64,000 bases of DNA from an uncultured virus (IMG/VR IMGVR_UViG_3300032038_008756) (taxonomy: Duplodnaviria; Heunggongvirae; Uroviricota; Caudoviricetes). Positions 1 to 64,000 of the stretch are shown piece by piece. Within the stretch, counting starts at the first letter, position 1. Each line of letters begins with the position of its first letter. The position numbers and the translations under genes were made by a program. The DNA is taken from the IMG/VR virus record IMGVR_UViG_3300032038_008756. One strand, 5' to 3'. The notes under the pieces are model-generated. The model was given only the letters and a program-made list of their open reading frames with translations, had not been told where the DNA came from and did not search any database.

Positions 1-64
1 TTATGAAGAAGTATGTAATTTACCAAAAGCAATAGTTGGCAGTTATATTCTGCATAATCAAAAC

Positions 65-331
65 ATGGAAGATAAGGATTATAAAAAACTAAGTAATCCA
101 GTTCTATCGCCAGCTTGGAGTCTTGCTGCGTTGCTTAATTACTTACGTGAGATTGATTTCTTCCCTAATATAGAAGTGAATGAACATAGTATAACTATGA
201 ATGTTTCTTACTATGATGAGAAAGAAGCAAGACCACTGGCTCCTGTGCATAACGTTATAGTTGAAACAGATACTTTTGTAGATGCTTGCGTGGCATTGAT
301 TGAGAAATTACACGAACAAAATATATTGTGA
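65..331 (+). CDS. hypothetical phage protein
   Basis: 88 aa ORF; PAWSLAALL resembles TWSLGKLL in ORF 18220-18585. Confidence 0.6.
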   Translation: MEDKDYKKLSNPVLSPAWSLAALLNYLREIDFFPNIEVNEHSITMNVSYYDEKEARPLAPVHNVIVETDTFVDACVALIEKLHEQNIL

Positions 332-531
332 TTATAGGATTTAATAGAGGTGGAAGGCAAAAGAGTAGTAAGATTATGAGTGTAAAAATAAATAAAAGAG
401 CAAATAATAATTATGATATTACTGCGAAAGGTGGTACTATTATACATTCCAATAAAGATTTGAACTTTGTTATTGGATATTTAGGAAACCAATTACAAAG
501 CGGGTTCAAAGAAATAAGAATTACAATTTAA
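328..531 (+). CDS. hypothetical protein
   Basis: short ORF overlapping the previous stop, in a co-directional run. Confidence 0.45.
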   Translation: MIIGFNRGGRQKSSKIMSVKINKRANNNYDITAKGGTIIHSNKDLNFVIGYLGNQLQSGFKEIRITI

Positions 532-542
532 ATGATATAACC

Positions 543-1232
543 ATGAAAGAACTAACAATAGAAGAAAAAGCAGAAGCCTATGATAAGGCTATTGAAAGAG
601 CTAAGAAATGGTATAATGCTCCAAATATAGATAAGATTCCTACCTATGGTAACCGAATTATCGAAGAAATCTTCCCCGAACTCATAGAGTCAGAGGATGA
701 GAGAATAAGGAAAGCATTAATATGTCACATTTCAAAAATTAGTACTGAAATACCTGTAGGGGCACTTCACCGCATCAATGGTGTAGAGATTCCCGATATA
801 CTTGCTTGGCTTGAAAAGCAAAATCTAATTATGGCGAAATCGCCACAATTAGGAGAGCAGAAGCCTGCTTGGAGTGAAGAGGATGAAGATAAATTAAAGT
901 CTATCTTGTTTCATATTGAAGATGTTGAAAATAAAGATGTAATTAATTGGCTCAAATCCCTCAAAGACCAAGTACAACCACAACCCAAGCAAGAGTGGGG
1001 TGAGGAGGATGAAAGAAATCTTAATGATGCAATTTTATTTATTGAAACGGGAACTTACAGTCTTGATAAAGATAACTTAATTAATTGGCTTAAATCCTTC
1101 AGATCTCAGAAGCAGTGGAAGCCGAGTGAAGAACAGATAACTGAGTTACATCGAGTTATAAGTGGATGTTCTTATGATATTGAGCCGTTGGTAGAGATTG
1201 AAAAACATTTAAAGAAATTAATGGAAGAATAG
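543..1232 (+). CDS. hypothetical phage protein with W(S/G)EEDE repeats
   Basis: internal repeats WSEEDE..INWLKS and WGEEDE..INWLKS, then QWKPSEEQ. Confidence 0.75.
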   Translation: MKELTIEEKAEAYDKAIERAKKWYNAPNIDKIPTYGNRIIEEIFPELIESEDERIRKALICHISKISTEIPVGALHRINGVEIPDILAWLEKQNLIMAKSPQLGEQKPAWSEEDEDKLKSILFHIEDVENKDVINWLKSLKDQVQPQPKQEWGEEDERNLNDAILFIETGTYSLDKDNLINWLKSFRSQKQWKPSEEQITELHRVISGCSYDIEPLVEIEKHLKKLMEE

Positions 1233-1236
1233 AGCT

Positions 1237-1440
1237 ATGAAAGTATTTGGATGTCATAGAGAGTTTGGTAGCGGTCTTATAATAGTCACTGCCAATACAA
1301 AGGAAGAGGCATATAAAACTGCCTTGACAGCACCTGATGTTTATGGTGATTATCCCTTAGACGGTTATTATGGAGTAACCGAATTATCTACTAATGTCAC
1401 CGAACCAGAAGTAATAGAAGAAGATGGATATACAGAATAA
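1237..1440 (+). CDS. hypothetical protein
   Basis: 67 aa ORF; decayed duplicate at 2182. Confidence 0.65.
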   Translation: MKVFGCHREFGSGLIIVTANTKEEAYKTALTAPDVYGDYPLDGYYGVTELSTNVTEPEVIEEDGYTE

Positions 1441-1454
1441 AGGAGAGTAAAGTT

Positions 1455-1757
1455 ATGAAGCAATACATAGACAAAGACGATTTAGTAGCAGAGATAGAGA
1501 GAAGAAAGAGGACAATCAGTACAAATTCATTTTTGAGTGAATATGAAGCAGGCTGTAATGACGGTAGAGAGAATGCTTATGATGATATACTTTCTTTCCT
1601 CAACACCCTTGAAGTAAAAGAGGTGGATTTGGAGGAAGAAATGCGTAATTATATTATTAATCACTATCGTATCGGAAGTGACACTCTTGAATTTGATCTT
1701 AATGAAGTAATCAAACATTTCTTTGAACTTGGTCTTAAAGCACAGAAAGGAGAGTAA
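1455..1757 (+). CDS. hypothetical phage protein
   Basis: 100 aa ORF bracketed by a 19-bp direct repeat. Confidence 0.7.
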   Translation: MKQYIDKDDLVAEIERRKRTISTNSFLSEYEAGCNDGRENAYDDILSFLNTLEVKEVDLEEEMRNYIINHYRIGSDTLEFDLNEVIKHFFELGLKAQKGE

Positions 1758-1761
1758 AGTT

Positions 1762-2176
1762 ATGGAAGCAAAAGAATTGATGGTTGGGGATTTGATTTAT
1801 AACCATAGAAATTGGGTTTGTCAAGTTACAGATATAAATAAAGAACATGTTACAGTGATTGCTCAACAATATGGTGAGACACCTTATAGATGGGAAGATA
1901 TATATCCTATTCCTCTCACTACAGAAATCCTTGAAAAGAATGGATTTATTAAGTCTGCTCCCCTTACACCCCCTGGGATTCATACAAAATGCTATGAGTG
2001 TGACAATCCTAAAGAAAAATATCATTTGACTATTGCTGACTACAATAAATACAAAAGACTTTTGTTAAACATTGATAGCAAAGATTCCGAGTGTTTTTAA
2101 TATTAAATGTGAGTATGTCCATCAACTCCAACACGCCCTTAGACTTTGTGGAATTAAAAAAGAAATTATAATATAA
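1762..2176 (+). pseudogene. frameshifted hypothetical phage gene
   Basis: frame stops at 2100 after a T5 run (2094-2098); removing one T continues into IKCEYVHQLQHALRLCGIKKEIII* ending 2176. Confidence 0.6.
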
Positions 2177-2181
2177 AAATT

Positions 2182-2260
2182 ATGAAAGTTTTGGTGGAGA
2201 ACTTATAATAGTTACTGCCAAAACAAAAGAATGGCATATCTTACAACAGCAATGAATGGA
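2182..2260 (+). pseudogene. decayed partial copy of ORF 1237-1440
   Basis: atgaaagt...cttataatagttactgccaaaacaaaagaa matches atgaaagt...cttataatagtcactgccaatacaaaggaa. Confidence 0.6.
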
Positions 2261-2363
2261 GACATTTCTTTAATTAAGGTAGCACTAAAAATAGGGTTCT
2301 AAATAGAGATTTTGCGTCTCTATCCCTTTTTCTTCCTTATTTTTGAATAATAAAATTAAAATT

Positions 2364-3017
2364 ATGTTAATAAAAGAACCTTTTAGAACAGATGGAAATG
2401 GAAGAGTAATATTTATATCGGACCTTCATTACGGTCATGCAAATATTCTTAATATGACAAAACGTTCTTTTGATAATATAGAGGACATGAATAAAAATAT
2501 TGCTGAAACTTTAGCAACTCTTACTCCAGATGACATCCTTTTTGACTTAGGTGATATGTTTTGGAAAGGAGATATAGATACTATTGATAATATTCTAACC
2601 TCCTGTTTAGCTAAGAAGTACAAAATAATGGGCAACCATGATAAGAATGGATTATATAGACAAAATAATGCACCTCTTAACAAACATTTTGAGTTAGTGG
2701 CAGACTTTTTAGAGATTAAGGTTAATTATCAAGGCACTGATTATCGATGTTTTTTAAGTCATTATCCTATGTTAGCATGGAATCACAAATCGATTGGATC
2801 AATAAATGTCGTTGGTCATAGTCATGGAAACTTAGATGAATTTAATGATTCAGTTCCTGATCTAAGATTTGACGTAGGGGTTGATGGAAAATTAGCAACT
2901 GAAAAAGGATCCTGGCTTATAGAGTTTAAGGATATATATGAAGCAACTATGAAGAAAACAGGTGGACTTAGTCCTCAGGAATGGGTGTGGTCAAATTGTA
3001 AAAGAAATGAATTTTAA
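2364..3017 (+). CDS. calcineurin-like metallophosphoesterase
   Basis: motifs SDLHYGH, LGD, GNHD, SHYP, GHSHG. Confidence 0.9.
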   Translation: MLIKEPFRTDGNGRVIFISDLHYGHANILNMTKRSFDNIEDMNKNIAETLATLTPDDILFDLGDMFWKGDIDTIDNILTSCLAKKYKIMGNHDKNGLYRQNNAPLNKHFELVADFLEIKVNYQGTDYRCFLSHYPMLAWNHKSIGSINVVGHSHGNLDEFNDSVPDLRFDVGVDGKLATEKGSWLIEFKDIYEATMKKTGGLSPQEWVWSNCKRNEF

Positions 3018-3340
3018 TGGTAGATACAAATGATTTGGTGGAAGGAAGAACTTATTATTGGATTAATCTAGGATTTAGTGGTGGTAGTTCTTTTAAAGTT
3101 TATGGCTCAACTGTTGATGGAATAAAAGAAGTTATTCTTAAGAAAGATGGGACTTCTAGCTATAGACTTCTTGATAAAAAAGGAAATTATGTTGGATATA
3201 CTTATAACGGCAGAGATATTTTCTTAGATAAAGATGATGCTATTGAAGCCTGGAATGCTAGAATTATGGAAGAACTGGATAGACTTATGGCATTTAAGGA
3301 ACGAAAAGAAAAGGCTATTAAAGCACTTTTAATAAATTAA
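3017..3340 (+). CDS. hypothetical protein
   Basis: 107 aa ORF coupled to the previous stop. Confidence 0.7.
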   Translation: MVDTNDLVEGRTYYWINLGFSGGSSFKVYGSTVDGIKEVILKKDGTSSYRLLDKKGNYVGYTYNGRDIFLDKDDAIEAWNARIMEELDRLMAFKERKEKAIKALLIN

Positions 3341-3377
3341 AAAGAGAAGGGATATTATGTCCCTGTCTCTTCTTTTT
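3341..3377. terminator. bidirectional intrinsic terminator between convergent genes
   Basis: aagagaagggatattatgtccctgtctcttc imperfect hairpin flanked by A and T tracts. Confidence 0.6.
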
Positions 3378-4974
3378 ATATTTCCATTAGAATTAGCATT
3401 ACTATATAAATGATAAATCCGGCCATGACCGTAAGCATATAATTTAAGTTAGTATTAAACTTAGTTATAAATGCTGGTACGAATGGAGCTATAAATACTA
3501 ATCCTGCAGCTATTGATATAATATTATTATCTCTACCGAGTATTAGTATTATTAGTGAATATATTGCAATAAGTAGAGTTACAACAACTACTGACCCTAA
3601 TGAAAATAGTTTTATTTTTTTTATTTCTAAGTCACCAGTTGAAGGATATATTAAACTAAGTAATCCAATCCCAGCTATTATAACAGATGTAAATGTCATA
3701 TACATCACCCTAGACCACGGTCCTCCCAAGATAGCGTATATTATACTATCGATTAATATAATACTGAAGATTATATCAATACTATAAGCAAATGCTTTAC
3801 TTATTTTTTCTAGACTTCGACTCGCTTCTATGATTTTTGATAATTTCCATAGATTTGAATCTGGTGTAGATAAATTTAGAAGATCTACTCTTTGTCTTTG
3901 TCCTTGATGTTTAGAACTAAACATAGAAAACATTAAAATATCGTGTGACTTTATAGTAGACTTATTAGATACTCTTTGTAATCCAGTCCCTCCTTCAATC
4001 CATATTATTCCAGTAGAATTTGAGGGAGTATCTTTTGCAGTATGTTCTATACTGTTAGGAACCTTTTCATATAATATACTATTTCCCTGATTGTTCCAAT
4101 TAAGAACACTTTTATTTTTCCCAAAGAATCCCAGTCTGTTAGCTAATACCCTACACACTGTTTTGGGGAGTCGACTATGGATTGTAATATTATATCCATA
4201 GCTTTTAAGAGTAGCTAATTCTTCTTTGACGTTTGTTCTAAATTCGTAATACATTAACATTGCTCCTAGGAATCTTTTCTCCGGAGTATAAAATACCAAA
4301 ATTTGTTTTCCTAAGTCATTCTGTATTTTTTTAAATTTAATTATATTTTCATCCTCTTTCCCAATGAATTTTTCCATATCGTTAATATAACCCCAAGTAA
4401 TTTGTGCATCAGGATTAGAAACGTTTAATATAGTGGTAAATATATTTTTATAATCTATTTCTACTCGTGTAAATTTTTCTGTTACTTGTACGATAAATTT
4501 TTTATAAGTAGTATAATCTCCAAATACTGCTGGTCCTGCAACTCTAGCTGAGTAGATAATAGATAAAAAATCAAAATTATTAAATGGCTTATTGGGAAGA
4601 AGTTTACAGAATTCTACCTGTAATTGAAGAAGACATTCTAAAAACATTTCTTTTCCATCAGAAACATTTTTGTCAACTTCAAATTCTACAATTGGGTCTT
4701 CTTTAATAATATTATTAAGTTCATCAATAACTATCCTATCACTATTAAGAACTCTTTTATAAGTATTTATATTTCTTACAATTATTCCTAATTTACCCAA
4801 TACTCTATTAACTCTTCCTAAACTAAAGTTCTTTACTACTTCCCCTCGCTTAAATAGCTCATAAACTACTGCTAAGAAAACTGTTCCACTGCATAAGATC
4901 CTAGTATTTCCATTATCAGGTAATACTAATGTAATTATAATACTTATTGCTATAATAATCCAAAATATGTTCAT
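3376..4974 (-). CDS. degenerate P-type ATPase-like protein, P/N and membrane domains
   Basis: segments parallel to P-type ATPase (GIIVRNI..RIVIDELNN; FLGAMLMYYEFRTNVKEELATLKSYGYNITIHS; DSNLWKLSKIIEASR) and multiple TM helices; catalytic motifs lost. Confidence 0.65.
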   Translation of the reverse strand: MNIFWIIIAISIIITLVLPDNGNTRILCSGTVFLAVVYELFKRGEVVKNFSLGRVNRVLGKLGIIVRNINTYKRVLNSDRIVIDELNNIIKEDPIVEFEVDKNVSDGKEMFLECLLQLQVEFCKLLPNKPFNNFDFLSIIYSARVAGPAVFGDYTTYKKFIVQVTEKFTRVEIDYKNIFTTILNVSNPDAQITWGYINDMEKFIGKEDENIIKFKKIQNDLGKQILVFYTPEKRFLGAMLMYYEFRTNVKEELATLKSYGYNITIHSRLPKTVCRVLANRLGFFGKNKSVLNWNNQGNSILYEKVPNSIEHTAKDTPSNSTGIIWIEGGTGLQRVSNKSTIKSHDILMFSMFSSKHQGQRQRVDLLNLSTPDSNLWKLSKIIEASRSLEKISKAFAYSIDIIFSIILIDSIIYAILGGPWSRVMYMTFTSVIIAGIGLLSLIYPSTGDLEIKKIKLFSLGSVVVVTLLIAIYSLIILILGRDNNIISIAAGLVFIAPFVPAFITKFNTNLNYMLTVMAGFIIYIVMLILMEI

Positions 4975-5696
4975 GGCATTATAGTTTCTTCAAATTTAAA
5001 ATAATCATACATAATTGAATGAGCCACTGTATTATTACCAACAGCAATTACATGGCATTCTATATACTCAGGCCCAATTATAGTAGCATACGTTCCAGCA
5101 TATAGGACATCTTCTTCATAAGGTTTAGTATAATTATTGTTAGATGGTTTCATACTCTTCATACTCATTAGCCCCTTTTTATCTTTTGTTATTGAATATC
5201 CTATCAATGCTTCTTCAACTACAATCATCATTGTAGATGGCATATAATCTATTTTAAGATCAGCCGGAATAACCATTAAATTTGAAGGACCTGTTGATTC
5301 TAGTTTTATCCTATCACCAACAACTAATTCTCTAGCTCTAATTCTTTTCCATGACTCTTCCCTTAAAGTCAAGATTTTATTCTTACATATAGGCCAAATT
5401 GAATTTTGATTTCTACAGTATTCCATTGATATAGCCCCAAGAATTACATATATTACAAGAATTATTAAGAAGTATATACATCCCATTATCATCGAAGTTC
5501 CTATCACTGATAAGAGGATATATTTGTATATAAATCCAGAAATTCCAAAATATATTAGCCCACTAAATGCTAGTCCTGGTAAATATTTATTATTCACTTT
5601 TATTAAATCGAAATCGCTAGAATCTATTTTTTCTTTTATAGAAAAACTATTTTCTCCGTTTTTAATTCGTGACTCTAAAACTTCATTATTATTCAT
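4971..5696 (-). CDS. degenerate P-type ATPase-like protein, N-terminal TM and actuator domain
   Basis: IRARELVVGDRIKL, VIPADLKI, VEEALIGYS (TGES position), LYAGT, VIAVGNNT. Confidence 0.75.
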   Translation of the reverse strand: MNNNEVLESRIKNGENSFSIKEKIDSSDFDLIKVNNKYLPGLAFSGLIYFGISGFIYKYILLSVIGTSMIMGCIYFLIILVIYVILGAISMEYCRNQNSIWPICKNKILTLREESWKRIRARELVVGDRIKLESTGPSNLMVIPADLKIDYMPSTMMIVVEEALIGYSITKDKKGLMSMKSMKPSNNNYTKPYEEDVLYAGTYATIIGPEYIECHVIAVGNNTVAHSIMYDYFKFEETIMP

Positions 5697-5732
5697 TTCA
5701 TGTATAAGGGTTTCTTTTCCTTATTTTTGATT

Positions 5733-7280
5733 ATGATTAATGAAATATTTATTAAGAATACTAAGCTAAAATTAAGTAGGTTAGTAGAGTATAGACGAGG
5801 AACTACTAATATAGATATTTCATCAAGAAAGAGAAAAATGAGATATCAACAAGTTCTTACTATAATATCTAAGACTTCATGTATAATAAATAGTACCTGT
5901 GGGCTAGTTAAAATTAATGTTACAGGAGATGGTGATGAAGCTTGGATTATGGAGAGATCTAACACGAAGTATGAGGATACTAACCCATATACGAAAGAAG
6001 AATTTCGAATCTTAGGTTGGTTTATCATAATGACCTATAATTATGGTTATCTTAAGATGTGTGAGGATCTCTGTTTATCAACTAAGAATGAAAATGTTAT
6101 AGAGGGATTTTATAAAACATATGGTTCGTTACTAAGAACATCTCCTTTGAGTGTAGCAATAGATTCTTATGAAGAGAAGACTAGTTCTAGGAAATTTTCT
6201 AGTGTATATGGAAGAAATAAATATTCTATATATCACTTATTAAGGGACTTAGAAAAGGATGAGGCTGAAGTTTTAATTGATAAAGAATTGATTGGGGCCT
6301 ATAAAAGAATAAGTCGCTCTAAGAAAATTGCTCCAAGTAATATATCTTATCTGACTAGTGGTTGGAATAAAGTTTATGGCTTACTTGGAAATAAAGAACG
6401 AGCTAATATAAGTTTAAATCTCATTTCAAAAGTTTCTGTTAATATACCACAAAATGACGTTGGTATTCAATCAGGACCCAGAATTTTAAGTACTTTCAAG
6501 ACAATAAACATAATAAAGGATGGCGTACCTCATATAGACTCTATTGGAGTTAAAGTTAGTAAGGAACTTGCTTTAAAGTTAAAAAGAGTAAGATGCGTTG
6601 ATATGCCATTATTTTATGATAACGAACTGTTGATTGACCTAAGAAAATTACCAATCATTAGTAGAGCAGAGATAAAACCAATCTCATCAACTTCATTAGC
6701 TAAACTTGAGGTGGAAACATTTCTAGCAAAAATTGCTGTAGAATTTTATGATAAATTAGTTCATAAAAATGAATTTGATAAGACTGGTAAAAGAACTCAG
6801 ATTCAACAAACCAAAGATAAAATTTTCCTGAAAAGTTTAGGAATTGTAGGAGATACTTATAACCCTATAAATGAAAAACCAGTTAAGGAAGGAATTTCAT
6901 ATGATTCAAAAACTTATATTAGTTGTATATTCGGACTACCAACAGGTGAAAGACTTAGGAAAGCTTTGAATTATACCTTAGGAATTGTTTCTTATGGTAA
7001 ACAGTTTGGATCTGATATAAAAAACTTAGATAAATTTCTTTCAACACTCGATAGAACAAAGCCTGAAGAATCACTAAGGCATTGGAAGTCTGAGTATGAT
7101 AAGTTATATAAAGAACTTAAGCGGAAAAAATTTGAACTTATACTATCAAAAAAAGTGAGGTTTACTGAAAAAGGTCATCCCAGAGCTTATGGAATAAGAA
7201 AAATTTACAAAGACGCAGATAAACTAGAAACTGAATTGGTAGTAACTTGGAATTTTAAACATAAAACCATTAACATTTAA
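5733..7280 (+). CDS. large hypothetical phage protein
   Basis: long ORF; ATG 3 nt after CCTTATTTTTG motif. Confidence 0.75.
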   Translation: MINEIFIKNTKLKLSRLVEYRRGTTNIDISSRKRKMRYQQVLTIISKTSCIINSTCGLVKINVTGDGDEAWIMERSNTKYEDTNPYTKEEFRILGWFIIMTYNYGYLKMCEDLCLSTKNENVIEGFYKTYGSLLRTSPLSVAIDSYEEKTSSRKFSSVYGRNKYSIYHLLRDLEKDEAEVLIDKELIGAYKRISRSKKIAPSNISYLTSGWNKVYGLLGNKERANISLNLISKVSVNIPQNDVGIQSGPRILSTFKTINIIKDGVPHIDSIGVKVSKELALKLKRVRCVDMPLFYDNELLIDLRKLPIISRAEIKPISSTSLAKLEVETFLAKIAVEFYDKLVHKNEFDKTGKRTQIQQTKDKIFLKSLGIVGDTYNPINEKPVKEGISYDSKTYISCIFGLPTGERLRKALNYTLGIVSYGKQFGSDIKNLDKFLSTLDRTKPEESLRHWKSEYDKLYKELKRKKFELILSKKVRFTEKGHPRAYGIRKIYKDADKLETELVVTWNFKHKTINI

Positions 7281-7611
7281 AAAGTATGACTGAAATTAAT
7301 TCTAACGTCGTAGTTACTAAGGTTGCTGATGTTCAAGTACTTTATACAAAGGAAAAGATTCAAAAAATGCCAGCAAGTCAGATAAGTACTTTGATTAAAC
7401 AAGCAGTAAGTCCCGAAGATAGACAACGAATTAAAAAATGGATTAGTGAATGTCATGGGGACTGATTATGAAGTATTTAGAAGCATTTATAACGTTGATA
7501 AGAGAACTAGATTTTGTAATGTTCAATTTCAGAAGATGTTGTTAGTAGTTTGATAATTGTTAAACCCTGGAGGAGATAGGTGTAAAAATCTGTCTCTTCC
7601 TTATATTTGTT

Positions 7612-8121
7612 ATGAAAGAATCATTAAAAGAACAATTACAAAAATTACTTGTAGATAAAAATCCAGAACTTAAGAAAAGTTTGGAAGAGAAAGAAAAAGA
7701 AAATAAGAAATCCAGAGAAAATGAAATACGCCAAAAGGTTATCAAAGAAACAAAAAGAAAAGATCTTTGTGGGCCTTTTAAACATGAGATAATTCAAGCA
7801 TTTAGGTTAGCAAGAGAAGGAAGATTCGGTGAAAGTCTCATAAAATACCTAGGAGAGATGGATCCACTCTTACTTAAAGGAGACTGGAGTCAATGGAAAG
7901 CAGTAGTATATAAAGGAAAATTTCTCTGGTTAACAGATAGGGACATATATAGATCTTTACCAGCATATCGAGAATTTGAAGTCTATTCTTTAAATGTACT
8001 AGCTGAAAATTCCTATATATTTAAAGAAGACCTAACAGAGGAAGATATAGTGGAAGCTATAAAAGCTCTCAAGAATTGTGTTTGGACCGTAGGTGATATT
8101 GAAAATGATCTCATGAAATAA
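7612..8121 (+). CDS. hypothetical protein
   Basis: 169 aa ORF after CCTTATATTTG motif. Confidence 0.75.
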   Translation: MKESLKEQLQKLLVDKNPELKKSLEEKEKENKKSRENEIRQKVIKETKRKDLCGPFKHEIIQAFRLAREGRFGESLIKYLGEMDPLLLKGDWSQWKAVVYKGKFLWLTDRDIYRSLPAYREFEVYSLNVLAENSYIFKEDLTEEDIVEAIKALKNCVWTVGDIENDLMK

Positions 8122-8167
8122 AAAAAATGAATAGATTGGAAATTAATCCTCTCTATTCTTTTTGTTT

Positions 8168-8596
8168 TTAATCCAGCATGTCATTGACCTCTTCAAGTGC
8201 AAAAGCAGCCTTATCCTCAGCAGTCATAACCTCATTATAGAGCTTATTAGTTACCTTGCAGAGTTTACAGATTTCTTTCTCATCTTTCAGTTGTTCCAAA
8301 CGAAGCTTGATATCATGAGACCATTCCTCATACGTATGCCCATTAAACTTACGAGCTTCATCAACCTTGCCAGTAAGACCGAGTTCAGTAATAGACTTGT
8401 CAATACACTGAATCTCCATTGTCATCTGTGCATGGACTTGTACACATACTTTTTCAGTCATATCAGAAACTGCTCCAAAGGGACCGCAAATACTCTTGAT
8501 TTTAAAATCGTACTTTTTAGTCTTAAGGTCATTTAACTTCTTTTTTAACTTCTTGTAATTTTCTACAAGATTCGTTGTCTCGATTTTCTTTGGCAT
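8168..8596 (-). CDS. hypothetical coiled-coil protein
   Basis: 142 aa ORF followed by a terminator-like hairpin near 8125-8165. Confidence 0.7.
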   Translation of the reverse strand: MPKKIETTNLVENYKKLKKKLNDLKTKKYDFKIKSICGPFGAVSDMTEKVCVQVHAQMTMEIQCIDKSITELGLTGKVDEARKFNGHTYEEWSHDIKLRLEQLKDEKEICKLCKVTNKLYNEVMTAEDKAAFALEEVNDMLD

Positions 8597-9893
8597 AATT
8601 TTTTAAATTTTTGTTTATGAATTTTATTATATTATCATGTTGATCAGTAAATTGATCACCGTAACCGTAGCATTGTAGAATTTTTTCTTGAATCATATCT
8701 ACTTCTGCTGTTTCAAGACGTTTATTTGTCTTTTTATCTCGTATTGACAATATTAAGGACTTTGCCTTTTTATAATATTCACATCTAAAAACGCAATGAC
8801 ACATATGATTACCTTCTTCATAAAATTCTTGAATATTTTGTAAAGGTCTAGCAATTAAGTCTTCAGTTTCCCAAACAATATCAAGCCATTTTTTATGGTT
8901 CTTAATGTAAGAAGAGTTAAACTTTTCTGCACGCTTTAATGTCTCCTCTAATTCTTTCTTTTGTCGAATATTTCGAATACGTCGTCCTGTCTCTCTATGT
9001 GCTTCCTCTATATCCTCTGGACATAAAAGTTTTGGGTTATGAATATCCTCTCCTAACTCAATAAGGTCATGAATATAATCTGACCATATCTGTAGCGTGC
9101 TATTCGTTCCTCCACATACTAATTTTTCTGAAGCAATATCCATTAGATCGTAATATAAATCAAGATTGTTCTCTTTATCTTCAAGATTTTTTACCTTGAA
9201 TTCTCCATTCTTTTCTGCAATAAGCCAGGACCTTTGATAATCTTTCGGCATTTCTAAGAGATGATTGCCAATATCATATATAAAGTAATTTTTATACCTA
9301 TCATTTGCAAAAATCTCATAAAACTGGTCAGTAACGAATTTTAATACTTGATACGGGGAAAAGAGAAATTGTGTCTCATTACTAGAAAATCTTTTCTCTT
9401 TTATCTCTTCCACAAGATTTTCAAATTTCTTAATAGAATATTTAAGTGATTGAAAATTTTCCGTAAGTTCTTTAATTTCAAACTTTACTTCAGTATTCGT
9501 TTTAATACCTAATTGACTATTACCAAGTGAGTGTTCTTTTTCTACTCTATACTCAAAATCTTCTCCAACAATATCTTTTCCATCATATAATCTATAGAAA
9601 TCGTTATTTGATAGCTTATATATCTCCTCCCTAACGCACATTATGTCTAGAGCTTCATTATGATAATATCCAGACCTCCCTACACTAATAAATCTAGCTA
9701 TCTGTTTTTTATTAAAAACATCAAATATAATTATAAGAGTATCTCGCGAAGGGATTTTATTTCTAAATCGACTATAACCATAAGACGGATAATACTCAAC
9801 TTTTACTGGATAAGTGACAGGTATAGGTTCTTTTTTATTCTCCCTAATAATTTTCAATACCTGCTCTCTAGTCATATATAAATTATTACTCAT
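8529..9893 (-). CDS. PcfJ-domain protein
   Basis: C-terminal PLQNIQEFYEEGNHMCHCV..YYKK..SLILSIR..RLETAEV..ILQCYG. Confidence 0.8.
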   Translation of the reverse strand: MSNNLYMTREQVLKIIRENKKEPIPVTYPVKVEYYPSYGYSRFRNKIPSRDTLIIIFDVFNKKQIARFISVGRSGYYHNEALDIMCVREEIYKLSNNDFYRLYDGKDIVGEDFEYRVEKEHSLGNSQLGIKTNTEVKFEIKELTENFQSLKYSIKKFENLVEEIKEKRFSSNETQFLFSPYQVLKFVTDQFYEIFANDRYKNYFIYDIGNHLLEMPKDYQRSWLIAEKNGEFKVKNLEDKENNLDLYYDLMDIASEKLVCGGTNSTLQIWSDYIHDLIELGEDIHNPKLLCPEDIEEAHRETGRRIRNIRQKKELEETLKRAEKFNSSYIKNHKKWLDIVWETEDLIARPLQNIQEFYEEGNHMCHCVFRCEYYKKAKSLILSIRDKKTNKRLETAEVDMIQEKILQCYGYGDQFTDQHDNIIKFINKNLKNYAKENRDNESCRKLQEVKKEVK

Positions 9894-11088
9894 TTTTTAG
9901 ACCCTCTTTTATTATTTTATTTAATTTTCTTATAATATATTGATGTCCAATACCAGATCTATTACCAGAACTCTGTGCACACCAAGAAATAGATCCTCTG
10001 TCGTATAATGCAAACTCCCTTACTTCCTCTCCTTTATATTTACCATAAATTTCAAATGCTAAGTAAGGATTCCAACAATGTGCATCTATATTAGAATATG
10101 GGAATAAAACATCTTTACTTTTACAAATACTCTTTATAATTCGCTTAGCTGTAGTTCCATTCTCAATAACCTTTACATATAGTTCTGATTTACCAAGTTT
10201 GATTGGATCAGTCTTAAAATTTAATTTTTTAAGATAGTTACTATACTCTTTATTCTCAGTTAAAGATTCTATTTCTCTTATTGCTTTATCAAAGTCTTCT
10301 GGAAATTCATCTTTATTAAATTTATCCGCAATAGCTGTCACGTATGATAGATAAGTATCAAGGGATGCTTGTTCTTTACTATATTTATTACTTATGCGTA
10401 TAAGTTGGAATATATTGTTTGGATTTTGATAACGTCGACTATTAGTTTTAGGATTGAGACGTTCAAAATAATTCTTTTTTAATCCACCCATTATAGCATT
10501 CATGAACTTATCTAAGATATCCGTACAAGAACTTTTTTTATCATATATCTTAAGAAGCCCGATAATATTAGAAAAACTTATTAACTTAAGTTTTATACAG
10601 TAATCTAAAAACTTATCATACTTGTCAGTACATAAAATATAGAGAATATCAGTTGGTACTGAACTCCAATAACCATCGCCACTTTTTAAAGCATATAATT
10701 TATCCAATGTCACTTTAAATTCCGGCAATATATTTTTTATCTTTATATTAAAAAAGCATACATTGAATGATCCAATAGATTTAGATAAATGTCTAAGTCC
10801 AATAGATTCTGATAATATATAAGTCTCAAGTCTTTTCTCTGACCCTAAAGTATAATTATCATAAATATATTTTTCTATTTTACTTGGATTATTACGATCT
10901 AGGTAAAATAAAGTTTCAAATACGATCTGTGGAGCCTTATATCCATAATTCTTCTCAAGCTTAATGCTTCGAACAACTTGTTTATTATTTATTACATCAA
11001 ATATAATAAATTCATTTGAAGTAGACGTACTGGATCGTACAATTTCTTTTACTTCATCTTCTGTAAGATAATCTTCTAATTTAATCAT
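9886..11088 (-). CDS. hypothetical protein, diverged paralog of the PcfJ-domain gene
   Basis: IIFDVINNKQVVR versus IIFDVFNKKQIAR. Confidence 0.65.
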   Translation of the reverse strand: MIKLEDYLTEDEVKEIVRSSTSTSNEFIIFDVINNKQVVRSIKLEKNYGYKAPQIVFETLFYLDRNNPSKIEKYIYDNYTLGSEKRLETYILSESIGLRHLSKSIGSFNVCFFNIKIKNILPEFKVTLDKLYALKSGDGYWSSVPTDILYILCTDKYDKFLDYCIKLKLISFSNIIGLLKIYDKKSSCTDILDKFMNAIMGGLKKNYFERLNPKTNSRRYQNPNNIFQLIRISNKYSKEQASLDTYLSYVTAIADKFNKDEFPEDFDKAIREIESLTENKEYSNYLKKLNFKTDPIKLGKSELYVKVIENGTTAKRIIKSICKSKDVLFPYSNIDAHCWNPYLAFEIYGKYKGEEVREFALYDRGSISWCAQSSGNRSGIGHQYIIRKLNKIIKEGLKNE

Positions 11089-11116
11089 ACAACTATAAGG
11101 ATTTCCTTATTTGTGT
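11089..11116. promoter_or_regulatory. back-to-back CCTTAnnnnTG elements in a 28-bp divergent intergenic region
   Basis: cat-a-CAACTATAAGG-attt-CCTTATTTGTG-t-atg. Confidence 0.7.
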
Positions 11117-11608
11117 ATGAAAATAGAATGTTATAAAGATAAAAACGTAAAATCAGTAACAATAATAGCCATCAATCTTATTCTAGAGACAAAGTACCCG
11201 GATAAAGAATACTATGGAATTAAAATAAAGAATGGGATAGCCAAAATTTTCTTATACTTTATAGTTAATCAATATAAGAGAATTCCAAGTGGTGAGATGG
11301 CATTATCTCGTATAAAGGATGCCATGATTCAATTTGATGGCTCAGAAAGTGTTAGTATGGTCTATGAAAAAGAATCTAAAAAAGAACTAGATATTGACGA
11401 TAATCAAGTATTAGAGATTCTGAGAGAAAAAATTAAAAACTATATTCCTTGGTCTTATGAGACTAATGTTAATGTTGTCAAAGATCTGTTAAATGGAACA
11501 ACATATGAACTTATTCCTTCAGAACTTAATACTATTACAAAAATATCAAGATTTATTAGACGAAGAAGATTATATAGAGAAAAAAGAGGGTGTGAGAAAT
11601 TTTTTTAA
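11117..11608 (+). CDS. hypothetical protein
   Basis: ORF with ATG directly after the promoter-like motif. Confidence 0.7.
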   Translation: MKIECYKDKNVKSVTIIAINLILETKYPDKEYYGIKIKNGIAKIFLYFIVNQYKRIPSGEMALSRIKDAMIQFDGSESVSMVYEKESKKELDIDDNQVLEILREKIKNYIPWSYETNVNVVKDLLNGTTYELIPSELNTITKISRFIRRRRLYREKRGCEKFF

Positions 11609-11700
11609 TAATACTTCTTCTAGAATTACCTTTTTATCTATTAATCACATTATGTTAATACCTTCGTAGTAAAACACTTTTATTTTCCTTATAATTGATT

Positions 11701-12723
11701 ATGAAACAATTTAAAAGATATTGTCATATTGAAAATTCTTATCAAATAGAATTTTTAGGTAAAATTAAAGAAGTCGTGCCTGCTACTGAGAATTGGGTAT
11801 GTCAAGAAAAGATTCATGGCACTAATTCATCATTTGTAGTAGGAAGAGGAGAAGATGGTCAAGTTGAAATTGATTTTGCTAAAAAGAGTGGTATTTTAGC
11901 CGATAATGAAAATTTCTATAACTGGCAACTTCTCATGAATGAAAAGAAGAATGCAGTCATCACTCTATTTGAGTTACTAGAAAAAGATTATGACTGTAGT
12001 GCAGGTGTTAGTATTTTTGGAGAATTCTTTGGTGGCGGATATGAAGGTCAGCCTGTAGTAAAAGGAATACAAAAAATACAAAAGGGTATTCAGTATTGTC
12101 CTGGACATGAGTTTTATGGATTTGATATTTATATTCAAGGATATGGATATTTGCCACCTGAAAAAAGTTCAGACTACTTCAAACAGGCTGGATTATTCTA
12201 TGCTGAAACACTCTTTAAGGGGACACTAGAAGATTGTCTTAAGTATCCGAATACATTCCCTAGTACAATTCCACATCGACTTGGACTTCCTGAAATTGAA
12301 GGAAATATGTGTGAAGGCGTTGTAATTAAACCTTGTACACCACAGTATTTCAATAATGGAGAACGTATTCTCATAAAGAATAAAAATCCAAAATTTCAAG
12401 AAATTATTAAAGGGGATAAGAAACCTAAAGTGGAAAAACAATATAGTGAAACTTATAATAACCTAGCAGCTATTATTCCGGATTATATTAACGAGAATAG
12501 ACTGGTTTCATGTCGATCACACTTAGGAGAAACTACACTTCCTAAAGATTTTGGAAAGATTCTTGGAGAGTATAGCAAAGATGTAATCTTAGAGGCTTTA
12601 GAAGAAACAGAAGCTAATAAAGCCGTGTATGAAACTTTAGAGAAAGAAGAGCAGAAGGCTTTACGAAACCTGATTAATAAGCTCTGTGCAGAAAATATTA
12701 AACACGTATATATGGGAGCTTAG
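11701..12723 (+). CDS. RNA ligase, Rnl2 family
   Basis: nucleotidyltransferase motifs EKIHGTN, GEFFGG, FYGFDI, EGVVIKP, IKNKN. Confidence 0.9.
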   Translation: MKQFKRYCHIENSYQIEFLGKIKEVVPATENWVCQEKIHGTNSSFVVGRGEDGQVEIDFAKKSGILADNENFYNWQLLMNEKKNAVITLFELLEKDYDCSAGVSIFGEFFGGGYEGQPVVKGIQKIQKGIQYCPGHEFYGFDIYIQGYGYLPPEKSSDYFKQAGLFYAETLFKGTLEDCLKYPNTFPSTIPHRLGLPEIEGNMCEGVVIKPCTPQYFNNGERILIKNKNPKFQEIIKGDKKPKVEKQYSETYNNLAAIIPDYINENRLVSCRSHLGETTLPKDFGKILGEYSKDVILEALEETEANKAVYETLEKEEQKALRNLINKLCAENIKHVYMGA

Positions 12724-12738
12724 TACTCCCTTTCTTTT

Positions 12739-13749
12739 ATGACTATCTTAGAACTATTTAATCCAGATAAACCAATAGAAGAAATTAATAATTATCTTTT
12801 AAAAACTGGAGTTGATGATGTAGATAATCTCTTAACGGAACAGGATTTTCTAAAAAACTTAAAACTGATTAAGGATAATAATATCATAGACATTAATTTT
12901 TGTGGACATATTAATGGAATTCCAAAAACTAAGAGATTAATCTCAATTATAATTTATTATGAATTAATACCTGGTGGGACATTAATTAAGCTTGATATTC
13001 CTTTAGAAAATAAACGAGGGAATAAAATTCAAATCAATGGTCGTATTACAAATGATATATCTAAAATCTATAAATATCCATCAACTGTCTCATTAGGGTA
13101 TAATATACAGCCAGTTAGGCTTGAGGACATTGAATATCCTGCAGGTCTTAAGGAAAATCCCTGGGGCCTTAGCAGAAAGCAGGTTGAAGATGCAGCTAGA
13201 ACTTTTCGGAAAAGTATAGATCCTTATGTTCATGATTTGGAAGACCCTAAATTTCTATTAAATATTGCGGATTGGATAACGGAATTAAATCTCTTTAATA
13301 GAGATGATAAACATTCTTATCTTCATGGATATGGACAAACAGGAAGTTACGTAATCGAACCTCTAGTTAGAGCTGTCTTAGGACCAGAATATACTAAAGA
13401 AGACGCAGCACTTCTTAGCTTGAATTGTGTCAGATCACCTTTTGAATATCATCAATTTGGTAAATTTATTCCTAAGATACTTACTTTTGATCCAAAAATT
13501 AAAGATATTAATTTAAGGAGACATGAAATTTTTGTCTGGCAAAATAGAAAAGCAACCGATGAAGAAAAGAAAGAAGTAGCTACTAAGTGGATTAAAGCTG
13601 TTAAGAAAGCAATAGCTATAAATATAAAACGACATGATCTTAAAGAAGAACTTGAATTAATCCTGAAAAAAGAAAAACAAAAACTTCTGAAAGAAAGAGG
13701 ATATCAACCGGATTTCTTAAAAGATATACCATTAATTAAATTATTATGA
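12739..13749 (+). CDS. hypothetical protein between Rnl2 and RtcB
   Basis: 336 aa ORF, stop overlaps the rtcB start. Confidence 0.75.
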   Translation: MTILELFNPDKPIEEINNYLLKTGVDDVDNLLTEQDFLKNLKLIKDNNIIDINFCGHINGIPKTKRLISIIIYYELIPGGTLIKLDIPLENKRGNKIQINGRITNDISKIYKYPSTVSLGYNIQPVRLEDIEYPAGLKENPWGLSRKQVEDAARTFRKSIDPYVHDLEDPKFLLNIADWITELNLFNRDDKHSYLHGYGQTGSYVIEPLVRAVLGPEYTKEDAALLSLNCVRSPFEYHQFGKFIPKILTFDPKIKDINLRRHEIFVWQNRKATDEEKKEVATKWIKAVKKAIAINIKRHDLKEELELILKKEKQKLLKERGYQPDFLKDIPLIKLL

Positions 13750-15044
13750 TACAACTAGAAGGAAAGTATAGTAAAGATTGTAAAATTTGGACTGATAATA
13801 TAGACCAAAATGCCTTACAGCAAGTTTATGATCTAATTAATAGTGCAGAATTCACTAATGTTCCTGTTCGTGTTATGCCAGATGTCTGTGCAGGTGAGAC
13901 TACTATAGTGGGTCTAACATATCCCCTTATAAGTGGTTTTATAGCGCCATCTCACATAGGATCAGACGCAGGATGTTCTGTAAGTCTAGAATTCTTTAGT
14001 GGAACAGTGGAAAATGAAATGCTACCTCTTATTGAACATAGACTAAAACAAGAGATTCCTAGTGGCAAAGAGATATGCGCAAGTAGACAGTTTGACGTAA
14101 AAGAATTTCTAAAATTTTTAAGAACAGAATTACAAAGAATATATCAAAGTTCTAATGGTTTAATCATATTACCTGAGTTTAATCGAGAATCAGACCTAGA
14201 AGAATGGCTGGGGGATATTGGAGAAGACTTGGGGATATTCTATAAAAGTATAGGATCAATCGGATCCGGCAATCACTATATTGAATTAGACTTATGTGAG
14301 GATGGTAGATTAGCATTTACTGTACATACAGGTTCTAGAAGTCTTGGCTTAAAAGTCTTTAAAAAATGGCAAAGATTAGCAGATTCTACAAAAATATCTC
14401 AGTCTGGAGAAAAGAAAATCAGAAAAGAAAATAAAGGCAAACCACAAGAAGAGATTGAACGACTTATAATAGAATATAAAAAGACTCTTCACCCAGGATA
14501 TCTAACAGGAGAAAATCTAAGAGGATACTTAACAGATATTGCTATTTGTCAAATCTATGCTAAGTGGAATCATAAAGTAATTCTAGAAAAAGCAGCAAAA
14601 ATAATAGCCAAAGTTGGAGGTGGCAAAGTAGACGAAATAATAACTACAACACATAATTATATTGACTTTGATACTGTTGATGGAATTCCAATGGTTAGAA
14701 AAGGAAGTGTAAGAGCTAATGAAGGTGAAGTTTTCTTGCTGCCTTTTAATATGAGAGATGGTCTAGCAATATGTAAGGGAAAAGGAAATGTTGATTGGAA
14801 CTGCTCTTGCTCACATGGATCTGGTAGAAAATACTCTAGATCTCAAGCTAAGAAAAGAATAACACTAAAAGAATTTGAAAAAAGTATGAAAGGTATCTGC
14901 AGCACTAGCGTATGTCAAGGAACTATTGATGAAAGTCCTATGGCTTACAAAGATACAGAAGAAATCATTGAGTTAATTAAAGACACTGCAGATATTGAAT
15001 ATAGATTAAAACCACTGCTTAATATTAAAGGCGGAGGAGAATAA
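13746..15044 (+). CDS. rtcB: RtcB-family RNA ligase
   Basis: MPD, GSDAGC, GSGNHYIE, HTGSR, HNY, RKG, SHGSGR, DESPMAYKD. Confidence 0.92.
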   Translation: MIQLEGKYSKDCKIWTDNIDQNALQQVYDLINSAEFTNVPVRVMPDVCAGETTIVGLTYPLISGFIAPSHIGSDAGCSVSLEFFSGTVENEMLPLIEHRLKQEIPSGKEICASRQFDVKEFLKFLRTELQRIYQSSNGLIILPEFNRESDLEEWLGDIGEDLGIFYKSIGSIGSGNHYIELDLCEDGRLAFTVHTGSRSLGLKVFKKWQRLADSTKISQSGEKKIRKENKGKPQEEIERLIIEYKKTLHPGYLTGENLRGYLTDIAICQIYAKWNHKVILEKAAKIIAKVGGGKVDEIITTTHNYIDFDTVDGIPMVRKGSVRANEGEVFLLPFNMRDGLAICKGKGNVDWNCSCSHGSGRKYSRSQAKKRITLKEFEKSMKGICSTSVCQGTIDESPMAYKDTEEIIELIKDTADIEYRLKPLLNIKGGGE

Positions 15045-15060
15045 AATTAGAAAGGAGAAA

Positions 15061-17109
15061 TTAATCTCCCTTCTTTTTTATTATTTCGAAACCAGCATCT
15101 TTCTTTCCTGTTAATTTATTCGATATTCTGCATGTTCTGATTTTAAAATATTGTTCTAAATCTGTAGCTTTTGGGGTTTTAGTATAGCCAACTTTTTGAT
15201 AAATCTGGCCAATCTTATTTTTAATATTAACCTTTGTATCTTTATCTCCTGGTTTAAATTGACAAAAGATTTCTCTCTCTAGGTCAGAATAATTTTCTTG
15301 TTGATTAACTATGGATCTATATTCTTCTTCTAACCTAGACTTTGCATAACTATTCGCCTTTATTCTTTCCGGACCCAAGACAACAATATAATTTCTATAC
15401 TCCATTGGTATAAGATTAATTAATACATGAAATTCAGCCGAATTAAAAATAGCTTCTTGTTCACATATGTACTTCATTTTATCTACAAATGTTGTATATT
15501 TATTTTCAAATTCAGACACAGCTCTTTCAAGTCTATCTTTATTTGCTGAACAATTATATTGGTCTAGGGCATTGAATACTGTAAATCTATCTCTGTAATC
15601 ATATTTCTGTATCTCAAAAGTCCTAAGTTCTGCTACCATCATAAGATTGTTTAAAACAGGAACTTTATTGCTTCCAGCATGTCTATTAACTGCTACATAA
15701 TTACTGCTATAATTATATGCCTTTGCAAGATTCTCATACTCTTCAGCAATTGAGTCTTTAGAATCATCAGCCACAGAATTATAGGCAAGTAAGAGATCAT
15801 TAGTTCTCTTCATCTTTTTATTCATGTAAGCCTTAAAATCTTCTTTACTATTTTCATTGTATTTTAAGGTTATATAAAGCTCCGCACTATTCTTCCATGG
15901 GTTTTCCTCTAAACGTTGCCTTCCTAGAATCTGAGGTAGGTCCATACTAATATCCACTGATAAACAATCAACGTTAGCATTACTAAAGATATAAGATTTA
16001 GCACAGGTACTATAAAAATCAGCTCCTAAATATACCGTTCTAGTGCAAAAGGTAAACATCTTATGCTGTTCTCCCTGTTTGGGTACTTTACCAATATAAG
16101 TTATTCCATCCTTTACCTTTCCACCAAATGCTTTTCTAATAGCAGTTTCGTTTTCTTTTGTTCTACTAACTAGGATATTACATTGATCTATCGTTAGATT
16201 GCTAGCCTTTACTGCTTTCGCAATATCCTTGACACTATTAACATAAATAACTGCTTCTTTAGACTGAATTTCCTTTAAATTTCCCTGATTATCTCGATAC
16301 CGATAAACATCAAAAATACCCTCCAAATACTTTTGAATAATCTTTTTAATATTCATCTGTATTGTATTTTTCTTTCCACAATATTTAACATCGAGTTGAG
16401 GTTTGATTACTCTCCCTGGATCAGAGCTAGTCCAATCCATTTCATAATAAGGTAGATCTTTAAAATCCTCTAACATGTCCAAGTACTCTTTTAGCATAGG
16501 AGTCGCTGAAACATAACAGACTTTTTGCAATTTCTTAATCTGTTCCATAAATTCTAGTTCTGTATCTGACTTGAATTTAGCGTCAGTGAAGATGCTCTGA
16601 AACTCATCAATAACCACATAAAACTTCTCTATATCCTCTCCCAATGCCTCTTTAACATGACGAAAAGAATCATAAGTTACTAAGATTTTACATGGTTTTG
16701 AATTCTTAAATGGATTTTCCTGACATGATTTCCAATATGCTTTAATTTCATTCTTAAGTTGAATAACTTTAGCACTTTTCTCTTCATCAGTAAACCCTAG
16801 TTTCTCCATTACAGAAGCTACTCCTTTTGGCTTATCCGTAAGGTCTTTTTCAAAATATACACTTTTCTCAATATCATTCCTAACATAATAAACATTTCCC
16901 TGATGTTGGTCCTCCTTATTTTCTAATAGGATTTTTCTTGGACTACATAGAATTATATTCATATCATTTCTAATACAATACTCCGTATATCCACAACCAG
17001 TGATACTCTTGTTTAAGATGTGAGGAAAATTGTAATCTTTTAGGGTATATTCTACCCAATCTGATATATACCTAATACCACTAGGTACTATTAACTTTTT
17101 TATTTCCAT
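15061..17109 (-). CDS. SF2 helicase-like protein (paralog A)
   Basis: TGCGYT (Walker A position, no Lys), DEFQS, SATP, TVYLGADF, QILGRQR. Confidence 0.8.
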   Translation of the reverse strand: MEIKKLIVPSGIRYISDWVEYTLKDYNFPHILNKSITGCGYTEYCIRNDMNIILCSPRKILLENKEDQHQGNVYYVRNDIEKSVYFEKDLTDKPKGVASVMEKLGFTDEEKSAKVIQLKNEIKAYWKSCQENPFKNSKPCKILVTYDSFRHVKEALGEDIEKFYVVIDEFQSIFTDAKFKSDTELEFMEQIKKLQKVCYVSATPMLKEYLDMLEDFKDLPYYEMDWTSSDPGRVIKPQLDVKYCGKKNTIQMNIKKIIQKYLEGIFDVYRYRDNQGNLKEIQSKEAVIYVNSVKDIAKAVKASNLTIDQCNILVSRTKENETAIRKAFGGKVKDGITYIGKVPKQGEQHKMFTFCTRTVYLGADFYSTCAKSYIFSNANVDCLSVDISMDLPQILGRQRLEENPWKNSAELYITLKYNENSKEDFKAYMNKKMKRTNDLLLAYNSVADDSKDSIAEEYENLAKAYNYSSNYVAVNRHAGSNKVPVLNNLMMVAELRTFEIQKYDYRDRFTVFNALDQYNCSANKDRLERAVSEFENKYTTFVDKMKYICEQEAIFNSAEFHVLINLIPMEYRNYIVVLGPERIKANSYAKSRLEEEYRSIVNQQENYSDLEREIFCQFKPGDKDTKVNIKNKIGQIYQKVGYTKTPKATDLEQYFKIRTCRISNKLTGKKDAGFEIIKKKGD

Positions 17110-17334
17110 AATATATATATTTATTAGTTTAATTAAATTAAAAATGAAGAATAGATGAGTATATTTTTCTATTGTTCTCTTCTATTCTTTTCATACATAA
17201 GGAATTGAGAGTATTCTCAGTCCACTTTTTTTAACATTTTTCATAGGAATTCTAATAATGCTCAAAAAGATGCACTTTTACTAAAAAATAGGTACTTATC
17301 AAAATCCCTATCACTCTACTTCTTAAACTATAGA

Positions 17335-17371
17335 TTATTCCCTCACTCCACTTCGTTCCGTTCAGTCAATA
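17335..17371 (-). repeat. 37-bp motif upstream of helicase paralog A
   Basis: reverse complement matches 48721-48757 at 34 of 37 positions. Confidence 0.85.
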
Positions 17372-17639
17372 ATAAAGAAGTATACACATCAGATATCTTA
17401 TTCAATGCGTAGCTGCCAAAGCGTTAAATGAAGAGGGTTAAACGAGGGACTGCATCTGTCCCGAGTACCGATGAGTAGCTTTGGAATGCTTCTATACACA
17501 GAGCCGGGGTGGGAGCGTTAAGTGGAATGAGGAATGAAGTGACGAATGGAACAAGCGAGTGGCGGATGGAATCCGGGCAGGCCGGATTAACAAAAGATAT
17601 TAGAAACTCTCAACGAAACAAAAAAAATAGAGAAGGATT

Positions 17640-18236
17640 TTACCCTCTCTTCTTTTCCAATTCAATTATGTATGAATTAGTTTCAGTTTTTCCAGCCTTA
17701 AGCTCTTCTAATTCTTTCATCATTTTTTCATATGATGGATAGTTTTTATGTTTAGAAGTGTAAGATTCATAGAATTTTATTGTATTCTGTAGTTGTTCAT
17801 TAGTCCATAGATACCCTTTTATGATGTATATATCACCAACTTTTACTGCAATACACTTAGAATAGGTTATATGTCCATTTTCCTTTGATAATTGCGGAAA
17901 ATATCCAAATACTCTTTCTTCAATAGAATCTCCAAGTTTAAAGTCTATCATCCTATGAAATAACTGAAGTACTATTTGAAGATACATTACCTGTTCATTG
18001 TTTTTTATTGCTCCGTACTTAAACCAGTACAAAAAGGCATTAAAATCATGATACATTCTTTTTAGAACAACATAATACGGATTCTTATTTTCACCAACAT
18101 CATATCTTATTTCCCATAACATCTCTCCCATCTTTTTAAAGAGATCATATATGTCATTATTATATATTGGATCGAAGTTATTCCAGTAAGGATGTTGTTT
18201 AATGGTATCGTGTATTTCTCTAATTGCTATTTTCAT
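17640..18236 (-). CDS. hypothetical protein
   Basis: 198 aa ORF ending in a terminator-like hairpin. Confidence 0.7.
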   Translation of the reverse strand: MKIAIREIHDTIKQHPYWNNFDPIYNNDIYDLFKKMGEMLWEIRYDVGENKNPYYVVLKRMYHDFNAFLYWFKYGAIKNNEQVMYLQIVLQLFHRMIDFKLGDSIEERVFGYFPQLSKENGHITYSKCIAVKVGDIYIIKGYLWTNEQLQNTIKFYESYTSKHKNYPSYEKMMKELEELKAGKTETNSYIIELEKKRG

Positions 18237-18585
18237 AATTTTGTAACCATTTTATACAATCAATAATATTTTCCATCAATGTAGGCTTTTCACCAAATTC
18301 TACTAGTGTTAATCCTTGTGTTATATCAAAATACATAACTGTATCTTCTATAATAACTCTATAGTATATCCCATCTTTTTCTATCTTCTTAGGCATTAAG
18401 TCAAGAAGTTTACCGAGAGACCAGGTAAGGATTGCATTTGGGTCAATAGGTCTATCATCAATTGGATAAAGGTAATATGAATTGTCTGCATACCACCATA
18501 GCATATCAGCTGTTTCTTTCTTTAATCCAGCCTTCACTAATTCTTTAGACTGTTCGATATTAGCACAAATAAATTGTTCTTCCAT
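18220..18585 (-). CDS. hypothetical phage protein
   Basis: EQSKELVKAGL..ETADM..WSLGKLLDLMP. Confidence 0.7.
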   Translation of the reverse strand: MEEQFICANIEQSKELVKAGLKKETADMLWWYADNSYYLYPIDDRPIDPNAILTWSLGKLLDLMPKKIEKDGIYYRVIIEDTVMYFDITQGLTLVEFGEKPTLMENIIDCIKWLQNYENSN

Positions 18586-18586
18586 T

Positions 18587-19951
18587 TTATTTATTATCTA
18601 ATACTGGTTTTATTGCATCATTTAGTTTTTTAACTAACTCATTTGCCTCATCATCAGTTCGAAAACAATTTTTACACTTTAGTAATTCTGCATGTCGATT
18701 TACTTTATATGTTGTTTTAGCTATACGATACTTCATACAAGTATTATCAAAATAGATATAACAGAAATCATCTCCTTCATGAGGAACCCATAGTTTTCTT
18801 TCCAATTTAAGATTTTTAAAGTCAAATGTCCAATAATTATCATCTAACTTTTGTAAGAGAAGTTGACAATAGTCTTTAGTGGCAGGTTTTATATACTTAG
18901 AAATTCCCGAGAATGCTCCAGTATATGTACCGAAAGCACTTTTTTGACCTATGACATGAAAATCACAAGAAGACTCATCATTCTCATCTACACAAGCTGA
19001 ACAGTAATACTTAATCTTCTCAGTTTCTTTATTTAACTCTTTAAAAATAAATATATTATTTCTATTGACTAGTATATCTCCATTTTTAGCATCATTAATT
19101 GTCCAAGTCCTCATTAAGTATTCGTCAGAATAAGGATAGTGACTTTCAATGCCATTTTTATCTGAACAGATATAACAATCATCTTCCAGCGATATAATTT
19201 GTGTTACTGTTTGGTCTTTATATACTATCCAATCTCTTACTTTAAATTTTGTTTTTAGTATTTTAGTTAGTATTACTTTTCTGCATTCAACCTTAGCATC
19301 GTAGCCTTCTGGAATAAGATATTCAACAATTTTTCCTCCACTTGCTCGATAATATAAATTAAGTTGTCCAGAGAGTTCATCGTTTTCCTCTTCATCTATA
19401 ATGACTTTATATTTTCCTTCAGTGATAGGAATATTATTATTTTGTTCACATAAGATATTGCATCCGGGCTTAATCTCATAATGTCCCCCATTAAAGAATA
19501 GTTTTAGAATATTACCATGAGATTTAATATACTCCTTATACTCAATCCATGTTTTAAACCATCTATTAAAATTAGGATGTAGGCCTATAATATTAATTAT
19601 TTCTTCCAGGTTTGAACCATCCCACATAATAATTTTATTTTTTGGTTTATCATAGACTTTTAATATTGGTGTGCCATCTCTAGTATAATCTTCAGCTAAC
19701 TGTTCAATACACCTTTCCCAATGATAGAACATATTTTTATCTTTATCATAGTACAGTTGAGTACGATCTTCAGCAACCTCTGATTCTTTTGCACGACAAA
19801 AGATTTCATTTTTTAATCCAATGAAATAAACCATTTTAGAATCTCCTTTTAGAGAGTATAAGTTATTGCCACCTCTTCTTTCCAGTTCTTCTATAATCTT
19901 ATTACATGGTATATTTCCATCTTGAATAATAAATACATTCTTCTTTTTCAT
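18587..19951 (-). CDS. mosaic hypothetical phage protein
   Basis: long ORF, probable start MKKKNVF; contains WTINDAKNGDIL segment. Confidence 0.7.
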   Translation of the reverse strand: MKKKNVFIIQDGNIPCNKIIEELERRGGNNLYSLKGDSKMVYFIGLKNEIFCRAKESEVAEDRTQLYYDKDKNMFYHWERCIEQLAEDYTRDGTPILKVYDKPKNKIIMWDGSNLEEIINIIGLHPNFNRWFKTWIEYKEYIKSHGNILKLFFNGGHYEIKPGCNILCEQNNNIPITEGKYKVIIDEEENDELSGQLNLYYRASGGKIVEYLIPEGYDAKVECRKVILTKILKTKFKVRDWIVYKDQTVTQIISLEDDCYICSDKNGIESHYPYSDEYLMRTWTINDAKNGDILVNRNNIFIFKELNKETEKIKYYCSACVDENDESSCDFHVIGQKSAFGTYTGAFSGISKYIKPATKDYCQLLLQKLDDNYWTFDFKNLKLERKLWVPHEGDDFCYIYFDNTCMKYRIAKTTYKVNRHAELLKCKNCFRTDDEANELVKKLNDAIKPVLDNK

Positions 19952-19956
19952 AAAGT

Positions 19957-20166
19957 TTAAATTAAGTCGTTTAAGTATGCCCACTCAATAATCTCGTCAG
20001 TATCTAGATCGGAACTAACCCGTTCAATACTACAAGATTGGTCTTCTCTTTTACAGACTATTATTTCTCCTTCTGTAGGTAAAATAAAGTACTCATCTCT
20101 ATGCCAAAGTTGTTTATATTTCTTTGATTTTGGAGCTATGTAGGGTTGCTGAATTGTAACTATCAT
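19957..20166 (-). CDS. hypothetical protein
   Basis: 69 aa ORF ending WAYLNDLI. Confidence 0.55.
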   Translation of the reverse strand: MIVTIQQPYIAPKSKKYKQLWHRDEYFILPTEGEIIVCKREDQSCSIERVSSDLDTDEIIEWAYLNDLI

Positions 20167-20292
20167 GACTTTATCATTTTTACAAAATTTGCCAACCCAT
20201 TTCTTGCTATAGAAATCATTTTATCAATCTCTTTTTCAGTAGGCTTTCTTCCCTTTGTAAACCATTCTGGATAAAATTTTGAATAATCCATA

Positions 20293-20652
20293 CTAGTCTT
20301 CTTCATATTTATAATTATTAAGGGCTTCTTTATACTCTTCAATTAATTTTTCTAATTTCTCAATTCCATACTTTAGTTCGATATCATCGCATTTTTCTGG
20401 TTTAAGAAATGTTAAAAAATTCTCATCCTCAAATTGAAGTTGAAGGGTTCTTAGAACTGGCCAATGAACATCTTTAACATATGTTTTGCCTACATATGCA
20501 TTTTTTATAGGATAAGCATAATCGAATTTTCCATTAGATTCATATGCAGTGACAAGACAATTATCTTGTTCTTTTGGTGTATTTTCTATGATTTTTCTAA
20601 GCTTACCTACTGTAAGATAGTCTCTCAGGTCATCTTCATAAGTTCTTTTCAT
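20293..20652 (-). CDS. hypothetical protein
   Basis: 119 aa ORF coupled to upstream gene. Confidence 0.65.
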   Translation of the reverse strand: MKRTYEDDLRDYLTVGKLRKIIENTPKEQDNCLVTAYESNGKFDYAYPIKNAYVGKTYVKDVHWPVLRTLQLQFEDENFLTFLKPEKCDDIELKYGIEKLEKLIEEYKEALNNYKYEED

Positions 20653-20951
20653 TCTGGTTCTTCTTTCATTGCTTTACAATAATTTTCAAATGTCTCACTC
20701 TTTCTTAGATTTCGATATGCAATGGTTGTTGATCCATCTAATATCTCCATTTGCCACTTACCATCTTTAAATTCATTTAGGTAAGTTTCAATGCCAGATA
20801 ATCCACATCTAATTGTAAGATAGAATCCTTCTTCAATTTTTAAACCATCTCTATAAGGTTTAAATCCTTTGAAGAATCCTTTTTTATTGAAATCCGTTAA
20901 TTTATATTCAAGGCATTTCCTGTAATCTGCAAATAATTCTAAATTCTTCAT
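20649..20951 (-). CDS. hypothetical protein
   Basis: 100 aa ORF after the promoter-like motif. Confidence 0.7.
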   Translation of the reverse strand: MKNLELFADYRKCLEYKLTDFNKKGFFKGFKPYRDGLKIEEGFYLTIRCGLSGIETYLNEFKDGKWQMEILDGSTTIAYRNLRKSETFENYCKAMKEEPE

Positions 20952-20979
20952 ACGTAAATAAGGAATTCCTTAACTATGT
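20952..20979. promoter_or_regulatory. back-to-back CCTTA elements in a 28-bp divergent intergenic region
   Basis: cat-a-CGTAAATAAGG-aatt-CCTTAACTATG-t-atg. Confidence 0.7.
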
Positions 20980-21426
20980 ATGGTAATAAAGATATCTTAT
21001 TTTTATAATATTAGATTTTTTGAACCTTGGCAAGTTCCCCTTAGTACTGCTGTCTGGGATCCTAAGTGGTATAGAAAGAATGGTCATCCTTATATTGACA
21101 AAAGGGGCGTTATTTGTGGTCTTAGGTTAGAAGAATTAAATCCAAAATCAGTCAATGCTGGTGGATGTCCCTGTAAAGTAAAGAATCCTGGATCATGTTG
21201 GTTTTTAAAATCTTACCGTGATGGCTTGGATAAAATTAATTTTAATGAGATTTATATTAAGCTTAGTAATATTGCATCTCTTGTGCAGGAACAGACAGGT
21301 CACGAAGCAGAATTGATTCTTATGGTATATGAGACCCCTCTTAATCCATGTAGTGAACGACAACCCCTTATTGATTGGTTTAGAGAACATGGTTTTGAGG
21401 TTACTGAATTTGCCGCTCCAAACTAG
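20980..21426 (+). CDS. DUF488-like protein
   Basis: ISYF, PKWY, ILMVYETP..CSER..LIDWF pattern. Confidence 0.5.
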   Translation: MVIKISYFYNIRFFEPWQVPLSTAVWDPKWYRKNGHPYIDKRGVICGLRLEELNPKSVNAGGCPCKVKNPGSCWFLKSYRDGLDKINFNEIYIKLSNIASLVQEQTGHEAELILMVYETPLNPCSERQPLIDWFREHGFEVTEFAAPN

Positions 21427-21489
21427 TTTCAAAGCCTTATATATGTAAAGACTGGGGTATGTTGCTCCAGTTTATAAAACCTAAAGAAA

Positions 21490-21786
21490 ATGGTAACAGA
21501 ACAACAAAAACGACAGCTCAGGGAATTAGTAAGAACTAGTTCACACTGGGAAACAAGAAAGGAGGAACTGCTCCAGACTATCAATAATCGTCTATCAATG
21601 ATGACAAGTGATCAACAAGCTGGATTCATCAAAGCACTTATTAGTACAACTAGTGTTCATTACATGATGAGCCTTTATACAGGTCAACTAGTAAGAAGCG
21701 GCATGAGTTTTGAAGAAGCTGTAGTTGTAGCAGAAGAAACAATTTTGATAGAGCAATCGATTGTCTTGGAGTTCTATACAAATTGA
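21490..21786 (+). CDS. hypothetical protein
   Basis: ORF with its own CCTTATATATG motif and downstream terminator. Confidence 0.7.
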   Translation: MVTEQQKRQLRELVRTSSHWETRKEELLQTINNRLSMMTSDQQAGFIKALISTTSVHYMMSLYTGQLVRSGMSFEEAVVVAEETILIEQSIVLEFYTN

Positions 21787-21877
21787 GGGTAGAGCTTTAA
21801 AGTTTTACCCTTTATTTTTGCTCCTTACAAAGCTTAGTTTCCTAATACATGAATAACAATAATTTAACTTTTAAAAT

Positions 21878-22600
21878 ATGAATCAGAAACAAACAAAGTT
21901 AGAAGAATTAAAGAAGTTGTATGGTTTTAGTACAGCTTCCATTAAGTGGATTCCCGAAGGCGGAGATCTGCTTAGATACATTGGACTTGAAGTTGTATTT
22001 GTTGATTTTAAGAAAGACGGTAAAGGCGAATGGACTAGTACTTTTAAGCCAGCAAAGATTCTTAATATCAATGATTATGATCCAATGTCAATGACGTATA
22101 ACATCAAGTATCAATTGGATGGGGAAGATGGTTGGAAAGAAGAAAGAATTATTCCTGAGGGTTTTAGTTTTGACATTGCAGGAGCCGGTATACAAAATAC
22201 AATGAATCGTTTTATCCCGGAATCAATGCACTTAGCTTGTATTGAGGAAGATCAGTTTTATAAGAGACTTTTCGAACTCCATGCAAAACGAGATACTCTT
22301 ACAACCCAAGCACTACAGAGTATTAGTTCTAGTAAAGAACAATATAAGACTCTAAAATATGCTTGTAATATTGGAGCTGTATGCAAAACTGTTGATGGTT
22401 TTACTCTATACTTCAGAGTTTGTGGATTAAAGTTAAGACATCAAAAGGGAAAAACATATGAACTAACTCTTACTGACACCGCTAAACACTCTTATGTAAT
22501 TAATGGAATTACGGATGATGATAAATCTTATAAGTGGAGAGTTGGTGGCGAAGAGATTGGTGAATTAAAACTTATTGATCTTCAAGGGCTGAACAATTGA
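21878..22600 (+). CDS. hypothetical protein
   Basis: 240 aa ORF. Confidence 0.75.
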   Translation: MNQKQTKLEELKKLYGFSTASIKWIPEGGDLLRYIGLEVVFVDFKKDGKGEWTSTFKPAKILNINDYDPMSMTYNIKYQLDGEDGWKEERIIPEGFSFDIAGAGIQNTMNRFIPESMHLACIEEDQFYKRLFELHAKRDTLTTQALQSISSSKEQYKTLKYACNIGAVCKTVDGFTLYFRVCGLKLRHQKGKTYELTLTDTAKHSYVINGITDDDKSYKWRVGGEEIGELKLIDLQGLNN

Positions 22601-23109
22601 AAAAGATTGCAATAGATTCATATTATTATAGTAGTACAGATTGTTATACTGTTGGGGTAATATTTGAGGACTGGAAACAAGGAACCCCGTCAGAAATAAT
22701 AAGCTGCCATAGTTCTGAGTTTGAGGATTATATACCTGGAGAGTTTTATAAAAGGGAATTACCAGGAATATTATCTCTCTTACAACAGATAAACTTAGAA
22801 GAATATGATACTATAATCTTAGATTCTTTCCTAGTATTGATAGAAGAGGGTGAGATTAAGCCTGGACTTGGAGCAAATTTAGAAGAAAACTCGAAGATAA
22901 CTCTTATAGGTGTTGCTAAATCTCAATTTGGCTCAAATCAAGAGATTAGTGTACCAGTTCTCAGAGGAAAAGCAACAAATCCTCTTTGGGTTCAGGGAAT
23001 TGGAATTTCTAATGAAGACGCAGCTAAATTAATAAAAAATATGGCCGGGAAATATAGAATTCCGACACTTCTTAAGATTTTAGATAAAGAAACAAAGAAA
23101 TATGGGTGA
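22597..23109 (+). CDS. nfi: endonuclease V
   Basis: IAIDSYY, YIPGEFYKRELP, IILDS, GLGA, IGVAKS, RIPTLLK. Confidence 0.88.
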   Translation: MKKIAIDSYYYSSTDCYTVGVIFEDWKQGTPSEIISCHSSEFEDYIPGEFYKRELPGILSLLQQINLEEYDTIILDSFLVLIEEGEIKPGLGANLEENSKITLIGVAKSQFGSNQEISVPVLRGKATNPLWVQGIGISNEDAAKLIKNMAGKYRIPTLLKILDKETKKYG

Positions 23110-23326
23110 ATACATAATTGATCCAGTAATTTCTAGATACTTTAAAACTCGAGTTGAAGGAAAATATCGATTTATTAAGTATGATCAATATTCTGAGGAA
23201 GATTTGAACGTAACATTAAGAGGTTTTAATGCTTCAATAAATGCATTTTTGAAATCAATAGTTGGAGAAATGGTGTAATGAACAAGAGAGGTGGCTTAGG
23301 TCATCTTTCTTTTCCTTATATATGTT

Positions 23327-23572
23327 ATGAGAAAAATAATTTTAATATTTATTGCATTATGTACGTTAAGTGCATGTAATGATAAAGAAAGTGAAAAGGC
23401 AGAAAAGAAGAAAAAAGAAATTGTACTGCAAAAATTAGAAATAGATAGAAATCTTATTGTCTATACTGTTAAAGTAGATGGACATAAGTTCGTTATTAGT
23501 ACAACTGGATATGCCGAGGGTGGTACATCAACTGTACACTCACCGGGATGTGATTGCTTCAAAAAGAAATGA
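23327..23572 (+). CDS. putative lipoprotein
   Basis: signal peptide with lipobox LSAC. Confidence 0.7.
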   Translation: MRKIILIFIALCTLSACNDKESEKAEKKKKEIVLQKLEIDRNLIVYTVKVDGHKFVISTTGYAEGGTSTVHSPGCDCFKKK

Positions 23573-23871
23573 TAGTACCTCTTATTATAGGAATATTTCT
23601 CTGGTTATCTTGGGTATTCATTATCAGAACAACATGGATACTAGATTATCATTGTGATACACACAAGAAGGAAAATTTTCCAGTAATATTCCCAATCATA
23701 GGTCTTATTCCGTTCATGATATCTTCTAGAGAATCTATGTGGTTAGGAGTATTCTTAAATGGTTTAGGATTTATAGCTTTGTTTATATGGATGTGCGTAT
23801 ATGGAGAAGATTATCCATTACGAAGTTTCTTAAAATTACTAATAAGTAATATTAATGGAGAATCAAAATAG
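23569..23871 (+). CDS. small membrane protein
   Basis: hydrophobic; IFLWLSWVFIIRT shared with the next ORF. Confidence 0.65.
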   Translation: MIVPLIIGIFLWLSWVFIIRTTWILDYHCDTHKKENFPVIFPIIGLIPFMISSRESMWLGVFLNGLGFIALFIWMCVYGEDYPLRSFLKLLISNINGESK

Positions 23872-24175
23872 TTTTTTAGTAGCAGTAGAGATAATAAATA
23901 TTTTTCTATGGTTATCATGGGTATTTTGCATTAGAACATTAGTAAAAGAACAACGTGACGGAATATTAAAAAGGATAAAACTACCTCTAGGCTGGTTTAT
24001 AATATCTATTATCCCAAGTTTTATTTTAGTACCAGAAGCGCAAATCTTTTCAATTATTAGTAATGCAGTAATACTTTTTATAGTAATTATGGAAAAATGT
24101 TTGGAAGGTTATGAATTTAATTTTAAATTAATGAAAATTATATATAAAATTTGGAATATAGAATTAAATAAATGA
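23855..24175 (+). CDS. small membrane protein, tandem paralog
   Basis: IFLWLSWVFCIRT. Confidence 0.65.
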   Translation: MENQNSFLVAVEIINIFLWLSWVFCIRTLVKEQRDGILKRIKLPLGWFIISIIPSFILVPEAQIFSIISNAVILFIVIMEKCLEGYEFNFKLMKIIYKIWNIELNK

Positions 24176-24265
24176 GGGTAATTGTATCCCTCTTTATTTT
24201 TTTTGATGAAGAAAAAAGAAAGAAGATACTCTTTAATAGTAGTATCCTCTCTCCTTTATAATAAT

Positions 24266-24592
24266 TTATTTTACTTCCTTGAAAAGGTCATCCAACGTAT
24301 CTTTTGCAATTTTTAACTGAACTTCAATCTCATACTTCTTACACTTTGCCTCTTGAAGGGCGTTAGCCCAAGCATCGACATTCCAATTTTTACTGCCAGG
24401 CAAAAGAGAATCCTTAGATTCTAGAGCTAAGTCCGTAAGATTTGTAATTGTTAACTCAACCTTTTGAAGTTGCGCTTCAAGGTTATTAATAATCACTTTC
24501 TGAGCTGTTTCACCCTGCTGTGCAAGTATAGTTGCTCTACGTTCTAATGTTTTAGAACCATCACTAGTAATTAACTGCAAAAACTTATTCAT
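24266..24592 (-). CDS. hypothetical coiled-coil protein
   Basis: 108 aa ORF. Confidence 0.7.
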   Translation of the reverse strand: MNKFLQLITSDGSKTLERRATILAQQGETAQKVIINNLEAQLQKVELTITNLTDLALESKDSLLPGSKNWNVDAWANALQEAKCKKYEIEVQLKIAKDTLDDLFKEVK

Positions 24593-24702
24593 ATTTTTTT
24601 ATTAAAAGTTGTTTATATTTTTGATCGATGCACGCCACTATTCACTCCGAACATAGTTCTCGTTCATTTGTGGAATTGTGCTTAGCGATAATAGTTGAAG
24701 GG

Positions 24703-25206
24703 TTAAAGTGCAAAAAACGCCCTAACTCGACAGAAAGCATCCGTATTGAACTTAGTGGCGTCGTACACGAGACCGCCGTACGTACTCACGGTCCTAGCAG
24801 TATCAGAAGAGGACCCAGAACTAGACCAACACCAGTATGCATCACCATTATAGGTACAAATGTGGTCTGCATCAACCCCCTTTTCTCTAAGACTATCTAC
24901 AGTTTTATCAATTTCTTCATGATATGACCAAGCTCTCATTAATTCCTCCTGACTTGGCATATACCACCCATTTCCCTTTTCTTTAAAGTATTTATCTTCA
25001 TCATTCCAAGATCCATCTCCATGTCTTTCAAGCTTTAGAGACATTATCTTAGCAGGAGTACCATCACATTTTAGTTCTACGATCAAACCTTTATTTTTGC
25101 CGTCATCGTAATAGTCTCCTATATTATAATCATAATTATTTGTTATTTTTACAGGTGAATTTTTCTGTTTTTCTTTCCACCAATATTTTGTAAATATTCT
25201 TATCAT
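24703..25206 (-). CDS. DUF1566/C-type-lectin-like protein, probable DGR target
   Basis: GWYMPSQEEL, YWCWSSS, terminal RVRAFFAL; GC-rich 3' end with many NNC codons. Confidence 0.7.
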   Translation of the reverse strand: MIRIFTKYWWKEKQKNSPVKITNNYDYNIGDYYDDGKNKGLIVELKCDGTPAKIMSLKLERHGDGSWNDEDKYFKEKGNGWYMPSQEELMRAWSYHEEIDKTVDSLREKGVDADHICTYNGDAYWCWSSSGSSSDTARTVSTYGGLVYDATKFNTDAFCRVRAFFAL

Positions 25207-25256
25207 ATGCTAATAAGGATTTTACGTTTAGTTAAACAATAAAACCTTACTTATGT

Positions 25257-25565
25257 ATGAAAATATTAAAAATAATAGAACCAAAGATAAAACGTGCAAT
25301 TTATAAACTCCCAAAACGAGTCACTAAAAGAAAGTGGTTACCCAATAAAATTTTAGAGGAGGGATGGTACTACTATGATCTAGAAACACCTGCAGTTTTA
25401 ACTGTTGGACAAGAATTTATTGTTCCAGATAAAGATGACCAGAATGTTAGTTATATCTGTGAATATGGAAAACTAGTTACTGAGGATGAAGGAAAAACTT
25501 TTATTAATCGACTTGATTTTATAATGCTTAAGAGAGTTCTAGAAAATGAGCAAACGGGGTTATAG
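25257..25565 (+). CDS. hypothetical protein
   Basis: ATG directly after CCTTACTTATG. Confidence 0.65.
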   Translation: MKILKIIEPKIKRAIYKLPKRVTKRKWLPNKILEEGWYYYDLETPAVLTVGQEFIVPDKDDQNVSYICEYGKLVTEDEGKTFINRLDFIMLKRVLENEQTGL

Positions 25566-25935
25566 TATAAAAATTGATATTACTAGATCAGATATGATAA
25601 GGGCAGTGGAGCAAGAAGGTTTCCTACAGGCTACCTTTTTATCATTAGCAAAAGAACTTAGTTATACTAAAAAATCTCTAATAGATTATTATTGTTTTAC
25701 AAAAGGAGATTTAAACTACAGATTTTGCTGGAAAGATGATTTTGATAAGCAAAAGATTCTAGAATTTCTTAACTTAATAATTACCAATGAGGGTATGATA
25801 GATGATAGGAAGATTAGACATTTTCATGGAGTAACTATATTTATCTTGAGTTATCCAGAATTATACTCTAAGTACTCTATAGAAACTGTCTCTAGGAAAA
25901 TATTTAATAAACGTATTATAAAAAATTTATATTAA
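25546..25935 (+). CDS. hypothetical protein
   Basis: 129 aa ORF in operon. Confidence 0.65.
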   Translation: MSKRGYSIKIDITRSDMIRAVEQEGFLQATFLSLAKELSYTKKSLIDYYCFTKGDLNYRFCWKDDFDKQKILEFLNLIITNEGMIDDRKIRHFHGVTIFILSYPELYSKYSIETVSRKIFNKRIIKNLY

Positions 25936-26864
25936 TGAAAAAAGCAATAGTTATTTATCATAGGGTAGATTATGATGGAATTTATAGTTGTTGTGTAGCA
26001 CTAAAATGGCTAAAAGAAAATAATTCTTATATTGATTGGGACATTTATGGCTATACTTATGGGGATATTCTCCCCAATTATGAAGAATGGTGTTCTAAGT
26101 ATGATACTATTATAATGTCTGATATTTCATTTCCAGACTCTGTAATGTTATACTTAAAGAAAAATGCTAGGAATTTGATTTGGTGTGATCATCATATTAC
26201 AGCATTAGAAAGGGCTAAAGTTTCTGGATTTAATGATATACCAGGAATTAGAGAGATAGGACAAGGAGCTTGTGAACTTACCTGGAGATACCTATTTAAA
26301 ACTGAGGCACCATACTTCATTCAGCTTCTTAGTACCTATGATGTTTGGGATAAGAAGAGATTTGACTGGGAAAATGAAGTTATACCTTTACAGTATTCTC
26401 TTAAAGCAAAGTATAGTCTTTCAATAGATTTAGCGTCTTTACATTTTGAAGAGTCGCTTAAGTTATCTCCATCCAATTCCGATGAAGTTATATCTTTAGG
26501 AAAGCTAATTCAAGACTATCAAGACCAAAAGAATAAGAGTGCTGTTAGAAATTATAGTTTTCCTATAACAGTTGCTAATAAGTTTAAAGGAATTTGTATT
26601 TTAGGGACTGATTTTGGAAGTGGCATATTTAAAGAAGTTATGGCAGATTATGATGTTTATTCTGTAGCCAATATGAGAACTATGGAAGATGGAACTAAAA
26701 CATTTCAAGTGTCACTTTATGCAGAACCTGGACGAATAGACTTTAACTTAGGTGAATATGTATATAAAAAGTATGGAGATAGAGCTGGAGGTCATGCTTG
26801 TGCTTGTGGTTTAAAACTTGATTTAGAAGAATTTTTAAAACTTATAATAGACGGTGAGATATGA
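25935..26864 (+). CDS. DHH-family phosphoesterase
   Basis: YHRVDYDG, SDIS, CDHH, GGHACACG. Confidence 0.88.
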   Translation: MKKAIVIYHRVDYDGIYSCCVALKWLKENNSYIDWDIYGYTYGDILPNYEEWCSKYDTIIMSDISFPDSVMLYLKKNARNLIWCDHHITALERAKVSGFNDIPGIREIGQGACELTWRYLFKTEAPYFIQLLSTYDVWDKKRFDWENEVIPLQYSLKAKYSLSIDLASLHFEESLKLSPSNSDEVISLGKLIQDYQDQKNKSAVRNYSFPITVANKFKGICILGTDFGSGIFKEVMADYDVYSVANMRTMEDGTKTFQVSLYAEPGRIDFNLGEYVYKKYGDRAGGHACACGLKLDLEEFLKLIIDGEI

Positions 26865-27142
26865 TGTATAGAAATGATGTATTAAAAGAAGTTTGTAGAT
26901 TTACTCTTGCTACTGCCACAGAAGACAGAATTAATAAGTTTACAAACTTCGGCGCAACCTTAGTAGTTAATCCAAGGGTTCCTACTAATAAAGCCAAATA
27001 TATGCTTATTGATTTAATTGAAAAAAAATTTACATTCCTGTCTTCAGAATTTGAAGGATCCAGTTTAATGAATATTGCATTACTTAATGAATTCTATGCA
27101 GGTGAATCTTTAGAAACATTAGTTACTATTCCAATCACCTGA
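26861..27142 (+). CDS. hypothetical protein
   Basis: 93 aa ORF coupled to the DHH gene. Confidence 0.6.
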   Translation: MMYRNDVLKEVCRFTLATATEDRINKFTNFGATLVVNPRVPTNKAKYMLIDLIEKKFTFLSSEFEGSSLMNIALLNEFYAGESLETLVTIPIT

Positions 27143-27447
27143 AAACCTTATATATGAATGGAAAAGAATCTAAAAGAGAATAAAGAACTTAGGGTTCGTA
27201 TTATGTCAGTAGAAAAACTTTAGCTTACATGATGTGAAATTTCAGAATAGGTTTAAGACGTCTGTGAAGATATTCTTAAGCTAAAATTTCTGAAACCTAA
27301 ATAATATAAGAGAAATCTTATATCTTTATTTTTGTTCTTATAAAGATGTAATAATGGTTCTTTTACATGTATAATTTGCTTTTTATAGGCCTTGAAATTC
27401 TTATACTTGAATGAACTTAAAGAAAAATTTAAAATAGTTTAAGAACA

Positions 27448-28962
27448 ATGGCAAAAAATCAATTAAACAACATTAACGTATCAATTTTTTGTGCGTTAAA
27501 GGTAAGTGAGAAGTCGAAAGTACCTACACTATTAATTGCAAATCCAGGTACTGGAAAATCAAGCACTGTAGAATTGTTTGCAGAAGTAAGAGGTTATAAA
27601 CTTATTCTCCTTCGTGGAAACAGCGAATCAGCTGAAACTATTCTTGGATATGATGTAGCACCTACAGACACATCAAAATCCAATTCGACAAAACACTTAC
27701 GACCTGAATGGTTTGAGAGAATTTTAGAGGCAGATGCAAGGGGTGATAAATGTCTTCTTTTCCTTGATGAGATTACTACTGCTACTGAGTATGTTCAGGC
27801 AGCGCTTCTTCACCTTATTTTTGAGCGTAAAGTTGGTGCTGAAAGTATTCCTGAATCTACACTTATTGTATCAGCCGGTAACTATGCATCTAACCTAAGT
27901 AATAGTATGATTATGTTGCCTCCTCTTATGAATCGATTTATGATTTATAACATTGTTCCAGAGCCTGATGATCTCGAAAAGTTCCTTTGCAAATATAACG
28001 GCGCTATTGTCGGAAAGAAGCAGAACTATTTCGAAGAAATCAAAAAGACTATGGAAGAAATCGATAAACAAGAGCTTGCCCTGGATGAAGATACCATGGA
28101 CAAAATCGGCGATTATATCGAACGTAATATTCGAATGACAGCTAAGCAGCTAATGACAGGTGGACATAAGATGATTGACCTCAAGGTTACTGATCTTCAG
28201 AATATCTACTCTGATTTAGCTGATGACTCTAAGTTGCCAGGTTTTGTAACTCTTCGTACTCTCAATTATCTCCGTGATGTTACAGTTGCTGCATATAAGT
28301 GCTTTGGTAAGCCAGGAATCACATCTGATAACTATCGGAATATGGTCACTGGTCTAGTAGGACTTGGTGTAATTCGTAATTCTAAGGGAGAAACTGAGAA
28401 TAAAGATGTTACTAATGAGTTCTATACTGCAATTGCTAGTGTTGTTAATGAAATCGAGAAGATGAACAATTCTAAACTTCCTGCATATGAGAAGTTCTTT
28501 GTTCAGGCGATCGATGGAAAAACAAAATTAGAAGTATCAGACATGAATGCAATTATCAATAAGATCAAAGAGATGAAGAATGATCGTGACATTGATAATA
28601 TTGAGCGACCTATTGATTCTTCACTTATCGGAAAGATGTGTGAGGCACTAAAGAGATCTGGCCGCGATGTTGCTGCAATCAAGTTTAATAAATCTTCTAA
28701 GATTTTGAATAATCAGATTACAGTAGAACAATTTAATGCAATTGCTAGTAATTGGACTTATATTGCTAACATGATGACTGAAATTGGTCGTCTGGTAAAT
28801 GACTCTAAAAGAGGTTATAAGTCAGATGCTACTGATGTCATTAAGCAGGCAACAGAAGATCTTGGTAAATCTGGATTTAAACTCCGTGGTATTAGAAAAC
28901 TTATTATCTTGGAGGATCCAGCAATGGGTAATATAATTCCAGAAATTAAGAGCTTCGAATAA
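27448..28962 (+). CDS. MoxR-like AAA+ ATPase
   Basis: ANPGTGKS, LFLDEI, VQAALL, SAGN, PPLMNRF. Confidence 0.88.
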   Translation: MAKNQLNNINVSIFCALKVSEKSKVPTLLIANPGTGKSSTVELFAEVRGYKLILLRGNSESAETILGYDVAPTDTSKSNSTKHLRPEWFERILEADARGDKCLLFLDEITTATEYVQAALLHLIFERKVGAESIPESTLIVSAGNYASNLSNSMIMLPPLMNRFMIYNIVPEPDDLEKFLCKYNGAIVGKKQNYFEEIKKTMEEIDKQELALDEDTMDKIGDYIERNIRMTAKQLMTGGHKMIDLKVTDLQNIYSDLADDSKLPGFVTLRTLNYLRDVTVAAYKCFGKPGITSDNYRNMVTGLVGLGVIRNSKGETENKDVTNEFYTAIASVVNEIEKMNNSKLPAYEKFFVQAIDGKTKLEVSDMNAIINKIKEMKNDRDIDNIERPIDSSLIGKMCEALKRSGRDVAAIKFNKSSKILNNQITVEQFNAIASNWTYIANMMTEIGRLVNDSKRGYKSDATDVIKQATEDLGKSGFKLRGIRKLIILEDPAMGNIIPEIKSFE

Positions 28963-29015
28963 GAATATGCCTCAGGGAATTTCCTTGGGGTATATAACTT
29001 CAAAGAGAAAAATAT

Positions 29016-30812
29016 ATGAGAACAAAACAAGAATTAGACATCATTAAAGGATTTATTGATAGCGCTTATAATCGTTTTGGTAACCTTTTAAAGGTCAATA
29101 CAGATAAGAAGCTTGATTTACAGAATCCTGAATTTGGTTATTGTTATAAAGATACTATTCTTGATCATGGTCAGGAGAAGTATTTCTATAACATTGTCTG
29201 TGCAAAAATGGGTATTCCTAGGAGTGATTTTAGAATTATGATGCATGAATATGGTCATATTTATCTTGGTCACCTAGATGGTATTCACGAATTTTTGGAT
29301 ACACAAATTTGTAATGTATTCCGAGATCATCGTGGAGAACTCATTGAGCGAATTAATAAAGAATGTGGTATTGATTTTGCCGACAAGCTAATTGAGCGTG
29401 TAATTGATGATCCTATTCTCAATCACTCTCTTCATAATATTGCTATGGACATGGAGGTTAACTCAAAAGTTCTTAGTACAGAAGATGTAGAGGAAATGGA
29501 ATCTGATATTACTAAAGTTCTTACGGAGTATCAGAAAGAAAAACTCGAGAAGATGAAGGTTGGGGCATCAGATGGGCTAAAAAAGCAAATTGATGATGCT
29601 ATTAACCGTATGAAGAATGAAGCTGTAATTAAGCTTATTGTTCCATGTAGATACTATACTGCTCCGAATGTTCCTTTTGAAGATGAACTATCTTATCCAG
29701 AATACTTAATGCTTATCATTGAACATCTTGATCAATTTGTAAAGATGTTAGTTTCTATTAAAAATGGTGGAAATGGTGATACTAGTCAAGTAACTGCAGA
29801 AGATGTTCAGAAAGCTTTAGAAGACATGAAGAACGGTGGATCCGGCTCCGATATGGACTCTCTTGATGGTCTTATGCAACAAATGGGTATGTCTGATGGT
29901 GGAAGTAATCCTAGTCAACAATCCGGATCTGGCAATGGACAAGATGGAGTTCCTAATAGTATTGGACAACATGATCCTATGACAGGTGGCAAAGGCTCAG
30001 CGCAAGCACAGGATAGTCCTTATCAAGGTGTACGTGAAGATCCTACACTTAATGGTAATCAGGATAAGCCTGGTGGTTCTCATAAAGATCACTCTAGTCC
30101 TTCTAGAAAAGAAGCCGATGAAAAACGAGATTTAGGCGAAATTCAAAGTGGTGCTGGTCTTGGATGTGGCTCATCTGGAGGTCCTGGTGGTACTCGATTG
30201 GTTAAGGATACAGATGAAGTAGATGAGGCTATTGATGAAGTTATTAATAACCTTAAAAGCAAAGTAGTCAAGCGTGAAATGAGAAAAGATGTAATGTGGA
30301 ATTACAATCGAGGAATTAATCGTAAAGTAATTGCTCCTTCCATCAAATCTAAAGTAACAATGAGCACTGAACCTAAGCTAGTATTCTTAATTGATATATC
30401 CGGTTCTATGGATACGTGCTTAATTGATCGAATCTTAACTACTATCTCAAAGAAGATGCGACACTTAGGAACTGGTCGTGGTCTTAAATATGATATTATT
30501 TCCTGGTCTACATGTCTTGGAGAGCATATTAAAGATATAGATCCTAGAAAGCCTATTACTCGAATCTCCTGTGGTGGTGGTACTAGAATGGCTCGTGGTA
30601 TAGAGTATTTCAGAACGCACTATGATCCTAGTGCAACTCTTATCTTGATTTCGGATTTTGAAGATTATCTTGAAGAGTGGCATCAGCAGGAACTTAGGAT
30701 GCCTGAATATACTATGTATGGTTTCAACTATGGTTATAGTAACTTTAATCAAGAATTCAAATACTTTAAAGTAAAGAACTTTAATAACGATCGTTATGGC
30801 AGAAGTTGGTAA
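29016..30812 (+). CDS. VWA plus HExxH metallopeptidase-like protein (DUF2201-like)
   Basis: HEYGH, NIAMDMEVN, Gly/Ser-rich linker, MIDAS DISGS, GGGT, LISD. Confidence 0.85.
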   Translation: MRTKQELDIIKGFIDSAYNRFGNLLKVNTDKKLDLQNPEFGYCYKDTILDHGQEKYFYNIVCAKMGIPRSDFRIMMHEYGHIYLGHLDGIHEFLDTQICNVFRDHRGELIERINKECGIDFADKLIERVIDDPILNHSLHNIAMDMEVNSKVLSTEDVEEMESDITKVLTEYQKEKLEKMKVGASDGLKKQIDDAINRMKNEAVIKLIVPCRYYTAPNVPFEDELSYPEYLMLIIEHLDQFVKMLVSIKNGGNGDTSQVTAEDVQKALEDMKNGGSGSDMDSLDGLMQQMGMSDGGSNPSQQSGSGNGQDGVPNSIGQHDPMTGGKGSAQAQDSPYQGVREDPTLNGNQDKPGGSHKDHSSPSRKEADEKRDLGEIQSGAGLGCGSSGGPGGTRLVKDTDEVDEAIDEVINNLKSKVVKREMRKDVMWNYNRGINRKVIAPSIKSKVTMSTEPKLVFLIDISGSMDTCLIDRILTTISKKMRHLGTGRGLKYDIISWSTCLGEHIKDIDPRKPITRISCGGGTRMARGIEYFRTHYDPSATLILISDFEDYLEEWHQQELRMPEYTMYGFNYGYSNFNQEFKYFKVKNFNNDRYGRSW

Positions 30813-31407
30813 TAATATTATAAGTAGGGAGAAAATACATGACTTAGTTGCTGTATTCTATCAACCAACTTTTAAAACCTTCTATGTAAATTCTCAGGAT
30901 GGCATTAATACCTGTAAACCAATAGGCGTTTTTGTCTCCTTAGGAATTACAACCTCTATGAGTGTATTAGAAAATATAAGAAGTATTATTGAGGGAAACA
31001 AGGAATATAAAGCAACACTGGTAGAAATTAGCTCTAAGCGAGAGAATGGTCAATTCATTAATACCATTTCCTCTTTAAATCCTGAACAATATCGATTAAG
31101 TGATCCTTGTCCAGACCTTATGGACAGAGATGCAGCATTGAAAGAGCTCGAGGATATAAAGGGACTTATGAATGTAGATACAGATTTGGAGACTTTAAAA
31201 ACAATGGCACCAAGAGTATCGAGGCTTAAGTATTTGATTGATCGTTTGGATGAATCTAAGAGTTGGGATGCTCATAAGATTCAAAAGGAACCTGACCAAG
31301 GTTATCGAATTTATCATATGTACGTAAACTATGAGAAACGTGGTAACTTGGAATATAGAATTGGTATTTTAGTAAATGGAAAAGAGAACGCTAACCAAGT
31401 GGATTAG
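30796..31407 (+). CDS. hypothetical protein
   Basis: 203 aa ORF in operon. Confidence 0.7.
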   Translation: MAEVGNNIISREKIHDLVAVFYQPTFKTFYVNSQDGINTCKPIGVFVSLGITTSMSVLENIRSIIEGNKEYKATLVEISSKRENGQFINTISSLNPEQYRLSDPCPDLMDRDAALKELEDIKGLMNVDTDLETLKTMAPRVSRLKYLIDRLDESKSWDAHKIQKEPDQGYRIYHMYVNYEKRGNLEYRIGILVNGKENANQVD

Positions 31408-32038
31408 TGCTCTTGTCTTGGTGATTATCTTTGGTGTGGGATATTATCTCGGAATGAATCGAGGTTCTATCCCTGCCAAGGATAATAATTTAGACAGCCT
31501 AATTCAAAAAGAAAATCTTGTTATAGACTCATTAAAACAAGTCATTCAAGATAAAACTATTACTATCGATTCTCTTAAGCTTAGTTTAGAACAGACTAGA
31601 AAAGAGAAAAAAGCAAGAATAGAAAAAGTAAAAAACCTTGGGGCTAAAGAAAGTATAGCCTACCTAGAAGAAAAAATAAGAGAAGTTGATGATATTGATT
31701 CTCTTAAGTTTTTTTCATCTTCTGATAGTGATAGTTGTGTAATTATTTGTAAAGAAGAAATTCAAGCAATTAATGGAATTATCGAAGAAAAAGAAATCTT
31801 AGAAGAAGAAGTTATAAAAAGTGATAGCATAATCCTTGCTCAAGAGGAAAAAATAGAATCACTTGATACACTTGTTCAAACTATTCAAATAAGGGAAGAA
31901 AAAGAACTACAGTATTACGAAGAAAAAACAGACTCTCTTCAGAAGCAGGTGGTTAAAGAGAAAAGAAAAACTAACTTCTGGAAGGCTGGAACCGGTATTG
32001 GTGCTGTAGGTATGATTCTATTACTTATCTTATTATGA
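31376..32038 (+). CDS. coiled-coil protein with N- and C-terminal hydrophobic helices
   Basis: TM segments at both ends, charged heptad-rich centre. Confidence 0.7.
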   Translation: MEKRTLTKWISALVLVIIFGVGYYLGMNRGSIPAKDNNLDSLIQKENLVIDSLKQVIQDKTITIDSLKLSLEQTRKEKKARIEKVKNLGAKESIAYLEEKIREVDDIDSLKFFSSSDSDSCVIICKEEIQAINGIIEEKEILEEEVIKSDSIILAQEEKIESLDTLVQTIQIREEKELQYYEEKTDSLQKQVVKEKRKTNFWKAGTGIGAVGMILLLILL

Positions 32039-32202
32039 AAAAATTAATTATATTATTAATGACACTTCTACTAGTAGGCTGTGTAGTGCCAGAAAGAACT
32101 GTGATTGTTGAAAGAAGAGGGCCATATTATATATATTACTACCCTCATCATAGATACAATCATAGACTTCCACCACTGCGATATGATAGAAATCGTTATT
32201 AA
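32035..32202 (+). CDS. small lipoprotein (below the ORF-track cutoff)
   Basis: MKKLIILLMTLLLVGC lipobox, ATGA overlap with the previous stop, 55 aa. Confidence 0.6.
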   Translation: MKKLIILLMTLLLVGCVVPERTVIVERRGPYYIYYYPHHRYNHRLPPLRYDRNRY

Positions 32203-32590
32203 TTATGATCAAAATAAGCAGATGTATGGTGTTTATGAGCCTACCACAAACACATATATGCTATCTGCTAATTTAAGTGAAGCTCTTGTATATCTTGAAA
32301 AATTTTTAAAAGATTCCCAGATGATAACATCTAGTCTTTTAGATTGTACTGAAATCTCATATCACCTAGATTCCTATTCTATGAAGTCCATGATTGAGAG
32401 TAATGTAGCTCTAATGAAGAGGCTTAGTGGTGCTCCTTCAGGATTTACTGTATCTCAACAACGATTTGGTGGAACTTCAAACCTGCCTAATAAAAATAAT
32501 AATAGTAATAAAGGATTTAGTAATAAGGGAAGAAGTACGTTTTCAAACTCAGGATTCAAGAGTTCTTATAAAAAGTTTGGAAATAAATGA
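32183..32590 (+). CDS. hypothetical protein
   Basis: probable start MIEIVINYD; low-complexity tail. Confidence 0.65.
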   Translation: MIEIVINYDQNKQMYGVYEPTTNTYMLSANLSEALVYLEKFLKDSQMITSSLLDCTEISYHLDSYSMKSMIESNVALMKRLSGAPSGFTVSQQRFGGTSNLPNKNNNSNKGFSNKGRSTFSNSGFKSSYKKFGNK

Positions 32591-33009
32591 AAAACCTTAA
32601 AATTTACACATCATTTGTATCACCTATTACTTTTAAGAGCATTTGTGATAGTAATATCCTGCCAATTTTTATTATCAAAAGTATAAAAAACTCTTCACTA
32701 ATAGGTGGTTTCGAAGGTACAGCAATACATTTTAAACAGCTTGCGCCTAGCACAGAGTTATTCAGACAAAGACGTGACGGATCCATTGATTTTTCTGAAT
32801 TTTCAAAAAGATATATTATAGAAATGTCTCAGGTGAATTTACCTGAAGTATTAGAAACTATATCATATCTTACTGATTTATGTAATACAGATAAAGTTGT
32901 TCTTCTAAGTTATGGATCTGACCCAACAAAATGTCATAGATCATTATTAGGAGAAATACTAAATCAATCTGGATTACTACAAAATAAAATAACAGAATTA
33001 ATAGTATGA
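32587..33009 (+). CDS. DUF488-like protein
   Basis: IYTS, LAPS, RYIIEM, VVLLSY..CHRSLL. Confidence 0.7.
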   Translation: MKNLKIYTSFVSPITFKSICDSNILPIFIIKSIKNSSLIGGFEGTAIHFKQLAPSTELFRQRRDGSIDFSEFSKRYIIEMSQVNLPEVLETISYLTDLCNTDKVVLLSYGSDPTKCHRSLLGEILNQSGLLQNKITELIV

Positions 33010-33284
33010 AGATAACGAGGGAGGAACAAATTCAAAAAGTTACACAAAAACAATTAGAAGATTGGGGATTATGCCCTTTTTCTATCATATGTACTTTTGA
33101 ATTAATGGATGGTTCTGGCCTTCTCGCTATCACTTTTTACCTTAAGGAAGATGTAGAAGAGTTTCTTGACAAGCTTGATTATAAAAGTCAATGCGATAAA
33201 ACAGGTTTTCATGTCATAGAGGAAACTAATACTATAATTCTAACAGGTATACCACTAATTAACTTATATGCTAATATATCATGA
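33006..33284 (+). CDS. hypothetical protein
   Basis: coupled ORF. Confidence 0.6.
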   Translation: MKITREEQIQKVTQKQLEDWGLCPFSIICTFELMDGSGLLAITFYLKEDVEEFLDKLDYKSQCDKTGFHVIEETNTIILTGIPLINLYANIS

Positions 33285-33742
33285 TAGAAGATATTTTTAG
33301 AGAATTTATTAACCTCGGTTATAAATCAGGAACACTACCTTCAAAAGATCGAGATATTCATGTAAAAGATCTTATTATTATGAGAATTGGAAATTCTTAC
33401 CTAAAAATACTCTACTTATTTAATGGTTCTTGTTTAAATATTCCTTGGTCTTGGATAGATCTTTTTTCAAGTTTAAATACCTGGGGAGGAGATAGAATTT
33501 TATTCCAATGTCAGGAAGAAAGAGAGAATCCTATTGCTAATTTTATAGAGGATTTTATTAATATTGCAGCATCAACAAGTTGTAGTAGAGTTAGCTCCGA
33601 ATTCTTAGATTGGATGAGTGATGCTTGCGAAATAGGAACAAGGGTTTTCAAAGATTGGTGTATAAGAGAAGGATTTTTTGAAGTTGAGAAAAAACTAGGA
33701 CCATTTGAATTTGTGTCTATTGATAAAAATTTAGAGATATGA
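33281..33742 (+). CDS. hypothetical protein
   Basis: coupled ORF. Confidence 0.6.
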   Translation: MIEDIFREFINLGYKSGTLPSKDRDIHVKDLIIMRIGNSYLKILYLFNGSCLNIPWSWIDLFSSLNTWGGDRILFQCQEERENPIANFIEDFINIAASTSCSRVSSEFLDWMSDACEIGTRVFKDWCIREGFFEVEKKLGPFEFVSIDKNLEI

Positions 33743-34212
33743 AGGAAATAAATATTTATACTGATGGCTCTCACCTTGACAAACAAAATAATGGACGTCT
33801 TGGGTGTGGAGGTATAATGGTATATGATGGAAAGATTATTAACAAGTTTAGTATTGAACTTAAACCAGATTGGTTAAAAAAGAATATAGGTACTGATCAA
33901 GTTAGTAATCCAACAGCTGAAATGATTGGTGTCTTAATGGCTCTTCAACAATTTGATATCCCTGCTGATGCTAAGGTTATAATCCGTGCTGATTATATAG
34001 GAGTTAAAGCCTGGATGTCAGGTACATGGAATACAAAAGAACCTTATGTAAAAAAATCTAAAGAACTTATTCAAAACGAAATCAAAACTAAAAACTTGAC
34101 TGGACGAATAAGATTCGAATGGGTAAAAGGGCATCAACCAAAATATAAAGCTGATGAACATGCTAAGTGGAATGATATAGTAGATCTACTTGCTAAAGGA
34201 CAATCAATATAA
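33739..34212 (+). CDS. rnhA: ribonuclease HI
   Basis: YTDGS, NPTAE, ADY, WVKGH, WNDIVDLLA. Confidence 0.88.
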   Translation: MKEINIYTDGSHLDKQNNGRLGCGGIMVYDGKIINKFSIELKPDWLKKNIGTDQVSNPTAEMIGVLMALQQFDIPADAKVIIRADYIGVKAWMSGTWNTKEPYVKKSKELIQNEIKTKNLTGRIRFEWVKGHQPKYKADEHAKWNDIVDLLAKGQSI

Positions 34213-34475
34213 TGGCTACAAAACGATTACCGACAAATATTCCAAGTGGAGAAGTTGATATTAATAAAGTCATTGGTGCAACTGTAAGATTAGTAAGTGC
34301 CTGTCAATCTCAAGGATGGATAGAAAATGTTGATCAAAAAACTTATACTATTAAAGATATTTTGTTTCGAGTTAGTATAGATGGGAAAACATTTACTATT
34401 ATAAAACTTGAAGGACTTGACGACAAAACATTCACTTGGAAGGATATAGAATTTATTAGTCTAAACAATGAGTAA
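34212..34475 (+). CDS. hypothetical protein
   Basis: coupled ORF. Confidence 0.6.
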   Translation: MATKRLPTNIPSGEVDINKVIGATVRLVSACQSQGWIENVDQKTYTIKDILFRVSIDGKTFTIIKLEGLDDKTFTWKDIEFISLNNE

Positions 34476-34606
34476 GACAGTAAAAAAGGTTAAAGATATG
34501 AAAGTTGGTGGAAAAGGTGGAAAAAGAAATACTAAAGCCTTTACTGAATTCATATATAGACCAAAACCAACAAGCGAATCTGATTATACTTTAGATTCTG
34601 ATACCC

Positions 34607-34996
34607 TTGAGTAAAATGGAAGAATTAATTGAAACAACTGGTATCTCTAGTTTCAATGCTGGAGAAAAACTATCTTCATCAAAGTTAAATAAGCTTAATA
34701 CAACTATTAATGAGGTAGTAGGAGTTGTAAATAGAGACCTTCTAAAAGGAACTATTAACCTAAATAAAGAACTTGGTGATTCAAGCACAACTTGGACACT
34801 AAAACAGGTGATTAGGGAAATTCCTTTAAATAGAAGGGCAATTGGTCTAAGTGTTACTTTCTTAGAAGATAATAGTGGTACACCTGCTTGGATAACTTAT
34901 ACATTCCTTGGAGAAAGTCTAGAGGATATTGATTGGTATGATGAGTTAAAGTGGCAATGTGGGGAATTTGATATTATTGATGGAGGAGAGTGGTAA
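34607..34996 (+). CDS. hypothetical protein, possibly virion-associated
   Basis: FNAGEKLSSSKLNKLN and terminal IIDGGEW; start uncertain. Confidence 0.55.
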   Translation: MSKMEELIETTGISSFNAGEKLSSSKLNKLNTTINEVVGVVNRDLLKGTINLNKELGDSSTTWTLKQVIREIPLNRRAIGLSVTFLEDNSGTPAWITYTFLGESLEDIDWYDELKWQCGEFDIIDGGEW

Positions 34997-35592
34997 TGAC
35001 TTGGAATAACTCTGATGGATATGTAGAATATAAACAAGCTTTGAACTACCTAGAGAATAGTTTAGGTATTACTAAGTTTAATTTTGTTCTACGTCAAGAA
35101 TTAGCACCATACATAACTAGAATTCTACAATATATTAATAAAAACTTAATCGTTCTTGGAGACGATGTAAGCATGATTGACAAACTCCAAGAAGTATTTA
35201 ATACTTTTGACTATGGGGCAAACCTGATTATTGGGTTAGATACAGAAATATTAGCAGATGAAGTAGGTGTTCTAGAAGAAGGTGAAGGAGATATTGAATA
35301 TGAACAAGATAGATTTGTATTTTCTTGGTCAAATATTCTAACTTCTTTAGTAGAAAGATTAAAACTTCAATATGCAAGTCTTTTATATCAAGCCCCGGAA
35401 CAAGGATGTGGATGTAGTTGTGCAAATGGCGAAACATGGAAAGATTTTGAATCTTATTCCAGTGGTATTTGGCCCGAAGATGAAGAATATAGTACTTATG
35501 ATTTTGAAGGGGTAAAAACAAACCCTTACACATCAACAAGTGGATGCTCATGTGGAGGTCAACGAATGAAAAATTCATATAATAATAATTAA
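34990..35592 (+). CDS. hypothetical acidic protein with Cys-Gly clusters
   Basis: GCGCSC and GCSCGG; 3' 70 bp duplicated in the downstream array. Confidence 0.65.
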   Translation: MVMTWNNSDGYVEYKQALNYLENSLGITKFNFVLRQELAPYITRILQYINKNLIVLGDDVSMIDKLQEVFNTFDYGANLIIGLDTEILADEVGVLEEGEGDIEYEQDRFVFSWSNILTSLVERLKLQYASLLYQAPEQGCGCSCANGETWKDFESYSSGIWPEDEEYSTYDFEGVKTNPYTSTSGCSCGGQRMKNSYNNN

Positions 35593-35597
35593 AGAAA

Positions 35598-36941
35598 ATG
35601 AGTAAAATTAAAAAATTTGATTCAACTGACCAGTATCAAAAATATCGTAATACTGATGGTTGGGCATATCCGGCTGTTAATATAGTAAGTAATGGTATAG
35701 AAACACAAATGCACTATAATAATGAGCTGAGGATGAGATGGAGTACTACTGATGCTACTATAGTTCCTACTTTTTCAGGCGATGTTAGTTTAGCTGATTT
35801 TAAAACTTGGGTAGATAATGCTTCTTATCCATGTGAAATTAAGAAAGATGGTACTGACTTTGCTTATATTAAAAGATCATCTGGTTCTAATGTTGCAGAT
35901 TGGACTCTTAGAAGTGATGATAGTGCTAGCCATTATAATACTTCTGATAAAACTGATTATCTCCAAATGACTGAAATAGAGAATGTTAATGTAGGTCTTT
36001 TTGAGAATACAGTAGAACATTGGCAGGAGGTACGTTTTAATTTTGATAAAGGATGTCCAGAAGGTTTCCATAAGTGGTTTGCTCACCCATATTGGAATGC
36101 ATCTAGAGGAAGGTATACTAAGCTAATTGGACGATATAATAGTACACCTGCAGGAACAAATACATCAGATACTTCTGCTGGTATAAACTGTGCTTTTGGT
36201 CTATCTCTTGGTGGTACTAAGTACGATAATTATACTCTAGGTAACTGGACTGCAAATCTTCTCTTAGCTGCTACAAAAGCTACAAATGCTAATCTTTTAG
36301 AGGAAACTTATTGGGAACATGTAGTACTCTCTTACATATTTAGTGCATATTATGAAACATTTAATCATCAAAGTATATTCCGTGGACATGCCGGTGATTA
36401 CAATACTGCTGAAACTCCTAGCAATCCAACTGGTTCTGGTGCAGGTGCTGGATTAAATGGACATACTGATAGCTTATTAACACCTCATGGGACAAAAGTT
36501 TCTAATCCAAGTACTACTGATGGTGGATATAGATTTATGCATATTGAGAATGCAATTCACGGTCAACAGTTTCTTTGGGGAGCTGGATGGACTGGAAATG
36601 ATGGTAAGTATTATATGACTTATGATGATATTAAAGCTAATGCCTCTACTTCCCTTACTGAGTCTAATGCAGATGTAGTAGGAACTTATTCAACAAGATT
36701 AAGTAACTCCTATTTTGGGAATGCTGATCTTTGGGGTGTTCCAACAAATACGAGCGGTGGTAGTTCTTCTACTCGTTACTGTGATGCTGCTTGGTCCGGT
36801 ACGGGGTCTGACTATTTAGCTTATCTTGGTGGTCAATCGCAAACCATTACTGCTGCTGGTGGCTTTAATCGGCGCTTCCAGGAAGACGACGTAATTTTCA
36901 CCACCTGGTATCGTCGTGGTCGCTCTACTATGAATAGATGA
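35598..36941 (+). CDS. DGR-type target protein copy 1 (putative receptor-binding/tail protein, CLec-like C-terminus)
   Basis: YRFMHIENAIHG..W and LGG..GGF..W..RGR tail; hypervariable 3' end versus paralogs. Confidence 0.85.
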   Translation: MSKIKKFDSTDQYQKYRNTDGWAYPAVNIVSNGIETQMHYNNELRMRWSTTDATIVPTFSGDVSLADFKTWVDNASYPCEIKKDGTDFAYIKRSSGSNVADWTLRSDDSASHYNTSDKTDYLQMTEIENVNVGLFENTVEHWQEVRFNFDKGCPEGFHKWFAHPYWNASRGRYTKLIGRYNSTPAGTNTSDTSAGINCAFGLSLGGTKYDNYTLGNWTANLLLAATKATNANLLEETYWEHVVLSYIFSAYYETFNHQSIFRGHAGDYNTAETPSNPTGSGAGAGLNGHTDSLLTPHGTKVSNPSTTDGGYRFMHIENAIHGQQFLWGAGWTGNDGKYYMTYDDIKANASTSLTESNADVVGTYSTRLSNSYFGNADLWGVPTNTSGGSSSTRYCDAAWSGTGSDYLAYLGGQSQTITAAGGFNRRFQEDDVIFTTWYRRGRSTMNR

Positions 36942-37110
36942 TCCTGGACTTGAAGAGGACAGAAGTAAATTAATTGTACTTCAGAAACTCTCTAAATTCT
37001 TATATATGTAATGTAAAGAGAAAATAATTAAGAACAATCCTACCGTACACTGATTATAATTCTTTTTACATTCTTTTTTATCAACGAAAAAGGTTCATCT
37101 CTACGGCTTT

Positions 37111-37227
37111 TCCTTATTTTATCATCGCAAGATCGATAATAGTTTTTAATACCAATGGTGGTAACTCGAACAATGGGTTTGCTCATTGGTGGATTTGCTC
37201 AATTCTTCCTCAACACCAATACTGATT
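37111..37227 (+). other. decayed DGR template repeat TR1
   Basis: noncoding ggtggtaactcgaacaatggg...tttgct...ttcttcctcaac...caatactgat, homologous to the VRs, with a 41-bp insertion and an internal deletion versus TR2. Confidence 0.7.
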
Positions 37228-37419
37228 AAATTATAATTTATTTTAAACTTAGTAAAAAAAATAAAAAAGTAAAAGGATATGAATCTTGCAGCAAAATCTA
37301 GCAAATAAACTTAGGAAGCAATAAAAAAAATAGTAGAGTAAGTAAGCCCTTACACATCAACAAGTGGATGCTCATGTGGGGGATCAACGAATGAAAAATT
37401 CATACAATAACTAAAGAAA

Positions 37420-38760
37420 ATGAGTAAAATTAAAAAATTTGATTCAACTGACCAGTATCAAAAATATCGCGATACTGACGGTTGGGCATATCCAGCTATT
37501 AATGTAATAAGTAATGGTATAGAAACACAAACACATTATAATAATGAGCTGAGGATGAGATGGAGTACTACTGATGCTACTATAGTTCCTACTTTTTCAG
37601 GCGATATTAGTTTAGCTGATTTTAAAACTTGGGTAGATAATGCTTCTTACCCGTGTGAAATTAAAAAAGATGGTACTGATTTTGCTTATATTAAAAGATC
37701 AACTGGATCTAATGTTGCGGATTGGACTCTTAGAAGTGATGATAGTAACAGTCATTATAATACTTCTGATAAAACTAATTATCTCCAAATGACTGAAATA
37801 GAGAATATTAATGTAGGTCTTTTTGAGAATACAGCAGAGCATTGGCAAGAAGTACGCTTTAATTTTGATAAAGGTTGTCCAGAAGGTTTTCATAAGTGGT
37901 TTGCTCACCCATATTGGAATGAAGAACGCGGGTGTTATACTAAGCTTATTGGACGATATAATAGTACACCTGCAGGAACAAATACATCAGATACTGCTGC
38001 TGGTATAAATTGTGCTTTTGGTCTATCTCAGGGTGGTACTAAGAGCAATAATTATACTCTAGGTTTCTGGTCTGCAAATACACTCTTAGCTGCTACAAAA
38101 GCTACGAATGAGAATCTTTTAGAGGAAACTTATTGGGAACATGTAGTACTCTCTTACATATTTAGTGCATATTATGAAACATTTAATCATCAGAGTATAT
38201 TCTATGGACATGCCACTGATTACAATACTGCTGAAACTCCTAGCAATCCAACTGGTTCTGGTGCAGGAGCTGGATTAAATGGACATACTGATAGCTTATT
38301 AACACCTCATGGGACAAAAGTTTCTAATCCAAGTTCTACTGATGGTGGATATAGGTTTATGCACATTGAGAATGCTATTCATGGTCAGCAGTGGATTTGG
38401 GGAGCTGGATGGGTTGGAAATAGTGGCAAGTATTATATGACTTATGATGATATTAAAGCTAATGAATCTGCTACCCTCACTGAGTCTAATGCAGATGTAG
38501 TGGGAACTTATCCAACAACATTAAGTGGCCAGTATTTTGGAAATGCTGATCTTTGGTGTGTTCCGACTAATAAGAGTGGAGGTAGTTCTTCTACTCGTTA
38601 TTGTGATGATGGTTGGTCCGCTGCGGGGACTGGTCGTGTAGCTTACCTTGGTGGTTCCGCGAACAGCGGGGCGGGCTGTGGCGGCTTTGCTCGGAGCTTC
38701 TACTACGACGCTACTATGGACCTCTGGGGTCATCGTGGTCGCCCTACTATGAATAGATGA
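37420..38760 (+). CDS. DGR-type target protein copy 2
   Basis: paralog of copy 1; VR about 38647-38748 rich in NNC codons. Confidence 0.85.
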   Translation: MSKIKKFDSTDQYQKYRDTDGWAYPAINVISNGIETQTHYNNELRMRWSTTDATIVPTFSGDISLADFKTWVDNASYPCEIKKDGTDFAYIKRSTGSNVADWTLRSDDSNSHYNTSDKTNYLQMTEIENINVGLFENTAEHWQEVRFNFDKGCPEGFHKWFAHPYWNEERGCYTKLIGRYNSTPAGTNTSDTAAGINCAFGLSQGGTKSNNYTLGFWSANTLLAATKATNENLLEETYWEHVVLSYIFSAYYETFNHQSIFYGHATDYNTAETPSNPTGSGAGAGLNGHTDSLLTPHGTKVSNPSSTDGGYRFMHIENAIHGQQWIWGAGWVGNSGKYYMTYDDIKANESATLTESNADVVGTYPTTLSGQYFGNADLWCVPTNKSGGSSSTRYCDDGWSAAGTGRVAYLGGSANSGAGCGGFARSFYYDATMDLWGHRGRPTMNR

Positions 38761-38908
38761 TCCTAGACTTGAAGAGGACAGAAGTGAATTAATTGTACTA
38801 CGGAAACTCCCTAAATTCTTATATATGTAATGTAAAGAGAAAATAATTAAGAACAATCCTACCGTACCCTGATTATAATTCTCTTTACATTCTTTTTTAT
38901 CAACGAAA

Positions 38909-40252
38909 ATGAATAATAATATTAGAAAATTTGATTCAACTACTCAGTATCAAAAATATCGTGATACTGATGGTTGGGCATATCCAGCTGTTAATGTAAT
39001 AAGTAATGGTATAGAAATACAAACACATTATAATAACGAGCTAGGAATGAGATGGAGTACTACTGATACTAAGATAGTTCCTACTTTTTTAGGTGAAGTT
39101 AGCTTATCTGATTTTAAAACTTGGGTAGATAATGCTTCTTATCCATGTGAAATTAAGAAAGATGGTACTGACTTTGCTTATATTAAAAGATCAACTGGTT
39201 CTAATATTGCAGATTGGACTCTTAGAAGTGATGATAGTAACAGTCATTATAATACCTCTGATAAAACTGATTATCTTCAAATGACTGAAATAGAGAATGT
39301 TAATGTAGGTCTTTTTGAGAATACAGTAGAACATTGGCAGGAAGTACGTTTTAATTTTGATAAAGGTTGTCCAGAAGGTTTTCATAAGTGGTTTGCTCAT
39401 CCATATTGGAACGAAGAACGTGGATGTTATACAAAACTTATTGGTAGATATAATAGTACCCCTGCTGGAACAAAGACATCAAATACTGCTGCAGGTATAA
39501 ATTGTGCCTTTGGTCTATCTCTAGGTGGTACTAAGTACAATAATTATACCCTAGGTAACTGGTCTGCAAATACCCTCTTAGCAGCTACAAAAGCTACAAA
39601 TGCTAATCTTTTAGAGGAAACTTATTGGGAACATGTAGTACTCTCTTACATATTTAGTGCATATTATGAAACATTTAATCATCAGAGTATATTCTATGGA
39701 CATGCCACTGATTACAATATTGCTGAAAATCCTAACAGTCCAACCGGTGCAGGCGCAGGTGCTGGATTAAATGGACATACTGATAGCTTATTAACACCCC
39801 ATGGGACAACAGTTTCTAATCCAAGTACTACTGATGGTGGATATAGATTTATGCATATTGAAAACGCAATTCACGGTCAGCAGTGGATTTGGGGAGCTGG
39901 ATGGGTTGGAAATAATGGTAAGTATTATATGACTTATGATGATATTAAAGCTAATGCATCTGCTACCCTCACTAAGTCTAATGCAGATGTAATAGGAACT
40001 TATTCAACGACATTAAATGGCCAGTATTTTGGAACTGCTGATCTTTGGTGTGTTCCTACTAATGCGAGTGGTGGTAGTTCTTCTACTCGTTATTGTGACG
40101 CTGCTTGGTCCAATAAGGGGACTGGTCGCGTAGCTTGGCTGGGTGAGGACGCGGGCGGTGGTGGTTGTAATGGTGGTTTTGCTCGGGTCTTCCTCTACGC
40201 TGCTGGTCCCGCCTACTGGGTTTGGCGTGGGCGCTCTACTATGAATAGATGA
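38909..40252 (+). CDS. DGR-type target protein copy 3
   Basis: paralog; VR about 40139-40240 colinear with TR2. Confidence 0.85.
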   Translation: MNNNIRKFDSTTQYQKYRDTDGWAYPAVNVISNGIEIQTHYNNELGMRWSTTDTKIVPTFLGEVSLSDFKTWVDNASYPCEIKKDGTDFAYIKRSTGSNIADWTLRSDDSNSHYNTSDKTDYLQMTEIENVNVGLFENTVEHWQEVRFNFDKGCPEGFHKWFAHPYWNEERGCYTKLIGRYNSTPAGTKTSNTAAGINCAFGLSLGGTKYNNYTLGNWSANTLLAATKATNANLLEETYWEHVVLSYIFSAYYETFNHQSIFYGHATDYNIAENPNSPTGAGAGAGLNGHTDSLLTPHGTTVSNPSTTDGGYRFMHIENAIHGQQWIWGAGWVGNNGKYYMTYDDIKANASATLTKSNADVIGTYSTTLNGQYFGTADLWCVPTNASGGSSSTRYCDAAWSNKGTGRVAWLGEDAGGGGCNGGFARVFLYAAGPAYWVWRGRSTMNR

Positions 40253-40420
40253 TCCTAGACTTGAAGAGGACAGAAGTGAATTAATTGTACTACGGAAACT
40301 CCCTAAATTCTTATATATGTAATGTAAAGAGAAAATAATTAAGAACAATCCTACCGTACCCTGATTATAATTCTCTTTACATTCTTTTTTATCAACGAAA
40401 AAGGTTCATCTCTACGGCTT

Positions 40421-40525
40421 TTCCTTGGTGATAACTTGAACAACAGGTCTGCTGCTGGTGGTTTTGCTAGACTCTTCTTCCTCAACGCTGGTCCCTCCTA
40501 CTGGAATAGGCATGGGCGCAATACT
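40421..40525 (+). other. DGR template repeat TR2 (partly adenine-depleted)
   Basis: ungapped codon-for-codon alignment to VRs 2-4, with AAC/AAT at variable positions. Confidence 0.82.
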
Positions 40526-40707
40526 GATTAAATTATAATTTATTTTAAACTTAGTGAAAGGATATGAATCTTGCAGCAAAATCTAGCAAATAAACTTAGG
40601 AAGCAATAAAAAAAATAGTAGAGTAAGTAAGCCCTTACACATCAACAAGTGGATGCTCATGTGGGGGATCAACGAATGAAAAATTCATACAATAATAATT
40701 AAAGAGA

Positions 40708-42045
40708 ATGAGTAATTATATTAAAAAATTTGATTCAACTACTCAGTATCAAAAATATCGTGATACTGACGGTTGGGAATATCCTGCTATTAATATAGTA
40801 AGTAATGGCATAGAAACACAAACACATTATAATAATGAGCTGAGAATGAGGTGGAGTACTACTGATTCTACTATAGTTCCTACTTTTTCGGGTGAAGTTA
40901 GTTTATCTGATTTTAAAACCTGGGTAGATAATGCCTCTTATCCATGTGAAATTAAAAAAGATGGTACTGATTTTGCTTATATTAAAAGATCAACTGGCTC
41001 TAATGTTGCAGATTGGACTCTTAGAGATGATGATAGTAACAGTCATTATAATACTTCTGATAAAACTGATTATCTCCAAATGACTGAAATAGAGAATATT
41101 AATGTAGGTCTTTTTGAGAATACAGCAGAAGGTTGGCAAGAAGTACGTTTTAATTTTGATAAAGGATGCCCAGAGGGTTTTCATAAGTGGTTTGCTCATC
41201 CATATTGGAACGAAGAGCGTGGATGTTATACAAAACTTATTGGACGATATAATAGTACACCCGCAGGAACAAGTACATCAGATACTGCTGCTGGTATAAA
41301 CTGTGCTTTTGGTCTATCTCTGGGTGGTACTAAGTACGATAATTATACTCTAGGTTTCTGGTCTGCAGATACACTCTTTTACGCTACACAAGCTACCAAT
41401 CTTTTAGAGGAAACTTATTGGGAACATGTAGTACTTTCTTACATATTTAGTGCATATTATGGAACATTTGATCATCAGAGTATATTCCGTGGACATGCTA
41501 CTGATTTCAATACTGCTGAGACTCCTAGCAATCCAACTGGTTCTGGTGCAGGAGCTGGATTAAATGGACATACTGATAGTTTATTAACACCTCACGGGAC
41601 AAAAGTTTCTAAGCCTAGTACTACTAATGGTGGATATAGGTTTATGCATATTGAGAATGCAATTCATGGTCAGCAGTGGATTTGGGGAGCTGGATGGACT
41701 GGAAATGATGGTAAGTATTATATGACCTATGATGATATTACAGCTAATGCCTCTACTACCCTTACTGAGTCCGATGCAGATGTAGTGGGAACTTATCCAA
41801 AAACATCAAGTGGTAACTATTTTGGGAATGCTGATCTCTGGTGTGTTCCAACAAATACAAGCGGTGGTAGTTCCTCTACCCGTTATTGTGACAGTGTTCT
41901 TAGCAGGACAGGGGATGGTCATGTAGCTTATCTTGGTGGTGACGCGCTTAGCGCGAATGGCTGTGGCGGCTTTTCTCGGGACTTCCGCAATGACGCTGCT
42001 CACTCCTACCGGTATCGGCGTGGTCGCCCTACTATGAATAGATGA
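40708..42045 (+). CDS. DGR-type target protein copy 4
   Basis: paralog; VR about 41932-42033. Confidence 0.85.
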   Translation: MSNYIKKFDSTTQYQKYRDTDGWEYPAINIVSNGIETQTHYNNELRMRWSTTDSTIVPTFSGEVSLSDFKTWVDNASYPCEIKKDGTDFAYIKRSTGSNVADWTLRDDDSNSHYNTSDKTDYLQMTEIENINVGLFENTAEGWQEVRFNFDKGCPEGFHKWFAHPYWNEERGCYTKLIGRYNSTPAGTSTSDTAAGINCAFGLSLGGTKYDNYTLGFWSADTLFYATQATNLLEETYWEHVVLSYIFSAYYGTFDHQSIFRGHATDFNTAETPSNPTGSGAGAGLNGHTDSLLTPHGTKVSKPSTTNGGYRFMHIENAIHGQQWIWGAGWTGNDGKYYMTYDDITANASTTLTESDADVVGTYPKTSSGNYFGNADLWCVPTNTSGGSSSTRYCDSVLSRTGDGHVAYLGGDALSANGCGGFSRDFRNDAAHSYRYRRGRPTMNR

Positions 42046-42081
42046 TCCTAGACTTGAAGAGGACAGAAATATATAGGTACG

Positions 42082-42363
42082 ATGAAAACAGCTGGATCAT
42101 CTTTATATAAACCTATAAGGATACATCATTTTGAATTTATCCCTTCTAAGAAATATGAAGGAAAGGAATGTTTGATAGCTCAAACTTCTGTAATAAAGAA
42201 GGATGAAAGAATAGAAAATGTATTACTAGCTACAGAATCATATAAAATAGTGGATACGATAAAAGAATCAATGAAGAATAATGTTAATCTTCCATATGAT
42301 ACTAAGATTATTAGGGGCAGGAAGGGAAATTTTAAACTAGCATCCCTCAGTAATCTAAACTAG
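42082..42363 (+). CDS. probably 5'-truncated small protein resembling those found downstream of RT in Bacteroidetes phage DGRs
   Basis: IRIHHFEFIPSKKY..CL..Q..TESYKIVD..LPYDTKI pattern (recalled resemblance); open frame begins at the repeat breakpoint 42068. Confidence 0.5.
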   Translation: MKTAGSSLYKPIRIHHFEFIPSKKYEGKECLIAQTSVIKKDERIENVLLATESYKIVDTIKESMKNNVNLPYDTKIIRGRKGNFKLASLSNLN

Positions 42364-42439
42364 AATCATTATCAGATCCTACAAAACAGGGAGAGACACC
42401 ATTCGACAACCTTAATAATGAAACTAAAATTAAATAAAT

Positions 42440-43069
42440 ATGGAAAAAGACAATATTTTAGAAAACAGAACTTCACCTGATTATATAATTGAGGATCCTG
42501 CATTTTATGCGGCTGGTATATTAGATATAACTGAATTTCTATTTGTTGAAATGATTGATCTTTTAAAATTAGAAGACCGATGCTTTGGAATAGTAAAGTC
42601 ATATATTCATAGCATACGCGGAGCTTATTTAAAAGTTAATCAACAAGTAGCAGAGGAAGATATTGAAATATATGACAGACTCCTCTTTTTATATAAGCCT
42701 CTTATCATTCGAGAGTTTAAACGATTGAAGAATAAACATCTTAGCCCAGCTGATGCATGTATTACAATTCTTCATCGTTTATTAGAGATTATATCGGACA
42801 TTCCTAATTTTGAATTCAAAGCTGAACATAAGACTATAAAAAAAGTTATTGGAAAGCTTTGGGATAATATTAGAAATAATGCAAAAAAGGACCCTCTTTA
42901 TCACTTCTCAGAACTAATTAGAGATAGTATGAAGGATGGTATTGTTGGTAAGTATCCATTAACTCAAATTAATCTTAAAGATGTAGATAGGGTTAATCCA
43001 GTTTTGAAAAATCCTGGAGAGAGAATGAAAGAAGAAAATAACAAAGTAATGGAAATTAAACTAGTATGA
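42440..43069 (+). CDS. hypothetical protein
   Basis: 209 aa ORF. Confidence 0.75.
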   Translation: MEKDNILENRTSPDYIIEDPAFYAAGILDITEFLFVEMIDLLKLEDRCFGIVKSYIHSIRGAYLKVNQQVAEEDIEIYDRLLFLYKPLIIREFKRLKNKHLSPADACITILHRLLEIISDIPNFEFKAEHKTIKKVIGKLWDNIRNNAKKDPLYHFSELIRDSMKDGIVGKYPLTQINLKDVDRVNPVLKNPGERMKEENNKVMEIKLV

Positions 43070-43263
43070 TTAGAAAATCTTTGCAAGCACTAATCATTGG
43101 GGATAATGATCTTGAATGTAAGTGTAAAAAAGAAAATCTAAGTCTAGAGGACTTAAACCTGACTCACGTTGGGTTTATTTCTTCCGACTTAGAAAAATAT
43201 GATTTAGTTATTTATAAAGGATCTAAAGGAACTAAAATTTTGAAAATAAAAAACCTAGAATAG
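43066..43263 (+). CDS. hypothetical protein
   Basis: coupled ORF ending in a terminator hairpin. Confidence 0.6.
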   Translation: MIRKSLQALIIGDNDLECKCKKENLSLEDLNLTHVGFISSDLEKYDLVIYKGSKGTKILKIKNLE

Positions 43264-43306
43264 TAATCACTACTACGCTAGGTTCTTTTTTTATTGCTCC
43301 TTTTTA

Positions 43307-44302
43307 TTAATACTCAATCAGACAGGACTTAATTCTAAATCTGTCCTCTGAAATATCCTCAGCTTCCCAAACTTCTACATCTGGCTCAATGTCCTTATAA
43401 AACATGATCTGATCGTATTGGAAAATATTTCCTTGTTTGCCTTCGACCTCAAATTCATTAATGAGATATAACAAACATTGTTCCGCCGACTTGATATTAA
43501 TACCAGTTGCGTCTATGCCAAAAGATGTCTGAATACGGAAAGATATTTTCCACATTAACATGATATCTTCAATCTTGACATTTATTTTTCCATCAATTTC
43601 AGAACTTGTGTTTATCATCGGAATTACATTTCCGTTTTCATTCAGCTCTCTTCTAAAATCAGCTACGCATCTAGTTAATACCCAGTTATCCTTTTCTTCT
43701 ATCAACCTGCCAGTTTCCTCATCTTTACGACGATACTGGTTGATGATATTACGTGGGACTTTTCCTAACATAAAATGTCTTTCATGTTTTGGATCATCGT
43801 CGTATTCGTAACTTACTACAAAATATGCCTCTAATACACCAAAAGGCTTTTTTGAAAACTTTACATAAGAACTCCACATATGTTCTGTGGCATTCTTTAA
43901 AGAATTTATAAAGTCTCCAATTCGTGGTGCATTATAGTTTCCTCTACTAAAAGCGGGCAACTCTAGAAATATTTCCAGATCCTTGATGTTCTGTCTTACA
44001 TGAACTAGATGAGAGTCTTTTGCTAATGCCTTGTCCAGGTTAAGCCTGTCACATTCCAATTTAGGGTTAGTTCTGAGTGCAGTAAGCAAATCAATGACAA
44101 AATCGCCAGAACCAGAGTTAATCACTGGTTGTCCAGGAACTAAATCCTCCGTGATGCCCTGACGTTCTTTCTCTTCTTCTAATTTTTCCTCTTGTTCATC
44201 AATACGTTTCATTTGTTTATCGAAACTTTTTTTGATGACCCATGCTGCGAGTATACCACCACCTATGACGGCAATACCCTCAAAAATTGTTTTTAGCTTC
44301 AT
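43307..44302 (-). CDS. membrane-anchored hypothetical protein
   Basis: N-terminal IAVIGGGILAAWVI followed by a coiled coil. Confidence 0.75.
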   Translation of the reverse strand: MKLKTIFEGIAVIGGGILAAWVIKKSFDKQMKRIDEQEEKLEEEKERQGITEDLVPGQPVINSGSGDFVIDLLTALRTNPKLECDRLNLDKALAKDSHLVHVRQNIKDLEIFLELPAFSRGNYNAPRIGDFINSLKNATEHMWSSYVKFSKKPFGVLEAYFVVSYEYDDDPKHERHFMLGKVPRNIINQYRRKDEETGRLIEEKDNWVLTRCVADFRRELNENGNVIPMINTSSEIDGKINVKIEDIMLMWKISFRIQTSFGIDATGINIKSAEQCLLYLINEFEVEGKQGNIFQYDQIMFYKDIEPDVEVWEAEDISEDRFRIKSCLIEY

Positions 44303-44367
44303 TTTGTCAAATTCAGAAATTCGTTAATATTTATTCTATTTGTTTAAAGTCAAATGCGCACCAACTC

Positions 44368-44637
44368 TTAGTGCCCATTTCGACCGAAGTTATTATTGAA
44401 GGGTCGACCACCACGTCCTCCATTTCCTCTCCTATCTTCAGAGGTAGGTTCTCCACGAAGAGCGGCAGTAAAGTTGTCCCAACAATTTTTTACCACTAAT
44501 ATTCCAGCGAAGCCCATACCAATTGTAATTACTGGTTTCATAAATGCTTGCTGAAACTGACTACATCTACTGTGGGGATTTTTTACTTCATTTGATTTTT
44601 TGAATAATCCCGACAAATCGCTTAATTTAATGTCCAT
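44368..44637 (-). CDS. small membrane protein
   Basis: one hydrophobic helix, Gly/Asn/Arg-rich tail. Confidence 0.6.
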   Translation of the reverse strand: MDIKLSDLSGLFKKSNEVKNPHSRCSQFQQAFMKPVITIGMGFAGILVVKNCWDNFTAALRGEPTSEDRRGNGGRGGRPFNNNFGRNGH

Positions 44638-44830
44638 GTTTAATATCTCGTTTTAATTTTCCAATTTTTTTATCATTATGCCCGACCCACGGACAGATAA
44701 TCCAGCCCAGGAGAATTAATCCCGAACCAGCTACTACTAATTTTAATCCCAGTGAGCCGAACGTATTTGATGTTGCAAAAAGTTTTTTATTAAACTTTTC
44801 TAATCTTTTTAATTCCTTTTCTGTATTCAT
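44627..44830 (-). CDS. small membrane protein
   Basis: hydrophobic helix LVVAGSGLILLGWII. Confidence 0.6.
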   Translation of the reverse strand: MNTEKELKRLEKFNKKLFATSNTFGSLGLKLVVAGSGLILLGWIICPWVGHNDKKIGKLKRDIKHGH

Positions 44831-45123
44831 ATTTCTATTCTGTTATTTTTATTTGTTTCAATTATAAGGTTTTTAATACTATTCAACGCTGTTGGCTTAA
44901 TATGCTATTTATAGATGCCAACACATCTTTTAAGACCGTTACGTTACTAAAAGAAGTAATAGGGGAGATCTACTTGACTTTTCGAGACCTCCACCTATCA
45001 CCATGAAGCTAAATTTACGGTCTTGTTTTTACATTCTTCTTTTTCTTCATAACCTGAATAATAAAAAAGGTATAGAGTACTTTCGATACCCTACACCTCT
45101 TGGACAGCGGAATTCTGAATTTG

Positions 45124-45291
45124 CTATTCTGTTGGGCTCTCGAACCCATCAGTGTTATCCTTCTTGCCGTATTTCTCTTTGGCCTCATCATACTTTGTGG
45201 CTACCCACTGAGCTGCCTGATTACCATACTTAGTTCCTACGACTGCGCCAGCTACAAATGCCAGCACTCCGGTTATAATTGTCTTTTTCAT
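45124..45291 (-). CDS. small membrane protein
   Basis: probable start MKKTIITGVLAFVAGAVVG. Confidence 0.6.
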   Translation of the reverse strand: MKKTIITGVLAFVAGAVVGTKYGNQAAQWVATKYDEAKEKYGKKDNTDGFESPTE

Positions 45292-45307
45292 ATTCGTTGT
45301 CCTTTCT

Positions 45308-45622
45308 TTAATGTTTGTTGTTGAACTTTGGATTCGGACGGTGGTTCCATCCATTTCCGTTGTTGTTGCTACGCACTTCGCTGTTTGCGTTTGTAGCTTC
45401 TGAGAAATCTGCATCTACCTCTACCTCACAGGGCTCAGCAGTCTTCTTCTTGAACAGGCCTCCACAGAAACCTGCCAACTTGTTCCAACTTGTCTTTACG
45501 ACGTTCTTAGTCTCTTCCGGCTTTGCGATTGCGATGCCGACTACTACACCTGCTCCAACGAGCACTGCAGTCTTAAGTGCCTTCTTAAGGCCACTTTTTT
45601 TCTTGTTTTCTTCTTGTGCCAT
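45308..45622 (-). CDS. small membrane protein
   Basis: AVLVGAGVVVGIAIA helix, Asn-rich tail. Confidence 0.7.
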   Translation of the reverse strand: MAQEENKKKSGLKKALKTAVLVGAGVVVGIAIAKPEETKNVVKTSWNKLAGFCGGLFKKKTAEPCEVEVDADFSEATNANSEVRSNNNGNGWNHRPNPKFNNKH

Positions 45623-45845
45623 AATTTAGCTTTTAAAATGTTAATAAAATTTTTCTGTTATTCATTTTGTTTCTATTGAAAAAGTTGTTTGAATAATTTC
45701 TTATTCATTCTACATATATAAGGCTTTGACCACTTTTTTGAGCGGTCAAGAAAACAGGAGACTCTTCAACACTAAAACTAGTATAAAATACCTGTTTGAA
45801 TGTCAAAGAATCTCTATTTTCATATATAAGAGTTTGAGACCTTTT

Positions 45846-46346
45846 CTAACCGATAATAAATTTATCCCCGTCTAACCACATATTTCTGTAATAATTTTTA
45901 CGTAGCTCTCTAATAGCTTGTTTAAACTCTTGTAACCTATCTATAGATAACGTAAGTTTAAGTGCTAAACCACTCTTAGAAACTAAGTATTCCCTTAGAT
46001 CTTTTCTTGGAGTTGATATTGAGAACCAATTTCTATTTAATGGGGTATATAAATCCTGTGCTTCCGCTGAATTAAGATCTATAGTACAACCACTACACTC
46101 TCTTGACGGAAATCCTAAAACCCCTAATAAAGCTTTTACTTCTTGCTGAGCCTCTCTGCTCCTAACTGATATAATATATTTGCAAAGGTTCACATTATGT
46201 GAATTTTCTATAGCCCTAAATTCATCCTCTTCTAGGTTAGTGTCTTCGTAATTTAAATTTGGATATACGGTTATAATACTAAATTCTTCTTGTTCTCCAG
46301 CCTTGATTTCATCAAGATACAAATAATTCTTAATTTTTTCAATCAT
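45846..46346 (-). CDS. hypothetical protein
   Basis: ATG 2 nt after CCTTATATTTG. Confidence 0.7.
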   Translation of the reverse strand: MIEKIKNYLYLDEIKAGEQEEFSIITVYPNLNYEDTNLEEDEFRAIENSHNVNLCKYIISVRSREAQQEVKALLGVLGFPSRECSGCTIDLNSAEAQDLYTPLNRNWFSISTPRKDLREYLVSKSGLALKLTLSIDRLQEFKQAIRELRKNYYRNMWLDGDKFIIG

Positions 46347-46360
46347 AACAAATATAAGGA

Positions 46361-46738
46361 TTATAGTCTAGTTGAAGTAAACACAAAATTATATAATGGT
46401 TCAGGATCTAATTTAGATTTAATAAAATTAATTTTATTCTCTAGATTCGTAATTTTAATGCCACGACGAATTTCTTCAAGAATACACCTTAACTCATTAA
46501 GCTGATCTTCCTCGGTAGTAATCTTTCCAAAAGTATTCTTAATAATAGAATCTACCTCTTCTTTAGTAAGATTAAGAACTTCTTTGGCGAGATCTAATTC
46601 AGTAAAGAAATTTATAATACTACTACACTTGGACACGATCAACTTAAGAGAATTTTTCTGATATGATTCGGTTTTTAGTGGCTCTAACTCTTTTTCAAGT
46701 CTTCTTAAACTATCTACTATTATATTTTTATCTTCCAT
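46361..46738 (-). CDS. hypothetical protein
   Basis: ATG 2 nt after CCTTATATTTG. Confidence 0.7.
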   Translation of the reverse strand: MEDKNIIVDSLRRLEKELEPLKTESYQKNSLKLIVSKCSSIINFFTELDLAKEVLNLTKEEVDSIIKNTFGKITTEEDQLNELRCILEEIRRGIKITNLENKINFIKSKLDPEPLYNFVFTSTRL

Positions 46739-46758
46739 AACAAATATAAGGAAGAGAC

Positions 46759-47088
46759 CTAACTCCTCACATAGAGTAAATTAAATCCCTTCAAATATAT
46801 ACTAACTTCAATAGATTGAATTCGATTTCCCTCTAAGTCAATATAATTGTCAATATTAACACCAACCATTTTATTTTTAGTTGTAAGAAAACGAAGAGCA
46901 ATCTCTAAATACGATCTTATTTCCTCAGAATGACTCCCAACAATCCTATCAAGTAAAGTATCAGTGTTGTTAATTTTTATGCCACTTTGATGACTAAGAA
47001 CTTTCTTGAAATAAGAGTAAAGAACTCTTTCATGAGATCGTCTACAACTCCTCCTCAATTTCATCAATTTCTTCTTCGATATAATCAT
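46759..47088 (-). CDS. hypothetical basic protein
   Basis: 109 aa ORF. Confidence 0.55.
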   Translation of the reverse strand: MIISKKKLMKLRRSCRRSHERVLYSYFKKVLSHQSGIKINNTDTLLDRIVGSHSEEIRSYLEIALRFLTTKNKMVGVNIDNYIDLEGNRIQSIEVSIYLKGFNLLYVRS

Positions 47089-47368
47089 AACATATTATAT
47101 TTTCGTCCTCATCATAAAACATTACTTCATTTCCATTCTCTAGTATGTCGTAAATTGTTTGTATAGCTGAAGGTTCAAGATCCTCTTCCTTAAGAATCCG
47201 TATATTATCCATTCCCTTGCCACACTTAAAATAAACTCCATTTTCTTCTAGACGAACGTTAAATATATCCTCATTAGTACCATTCTTTAAAGGAACAATA
47301 CATTCATCTAGGATATAAGCCTCTTTACTTTCAATAGACTCTAAAAACTCTTTAATTCTTTTTGACAT
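47042..47368 (-). CDS. hypothetical acidic protein
   Basis: 108 aa ORF. Confidence 0.6.
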   Translation of the reverse strand: MSKRIKEFLESIESKEAYILDECIVPLKNGTNEDIFNVRLEENGVYFKCGKGMDNIRILKEEDLEPSAIQTIYDILENGNEVMFYDEDENIICYDYIEEEIDEIEEEL

Positions 47369-47585
47369 AAAAGTGATTTATAACTTTTTCTGATATTTCC
47401 TTCATAAAATCAATTCTAGTAGTACTATCCCACATTGTCCACTTATCTTGTAAGAATTTTACAATGGACCACATCGCTCTAGTCTCTATAATCTGCTTTA
47501 AGTTTCCAGAATCAGATAAAATATCCTTTTGGACATCTTCTTGTATATCTGAAACTACGTAGTTAAATACATCTTCTTTTTTTCA

Positions 47586-48263
47586 TTATTCTAGTTCTTT
47601 CCACTTTTCTTCTGGATAAGTATTATGTAACTTATCTAACCACCACTTCGTCTTTATTTTTACCTTTGGCATTCTCTGACCCTTCATTAATGTTGAACGT
47701 CTTGCTACAACTCCTTCTTTTACCTCAGGATATTTACACTCAAGTTTGGTCCAATCATTTTCTTGAATTTCTTTTATAAAATCTTGATTTAAAGGACCAC
47801 GATAAATTAAAGTTGGAGTCGGAATTCTAGGGTCTTTACAAAAGAGATCATAAAATGGTTGTGGCTCAATATATCCTTTCTTCTGCATAAAAAGATCAAT
47901 AAGAGCCAAAGTCATCTCATCTCCCTCTTGATGAAATCCAGCAAAAGAATTTGGACCATACCATTCAAAGAAAAAATCAATCTCCTTTACTCCATTAAAT
48001 AATCGATGCTTACCTCTATTTTGAGCAATAATTTCTTTCAAAGGATCTTCTAGATAAGTCTTAAAATATTGAACAGCAGAGCCAAAAACTTCACTAGTTT
48101 CATCTACTAAGCACTTTCTGCTATGAAAACCAGAGAATACTTTTTGATTAGGGTTATACTTTACTCCAAAATTCTGTCCATCTAATTTATTAAAAGCCCA
48201 GACCTGTTCCCCTAAAAGAGTACCATTATCCTGGATTCTTATTATACTATCATACTTTCTCAT
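47586..48263 (-). CDS. ATP-dependent RNA ligase-like nucleotidyltransferase
   Basis: NKLDGQN, FEWYG, LIDL, EGVVAR, VKIKT. Confidence 0.8.
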   Translation of the reverse strand: MRKYDSIIRIQDNGTLLGEQVWAFNKLDGQNFGVKYNPNQKVFSGFHSRKCLVDETSEVFGSAVQYFKTYLEDPLKEIIAQNRGKHRLFNGVKEIDFFFEWYGPNSFAGFHQEGDEMTLALIDLFMQKKGYIEPQPFYDLFCKDPRIPTPTLIYRGPLNQDFIKEIQENDWTKLECKYPEVKEGVVARRSTLMKGQRMPKVKIKTKWWLDKLHNTYPEEKWKELE

Positions 48264-48540
48264 CCTTTTTCCAAGATATTATAATTGTATCAGAATTATT
48301 ATCCTTTTTAATTATATAACCAAGATTCTTTAGCCTATCTTGAAGTTCTATATAAGAACATAAATAGTGGTAAGCTCGATTATCATTAAAATCGGAGATA
48401 AAAATACTAGTTTCACCTACTTCAATAGCTTTAGAAATCTTTTCCTTAACTAAATCCTCAGCTATTTTTCTCTGTGATTGTATACTGAGATCAAAAGCTT
48501 TATCTGCAGATATTATTTCATCCATAATTTCTTCTTTCAT
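48250..48540 (-). CDS. hypothetical protein
   Basis: ATG 1 nt after CCTTAAAAATG. Confidence 0.65.
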   Translation of the reverse strand: MKEEIMDEIISADKAFDLSIQSQRKIAEDLVKEKISKAIEVGETSIFISDFNDNRAYHYLCSYIELQDRLKNLGYIIKKDNNSDTIIISWKKDEKV

Positions 48541-48720
48541 ACATTTTTAAGGATTTCATTGAGAGGACCTGAAGTGCAAGGGTAAAATTTTCCTATTTTT
48601 TCGCGCCTAGGTGACCTCTGAGTTTAGATTCCACCCCTAATACGACCTCAACAAACTCGGTCGTTGTCGGGGTTTCATCTTTAATTAAGCTCTTGTATAA
48701 GACCTAGGAGTAAATTGTGA

Positions 48721-48757
48721 TATTGACCGAACGAAACGAAGTGAAGTGAGGGAATAA
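48721..48757 (+). repeat. 37-bp motif upstream of helicase paralog B
   Basis: tattgaccgaacgaaacgaagtgaagtgagggaataa, 34/37 match to the reverse complement of 17335-17371. Confidence 0.85.
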
Positions 48758-48903
48758 GATTTTCCTATTTTCCTATTTTCTAACACTTATATTAGTAAAA
48801 ACCCAAAATTTGCGCAACTTTTAGGAAAATTTTGCTCTTATTTTCATCTATAAGCCTTATAAAAGAAGGGTAAACCTAGGCTAAAATTTAAAAGAAATAT
48901 AAC

Positions 48904-50925
48904 ATGAATATAACAAAAATTAACGTCCCACCTGGTATTAGGTATATATCGGATTGGAAAGAATTTAAATTACCTAACTTTCCACACATACTAGACAAAC
49001 AAATTCCTGGTTGTGGGTTCACGGAGTGGAGCCTCACTAATAATGAAGACACTGTATTATGTTCTCCTAGAAAAATACTTCTTCAAAATAAGAATGATCA
49101 ACACCTAGGAGACGTATATTATTTGGTTAATGACTATGAACAGATTATAGATAGTGGGAAGGATTTGACTAAAATTAATAAGAAGATAAAGAAGGAAGAG
49201 ATAGATGACGATGAGATTAAAAAACTTAAAGCAGAATTTTATTTAAGACAAGAATACTCGCTTTCTTCTTATATTTCTTTTAGAAAATCAACAAATCAAC
49301 CTTGTAAAATCTTAGTAACCTATGATAGTTTTCACATTATCAAAAGTATATTAGGTAATAAAGGTATATTACAAGATTTTAGAATCATAGTTGATGAGTT
49401 TCAATCAATATTTGTTGATTCACGCTTCAAGTCTAGTACTGAACTAGATTTTGTTAATCAATTACAGGACTTACAGAGGGTATGTTTCGTCTCAGCAACA
49501 CCAATGATGGAAGAGTATTTAGTGCAGATTGAAAATTTTAAAAATTTGCCTTATTATAGTCTTGATTGGAATAAACTACAGGAAGGTAGAGTTATAAAAC
49601 CAGATTTAATTGTAAGAAGTAGTAAGTCTGTTTTTACTACAGCTAAAAGTATTATTGAGTCTTATAAGTCCGGTCAATATGAAAAAGCTTATCGTATTGG
49701 TTCTAATGGTAAAGCGGAATGTGTAGAAAGTAAAGAAGCAGTGTTTTATGTCAATTCCGTTAATAATATTCTCTCTATTATAAAGAGAAATTCTCTTAGT
49801 CCAGATGAATGTAATATTCTTTGTGCTAATACATCAGAGAATATAACAAAGATAAAGAAGAAATTAGGTAAAAACTTTTTTATTGGTAAAGTACCTCTTA
49901 AAGGAGAACAACACAAGACATTTACTTTTTGCACTAGAACTGTATACCTTGGAGCTGATTTTTACTCCACCAACGCAAGAAGTTTTATTATTAGTGATGC
50001 AAACATAGATACTCTTGCTGTTGATATTTCCCTAGACTTGCCACAGATTTTAGGTAGACAGAGATTAATAGAAAACCCGTGGAAGAATAAAGCCAATTTC
50101 TATTATAAGCCGACAGCTCAAGCAAAACTTACTTCAAAAGATAAGTTTGATGCTATAATAAAAAAGAAAGAAAATAGAACCCAGGACTTACTGAATGCTT
50201 ATCAAGATACTAGAGCGAGCTCTAAAGATTCATTAGTTGATACATATGATACCGTAGCTAAACTTTTAAACTATAGAGATGATTATGTAGCTGTAAATAA
50301 AAGATATGACTCAGTCTTACAGACTTGGATACAAACTCCAGTAAGGAATAATTTAGTTATTATTGCGGAGAGAAGAGCTTTTGACATACAACAGATAGAT
50401 TACAAAGACCGTTTTAGTGTCTTTAATACGATAGAACAGAATTCTATTTTGTCTGGAGTTGATATTATTGCAAAACAATTCCTAGAAAAGTATGAAAGGC
50501 AAAATAATCTATATGAAAAATTAAAATTTTTATGTACTTGTGGTATTTCAGATAATATCATCAAAACATTTATTCTCCCAAATATAACAGAGAAACATTT
50601 TAGTGAATATTATCTTATTATAGGGCCAGATAGGATACGTTCTCTTGGGTACAACATTAATAGATTAAATAAAGAGTTAAACATAGTCACATTCAATCAG
50701 TTAACTCTTAGTGATGAGATAGTTAAATTATTTTCAGTTGGTGATAAGTTGCCAAAAAATAAAATAAAAGAAATTTTATTAAATCTTTATACGCTACTGA
50801 AATATGATAAAATTCCAAAAGCAACAGATCTAGAACAGTGGTTTGAATTAAGGGCGATAAAAGTAAAGGATAGTTCTGGCAAATGGGTTCATGGTTTTGA
50901 GATAATAAAAAAGAAAGGAGATTAA
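48904..50925 (+). CDS. SF2 helicase-like protein (paralog B)
   Basis: PGCGFT, DEFQS, SATP, TVYLGADF, QILGRQR; same GFEIIKKKGD terminus as paralog A. Confidence 0.8.
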   Translation: MNITKINVPPGIRYISDWKEFKLPNFPHILDKQIPGCGFTEWSLTNNEDTVLCSPRKILLQNKNDQHLGDVYYLVNDYEQIIDSGKDLTKINKKIKKEEIDDDEIKKLKAEFYLRQEYSLSSYISFRKSTNQPCKILVTYDSFHIIKSILGNKGILQDFRIIVDEFQSIFVDSRFKSSTELDFVNQLQDLQRVCFVSATPMMEEYLVQIENFKNLPYYSLDWNKLQEGRVIKPDLIVRSSKSVFTTAKSIIESYKSGQYEKAYRIGSNGKAECVESKEAVFYVNSVNNILSIIKRNSLSPDECNILCANTSENITKIKKKLGKNFFIGKVPLKGEQHKTFTFCTRTVYLGADFYSTNARSFIISDANIDTLAVDISLDLPQILGRQRLIENPWKNKANFYYKPTAQAKLTSKDKFDAIIKKKENRTQDLLNAYQDTRASSKDSLVDTYDTVAKLLNYRDDYVAVNKRYDSVLQTWIQTPVRNNLVIIAERRAFDIQQIDYKDRFSVFNTIEQNSILSGVDIIAKQFLEKYERQNNLYEKLKFLCTCGISDNIIKTFILPNITEKHFSEYYLIIGPDRIRSLGYNINRLNKELNIVTFNQLTLSDEIVKLFSVGDKLPKNKIKEILLNLYTLLKYDKIPKATDLEQWFELRAIKVKDSSGKWVHGFEIIKKKGD

Positions 50926-50957
50926 TTTCTCCCTTCTTTCTTTTCCTTATTTATGAT

Positions 50958-52241
50958 ATGAATAATTTAACAAAAATAGAAAAGAAGTATAGAGAATTTA
51001 ATAAAGAAATACATATAGTTCTTGGTTGGGCTTTTGGTGATGAAGGCAAGGGCGTTGTTACTCAGTGGTTAGTAGAGCGAGCTATAAAAGAAGGAAAAAA
51101 GCCTTGTGTAGTAAGATTCTCTGGTGGTCCTCAAGCTGCACATACAATTCGTCATGGTGGTTTTGAGCATATCTGTTCATCTTTTGGATCAGGCGTTCTT
51201 TTAGGAGTTCCAACATTTATTCAAGGGAGTAATTGTTTTATTGATCCAGCCTCTATGAAGTTGGAGCATGATACTTTATTATCAAAGGGATTAAAGGTTG
51301 ATTATCCATGGATTGGACACGGCGTTAAGATTATAACTCCTATGGATATTTTATCAGGGAGAAATAATCCTAAAGTTAGGTCTGATGGTACTTGTGGAAA
51401 AGGATTATATTCAACTTGGAAGAGATATCAAGACTCTCATGATCTATTTGAATCGCGCGGTCTTTATTCGTTTACTCCTGACTCATGGAAGAGAGTAGAA
51501 AAATACTACAATGAAGAGTGGGAGGATGAAGATGTTAAAGAGTTATGGTTCAAATCTTTGGAGGAAGTTAGGGGAGTTCAAGATACTGTTTTAAGTCTTA
51601 CAAGAGGCCCGGGTAATCATGGATGTATATCAAGTCTTATTTTTCTCGATGAGTTTGATGTAATTATTCTTGAAGGTTCGCAAGGTCTTCTTTTAGACAT
51701 GGAATATGGGTTTTATCCAAATGTCACCCCAAGTAAGACTGGTTTAAATGGTGTTGCTAGTGATATTTTTGGAAATCCCTACTTACTTAAAGGGTCTAAA
51801 GTATGGTTAGTATCAAGAACTTACCTCACAAGGCATGGAAATGGATATGAGCCTTTCCTAAGTTCTCATTTAGATTTAAAGGGAAAGTATGAAACAAATG
51901 TACAGAATGAATTTCAGGGAGATTTTAAGACAGGTCTCTTAGAAAAAGATCTTTTAGAGCGTGCGTTTGATAGACATAGATTAGATTATTATAGCAATGT
52001 ATATAATATAACTTTTAATGTGGTTTTAACTCACATGGATATAATAAAGGATAAATTTTATTATATTCAGCGGAGGATTGGAAATAATGCAGAGGTTAGG
52101 GTCTCATCGCGAGATAATGTAGTACAGTCAATCTTAGGAGACACTATATTTGCTTCATTCATTAATGAGATATATACAAATAGTAGTCCTGAATCAAATT
52201 TACAGAAATATGAAGATAGCAGCTTTCTTAGGAAGTTTTGA
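50958..52241 (+). CDS. purA: adenylosuccinate synthetase-like protein
   Basis: FGDEGKG, GGPQAAHT, EGSQGLLLD, YPNVTPS, TYLTRHGNG. Confidence 0.82.
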   Translation: MNNLTKIEKKYREFNKEIHIVLGWAFGDEGKGVVTQWLVERAIKEGKKPCVVRFSGGPQAAHTIRHGGFEHICSSFGSGVLLGVPTFIQGSNCFIDPASMKLEHDTLLSKGLKVDYPWIGHGVKIITPMDILSGRNNPKVRSDGTCGKGLYSTWKRYQDSHDLFESRGLYSFTPDSWKRVEKYYNEEWEDEDVKELWFKSLEEVRGVQDTVLSLTRGPGNHGCISSLIFLDEFDVIILEGSQGLLLDMEYGFYPNVTPSKTGLNGVASDIFGNPYLLKGSKVWLVSRTYLTRHGNGYEPFLSSHLDLKGKYETNVQNEFQGDFKTGLLEKDLLERAFDRHRLDYYSNVYNITFNVVLTHMDIIKDKFYYIQRRIGNNAEVRVSSRDNVVQSILGDTIFASFINEIYTNSSPESNLQKYEDSSFLRKF

Positions 52242-52749
52242 TCCTCCGCACCTAGCTCACTATCTAATAGCGGAGAAGGCATTAGAGGATGGAATGGATA
52301 GAGTGTATTTTATACCTGCAAAACAAAATCCATGGAAAAAGAGTCAACCTGCTTCTTTTGATCATAGAGTTAAGATGTTGGAGTTTTATACTCTAGGTGA
52401 GCCAAGATTCTTAGTATCAAGAATCGAAGAAGAAGTTGAATCTTTTTATAGTTATGATGTTCTAAGAGCTTTTAAGGAAAAGTTTCAGGAGGAGAATGAA
52501 TTTTATCTTCTGTGTGGAACAGATGTAGCTAGGGGTATTGGTTCTTGGTATCGTGGTGAGGATATTCTAAAAGAATGGAAAATCTTAGAATCTTTTAGAC
52601 CTACTAAAAAAGATGAAGAGACTGATACAGGAATTTGTTTATCTAGCACAGAAATTAGGGAAAGTATTAAAAATGATATTTGTCCCCTTCCGTGGATTTT
52701 ACCAGAGCAATACGATTATATTATAGAAAAAGTATTATATAGAGATTAA
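52210..52749 (+). CDS. nadD: nicotinate/nicotinamide nucleotide adenylyltransferase
   Basis: GSFDPPHLAH, QNPWK, GTD, LSSTEIR. Confidence 0.9.
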   Translation: MKIAAFLGSFDPPHLAHYLIAEKALEDGMDRVYFIPAKQNPWKKSQPASFDHRVKMLEFYTLGEPRFLVSRIEEEVESFYSYDVLRAFKEKFQEENEFYLLCGTDVARGIGSWYRGEDILKEWKILESFRPTKKDEETDTGICLSSTEIRESIKNDICPLPWILPEQYDYIIEKVLYRD

Positions 52750-52782
52750 TTTCCTTATAATTGAAAATAAACAATATTAAAT

Positions 52783-53505
52783 ATGGAAAAATTATTAGAA
52801 AATGTGATGAATGAGTTGATATCCAAGGGTATTGGAACAGATGTAAAACCTAGTTCTGATGGAGCTATGATATCATTTAAGTCTGCAGGATATAATGTTA
52901 TTTTAAGTAGGGCAAAGAAAGAAACTTTATTTTATTATGACTCTACTAAAAAGACAGATGATGAAAGACGAGAATATTTTATGATTCTTCAATTTCTTGT
53001 TCCTGCTGATAAGAAACCTAAGGTAGTATTTTACCTACACGACAATAGTAATGTAGATGAAATTGTAGATTGGGTAAAAGAAAAATCAAGTAATCCTGTG
53101 TTTGATAAAGAACTTGAAGAGATGTGCACTAAGATTTTAGATGCAGTTAAATCTTTAAAATTAGATTTCTTAGAGAAAGGCAGAAATACTGCAATCTCCG
53201 GAGAATTTGAAGAATATAAAGCAGAGCGTCTAAGAAGTGTGCTATTATGTTATAATGAAATCGCAGGAGAAGATTATTTGTGTTATGAGGTTCGCCGCAA
53301 CCTAGCATTACCTGGAAATCCTATAGTTCTTAATATGAGGTGTATTGATAGTACAAACAATAGAGTAGAGGATGATGTTTTTCAAATCGAAGATGTTGCT
53401 CAACTTACAAAACGCCAGATTATTATGAAATGTATGGATCTGAGTGAGAAGGTAAAGAAAGGGTCTAAGGATGAAACTGAATTGCAGCGAAGGCTCAATA
53501 TCTAA
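52783..53505 (+). CDS. hypothetical protein
   Basis: 240 aa ORF after the promoter-like motif. Confidence 0.7.
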   Translation: MEKLLENVMNELISKGIGTDVKPSSDGAMISFKSAGYNVILSRAKKETLFYYDSTKKTDDERREYFMILQFLVPADKKPKVVFYLHDNSNVDEIVDWVKEKSSNPVFDKELEEMCTKILDAVKSLKLDFLEKGRNTAISGEFEEYKAERLRSVLLCYNEIAGEDYLCYEVRRNLALPGNPIVLNMRCIDSTNNRVEDDVFQIEDVAQLTKRQIIMKCMDLSEKVKKGSKDETELQRRLNI

Positions 53506-53829
53506 TGAGCAGAAAATAGAGTTTTTGAAACAAGTAAAAAAGAAGTACTCAGTTTCAAGAGCTCTTTTATTCCCACAGATCATAATAAAGATGATAAGTC
53601 TTTTACTTAGAAAGAAATTCGTCTCTTTAGAAAATCTTATTTAAATGATAATCAAACTGGAGAAAAGAAAGAACTTCTATCTAGGCAGGAGGTCGATAAA
53701 AGTGAAGATATTGTAACAATAACTAGAATGGGATTGGTAACAGCAGCAATGGATTTATTAGAAATTGCCAAGAATACATCAATGCCAAATGAACTTGAAC
53801 ATTTATATAAAATTATTGATATTGTATGA
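53506..53829 (+). pseudogene. possible disrupted gene upstream of gltX
   Basis: near-continuous frame with one TAG (53608-53610), no in-frame start at its 5' end, stop overlapping the gltX ATG. Confidence 0.35.
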
Positions 53830-55325
53830 AAAAAGTAAGAGTTAGATTTGCACCAAGTCCTACAGGCCCTCTTCATATAGGAGGAGTTAGGACAGCATTG
53901 TATAATTATCTTTTAGCAAAACAAAATGGTGGAGATTTTATTCTAAGAATTGAGGATACTGATTCTACGCGTTTTGTTCCTGGAGCTGAAGAATATATAG
54001 TTGATTCTCTTAGGTGGTTAGGGATTATGCCTACGGAGGGTATAGGTTCAAATGACCTAAAAAGTCATGGTCCTTATCGCCAAAGTGAAAGACGTAGTAT
54101 CTACTATGAATATATAGATAAGCTAGTAAAAATGGGCAAAGCTTATATTGCCTTTGATACTCCAGAGGAATTAGAGAGGACTAGAGCTAAAATTCATAAT
54201 TTCCAGTATAATTCTAAAACTAGACTGGGTATGAAAAATAGCTTAAGTATGACAGAAGAGGAGGTTAAGGCTGAGATAGATTCAGGAAAACAGTATACCA
54301 TTAGGTTTAAAGTAGAACCAGGTCAGACTATTGAATTTGAGGATTTAATTCGAGGTTCTATTACAGTAAATTCAGATAACATAGATGATAAAATTCTATG
54401 GAAAAGTTCAGATGAATTACCAACTTATCATTTTGCTAATGTAGTAGATGATCACCTAATGGAGATTAGTCATGTTATTCGTGGAGAAGAGTGGATTCCG
54501 AGTACTCCTTTACATTGTCTTTTGTATGAGGCTTTTGGTTGGGATAGACCTGAATTTGCGCATCTACCTCTTATTCTAAAGCCGGCAGGAATGGGTAAAC
54601 TGGCAAAAAGAGATGGGGATTCTCTCGGTTTTCCTGTATATCCTCTACAATGGAAAGACCCTAAAACTGGAGAAATTAGTTCTGGTTATCGAGAGATGGG
54701 CTGGTTTCCGGAAGCTGTAGTAAATTATCTTGCATTTCTAGGTTGGAATCCTGGCACAGAGCAAGAAATCTTTAGTATGGATGAATTAATAGAAGCTTTC
54801 AGTCTTAAACATGTTCAGAAATCAGGAGCAAGGTTTGATAATCAAAAGGCAATTTGGTTTAACCATGAATATATGCTAAGAAAAAGACCAGAAGACTTAC
54901 TTACAACAGTTCAAGCGTTTTTTACTGGTTGGGGAGCTGATACAGAAAAAGAAAAAACCTTAAAGATTATAGAGTTAATGAAGGATAGAGTTAATTTTAT
55001 CCACGAACTTTGGCCTTTATGTGAGTTCTTCTTCTTTGAACCATCAGATTACGATGAAAAATCAGTAAAGAAATTTTGGAAAGAGAATAGTAAAGATATT
55101 CTTCCGATAGTACCTTTTGAAAAGGGGAAGGAGTATACTTGTGGCTGGATTGAAGGTGTAAGCTGGATTGAGAATAATAAAAAATTTATGGGAGAAGTAA
55201 TGAATGCTCTCAGAGTTGCAGTTGTTGGAAAAGCAATAGGACCTGAGATGTTTGCAATCATAGACGTTCTTGGAATAGATGAGGTTAGGAAAAGAATTAA
55301 TAAAGCAATAGAGAAATTAGGATGA
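53826..55325 (+). CDS. gltX: glutamate--tRNA ligase
   Basis: RFAPSPTGPLHIGG, RIEDTD, PYRQSER, HVIRGEEW, KLAKR. Confidence 0.96.
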   Translation: MKKVRVRFAPSPTGPLHIGGVRTALYNYLLAKQNGGDFILRIEDTDSTRFVPGAEEYIVDSLRWLGIMPTEGIGSNDLKSHGPYRQSERRSIYYEYIDKLVKMGKAYIAFDTPEELERTRAKIHNFQYNSKTRLGMKNSLSMTEEEVKAEIDSGKQYTIRFKVEPGQTIEFEDLIRGSITVNSDNIDDKILWKSSDELPTYHFANVVDDHLMEISHVIRGEEWIPSTPLHCLLYEAFGWDRPEFAHLPLILKPAGMGKLAKRDGDSLGFPVYPLQWKDPKTGEISSGYREMGWFPEAVVNYLAFLGWNPGTEQEIFSMDELIEAFSLKHVQKSGARFDNQKAIWFNHEYMLRKRPEDLLTTVQAFFTGWGADTEKEKTLKIIELMKDRVNFIHELWPLCEFFFFEPSDYDEKSVKKFWKENSKDILPIVPFEKGKEYTCGWIEGVSWIENNKKFMGEVMNALRVAVVGKAIGPEMFAIIDVLGIDEVRKRINKAIEKLG

Positions 55326-56263
55326 AAATAATATTTTTTGGAAATACGGAGTATAGTATTGCAATTTTAGAAGAAATTCTTAAATCAAGGCATGAAGTTG
55401 TAGGTGTTGTTAGTACTCCTAATAAAGAGGTTAAGGTTAGAAGAAAAACAACTACCATCATTCAACCTATGACAACTTATGCAAAGGAGCATAATATTCC
55501 TTTGTACCAGCCAGAGAATTTAAAAGAGACAGATTGGACTGAAGGACTGGAGTTTGATTTATTTGTTGTGGTAGCTTTTAAAATTCTCCCTAAAGAGTTA
55601 TATTCTTTACCTAAGAAGGGCTGTGTTAATATTCACCCAAGCATTTTACCAGAGTATAGAGGATCAACACCAATAGAACATGCCATCATGAATGGAGATA
55701 CTAAAAGTGGTGTAACTTCTTTCTATATAACAGATGGTATAGATAATGGAGATATAATTGAATGTATTGAAACAACATTAGAACCAGATATTTATATTGA
55801 TCAAGCTTATTCTAAAATGATGTCAGTAGGTAAAGAATGCATCAATTTAACGCTAAAAGCTATAGAATCTGGTAAACAAGGTAAAAAACAGTCTCAAGGT
55901 CAATATAGGAGGGCTCCAAAAATAAAAGGAAAAATATGGCTTAATCCTAATGATACTGTAGATGATGCTTACAATAAAGTTAGGGCACTTAGTCCATACT
56001 ATGGCGGCCTTAATGTACATACTACAGGAGACTTAGACTTTAGTATCCTTCGAGCTGAATGTCAAGAAGTAATCGTATTTACTAAACCTGGAGAAATTTT
56101 AATGTATGATCAAGATAAATTTTGTATTACAGTACAAGATAGAAAAAAGGTTCTTGTAATAAATGAACTTAAACCTATTGGCAAGCGAGCGATGTCTTCA
56201 AAAGAGTTTGTAAATGGACATAGAAATATTACCTCCCTTAGAGTCATTAGTAGAGAAGTTTAA
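55322..56263 (+). CDS. fmt: methionyl-tRNA formyltransferase
   Basis: IFFGN, VVAFKILP, NIHPSILPEYRG, DNGDII, APKI, VRALSPY. Confidence 0.9.
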   Translation: MKIIFFGNTEYSIAILEEILKSRHEVVGVVSTPNKEVKVRRKTTTIIQPMTTYAKEHNIPLYQPENLKETDWTEGLEFDLFVVVAFKILPKELYSLPKKGCVNIHPSILPEYRGSTPIEHAIMNGDTKSGVTSFYITDGIDNGDIIECIETTLEPDIYIDQAYSKMMSVGKECINLTLKAIESGKQGKKQSQGQYRRAPKIKGKIWLNPNDTVDDAYNKVRALSPYYGGLNVHTTGDLDFSILRAECQEVIVFTKPGEILMYDQDKFCITVQDRKKVLVINELKPIGKRAMSSKEFVNGHRNITSLRVISREV

Positions 56264-56435
56264 AGTCTTGTGGTGTTAATACGTGGGCGGAAAATCCAAT
56301 AGACGTCGCTATTGATAAAAATATGCGTGATTTTATGGATAAATGGTACAGAATTAATGGAAGATTCATAGAGTATTGTTTTATATGAAGTTTTAGAGGA
56401 GATTAAAAATAAGTCTCCTCTTCCTTATTTTTGAT

Positions 56436-57044
56436 ATGAAATATGACGTAGTTTTAACAACAGAAATGTTATATGTCAAATTTAATGTTATCTTAAATTC
56501 TCATCAATTTAATTCAAACTTAGTAGGAAAAACTGCCTCTCCTACAGATCAACCGGAACTATTTTATATGAGTCATGATAATTATATAAACTTACATGAT
56601 TCATATGTTCTCAGTGATGAATTAGAAGATGAACTTATCAAGATAACGGATTATTCAGAAGAAATAATCGAAATTCCATTTTTTATTGGAGTAAAGATTG
56701 GGACTTTTTGGTTAGAGCAATGCTGCAAAAAGAAAGATCCTGAATATATAAAAGAAAGATTAAATTATTGCTTAACACATAAAAACGTTATGACTGATAT
56801 AAGTAATACTATATACTTAGACTACTATAGTATTAGTAAGAAAACTCCAATACAGGGACTATGGGAAGGTGTTATAGATAATTTTGATGATCTTTTAAAG
56901 GCAATGATTAGAAATAAGCGGGAAATTTTTTGTTTCTCTAACAAACACCTGCTTTTATATATTATAAAAAACAGTAAACGATATTATAGAAGAATGAATT
57001 CAACTAGATTTATTGAATATGGAAATATACGAGATAACGAATAG
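56436..57044 (+). CDS. hypothetical protein, FIEY-motif family
   Basis: near-terminal RFIEY. Confidence 0.7.
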   Translation: MKYDVVLTTEMLYVKFNVILNSHQFNSNLVGKTASPTDQPELFYMSHDNYINLHDSYVLSDELEDELIKITDYSEEIIEIPFFIGVKIGTFWLEQCCKKKDPEYIKERLNYCLTHKNVMTDISNTIYLDYYSISKKTPIQGLWEGVIDNFDDLLKAMIRNKREIFCFSNKHLLLYIIKNSKRYYRRMNSTRFIEYGNIRDNE

Positions 57045-57570
57045 CTGCGAACAACTTTCTCCAAAGTATATTATATATGTTCCAACTACTGTATGGATGA
57101 CAAAACATTTTTATGATTTTGGAACTAAGGGGACTTTAAGGGGTAATGGAAAAGTACCATTTGAAGAATTCATTAAGACAGGGTGTAAAGAGGTAGTTAA
57201 AGTTTATCCAGTTACAGATAATAGACTATTTAATGCTGTATACCCTACATCAACTGAAGGATCTGTAGTTGATATAAATCTAGTTTTCTTATGGAATCCT
57301 GGAATTAGTATTTCAGCATTTGACAAAGAGTTTGTAAGTCAACTTGCTATAAAACCAGAAAATTTGCAAGATTGTATCTCTGGTAATATAGTAAATATCA
57401 ATAATCTTCATCTTTCTGAGGTGAAAATTGATTTAGTATATAGTGATCTTTCAAATAATTTTATAGATTGGAATCAAGATGATAATACTAAACATAAGCT
57501 TTGGTCTCTTTTTAAATTAATGAGTGTTGGTTCAAGTAAAAGAAAATATATTGAATTTCTCTACATATGA
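57019..57570 (+). CDS. hypothetical protein, FIEY-motif family
   Basis: near-terminal KYIEF. Confidence 0.7.
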   Translation: MEIYEITNSCEQLSPKYIIYVPTTVWMTKHFYDFGTKGTLRGNGKVPFEEFIKTGCKEVVKVYPVTDNRLFNAVYPTSTEGSVVDINLVFLWNPGISISAFDKEFVSQLAIKPENLQDCISGNIVNINNLHLSEVKIDLVYSDLSNNFIDWNQDDNTKHKLWSLFKLMSVGSSKRKYIEFLYI

Positions 57571-58151
57571 AAATACGAGTAATAAATTATAATCTTAGTT
57601 TTCGTTTGTTATTTTTCCCAGTTGACTTAGTAATTAATAGAAAATTTCCATTAGAAGACCTACTTGATTTTATTAATTCGCAAACAGCTGATATAATAAA
57701 TATTAAGAGTTCTATAGAAAATCTTAAAACTCAAGAAGCACTTAAGTTTAAAAATTTATGTGATGACGAAAATATAATATCAGATCTTTGTAAGTATGAA
57801 AACAAAGAAAGTGTATTTCATCTTAGAGTTTGGTTTGAAATAAAATTCCTAAATATTTATAATGTTACTGAAACTTCAAATGAACTTAAAAGATGTATGA
57901 AGTGCGTTGGAAAGTATGCTTTCTTAGATAACTTTTTTAAAGATAAAGAATTTACTGAGGTAGATCTTTCTTTAAATTTAGATGAAATTTGGAAATACAA
58001 AGCAAGTCGAAGTCTAGATAAAATTAAACCATATGAATGTGAAATCTTTAATAAAACTATATGGAGATGGTACAGAAATAGTTCTTGGTACAATAAAAAC
58101 CTACTTTATAGATTTATAGAATATGATAGAGATAGGTGTTGGCCCAAGTGA
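57567..58151 (+). CDS. hypothetical protein, FIEY-motif family
   Basis: near-terminal RFIEYD. Confidence 0.7.
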   Translation: MKIRVINYNLSFRLLFFPVDLVINRKFPLEDLLDFINSQTADIINIKSSIENLKTQEALKFKNLCDDENIISDLCKYENKESVFHLRVWFEIKFLNIYNVTETSNELKRCMKCVGKYAFLDNFFKDKEFTEVDLSLNLDEIWKYKASRSLDKIKPYECEIFNKTIWRWYRNSSWYNKNLLYRFIEYDRDRCWPK

Positions 58152-58554
58152 TAAAATGTATCTTCGTGTCATCTTAGTTGGGGAACTCGAAGAAATTAAT
58201 TTATTCCTAAATGATAAACCAATACCTCATAAAAATACTAAAGTTGGTCCTTATAAACTAGATGGATGGGTTCATATAGGAGGTAAAATGATGTTTAGAT
58301 TATTGGAATATCAGGAAGATTATTATCATGTAGTCCAATTCGTAGATAACTTATTTTATCCAAAAGAAATAAAAGAATCCTTTAAGGCAACATATCACAT
58401 TGATTGTGATCTGGAAAAAGCGTGGAGAGGAATAACCTATGATAATGAAGATATATATGAGAGGACTATTCAAGAAAGAATTAGAATTTTAAACATACGG
58501 GAATTATCATTAAGAGATTATAATCCTAAACAACGATTTATAGAATATGATTAG
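58123..58554 (+). CDS. hypothetical protein, FIEY-motif family
   Basis: terminal RFIEYD. Confidence 0.7.
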   Translation: MIEIGVGPSDKMYLRVILVGELEEINLFLNDKPIPHKNTKVGPYKLDGWVHIGGKMMFRLLEYQEDYYHVVQFVDNLFYPKEIKESFKATYHIDCDLEKAWRGITYDNEDIYERTIQERIRILNIRELSLRDYNPKQRFIEYD

Positions 58555-59143
58555 AGTAGTATATATAAATGTAGATGGTGGAAGAAATTCAATCTGGGTA
58601 AGAATCCCACTAGTTCTAAATTTAGATGCAATTAAGAAAGAGGAGTTTTTTGGAAAAAGCGGTTCTTTTTTGATCGATAAAAGGTGGGATAGTAATAGAT
58701 CAGCTACAGAATTTCTAAAGCATAGTGGAGCAATAAAGACTTATGCATCTATAGGAGAATTGAAATTCATATCTCGACTATGTTCGGATTTAAATAATAT
58801 AAAGCCTTTTATATTTTTCCCATACTTAAAACTAGATGTTAAAGGAAGATCTTCTAATAAACCTTTTTCTAGAGATAGGATAAAAGAATTAATGAAGGCT
58901 AATAAATTATTTATGGGAACTCAACTAGCAGGTCCTGGAATGGAGACCAATGCTAGAACTATTATTACTGATGCTTTTAATGTAAGGGAATATGAAAATG
59001 TCAAAGATCTTTTTAGTAATACAAATTTACCAAAAGGTGATGCAATTTCCTTTCTAAACCTTATTAATGATAGCGAGCGGTATTTTGGTAAACTATATCA
59101 GCAAAGTTTTATAGAATATGATTGGCCGCTCGATAAACTTTAA
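58547..59143 (+). CDS. hypothetical protein, FIEY-motif family
   Basis: near-terminal SFIEYD; internal LAGP. Confidence 0.7.
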   Translation: MIRVVYINVDGGRNSIWVRIPLVLNLDAIKKEEFFGKSGSFLIDKRWDSNRSATEFLKHSGAIKTYASIGELKFISRLCSDLNNIKPFIFFPYLKLDVKGRSSNKPFSRDRIKELMKANKLFMGTQLAGPGMETNARTIITDAFNVREYENVKDLFSNTNLPKGDAISFLNLINDSERYFGKLYQQSFIEYDWPLDKL

Positions 59144-59157
59144 GAAATCATAGTAAT

Positions 59158-59805
59158 ATGTTAAGAGAATATGAATTTTTTGTAGAAACCAGTTATTATC
59201 CACGACTCTTTATTAAAACTAATTTAAAATGGAATACAGCTTTCGTTAATGAGTATCTTCAAGTAGGTTGGAGAGCGGAAGACAAGCTATTTATGGCAAC
59301 TTCAACTAATATTAAACATCTAGCACGCTTTTTAGAGAAGTCTGTTGCTGAAAATGCAATGGTAGTTATGGCTTGTGCGAAAAAGCTCCTTACGAAGGAT
59401 GAAATAAGAGACTGGTTTGATCTATGTGATTTAACAACAGAACATTGGATTAAGGTAGGAACAGGAACTTATAACCATTCATTGCAACAGGATTTTAAGG
59501 AGTTTGTAAAAACTGGTAATGATAAACTCGTTATGAAGTATTTATCAAATCCAGAATTAGTTAGTTTTGCAACTCCTAGAATTGCCGGTCCTAAATGGAA
59601 ACCGAAAAAAGGAAGAGGTTTTAAAACTTTTTATGATATGGATCCTGTATTTGAAGCTGAAATATCCAGAGTTAAGAATCAACATTTAAGAGGGGGTCGT
59701 GGACAAGAGGAATTATTAATTAATGGAATTAAAAATTGGCAAACTGTATTTAACTTAGGGGATTCAGTTTGTTATAAATATAGATTTGTAGAGTATGAAG
59801 TATAA
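59158..59805 (+). CDS. hypothetical protein, FIEY-motif family
   Basis: terminal RFVEYEV; internal IAGPK. Confidence 0.7.
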   Translation: MLREYEFFVETSYYPRLFIKTNLKWNTAFVNEYLQVGWRAEDKLFMATSTNIKHLARFLEKSVAENAMVVMACAKKLLTKDEIRDWFDLCDLTTEHWIKVGTGTYNHSLQQDFKEFVKTGNDKLVMKYLSNPELVSFATPRIAGPKWKPKKGRGFKTFYDMDPVFEAEISRVKNQHLRGGRGQEELLINGIKNWQTVFNLGDSVCYKYRFVEYEV

Positions 59806-60322
59806 GATTGTTAATAAGTACAGTACTATCTATCTTCAGGTAAGAATAAAATTTTACAAAGAGAGTATCCCTTTCCTAAAAACATTATTTCGTATAAAAG
59901 GGTGGAATCTTATGCCTAAAAATACAGAGAGGTTTTTAAAGAATAGTGTCAGTGAGTATAACTACCTTGCAATGTATACTTCTTCAGATTGGACAAGTAA
60001 GGTAAAAAATATTAGTGATGTTTGTGGAAATAAACCATTTTATTGGTCACCTTATATTAAAATTAATATAAAAAATCCTGATATTGTTGAATATAGGAAA
60101 ACTCACGATTTAAAAATTTTCTTAAAAGCCTTGAAAGAGAAGAATGTATCACTGGAATGGGAGCTTGCAGGTCCTAAGAGTATGAAAAAAGGTAACTATA
60201 GTGAAGTTGAATTAGAAGAAAATATCGAAAATTACCTAATCCGACTTAATGACACTAAAGCAAAAATAATAGGAACTCTAATTTATGAATGTAATAGACA
60301 TAAATTTATAGAGTTCGAATAA
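59795..60322 (+). CDS. hypothetical protein, FIEY-motif family
   Basis: terminal KFIEFE; internal LAGPK. Confidence 0.7.
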   Translation: MKYKIVNKYSTIYLQVRIKFYKESIPFLKTLFRIKGWNLMPKNTERFLKNSVSEYNYLAMYTSSDWTSKVKNISDVCGNKPFYWSPYIKINIKNPDIVEYRKTHDLKIFLKALKEKNVSLEWELAGPKSMKKGNYSEVELEENIENYLIRLNDTKAKIIGTLIYECNRHKFIEFE

Positions 60323-60373
60323 AAAGATAGACGTAAGTAGTTTAAATAATTACTTATATCTATCTATTTTTTT
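60322..60373. terminator. bidirectional terminator
   Basis: aaaagatagacgtaagta...tacttatatctatct hairpin with A and T tracts between convergent genes. Confidence 0.65.
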
Positions 60374-61087
60374 TTAATATTCAATATATTTATACTTATC
60401 TCTGCTATTAAAAATTTTTTCTTCTGAAATAGACTTTACAATAGCTTTCAAATCATCTCCAATATGCATCCATGTTTTATTAATATCATTCCACTGTCTA
60501 ATCATAACACACTTTTCTGTGCAATTTATTACACTAAGCTTTAAGTATATCATATTATCAGCTTCACCATTTCCACATCCACAAGTTATAGGATATATCT
60601 TAGAGTACACGGGAGAATTATTATAAGTTTCTTCGCCAATAATAGTGACCCTATTATTTGTAAAGAAAGAATCCCTGTCTGGAACATACCCATTCATATA
60701 GATTGGAAATTCCTCTTTTTCTGTAGAGGTTAGTCCTTCAAGGTGGTTTGGAATTGAGATTGTCTCTTTAATATAAATATAGATCTTTTGTTTAAGGTCT
60801 TTTTCTAACTGCTCTAAGTAAAAAACTTCTTTATTTTTATAGAAACAGCTTAAAGCAGTACTTAAGTCATCAAGAGTCTTTAATGCATATTCAGGAATTA
60901 AAAGATAATCTTCTCTTTGATTTTCTAATATAGAATAATATCTTCGATTAAATCGAGTATAAACTACTACTGTATAGGATTTATCATACCTTTCTATATA
61001 CGCCTTTGTATTACTATTATATATAGATATTATAAAATCCTTTCTATCCTTATTATAATCTTTTAAAATGTCATCAAACATAATCAA
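60374..61087 (-). CDS. hypothetical protein, FIEY-motif family
   Basis: terminal KYIEY. Confidence 0.7.
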   Translation of the reverse strand: MIMFDDILKDYNKDRKDFIISIYNSNTKAYIERYDKSYTVVVYTRFNRRYYSILENQREDYLLIPEYALKTLDDLSTALSCFYKNKEVFYLEQLEKDLKQKIYIYIKETISIPNHLEGLTSTEKEEFPIYMNGYVPDRDSFFTNNRVTIIGEETYNNSPVYSKIYPITCGCGNGEADNMIYLKLSVINCTEKCVMIRQWNDINKTWMHIGDDLKAIVKSISEEKIFNSRDKYKYIEY

Positions 61088-62010
61088 GGATAAAGTTGAT
61101 ATATCATTACATCATCTTCTTGTAAGTTTTCGATTGTCTTTTTCCAAATATCCATTTGTTGTTTATAAAATTCTTCTGAAAATTTATCTTTATTATAATA
61201 AGTGTACGCTGGAACTAACATTTCTCTTATTAATTCTTTTTGGGATTCTGTTGCTGTATCATATGTAAAGAAGGATTTAAGTTGAACTTCTTTATTCCCA
61301 TGTAAAATTCCGGTAAAGTATCCCATAGCTGTTTTAAGAATCATTTGAGAAAGTAGTTCTTGTTCTGTATATTTATGTATAGGAATTTCCGATTTAGTAG
61401 TAGATGCCCGTTGTTCTTTTTTATACATAGCCCAAACCTCTTCAGCACTTGGAATATAATCTTCGGGTAATTCTTCTACTACTATTTCTTTTTTCTTAGC
61501 TTCGTCTTCCTTTTCTTTGATCCAATTATACGGAAAGTATACTGAAATTTCTGATCTATCAAATATTCTAGAAATTACTTCATCTGCAGACATAGAACTA
61601 TCAATATCAGTGCATCTTTCTCTAATTCGTTTCAGTACATGTGAGTTGACCGTTGTAATATAATGACCAACCCTACCGTCAACTCTATACTTTAGGCCTC
61701 TAAAAATTACATAGAAGCTAGAACCATTCGAAGTAATTCCTTTACAGTGAATATGTGTATCATTAAGTGGCTTTTCTGGTTGTCCCTTCATTCCAGTTTT
61801 TATAAACCACTTATTAAAAGTTTTAGAAGAGGTTATAGTAACTGAACTATAAATCCAATCTTCAATAATTTTCCCCGGCACATTCTTTCTCTTACTTAGA
61901 TATGGTTTTCTAAGTTTTTCTCTTTCTCTTTTAATTATCTTCTTGACAAAATCTAGATCAATACTAAGATCTCTGTACAAGTCATTTCCTGTTAATTTTT
62001 CTGTTATCAT
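61084..62010 (-). CDS. hypothetical protein
   Basis: 308 aa ORF with HVLKRIRER motif, after CCTTATATATG. Confidence 0.75.
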   Translation of the reverse strand: MITEKLTGNDLYRDLSIDLDFVKKIIKREREKLRKPYLSKRKNVPGKIIEDWIYSSVTITSSKTFNKWFIKTGMKGQPEKPLNDTHIHCKGITSNGSSFYVIFRGLKYRVDGRVGHYITTVNSHVLKRIRERCTDIDSSMSADEVISRIFDRSEISVYFPYNWIKEKEDEAKKKEIVVEELPEDYIPSAEEVWAMYKKEQRASTTKSEIPIHKYTEQELLSQMILKTAMGYFTGILHGNKEVQLKSFFTYDTATESQKELIREMLVPAYTYYNKDKFSEEFYKQQMDIWKKTIENLQEDDVMIYQLYP

Positions 62011-62036
62011 AATTTTTCATATATAAGGCTTTAAAG

Positions 62037-62191
62037 AAAAAAAAGAAAAAGGGAAGGGCGCGATATGCCCTTTATTGTCCTGACTGTGGGCGTTAATAGT
62101 TGCGTAGTCCTTTCTTAAGATTTAAATGAGTTATATTAGGCGCGTGAACTGCCGCTTACTCATACTACGGCATGTGCCGCTTCCCTTCTTT
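62037..62191 (-). ncRNA. candidate structured small RNA
   Basis: GC-rich ORF-less island with its own CCTTATATGTG motif, nested stems and a U-tract end. Confidence 0.5.
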
Positions 62192-62240
62192 CACATATAA
62201 GGTTTTCAATACCTTTTCAGCCGTAACCCTTATATATGTT

Positions 62241-64000
62241 ATGATGAATAGAAAAGAAGCAAAATTAATAAGAGTATGTGCAGCTATACCAAAAGTAAAA
62301 GTTGCAAATGTAGATTATAATGTAGAGCAAATTATCAAATTAGTTGATAAAGCTTATAAACAAGATGTAGACGTTATAGTATTTCCGGAGCTTTGTGTAA
62401 CAGGTTATACTTGTGGAGATCTATTTCACCAAGAAACCTTAATAGAGGCTGCCGATAAAGGAATTTCTAAAATTCAAGCGGCATCTTTTAAAGCAAAAGA
62501 AATGATAATTATAGTTGGTTCTCCTATTCGAGAATATGGAAGGTTATTTAATTCAGCCGTTGTTATCCAAAATGGAGATCGAATTGGTACTGTTGGAAAA
62601 AAGTATCTTCCAGGTTATAAAGAATTTTATGAAGAACGATGGTTCAGTAAAGATAATCGACCAGCACAAATCTTTAAGACTCCTGATTTTAAGTTTGGAA
62701 TCGAAATTTGTGAAGATGTTTGGTCAGTAGTACCACCTTCTTGTAGGCTGGTTCAAAAAGGCGCTGAGATAATATTTAATTTGTCAGCTTCTAATGAGCT
62801 TATTGGAAAGCATGAGTATCTTATGGACCTTCTTAAACAACAAAGTGCAAGAACAATTGGCGGTTATGTGTATGCTTCATCTGGTTATGGGGAGTCCTCT
62901 CAAGATGTAGTTTATGCAGGAAATGCAATTATCTATGAAAATGGAAAACTTCTTGCTCAAAGTGAAAGATTTAAAATGGATGAGCAGATAATAGTTCAGG
63001 ATATTGATTTGGAGTCTATACAAAATGAAAGAACTGTTAATACATCATTTGCTAAGTATGTTGGGGCTCTTAAAGCATACCCTAATGAAATTTATCTTCC
63101 ACTTATCAAAAATCCAAAAGAAGATACTTTGAGAAAGTATAACGGTCAACCATTTGTTCCAAAGGGTGAAGAACTTAAGAAACGTTGTCAAGAAATTCTT
63201 GATATCCAGGTACATGCATTAGCTAAGAGGCTTGAACATACTGAAATGAAACCAGTAATTGGTGTATCTGGTGGCTCTGATTCGACTTGGGCATTGATAG
63301 TAATTATTGAATCGATGAAAAAACTTGGTCGACAAATGAGTGATATTGTTGGAGTAACTATGCCAGGTTTTGCTACTAGTTCTAGAACTAAAAATAACTC
63401 AAACCTTTTATTTGAGGGTTTTGGAATTACTGGTAAAGAAATTGATATCAAGGGAATTTGTGAAGCAGAATTAACTGCTCTTGGTCATGATAAAGAGACA
63501 CAAGATATTACCTTTGAGAATGTTCAAGCAAGAACTAGAACACAAATTCTAATGAATATTAGTAATCAAGAGGGTGGTCTAGTAATTGGAACAGGTGATC
63601 TCTCAGAATTAGCACTTGGTTGGTGTACCTATAATGCTGACCATATGAGTATGTATGGAGTTAATGCAAGTATTCCGAAGACACTCATTAAGTCTCTTAT
63701 TAGGTGGTATGCAGAAGAAAAAGCTGAAGAAAATGTACGTGTAGTATTATTAGACATTCTTAATACACCTGTTAGTCCAGAATTAACTGGTAGTGGTGCT
63801 GAAGGACAGAATGCACAAGTAACTGAGGATAATATTGGTCCGTATGAATTACATGACTTTTTCCTGTATAACATGCTAAGACATGGGTTTGGGCCGAAGA
63901 AAATTCTATATCTAGCGAAACATGCAGAATTCTCTAAGACTTATACACTAGCTGAGCTGAAAAAATGGTTAGAGGTCTTTATAAAGAGATTCTTTTCACA
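62241..64000 (+). CDS. nadE: glutamine-dependent NAD+ synthetase (runs off the window end; absent from the ORF track)
   Basis: read by eye: VFPELCVTGYTCGDLF, GIEICEDVW, NLSASNE, GVSGGSDST, ENVQARTRT, GTGDLSELALGWCTY. Confidence 0.93.
   Translation, partial: MMNRKEAKLIRVCAAIPKVKVANVDYNVEQIIKLVDKAYKQDVDVIVFPELCVTGYTCGDLFHQETLIEAADKGISKIQAASFKAKEMIIIVGSPIREYGRLFNSAVVIQNGDRIGTVGKKYLPGYKEFYEERWFSKDNRPAQIFKTPDFKFGIEICEDVWSVVPPSCRLVQKGAEIIFNLSASNELIGKHEYLMDLLKQQSARTIGGYVYASSGYGESSQDVVYAGNAIIYENGKLLAQSERFKMDEQIIVQDIDLESIQNERTVNTSFAKYVGALKAYPNEIYLPLIKNPKEDTLRKYNGQPFVPKGEELKKRCQEILDIQVHALAKRLEHTEMKPVIGVSGGSDSTWALIVIIESMKKLGRQMSDIVGVTMPGFATSSRTKNNSNLLFEGFGITGKEIDIKGICEAELTALGHDKETQDITFENVQARTRTQILMNISNQEGGLVIGTGDLSELALGWCTYNADHMSMYGVNASIPKTLIKSLIRWYAEEKAEENVRVVLLDILNTPVSPELTGSGAEGQNAQVTEDNIGPYELHDFFLYNMLRHGFGPKKILYLAKHAEFSKTYTLAELKKWLEVFIKRFFS

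Follow-up and report, generated by a model that had tools for sequence, protein, structure and literature searches.

An uncultured phage carries two ancient paralogous cassettes, each joining a lysine-less SF2-fold gene to a conserved upstream element that may act as a folded RNA

The window, a stretch of 64,000 nucleotides from a large uncultured ruminant-gut phage of the Caudoviricetes (IMG/VR IMGVR_UViG_3300032038_008756), contains two insulated cassettes, copies A and B. Each combines a GC-rich upstream element with the gene of an SF2-fold protein in which the Walker A lysine is missing (Table 1). We tentatively read each cassette, at somewhat below even confidence, as a folded element, most probably RNA, together with its own protein that recognises it. 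In the layout proposed here, an upstream terminator is followed by a GC-rich structured element ending in purine boxes of the GAACGAAGTG type (the 37-mer), an AT-rich spacer with what looks like an ordinary promoter, the SF2-fold gene, and a terminator over the stop codon.

Table 1. Features of the two cassettes (nucleotide positions in the window, or amino acids of the copy A protein where marked aa)
Feature	Position	Strand	Remarks
Copy A ORF	15061-17109	minus	682 aa, SF2-like
SF2 two-RecA core, copy A	about aa 1-515		motif I GCGYT without lysine, DEFQ, SATP, QILGRQR
Region after SF2 core, copy A			helical, precedes C-terminal domain
C-terminal winged-helix-like domain, copy A	about aa 610-680		predicted structure
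Terminator hairpin, copy A (GGAGATTAATTTCTCC core)	15049-15074	minus	overlaps stop codon; 10-pair stem, T-rich tail
Generic gene-start/promoter-like motif CCTTATGTATG	17192-17202	minus	93 nt before copy A ATG
37-mer of copy A, proximal purine box array (GAACG GAACGAAGTGGAGTGAGGGAATAA)	17335-17371	minus	
Short spacer beyond 37-mer, copy A	17372-17382	minus	
Family-wide motif TTGAATAAGAT	about 17396-17406	minus	coreward of spacer, copy A
A-type GC-rich core	17383-17585	minus	about 200 nt, three hairpins
Terminator of gene upstream of copy A	17629-17650	minus	5' edge of conserved block
B-type GC-rich core	48593-48720	plus	long hairpin (CCACCCC..GGGGT); sequence unlike A-type
37-mer of copy B	48721-48757	plus	
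Promoter-like stretch, copy B (TTTTGCTCTT ... CCTTATAAAAG)	48830-48866	plus	
Copy B ORF	48904-50925	plus	673 aa, architecture as in copy A
Terminator hairpin, copy B	50917-50932	plus	overlaps stop codon; next gene's start motif directly after

The first-pass annotation had described two diverged SF2-like paralogs of about 680 aa on opposite strands, and this description stands, with 46% protein identity between the copies over 696 columns. The conserved unit around copy A is 15049-17633, slightly wider than the 15045-17600 first assigned to it. Another phage contig, G001, carries an ortholog of each copy at 62-63% protein identity, and in the family tree copy A pairs with one (99) and copy B with the other (98), the two pairs falling on opposite sides. 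Since each copy has its ortholog elsewhere across this split, the duplication is old and both lineages were retained; A and B are ancient paralogs rather than recent duplicates, and the spread inside the genome suggested at first is not borne out as a recent event. The distance between them is 31-34 kb in the window and in G001 alike, and the idea of evenly spaced units was rejected because a third G001 copy lies 58 kb further on and the copies in G002 are 86 and 65 kb apart.

Both cassettes are found in G001 as whole blocks, 15049-17633 matching 13316-15874 and 48593-50989 matching 46903-44486, with sharp edges and with surrounding genes unrelated to those of the window. Beyond the cassettes the two sequences have one small region in common, at 24.6-25.2 kb; a GC-rich island there (24638-24836), also present in G001, lies inside an ORF and was dismissed as unrelated to the cassette. 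Between window and G001 the upstream elements are 89-95% identical, the whole cassette DNA about 69% and the proteins 62-63%. The series of terminator, element, promoter, ORF and terminator is thus kept whole in a non-syntenic genome, in agreement with the earlier proposal that protein and cis element make up one self-contained unit. Fixed, syntenic copies and a 37-mer common elsewhere would speak against that proposal; in fact the copies lie in non-syntenic surroundings, and the 37-mer occurs with these genes alone.

The non-syntenic context and sharp edges (G001 and L088), the multiple copies with a nearly identical core, and the use of the 3' end of family genes as a landing site for T5orf172, HNH and IS607-type resolvase+TnpB genes would also suit a selfish mobile cassette, moron-like or borne by a homing nuclease, whose high element identity reflects recent transfer and not function. 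Phage morons are autonomous promoter-gene-terminator inserts, as a rule with one accessory gene each and no conserved cis element; the cassettes resemble them as insulated transcription units between unrelated neighbours in different genomes and differ in belonging to a deep paralog family with 2-4 copies per genome and a conserved cis element. We regard mobility of this kind as quite improbable. The helicase-like gene is the only ORF within 15049-17633 or 48593-50989, no transposase was found, and inspection by eye revealed no terminal inverted repeats or target duplication at the cassette ends. The tree has deep, retained paralogs, and no homing nuclease adjoins copy A or B in the window. 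The ORFs are down to 62% identity across contigs and 46% across the two copies, yet the element remains at 89-95%, which precludes a recent transfer of the unit as a whole. A search for empty sites, by way of IMG/VR relatives of the two neighbour genes, found no such relatives. RNA ligase was considered as a constant neighbour and rejected; it adjoins both window copies and the genes in L014 and D'Alembert, yet occurs at only 1 of 28 related loci.

The family is large: of 8,000 candidates that were scored, more than 5,000 proteins belong to it at E <= 0.001, and it comprises 1,600 representative clusters and 360 IMG/VR loci. Its members are found in phages of the ruminant gut and of other guts, often with genomes of 100-400 kb, at 2-4 copies per contig, and several contigs hold members of both major branches. 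No description of the family was found in the literature searched, which included the main text of jumbo-phage papers.

The 37-nt purine-rich motif reported upstream of both copies was recovered at 34 of 37 positions (92%), and its 24-nt core, allowing up to 5 mismatches, matches nowhere else on either strand of the window. Its flanks had been called unalignable, which is not wholly correct, since TTG(A/T)ATAAGA is common to A and B about 30 nt upstream. Within the 37-mer is a box found family-wide, GAACGAAGTG. Across 84 related loci (588 kb), AACG(N1-3)GTGRR has 18 matches, 14 in sense and 4 in antisense orientation, and every one of them is upstream of a family gene at a distance of no more than 800 nt. 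A sense-upstream zone making up 5.7% of the searched space holds 9 of 13 occurrences of TGAATAAGA; the TTGAGRR 5' box is not enriched in 5.7% of the searched space (12/144 matches). An iterated weight matrix for the boxes is circular and serves as illustration only. A 17-nt 'iteron', RAGTG(N4-7)KGRAAY, with 7 window matches vs 2.1 in shuffles (maximum 7), was rejected as evidence because the pattern is post hoc.

Coreward of the boxes, the elements are GC-rich islands of 170-270 nt in a phage genome of 32% G+C. The copy A hairpins named in the first-pass annotation all occur in the minimum-energy fold (atccgg/ccggat, 17587-17571; ccaaagc/gctttgg, 17484-17416; gggac/gtccc, 17462-17446), and the pyrimidine-rich arm of the A-type core repeats the purine boxes imperfectly in inverted form. 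G001 holds a detached second copy of this core (L083 1047-1250), 94.6% identical, oppositely oriented, located 3' of another gene and with its own boxes decayed; four copies from three contigs differ at about 10 variable columns. The B-type core is 89.9% identical to that of its G001 ortholog (L082) over 168 nt.

At the downstream edge, copies A and B have the same 3' end, as first noted, with 91% identity over 46 nt (15049-15094 and 50892-50937) and a hairpin that scores as an intrinsic terminator; this end is also kept at both G001 orthologs, and the copy A hairpin closes the convergent RtcB gene as well. At the other edge, the search for a promoter ahead of the upstream element gave no convincing candidate. 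The CCTTAT element described earlier is indeed present in both cassettes, but it is not specific to them: the window has 22 sites of CCTTATnnWTG, of which 16 fall no more than 150 nt ahead of an ORF start, for the most part 12-14 nt from the ATG. As regards the promoter-like stretch of copy B, ATTTTGCT was found in 13-14 of 35 upstream regions vs 6-9 of 205 background chunks.

This arrangement could also represent plain autoregulation, in which the boxes are operators of the gene's own promoter and the hairpins insulating terminators or spacers, with neither an RNA product nor a role in replication. The element is bounded by the upstream terminator on one side and the promoter on the other, the distance from the end of the 37-mer to the promoter-like CCTTAT box downstream of it is 133 nt in A and about 99 nt in B, the protein has a predicted winged-helix-like tail, and paralogs within one genome often have upstream blocks in common (80-92% over 40-330 nt, at about 60-80% protein identity). 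An operator would leave unexplained a 200-nt core more conserved than the protein, the detached and oppositely oriented core 3' of another gene, and the base-pair covariation in relatives described below, and we therefore think autoregulation alone rather unlikely.

Evidence for a folded single strand comes from 14 distinct elements of relatives, in which 98.1% of cells are paired. Both partners differ in 9 of the 38 pairs, compared with 3.9 +/- 1.3 for shuffled alignments (0/500 reaching the observed value) and 0-1 for slid controls; at three sense-strand positions, 11-12 of the 14 elements have G.U pairs. Together with the G.U pairs on the sense strand, this covariation suggests that the element of these relatives folds as a single strand, probably of RNA. 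The modules concerned belong to distant relatives and are lacking from the window's own elements, whose lineage offers 4 A-type and 2 B-type copies, too alike for covariation. Folding z-scores of the whole region are unremarkable (-0.96 sense, -1.41 antisense). The A-type antisense strand folds better in 4/4 copies (-75 to -84 vs -55 to -67 kcal/mol), and the strands are equal for B-type; folding energies were judged unreliable for choosing a strand. Rfam 15 gave no match at the gathering score in the whole window, nothing beyond chance-level matches (E 1.9-6.3) in 17100-17700 at E up to 10, and nothing at E <= 0.1 for the upstream elements of 5 relatives, and ARAGORN predicted no tRNA or tmRNA. 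Contigs from four metatranscriptome runs cover gene A; a single 180-nt contig (run X18) covers the A-type core alone, and the other three runs have no contig on 17180-17635. These contigs come without strand, ends or level, so that a transcript over the element is neither shown nor excluded by them.

GOLLD and ROOL are large structured phage RNAs. The elements resemble them as GC-rich, hairpin-dense, conserved non-coding islands in an AT-rich genome, with covariation in relatives, and differ in being much shorter, in always being tied to one protein family, and in matching no Rfam family.

The AF2 model of the protein (pLDDT 79.5, pTM 0.70) has two tandem RecA-like domains and at least 500 SF2 matches at E <= 0.001 in Foldseek, and in VIA residues 3-515 match eIF4A1 (Z 18.7), Prp2 (18.6), DbpA (17.9) and DinG (16.9). 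Motifs II, III and VI are kept among 247 full-length members (DEFQ in 212, SATP in 237, QI[LMIV]GRQR in about 233), and motif I reads GCG[FYAML]T in 238, GCGYT and GCGFT in the two window copies, in place of the lysine-containing Walker A GxGK[ST]; with the lysine absent from so many members, a motor or melting ATPase is doubtful. Sequence searches found little: Pfam DEAD (PF00270) matched copy A only, at 13.2 bits vs a gathering cut-off of 26 (E 0.073), PHROGs, NCBIfam and PADLOC hold no family for the protein, a PDB profile search had no match, and ESM Atlas gave unnamed viral clusters only, with DEAD on 11% of one cluster. Structure prediction, suggested earlier as a way of finding a nuclease or HTH domain, yielded a weak winged-helix-like match in the C-terminal domain (modelled alone at pLDDT 94.4): over its ~70 residues the best VIA match is RFX-DBD (Z 6.0, rmsd 2.8, 66 residues aligned), further winged helices follow at Z 4-5.4, and Foldseek gave no match at E <= 0.001. 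Apart from copies A and B, no carrier of this domain was found in the window, nor any T5orf172 gene.

In the reading that we favour, the element would act as a folded single strand, most probably RNA in the gene's direction, starting from its own start site upstream of the gene's promoter. The cassette's protein may recognise boxes, hairpins or both through its C-terminal domain, and the RecA-like core may clamp the element without classical ATP-driven unwinding. RNA and protein would then be cognate partners, much like a DEAD-box protein and the hairpin for which it is specific. DbpA/YxiN are DEAD-box proteins whose cognate site is hairpin 92 of 23S rRNA, and the DbpA-RNA complex 7pmq is among the best structural matches (Z 17.9, rmsd 4.3, 316 residues aligned). 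As in DbpA, a two-RecA SF2 core is followed by a C-terminal domain, which in DbpA gives specificity for one structured nucleic acid. Unlike DbpA, the family protein has no Walker A lysine, DEFQ for DEAD, a winged-helix-like rather than RRM-type tail, no significant sequence match to the DEAD family, and a presumed target encoded beside its gene.

The inverted boxes and the nucleases that carry the same C-terminal domain suit recognition of DNA at least as well. The cassettes might then be matched origin-initiator modules, several per genome, in which the boxes are double-stranded DNA sites and the cassette's own protein marks or opens a replication start; as a variant, a purine-rich structured transcript would prime replication by an R-loop, as at T4 oriF or in ColE1. 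UL9 of herpes simplex, an active ATPase with intact motif I, has an N-terminal SF2 core and a C-terminal DNA-binding part, and its origin oriS has inverted UL9 boxes around an AT-rich central segment able to form a hairpin. The phage cassettes are similar in their SF2 core with a C-terminal winged-helix-like domain and in boxes of both orientations around a core (L014, -327 minus and -182 plus; L059, -566 minus and -429 plus; the inverted arms of copy A). Further points in favour are the 2-4 copies per contig, a divergent nearest upstream gene in 12 of 28 loci vs 14 strand switches in 96 other adjacent pairs, and distant homologues in cultured phages, which lie behind 0.9-1.35 kb gaps at divergent points; the gaps of D'Alembert and Phab24 are AT-rich with dispersed short repeats, without boxes or GC hairpins.

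Downstream genes in relatives bear on the same question. T5orf172/GIY-YIG nuclease genes (partner genes with Pfam matches in 8/28 loci) stand directly downstream of family genes and carry the same C-terminal domain, much as the origin-directed nuclease Odn of ICP1 copies the origin-binding domain of PLE RepA (PMC8263062). RepA and its ori are likewise a protein with a cognate non-coding site forming an exchangeable module (PMC8263062). RepA is not an SF2 protein, unlike the SF2-fold phage protein. In the relatives studied here the nuclease gene follows the family gene immediately, within one genome, and in the window no such gene accompanies copy A or copy B.

Against an origin stand the missing lysine, in contrast to UL9, and the placement of the boxes around GC-rich hairpins with no easily melted AT-rich spacer. 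Nested long-range pairing with G.U pairs is unexpected of a duplex DNA site, and the copies in G002 are irregularly spaced. No Herpes_ori_bp or other replication-initiator Pfam model matched at E up to 1. GC skew, proposed earlier as a check, gives no support, as it tracks gene direction only, and copy A and 3/3 G001 cassettes are not at a switch. On balance we hold origin modules of this kind to be unlikely, if less so than autoregulation. The same low probability attaches to the broader picture of a large genome with several start sites, each with a matched structured purine-box element (possibly an RNA primer or R-loop) and a lysine-less SF2/winged-helix protein; if true, phages would here parallel archaeal chromosomes, whose origins and initiators come in matched pairs.

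The family is large and multi-copy in many gut and rumen phages of 100-400 kb, and still none of Pfam, PHROGs, NCBIfam and PADLOC names it. It combines an unusual trio of features: an SF2 core minus the Walker A lysine but with all other motifs retained, an element more conserved than the protein, and boxes exclusive to its genes within related loci. Under any reading, whether RNA-protein pair, origin module or control circuit, element and protein form a testable cis-trans pair. Such a pair would explain the clustering of homing nucleases with a borrowed tail behind family genes and could aid the annotation of thousands of phage genomes.

The window, at ~32% G+C, appears to come from a large ruminant-gut phage; its genes include RNA ligase, RtcB, RNase H, an adenylosuccinate-synthetase-like gene and NAD synthetase, and a bovine gut RNA library holds contigs near-identical to it. 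Its two helicase-like proteins, copies A and B, share 46% identity across their full length, and the 3' ends of their genes have 46 nt in common (91% identity), with a stop-codon hairpin in each that scores as an intrinsic terminator. These results confirm the first-pass annotation, which had reported two paralogs with a common upstream 37-mer (a purine-rich motif) and a shared 3' end embedded in a terminator hairpin. Even with 5 mismatches allowed, the 24-nt core of the 37-mer has no further site in the window.

Features of the cassettes and of selected other loci in the window
Feature	Coordinates	Strand	Remark
Copy A ORF	15061-17109	minus	682 aa
Copy B ORF	48904-50925	plus	673 aa
37-mer, copy A	17335-17371		34/37 identical to copy B
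37-mer, copy B	48721-48757		
GC-rich core, copy A	17585-17383		~200 nt; three hairpins and a pyrimidine-rich arm
Second terminator	17650-17629		ends gene upstream of copy A
CCTTATnnWTG, examples	7599, 23314, 46751, 50945, 56423		46751 on minus strand
RNA-repair genes	11695-15044		convergent with copy A; T4 Rnl2-like RNA ligase (RNA_ligase + T4_Rnl2_C), unknown 336-aa ORF, RtcB
Second RNA_ligase-domain ORF	47586-48263		divergent from copy B
NAD synthetase gene	62172-63998		

Directly 3' of copy B, the adenylosuccinate-synthetase-like gene (50958-52241) also matches Pfam Adenylsucc_synt, has as its best PHROG a family annotated '2-aminooxy adenylosuccinate synthetase' (PurZ-type), and may hint at a modified-adenine pathway. 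The NAD synthetase is in keeping with the 'NAD-jumbo phages' that PMC11662467 describes from animal guts. Four tandem paralogs of ~447 aa (35598-42045) have 5' parts that are 88-95% identical and GC-rich, variable 3' ends, and a non-coding copy (40456-40525) differs from a coding copy (40171-40240) mainly where the non-coding copy has A; these look like the targets and template of a diversity-generating retroelement, although a scan of window ORFs turned up no reverse transcriptase.

The helicase-like protein has no name in any curated library searched: PHROGs, NCBIfam and PADLOC gave no matches, the sole Pfam match (DEAD) was sub-threshold (E 0.073), and a PDB sequence-profile search was empty. 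Neither the family nor its upstream element turned up in full-text literature searches or in look-ups inside two jumbo-phage surveys; one survey (PMC11662467) mentions helicases only generically, and the other (PMC13037316) contains none of the terms looked for. Relatives are nevertheless abundant, with 5,287 of 8,000 scored candidates at E <= 0.001, 1,600 representative clusters, a relative encoded in 360 of 380 IMG/VR candidate stretches, and often 2-4 copies per 100-400 kb contig. Of 247 full-length members, 238 have GCG[FYAML]T as motif I, so the family as a whole lacks the Walker A lysine; other SF2 motifs are retained (DEFQ in 212, SATP in 237, QIxGRQR in nearly all). An AlphaFold model built on 23 aligned members (pLDDT 79.5) predicts a two-RecA SF2 core, with eIF4A1 (Z 18.7), Prp2 (18.6), eIF4AIII (18.1) and DbpA (17.9) as top structural matches and DinG, RIG-I and BLM within ~3 Z units, so that the model places the protein in the SF2 superfamily, not in a subfamily. 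The C-terminal 163 residues are confidently modelled (pLDDT 94.4) as a helical bundle and a beta-alpha-alpha-beta-beta unit that is weakly winged-helix-like (RFX-DBD, Z 6.0); Foldseek returned no significant matches to this segment.

Comparison was made with G001, an IMG/VR contig of 118,859 bp (estimated 32% complete) with three family genes, one 62% identical to copy A and another 62-63% identical to copy B. BLASTN aligned window 15049-17633 with G001 13316-15874 and window 48593-50989 with G001 46903-44486, the blocks running from just past one terminator to just past the other. Outside the cassettes, the two contigs share short promoter-like motifs and one coding GC-rich piece at 24.6 kb, and TBLASTN matches of window ORFs of at least 90 aa were limited to the two helicase-like genes and this piece; the cassette therefore has unrelated neighbours in G001. 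The 24.6 kb piece (24638-24836, inside ORF 24703-25206 on the minus strand) is 77% identical to G001 47877-48084 and 49203-49349. A third contig, L088, carries the A-type unit again with a different neighbour upstream. The proposal of a self-contained unit of protein plus cis site is thus supported. Its proposed spread within the genome, taken as recent transposition, is not: in a quick maximum-likelihood tree (49 members, midpoint root), A and B pair with their G001 orthologs (support 99 and 98, respectively) on opposite sides of the root, and further contigs have one member per side (e.g. L004/L009, L005/L010). A and B are old paralogs that have both been kept, and did not arise in a recent burst. 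A selfish cassette is an improbable reading.

In the direction of gene A, the upstream terminator is followed by the GC-rich core, TTGAATAAGAT, the 37-mer, ~130 nt of AT-rich DNA, CCTTATGTATG, 93 nt and the ATG; the parts of copy B follow in identical order, but its core is unrelated in sequence. Between window and G001, identity reaches 89.4% for the A element (302 nt aligned) and 89.9% for the B element (168 nt), vs ~69% DNA identity for the whole cassette and at most 77% for any protein segment; the element is far better conserved than the gene. The four A-type cores on three contigs differ at ~10 variable columns. One, at L083 1047-1290 (G001 ~101.9 kb), is 94.6% identical to the window core and lies detached, 3' of the third family gene, in opposite orientation and with decayed boxes. 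The CCTTAT element noted at both copies is present, but is not cassette-specific: CCTTATnnWTG occurs at 22 window sites, 16 within 150 nt of an ORF start, typically 12-14 nt 5' of start codons and often after a T-rich run, and occurs also in G001. It is a phage-wide, generic gene-start or promoter signal and resembles the Bacteroidetes -7 promoter box (consensus TAnnTTTG).

Across 84 related loci (588 kb, both strands), AACG(N1-3)GTGRR, derived from the 37-mer, had 18 matches (14 sense, 4 antisense), each at most 800 nt 5' of a family gene; many loci are near-duplicates, and the distinct contexts number 9 in sense and 4 in antisense orientation. Among 35 non-redundant loci, TGAATAAGA occurred 13 times; 9 of these fell in the sense-upstream part, which makes up 5.7% of the sequence searched, and they include members of both major branches. 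Given this concentration, the 37-mer is the version found here of an ancient, family-tied cis motif. In nearly all loci G+C peaks 300-600 nt 5' of the gene, and the closest upstream ORF of at least 100 aa is always at least 376 nt away. That these upstream sites are a plain operator seems quite unlikely.

Neighbours of family genes are highly diverse (transporters, gyrase B, AAA+ proteins, an FtsH-like peptidase, a CCA-adding-type enzyme). PF09414 RNA ligase genes adjoin both window copies, RtcB also adjoins copy A, and an RNA ligase neighbour recurs in L014 and beside the distant homologue in phage D'Alembert; as a constant neighbour RNA ligase was ruled out, since 1 of 28 related loci has it. 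Directly downstream, 8 of 28 loci, but neither window copy, have a T5orf172/MUG113 (GIY-YIG-type) nuclease gene, in many cases one that overlaps the stop codon; the C-terminal 160 residues of this nuclease share homology with the tail of the helicase-like protein. ICP1 Odn, a T5orf172 nuclease with the borrowed origin-binding domain of PLE RepA, is the published parallel (PMC8263062). HNH and resolvase+TnpB genes are also inserted 3' of family genes, a side that collects selfish elements. In relatives, an HNH_3 gene (L027 4566-5903) and a serine-resolvase + TnpB (OrfB_IS605) pair (L038 5341-7003) lie directly behind their family genes. At L006 6148-6425 in another relative, downstream of a family gene and just after a gyrase B/Toprim-like ORF, there is a sub-threshold group I intron match (40.2 bits against a gathering score of 50, E 4.7e-07).

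Some distant relatives form a subgroup with extra modules in the element, whose edges are 8-10-bp long-range complements (TGGTTCTT...AAGAACCA and AAGGTTCA...TGAACCTT). Pairing was assessed with RNAalifold and pair counting on 14 distinct sequences, with 500 shuffles and slid partners as controls: 98.1% of cells were paired, and 9 of 38 pairs had both-side changes, vs 3.9 +/- 1.3 in the shuffles (none at 9) and 0-1 with partners slid. Sense-strand G.U pairs alternate with C-G at three positions in 11-12 of 14 sequences, and hairpin inserts between conserved flanks are exchanged for unrelated ones, related inserts showing compensating changes. Covariation, sense-strand G.U pairs and insert swaps argue that the element folds as a single strand read in the direction of the gene; an RNA would be the simplest case. 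An important caveat is that the window's own elements lack the covarying modules and exist in few copies, too alike for a covariation test, and that simple folding energies of the A-type element favour the opposite strand.

Another proposal was multiple replication origins, each with its own initiator. Cassettes often head a transcription block (upstream neighbour divergent in 12 of 28 loci vs 14 switches in 96 other adjacent gene pairs), a position to be expected of an origin and equally of a strong promoter region of its own. GC skew, suggested as a check for an origin at the motif, tracks gene direction alone in the window and G001, and of the two window copies and three G001 cassettes the copy B element alone lies at a divergent point. 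Matched origin-initiator modules are an unlikely reading. Contigs of four RNA libraries from four studies cover gene A (e.g. 15954-17155 in X17) and a single 180-nt contig (X18) covers the A core, such contigs being blind to strand, ends and level and open to DNA carry-over. The best-supported mechanism, held tentatively, is that the upstream element would fold as a structured, probably RNA, strand, and that the lysine-less SF2/winged-helix protein of the same cassette would be its cognate partner.

Follow-up and report, generated by a model that had tools for sequence, protein, structure and literature searches.

The question raised by this locus is whether four tandem genes with strongly differing C-terminal tips are still being rewritten by a diversity-generating retroelement (DGR) or are now a fixed set. 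The window, the whole 64,000 nt stretch of DNA analyzed here, had been read from sequence alone as carrying amplified units of target gene and template repeat (TR) without a reverse transcriptase (RT), serving either as a static repertoire or as the substrate of an RT acting in trans. Our analysis favors the static branch, given the corrupted TRs and a tip found unchanged in another genome. We assign a probability of about 0.8 to the reading that a large, AT-rich phage of the ruminant-gut type carries here a decaying DGR that has lost its RT and whose amplified target repertoire is fixed. The features of the locus are collected in Table 1.

Table 1. Coordinates of the array and its flanking features within the window
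Feature	Position	Strand	Size	Remarks
Syntenic upstream ORF	34990-35592	+	200 aa	tblastn with L002 233-aa ORF: 49% identity, E 9e-66
Target gene 1	35598-36941	+	447 aa	VR1 = 36825-36929; most drifted tip, one extra codon
Spacer S1 copy 1 (VR-to-TR spacer)	36942-37113	+		94% identical to copy 3
Inverted RT remnant	37114-37155	-	42 nt	Encodes GIKNYYRSCDDKI, YxDD box included
TR1, decayed template repeat	~37156-37223	+		1-nt insertion, missing codon, ~33-nt deletion
Post-TR segment and repeated ~75 nt upstream segment, first copy	37224-37419	+		Homolog of relatives' TR-to-RT spacer
Target gene 2	37420-38760	+	446 aa	VR2 = 38647-38748
Spacer S1 copy 2	38761-38908	+	~148 nt	Shortened, without TR; abuts gene 3 start
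Target gene 3	38909-40252	+	447 aa	VR3 = 40139-40240; copy used for structure model
Spacer S1 copy 3	40253-40423	+		Alignment, hairpin fold
TR2, corrupted template repeat	40424-40525	+		Full length, in frame, 20 adenines
Post-TR segment and repeated upstream segment, second copy	40526-40707	+		Alignments
Target gene 4	40708-42045	+	445 aa	VR4 = 41932-42033
S1 stub after gene 4	42046-42068	+	~23 nt	Left edge of deletion
93-aa ORF	42082-42363	+	93 aa	tblastn with three relatives' ORFs, E 2e-11 to 3e-14
Syntenic downstream ORF	42440-43069	+	209 aa	41% identical to L002 209-aa ORF, E 1e-44

The earlier description of four near-identical genes with strongly differing tips was confirmed, the tip sequences being as quoted. 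The proteins of genes 2-4 are 82-85% identical to that of gene 1, and tblastn with gene 3 matched the other three copies at 82-87% identity. Nucleotide identity among the copies is 80-100% across codons 1-390 (30-codon windows) and falls to 62-75% over the last ~58 codons. Over all six pairs of gene bodies, dS was 0.19-0.31 and dN/dS 0.23-0.35; purifying selection acts on the bodies of the four target genes. The tips are GC-rich and rich in NNC codons, as had been noticed: their GC content is 49-65% versus 35-37% in the bodies and 32% in the whole window, and 11-15 of 39 codons are NNC versus 26-32 of ~402 in the bodies. They follow a family-wide pattern (GG.S..G...G.FAR.F...AS...W.RGR.TMNR). 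Any two VRs disagree at 10-16 of the 20 invariant-adenine sites, but at only 5-13 of the 49 scaffold sites (Fisher p 0.025 to 3e-7). The VRs bear the imprint of past adenine mutagenesis. The invariant scaffold, unbroken in active relatives (0/49), is violated at 12/49 sites in VR1, 5/49 in VR2, 4/49 in VR3 and 8/49 in VR4, which bears out the caveat of the sequence-only reading that non-adenine drift is strongest in copy 1. In an IMH/IMH* comparison, the 3′ ends of the VRs were conserved and GC-rich (CGTGGT/GCGC.CTACT), with CATGGGCGCAATACT at the TR2 counterpart.

The target protein has no Pfam match. An AF2 model of gene 3 (pLDDT 93.4, pTM 0.94) predicted the CLec fold, its best PDB matches being TaqVP (5vf4; E 3.8e-6, probability 1.00) and Mtd (1yu0-1yu4; E 1.3e-3, probability 0.69-0.82), at a sequence identity of 9-12% and a whole-chain TM-score of just 0.24-0.46. 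In BFVD, 38 matches were obtained at E <= 0.001; the top labels, which are automatic annotations, were tail collar fibre and tail fibre (E 2e-20, TM 0.55-0.72) and included proteins of crAss-like phages. The neighboring genes do not form a tail module, as judged from a Pfam survey of 45 of the window's 87 ORFs of at least 60 aa. By their predicted CLec fold, the C-terminal placement of the variable residues and the presence of a TR and an RT beside their orthologs, the four genes qualify as DGR targets, as had been proposed. The resemblance in fold points to a possible receptor-binding role, and the four proteins, if made, would give a tail-fibre-like protein four fixed specificities for ligands or receptors.

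What an active version of this locus looks like can be seen in its relatives. In 15 of the 21 loci examined, the stop codon is followed by a TR at a distance of 130-230 nt; 14 of the 15 were scored, L013 being omitted as a duplicate of L012 in both VR tail and TR match. Over these 14 metagenomic relatives, 213 of 223 TR/VR mismatches fall at TR adenines, and nine of the 14 loci have no mismatch elsewhere. An RT gene follows the TR directly, at full length in 10 loci and cut by the contig end in two more; 12 loci have an ORF of ~130 aa behind the RT slot. Ten sister proteins that fall into the same 90% cluster, P0001 among them, carry ten different VRs, as read by eye, on a nearly constant scaffold. 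The locus L011 independently has two tandem target copies. Two others, each 98-99% identical to L019 with its intact RT, have an RT deletion of ~1.1 kb (L017) or an RT frameshift (L018), which shows RT loss to be recurrent in the family.

We then turn to the RT of the window itself. Pfam found no RT gene in 45 of the 87 ORFs of at least 60 aa, and an RT-family profile made from the RTs of seven relatives found no full RT in the 64 kb (2326 six-frame pieces). The single profile match was a 19-residue minus-strand fragment within 37043-37198 (E 0.0022), at a spot also matched by six of the seven relatives' RTs in tblastn. The DNA of this 42-nt remnant is 79% identical over 48 nt to positions 1631-1678 of the L021 RT gene (E 3.5e-7). 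A contig of a close relative from run X3 carries the remnant on, in frame, into further RT coding sequence (judged by eye); a contig from run X3 is without the 42 nt. The earlier statement that the 64 kb hold no RT was right as regards an RT gene, but the remnant does carry the YxDD box, and to that extent 'no RT motif visible' needs correcting. Conserved gene order on both flanks locates the RT slot between 42045 and 42064 and shows it to be empty: the 93-aa ORF comes immediately after gene 4. This ORF is a homolog of the relatives' ~130-aa ORF, which lies behind the RT gene and overlaps its end. The homology starts at ~42064, so that the first ~15 codons are missing. In relatives the ~130-aa ORF is the one conserved small ORF of the cassette and hence the candidate for an Avd- or HRDC-type accessory gene, but neither it nor the 93-aa homolog has a Pfam or PHROG match. 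The RT is missing from its syntenic slot rather than overlooked by the searches.

The two noncoding homologs of the tip that had been noticed between the genes are TR1, after gene 1, and TR2, after gene 3; a tblastn search with gene 3, which matched TR2 at E 3e-5, found no third copy in the 64 kb. Over 44 nt, TR1 matches the TR of L021 at 79.5% identity. TR2 retains 11 of the 20 invariant adenines and breaks the invariant scaffold at 9 of 49 sites. Six of its codons are AAC or AAT, and CTC, TTC, CTC, CCC and TAC stand where the TRs of all five relatives have AAC. Compared with VR1-4, TR2 mismatches at 13-16 of 20 adenine sites and at 18-26 of 82 non-adenine sites, whereas cognate TR/VR pairs in relatives differ at 0 of 73-78 non-adenine sites. 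The proposed test for adenine enrichment was positive (Fisher p 5e-3 to 2e-6), the bias persisting even though the share of mismatches at adenines is 34-47%, versus 95.5% overall in the relatives' cognate pairs. None of the VRs forms with TR2 a pair differing almost solely at TR adenines. The two TRs share derived adenine losses (TTC TTC CTC), and both therefore descend from one already corrupted TR. They are 74% identical to each other; between the two units the S1 spacers are 94% and the 143 nt after the TRs 99% identical (37268-37410 and 40553-40695). This high identity of the flanks could reflect continued selection, gene conversion, or promoter or terminator roles. Folding of S1 copy 3 showed a hairpin of 13+7 bp with a T run behind it, ~80 nt past the stop codon, and alignment places this hairpin in copy 1 as well.

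These features bear on the possibility that the DGR is still active, with an RT outside the window, either relocated or belonging to a second DGR, using TR2 RNA on one or more VRs in trans. The RT searches covered 64 kb of a 77.7-kb contig, and the genome, the rest of which lies beyond the window, is probably much larger; relatives' contigs reach 374 kb. TR2 retains its full length and reading frame, the post-TR segment is conserved between both units, and non-adjacent targets and action in trans are documented for DGRs in the part of PMC5758913 consulted. In the 3′ 42 nt of VR3, counted by hand, 8 of 9 adenines and 2 of 33 other sites differ from TR2, which looks like the trace of a comparatively late TR2-to-VR3 event. 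However, every VR differs from TR2 at many non-adenine sites, and with 24-26 such mismatches VR1, VR2 and VR4 are no closer to it than are the VRs of unrelated lineages (26-29). Nine of the 20 invariant adenines are lost from TR2, and the post-TR motif conserved in relatives (TTGCGGCAA.GG.TCGCAAT) has changes in both arms of a putative stem. The RT adjoins the TR in 10/10 relatives with a full-length RT. Finally, a second genome has the amino-acid sequence of VR4 without any change: the C-terminal ~220 aa of gene 4, VR4 included, equal those of P0005, a protein from another contig (compared by eye). We consider activity in trans improbable; no RT elsewhere in the genome is likely to serve the locus.

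The fixed repertoire also depends on the array being real. Because the source is a metagenome contig, and contigs from public runs break inside the array with none spanning two copies, strain variants of a single-copy gene could have been strung together in assembly, a doubt likewise raised for an 8-target array in the sections of PMC5758913 used here. Yet the four junctions all differ (S1 + 42 nt + TR1; shortened S1; S1 + TR2; S1 stub), which is not what collapsed strains would give. Moreover, S1, the RT remnant and TR1 are joined on one 235-nt contig from run X1. The nucleotide divergence of 8-10% between the copies is large enough for a short-read assembler to tell them apart, none of the four genes is disrupted, their dN/dS values are those given above, and L011 provides an independent tandem pair. 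An assembly artefact is thus very hard to credit.

The array could instead have been built by capture of alleles that active DGRs of co-infecting relatives had diversified beforehand, through recombination or mosaicism before or after RT loss, rather than by duplication and diversification in place. P0005, with an overall identity of 80%, is mosaic in this sense, its N-terminal ~150 aa (about one third) being divergent. The N-terminus of gene 3 (MNNNIRKF) resembles that of a sister lineage (MSNNIRKF), identity between copies is patchy along the genes (100% between genes 2 and 3 in codons 241-270; 99% between genes 1 and 2 in codons 271-300), and contigs from run X2 connect sequence resembling gene 3 with sequence resembling gene 2. 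On the other side, the junctions are as regular as in tandem duplication. The last ~75 nt of the upstream ORF recur, noncoding, upstream of genes 2 and 4, marking the left edge of the duplicated unit, and these ~75-nt and post-TR segments are 95-99% identical. The repeat unit, whose amplification had been postulated earlier, can be traced as ~75 nt upstream of the start codon, gene, spacer, TR and ~100 nt of post-TR sequence. The common origin of TR1 and TR2 from one corrupted TR likewise argues against capture. We hold capture to be doubtful, though a good deal less so than the two preceding alternatives; it alters the history and not the present state of the locus, and is compatible with our main explanation.

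Under that explanation, an RT-less DGR with a fixed repertoire, the ancestor would have had the layout of the relatives: the upstream ORF, one CLec target with a C-terminal VR, a ~170-nt spacer, the TR, a ~180-nt spacer, the RT, the ~130-aa ORF and the 209-aa ORF. Tandem amplification of a unit made up of gene, spacer, TR and post-TR segment would have given four genes, two of them still with a TR. A deletion that began in the spacer behind gene 4 and ended within the ORF trailing the RT would have taken out the remainder of S1, the TR, the post-TR spacer, the RT and ~15 codons of that ORF, the inverted 42-nt scrap of RT being left beside TR1. With the RT deleted and the templates decaying, the four tips would now be fixed variants: the VRs would no longer be rewritten, and VRs and TRs would gather ordinary substitutions while purifying selection keeps the bodies.

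Both inactivated DGRs and multi-target cassettes are already in print. In Bordetella phage BPP-1 the DGR order is mtd-avd-TR-brt. Like the canonical phage DGRs of BPP-1 and the Bacteroides 'hankyphage', the present locus has a C-terminal CLec variable protein, a TR downstream of the target, AAC/AAT codons at some of the variable positions of the TR and VR variation concentrated at TR adenines; its relatives also share the RT directly after the TR and the A-only mismatches. The top structural matches in the PDB, TaqVP 5vf4 and Mtd, likewise have their variable residues in the last ~40. Unlike canonical DGRs, the locus has no RT gene, its TRs are corrupted, four targets and two TRs are interleaved in tandem, and the small ORF follows the RT slot instead of preceding the TR and yields no Avd match in Pfam. 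According to the part of PMC5758913 available, multi-target cassettes make up ~15% of DGRs, a Stenotrophomonas sp. having eight tandem targets, and here too several tandem paralogous targets carry different VRs. Those cassettes use one TR and one RT for all targets, with A-to-N mismatches, whereas each amplified unit here came with its own TR copy and the RT is gone. The 18-26 non-adenine mismatches per VR against TR2 compare with a maximum of 11 for a single target gene in that part of PMC5758913. The locus shares loss of function with DGRs discarded in print as inactive, a poor TR-VR match and a missing RT being the grounds for discarding. Those DGRs were set aside without description, whereas decay here can be traced stepwise against close relatives, from L019 (intact) through L018 (frameshift) and L017 (deletion) to the window, with deletion, TR decay and amplification; and the targets have been retained under purifying selection.

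The proteins of the four target genes (genes 1-4) are 82-87% identical to one another. In 30-codon windows, the nucleotide identity of the genes is 80-100% up to codon ~390 and 62-75% over the last ~58 codons. The GC content of the tips, or variable repeats (VR1-VR4), is 49-65%, compared with 35-37% for the genes and 32% for the window, and 11-15 of 39 tip codons are NNC versus 26-32 of ~402 in the bodies. The sequence-only reading had described four near-identical genes with divergent tips rich in GC and NNC codons, and two noncoding homologs of the tip lying between the genes. Both descriptions were borne out, the noncoding homologs being the template repeats TR1 and TR2. No other copy of the tip was found in the 64 kb of the window.

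Features of the target gene array and its surroundings; L002, L006 and L021 are metagenomic relative loci
Feature	Position	Strand	Remark
RNase H (L002)	33739-34206		62% identity
116-aa ORF (L002)	34616-34993		E 2e-24
233-aa ORF (L002)	34996-35586		49% identity
Gene 1	35598-36941	+	genes 1-4: ORFs of 445-447 aa, head to tail
RT fragment	within 37043-37198	-	profile positions 215-233, E 0.0022
TR1	about 37156-37223		noncoding tip copy after gene 1
Gene 2	37420-38760	+
Gene 3	38909-40252	+
TR2	40424-40525		noncoding tip copy after gene 3
Gene 4	40708-42045	+
Post-RT ORF, homology (L002, L006, L021)	42064-42351		E 2e-11 to 3e-14
Post-RT ORF	42082-42363		L021:2221-2610
209-aa ORF (L002)	42440-43063		41% identity

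Searches of Pfam and PHROGs with genes 1-4 and the small neighbouring ORFs gave no family. A large protein collection contained 91 homologs of the target gene, many from contigs of 150-430 kb. Throughout the family the tip follows the pattern GG.S..G...G.FAR.F...AS...W.RGR.TMNR, and its variable positions are occupied by residues obtainable through mutagenesis of AAC/AAT codons. The sequence-only reading had pointed to structure prediction of the C-terminal domain. An AlphaFold model of gene 3 (69-sequence input; pLDDT 93.4, pTM 0.94) resembles variable proteins of diversity-generating retroelements (DGRs), the best PDB matches being TaqVP (5vf4, E 3.8e-6, probability 1.00) and Mtd (1yu*, E about 1e-3). 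In a viral structure library the model matched 38 proteins at E <= 0.001; the top matches carry automatic labels of tail collar fibre or tail fibre, and several are from crAss-like phages (TM 0.55-0.72). Genes 1-4 are DGR targets.

We read the repeat unit from an alignment of the sequences downstream of genes 1-4 with that upstream of gene 1. The spacer between stop codon and TR (S1) is ~170 nt long after genes 1 and 3, and these copies are 94% identical. Only in units 1 and 3 is S1 followed by a TR, then by ~100 nt of post-TR sequence and a ~75-nt repeat leading into the next gene. This repeat is a copy of the 3' end of the upstream ORF 34990-35592. After gene 2, S1 is shortened to 148 nt and joined straight to the start codon of gene 3, and after gene 4 only ~23 nt are left. 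The layout is the footprint of a tandem duplication whose unit comprised the gene with the 75 nt upstream of it, S1, the TR and the post-TR segment. Between S1 and TR1, unit 1 carries 42 additional bases (37114-37155); they are exactly missing from a contig of the public sequencing run X3 and spanned by a 235-nt contig of run X1. The bodies of all four genes are intact, with dS of 0.19-0.31 and dN/dS of 0.23-0.35, and the tips have dN of 0.35-0.67. That the four copies were set in a row by the assembly and not by the phage seems to us very improbable.

TR1 and TR2 share 74% identity, against 94% and 99% for the sequences immediately flanking them; dS between genes 1 and 3 is 0.23. The divergence of the TRs fits neutral decay at about the synonymous rate. 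Near-identical flanks would then need gene conversion, or a constraint such as the next gene's promoter or leader. The 143 nt after TR1 and TR2 (37268-37410 and 40553-40695) are 99% identical. A scan of 35300-42600 for sigma-70 promoters and terminators found sites fewer or no more than in shuffles. A long hairpin with a T run behind it is present in S1, whose overall fold z-score (-0.42) was indistinguishable from shuffles. Rfam gave nothing for 35000-43000 at E <= 1. Megablast and tblastn searches against a phage collection gave no match, and no relative was confirmed among viral contigs and genome contigs.

Synteny with L002 is kept on both sides of the slot for the reverse transcriptase (RT). 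Between the gene 4 stop codon and the start of homology to the ORF that follows the RT in relatives (the post-RT ORF) lies nothing but 23 nt left over from S1. Missing are the remainder of S1, a TR, the post-TR spacer, the entire RT and some 15 codons of the following ORF. By synteny the slot is empty. The sequence-only reading had seen no RT motif; an RT profile run over the 2326 six-frame pieces that make up the window gave a single hit, an inverted fragment. This fragment reads GIKNYYRSCDDKI, the corresponding L021 RT being KDYYRFCDDKI, and its location was matched by six of seven RT queries. As DNA, the stretch 37106-37153 is 79% identical to the L021 RT gene over 48 nt (E 3.5e-7). The fragment coincides with the 42-nt insertion adjoining TR1.

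Runs X1 and X3 have these 42 nt in opposite orientation, on a contig bearing the post-RT ORF, with a joint at 37114/42063 (opposite strands). Past 37155, an X3 contig continues in frame with AIDWHMTIE (reverse-complemented and translated by eye), which matches AIDWEMICE, located just upstream of the YxDD box in the L021 RT. In close relatives (contigs at least 90% alike) the usual slot therefore still holds the N-terminal half of the RT or more; the window retains the inverted scrap only. The joint may mean that the relatives' RT is cut right after the YxDD box, or that it is intact and only 42 nt of it are paralleled in the window. In relatives the post-RT ORF always lies after the RT, overlapping its end. 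In the window it persists without the RT, ~15 codons shorter at its 5' end. It has no family in Pfam or PHROG, gave only two matches in a word-based homolog search, and may be an undescribed DGR accessory gene.

A metagenome scan yielded 29 relative loci, of which 21 were examined for a TR. Fifteen of these have one, 130-230 nt past the stop codon. Fourteen were scored; L013 was omitted, being identical to L012 in its VR tail and TR match. Over the 14 loci, 213 of 223 TR/VR mismatches fall at TR adenines, and nine loci have no other mismatch. The ORF right after the TR is the RT (Pfam RVT_1 in 5 of 7 tested; phrog_1423 at 1e-48 for L021), followed by a ~130-aa ORF of no known family (12 loci) and then the 209-aa ORF. 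The L002 TR (11471-11776) is interrupted by ~160 nt of AT-rich DNA (11542-11701), the VR being continuous, and mismatches are at adenines only in both halves (5/5 and 12/12). This insertion is either very recent or removed or skipped ahead of cDNA synthesis.

A profile of seven relatives' RTs was searched against all 29 loci. The RT is full length in 10 loci, cut by the contig end in two (L010, L013), in three pieces in L018 and a 73-aa stump in L017. The other 15 gave no RT signal: six contigs end ahead of the slot, and L011 and L022-L029 have neither TR nor RT. L018:11560-12900 and L017:1900-2800 were compared with L019, whose DGR is intact. L018 is 99% identical to L019 with a 1-nt alignment gap. 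L017 is 98-99% identical to it up to and beyond a gap of ~1.1 kb, in which most of the RT is lost. Both RT losses are very recent, since the TR/VR mismatches are still all at adenines, 16/16 in L018 and 10/10 in L017. L022-L029, contigs of ~340 kb, have a single target copy each. L011:10001-16784 contains two tandem target homologs with E/K/Q-rich tips, the second being the N-terminal part of a 1797-aa ORF, within 17 kb examined for TR and RT. Loss of the RT is repeated in this family, by a frameshift in L018 and by deletion in L017 and in the window.

The template of the window is damaged as well. When VR1-VR4 were aligned to TR2 for enrichment of mismatches at TR adenines, as the sequence-only reading had proposed, differences were found at 13-16 of 20 A sites and 18-26 of 82 non-A sites. 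In three cognate TR/VR pairs of relatives treated likewise, non-A differences were 0 of 73-78. Counted in non-A mismatches, TR2 lies no nearer to its own VR1, VR2 and VR4 (24-26) than to the VRs of L021, L004 and L006 (26-29). The TRs of five relatives define 20 invariant-A and 49 scaffold sites; TR2 keeps A at 11 of the former and breaks 9 of the latter. The nine lost adenines lie in five codons, reading CTC, TTC, CTC, CCC and TAC where all relatives have AAC. These changes are at adenines only, with the third-position C retained. Since TTC TTC CTC is common to TR1 and TR2, the loss of adenines preceded the duplication of the TR. TR1 also carries one inserted nucleotide, lacks a codon and has a deletion of ~33 nt, and the post-TR motif TTGCGGCAA.GG.TCGCAAT, unchanged across four relatives, is TTGCAGCAAAATCTAGCAAAT in either window copy. 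A mutagenized VR-type copy may have overwritten part of the template, through VR-to-TR gene conversion or mis-homing of cDNA. We also considered the TR-like copies as mere AT-drifted pseudo-tips. This was rejected because adenines mismatch far more than thymines (13-16/20 versus 8-12/31) and the copies sit exactly at the place of the relatives' TRs.

Pairs of window VRs differ at 10-16 of 20 invariant-A sites versus 5-13 of 49 scaffold sites (Fisher p 0.025 to 3e-7). Scaffold violations among the 49 sites number 12 in VR1, 5 in VR2, 4 in VR3 and 8 in VR4, compared with 0 in the VRs of three active relatives. VR1, the tip with the lowest GC (49%), is the most drifted, in agreement with the earlier caveat that non-adenine differences are found notably in copy 1. 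Codons CAA, CAG, GAA, GAG and ATG, which are out of reach of AAC/AAT mutagenesis, occur at variable VR positions. The VRs still show the traces of past mutagenesis, overlaid by later drift.

A hand count over the 3' 42 nt of VR3 against TR2 gives mismatches at 8 of 9 adenines and at 2 of 33 other sites, and the two have derived non-A states in common there (GGT CCC.CC TAC). A late event in VR3 may therefore have used TR2, as it now stands, for its template. TR2 could still be served by an RT encoded elsewhere in the genome, the genome outside the window being unseen, and the VR3 segment would agree with this; against it stand the non-A mismatches between TR2 and the VRs, the lost adenines of TR2 and a VR4 identical in another genome, and we consider it improbable. 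That VR4 was found in P0005, a 453-aa protein from a different 65-kb contig, in which the last ~220 residues of gene 4 including the VR read identical and the first ~150 residues are divergent. P0097 and P0098, from two contigs, likewise have different N-termini and one scaffold-violating VR in common. The array could have been built from alleles captured from relatives instead of being diversified in place; this is rather unlikely, and would be compatible with our main reading. In the sister proteins P0001, P0096 and P0099-P0106 the ten VRs are all different, on near-identical bodies and with an almost constant scaffold (read by eye; same 90% cluster); P0104 has one E and one extra residue. 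Ten differing VRs on an almost constant scaffold are the product expected of an active DGR.

We conclude, with a probability of roughly 80%, that the locus is a decaying DGR without an RT, in which the target gene has been amplified to four copies, today fixed variants. The interpretation offered by the sequence-only reading is, as a whole, supported.

Contigs 90-99% alike to the window come from runs X3 and X4, both labelled bovine gut metagenome, and from two further runs, and what may be said of the habitat comes from those contigs only. Public runs contain at most 0.10 of the window's sampled words. Other genes of the window include a PurA-like adenylosuccinate synthetase at 50958-52241 (Pfam Adenylsucc_synt, E 2e-29, partial coverage). 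The PurZ type is used by phages replacing adenine in their DNA. RNA-repair and translation genes lie at 11695-15044, 47586-48263 and 53826-56263, namely an Rnl2-type RNA ligase, RtcB, a second RNA ligase, a glutamyl/glutaminyl-tRNA synthetase and a methionyl-tRNA formyltransferase. Very large phages typically have such gene sets; the contigs bearing relatives of the target gene reach 430 kb.

A broader view, which we hold tentatively and think less than even in probability, is that this family of large gut phages has two alternative solutions, on-demand hypermutation and a hard-wired gene array, each convertible into the other. Damage to the TR itself might then set off the loss of the DGR or make it final. 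The A-specific losses at 9 of 20 sites in TR2, with third bases kept, look as if a mutagenized copy had replaced the template. Amplification of the target would then maintain breadth, with several pre-diversified binding tips expressed in parallel, and L011 would be a later stage of the same path.

The locus shows the leftovers of a DGR: intact, selected targets, an adenine-site signature in the tips and decaying TRs. With relatives at each stage (intact, frameshifted, deleted, amplified), it forms a natural series for asking how and how often DGRs are lost, whether self-corruption of the template can kill a DGR, and whether gene amplification can substitute for hypermutation in host-range breadth. 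DGR surveys start from the RT, so RT-less loci are discarded or never seen. Former targets could be recognized by an RT-free rule, as paralogs or orthologs differing mainly at NNC/NNT codons of a C-type lectin tip. Searches of article full texts yielded no account of an amplified target array that lacks an RT and still has TRs, nor of a template with its adenines lost. As far as the retrieved excerpts go, DGRs have been sorted into active and inactive by variant enrichment (PMC8144416), possible DGR loss in culture has been suggested (PMC3575424) and the question of defective remnants has been raised (PMC6199706); the nearest statements to an RT-less amplified target array are in PMC5758913. 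According to these excerpts, inactive DGRs and multi-target cassettes are both already known.
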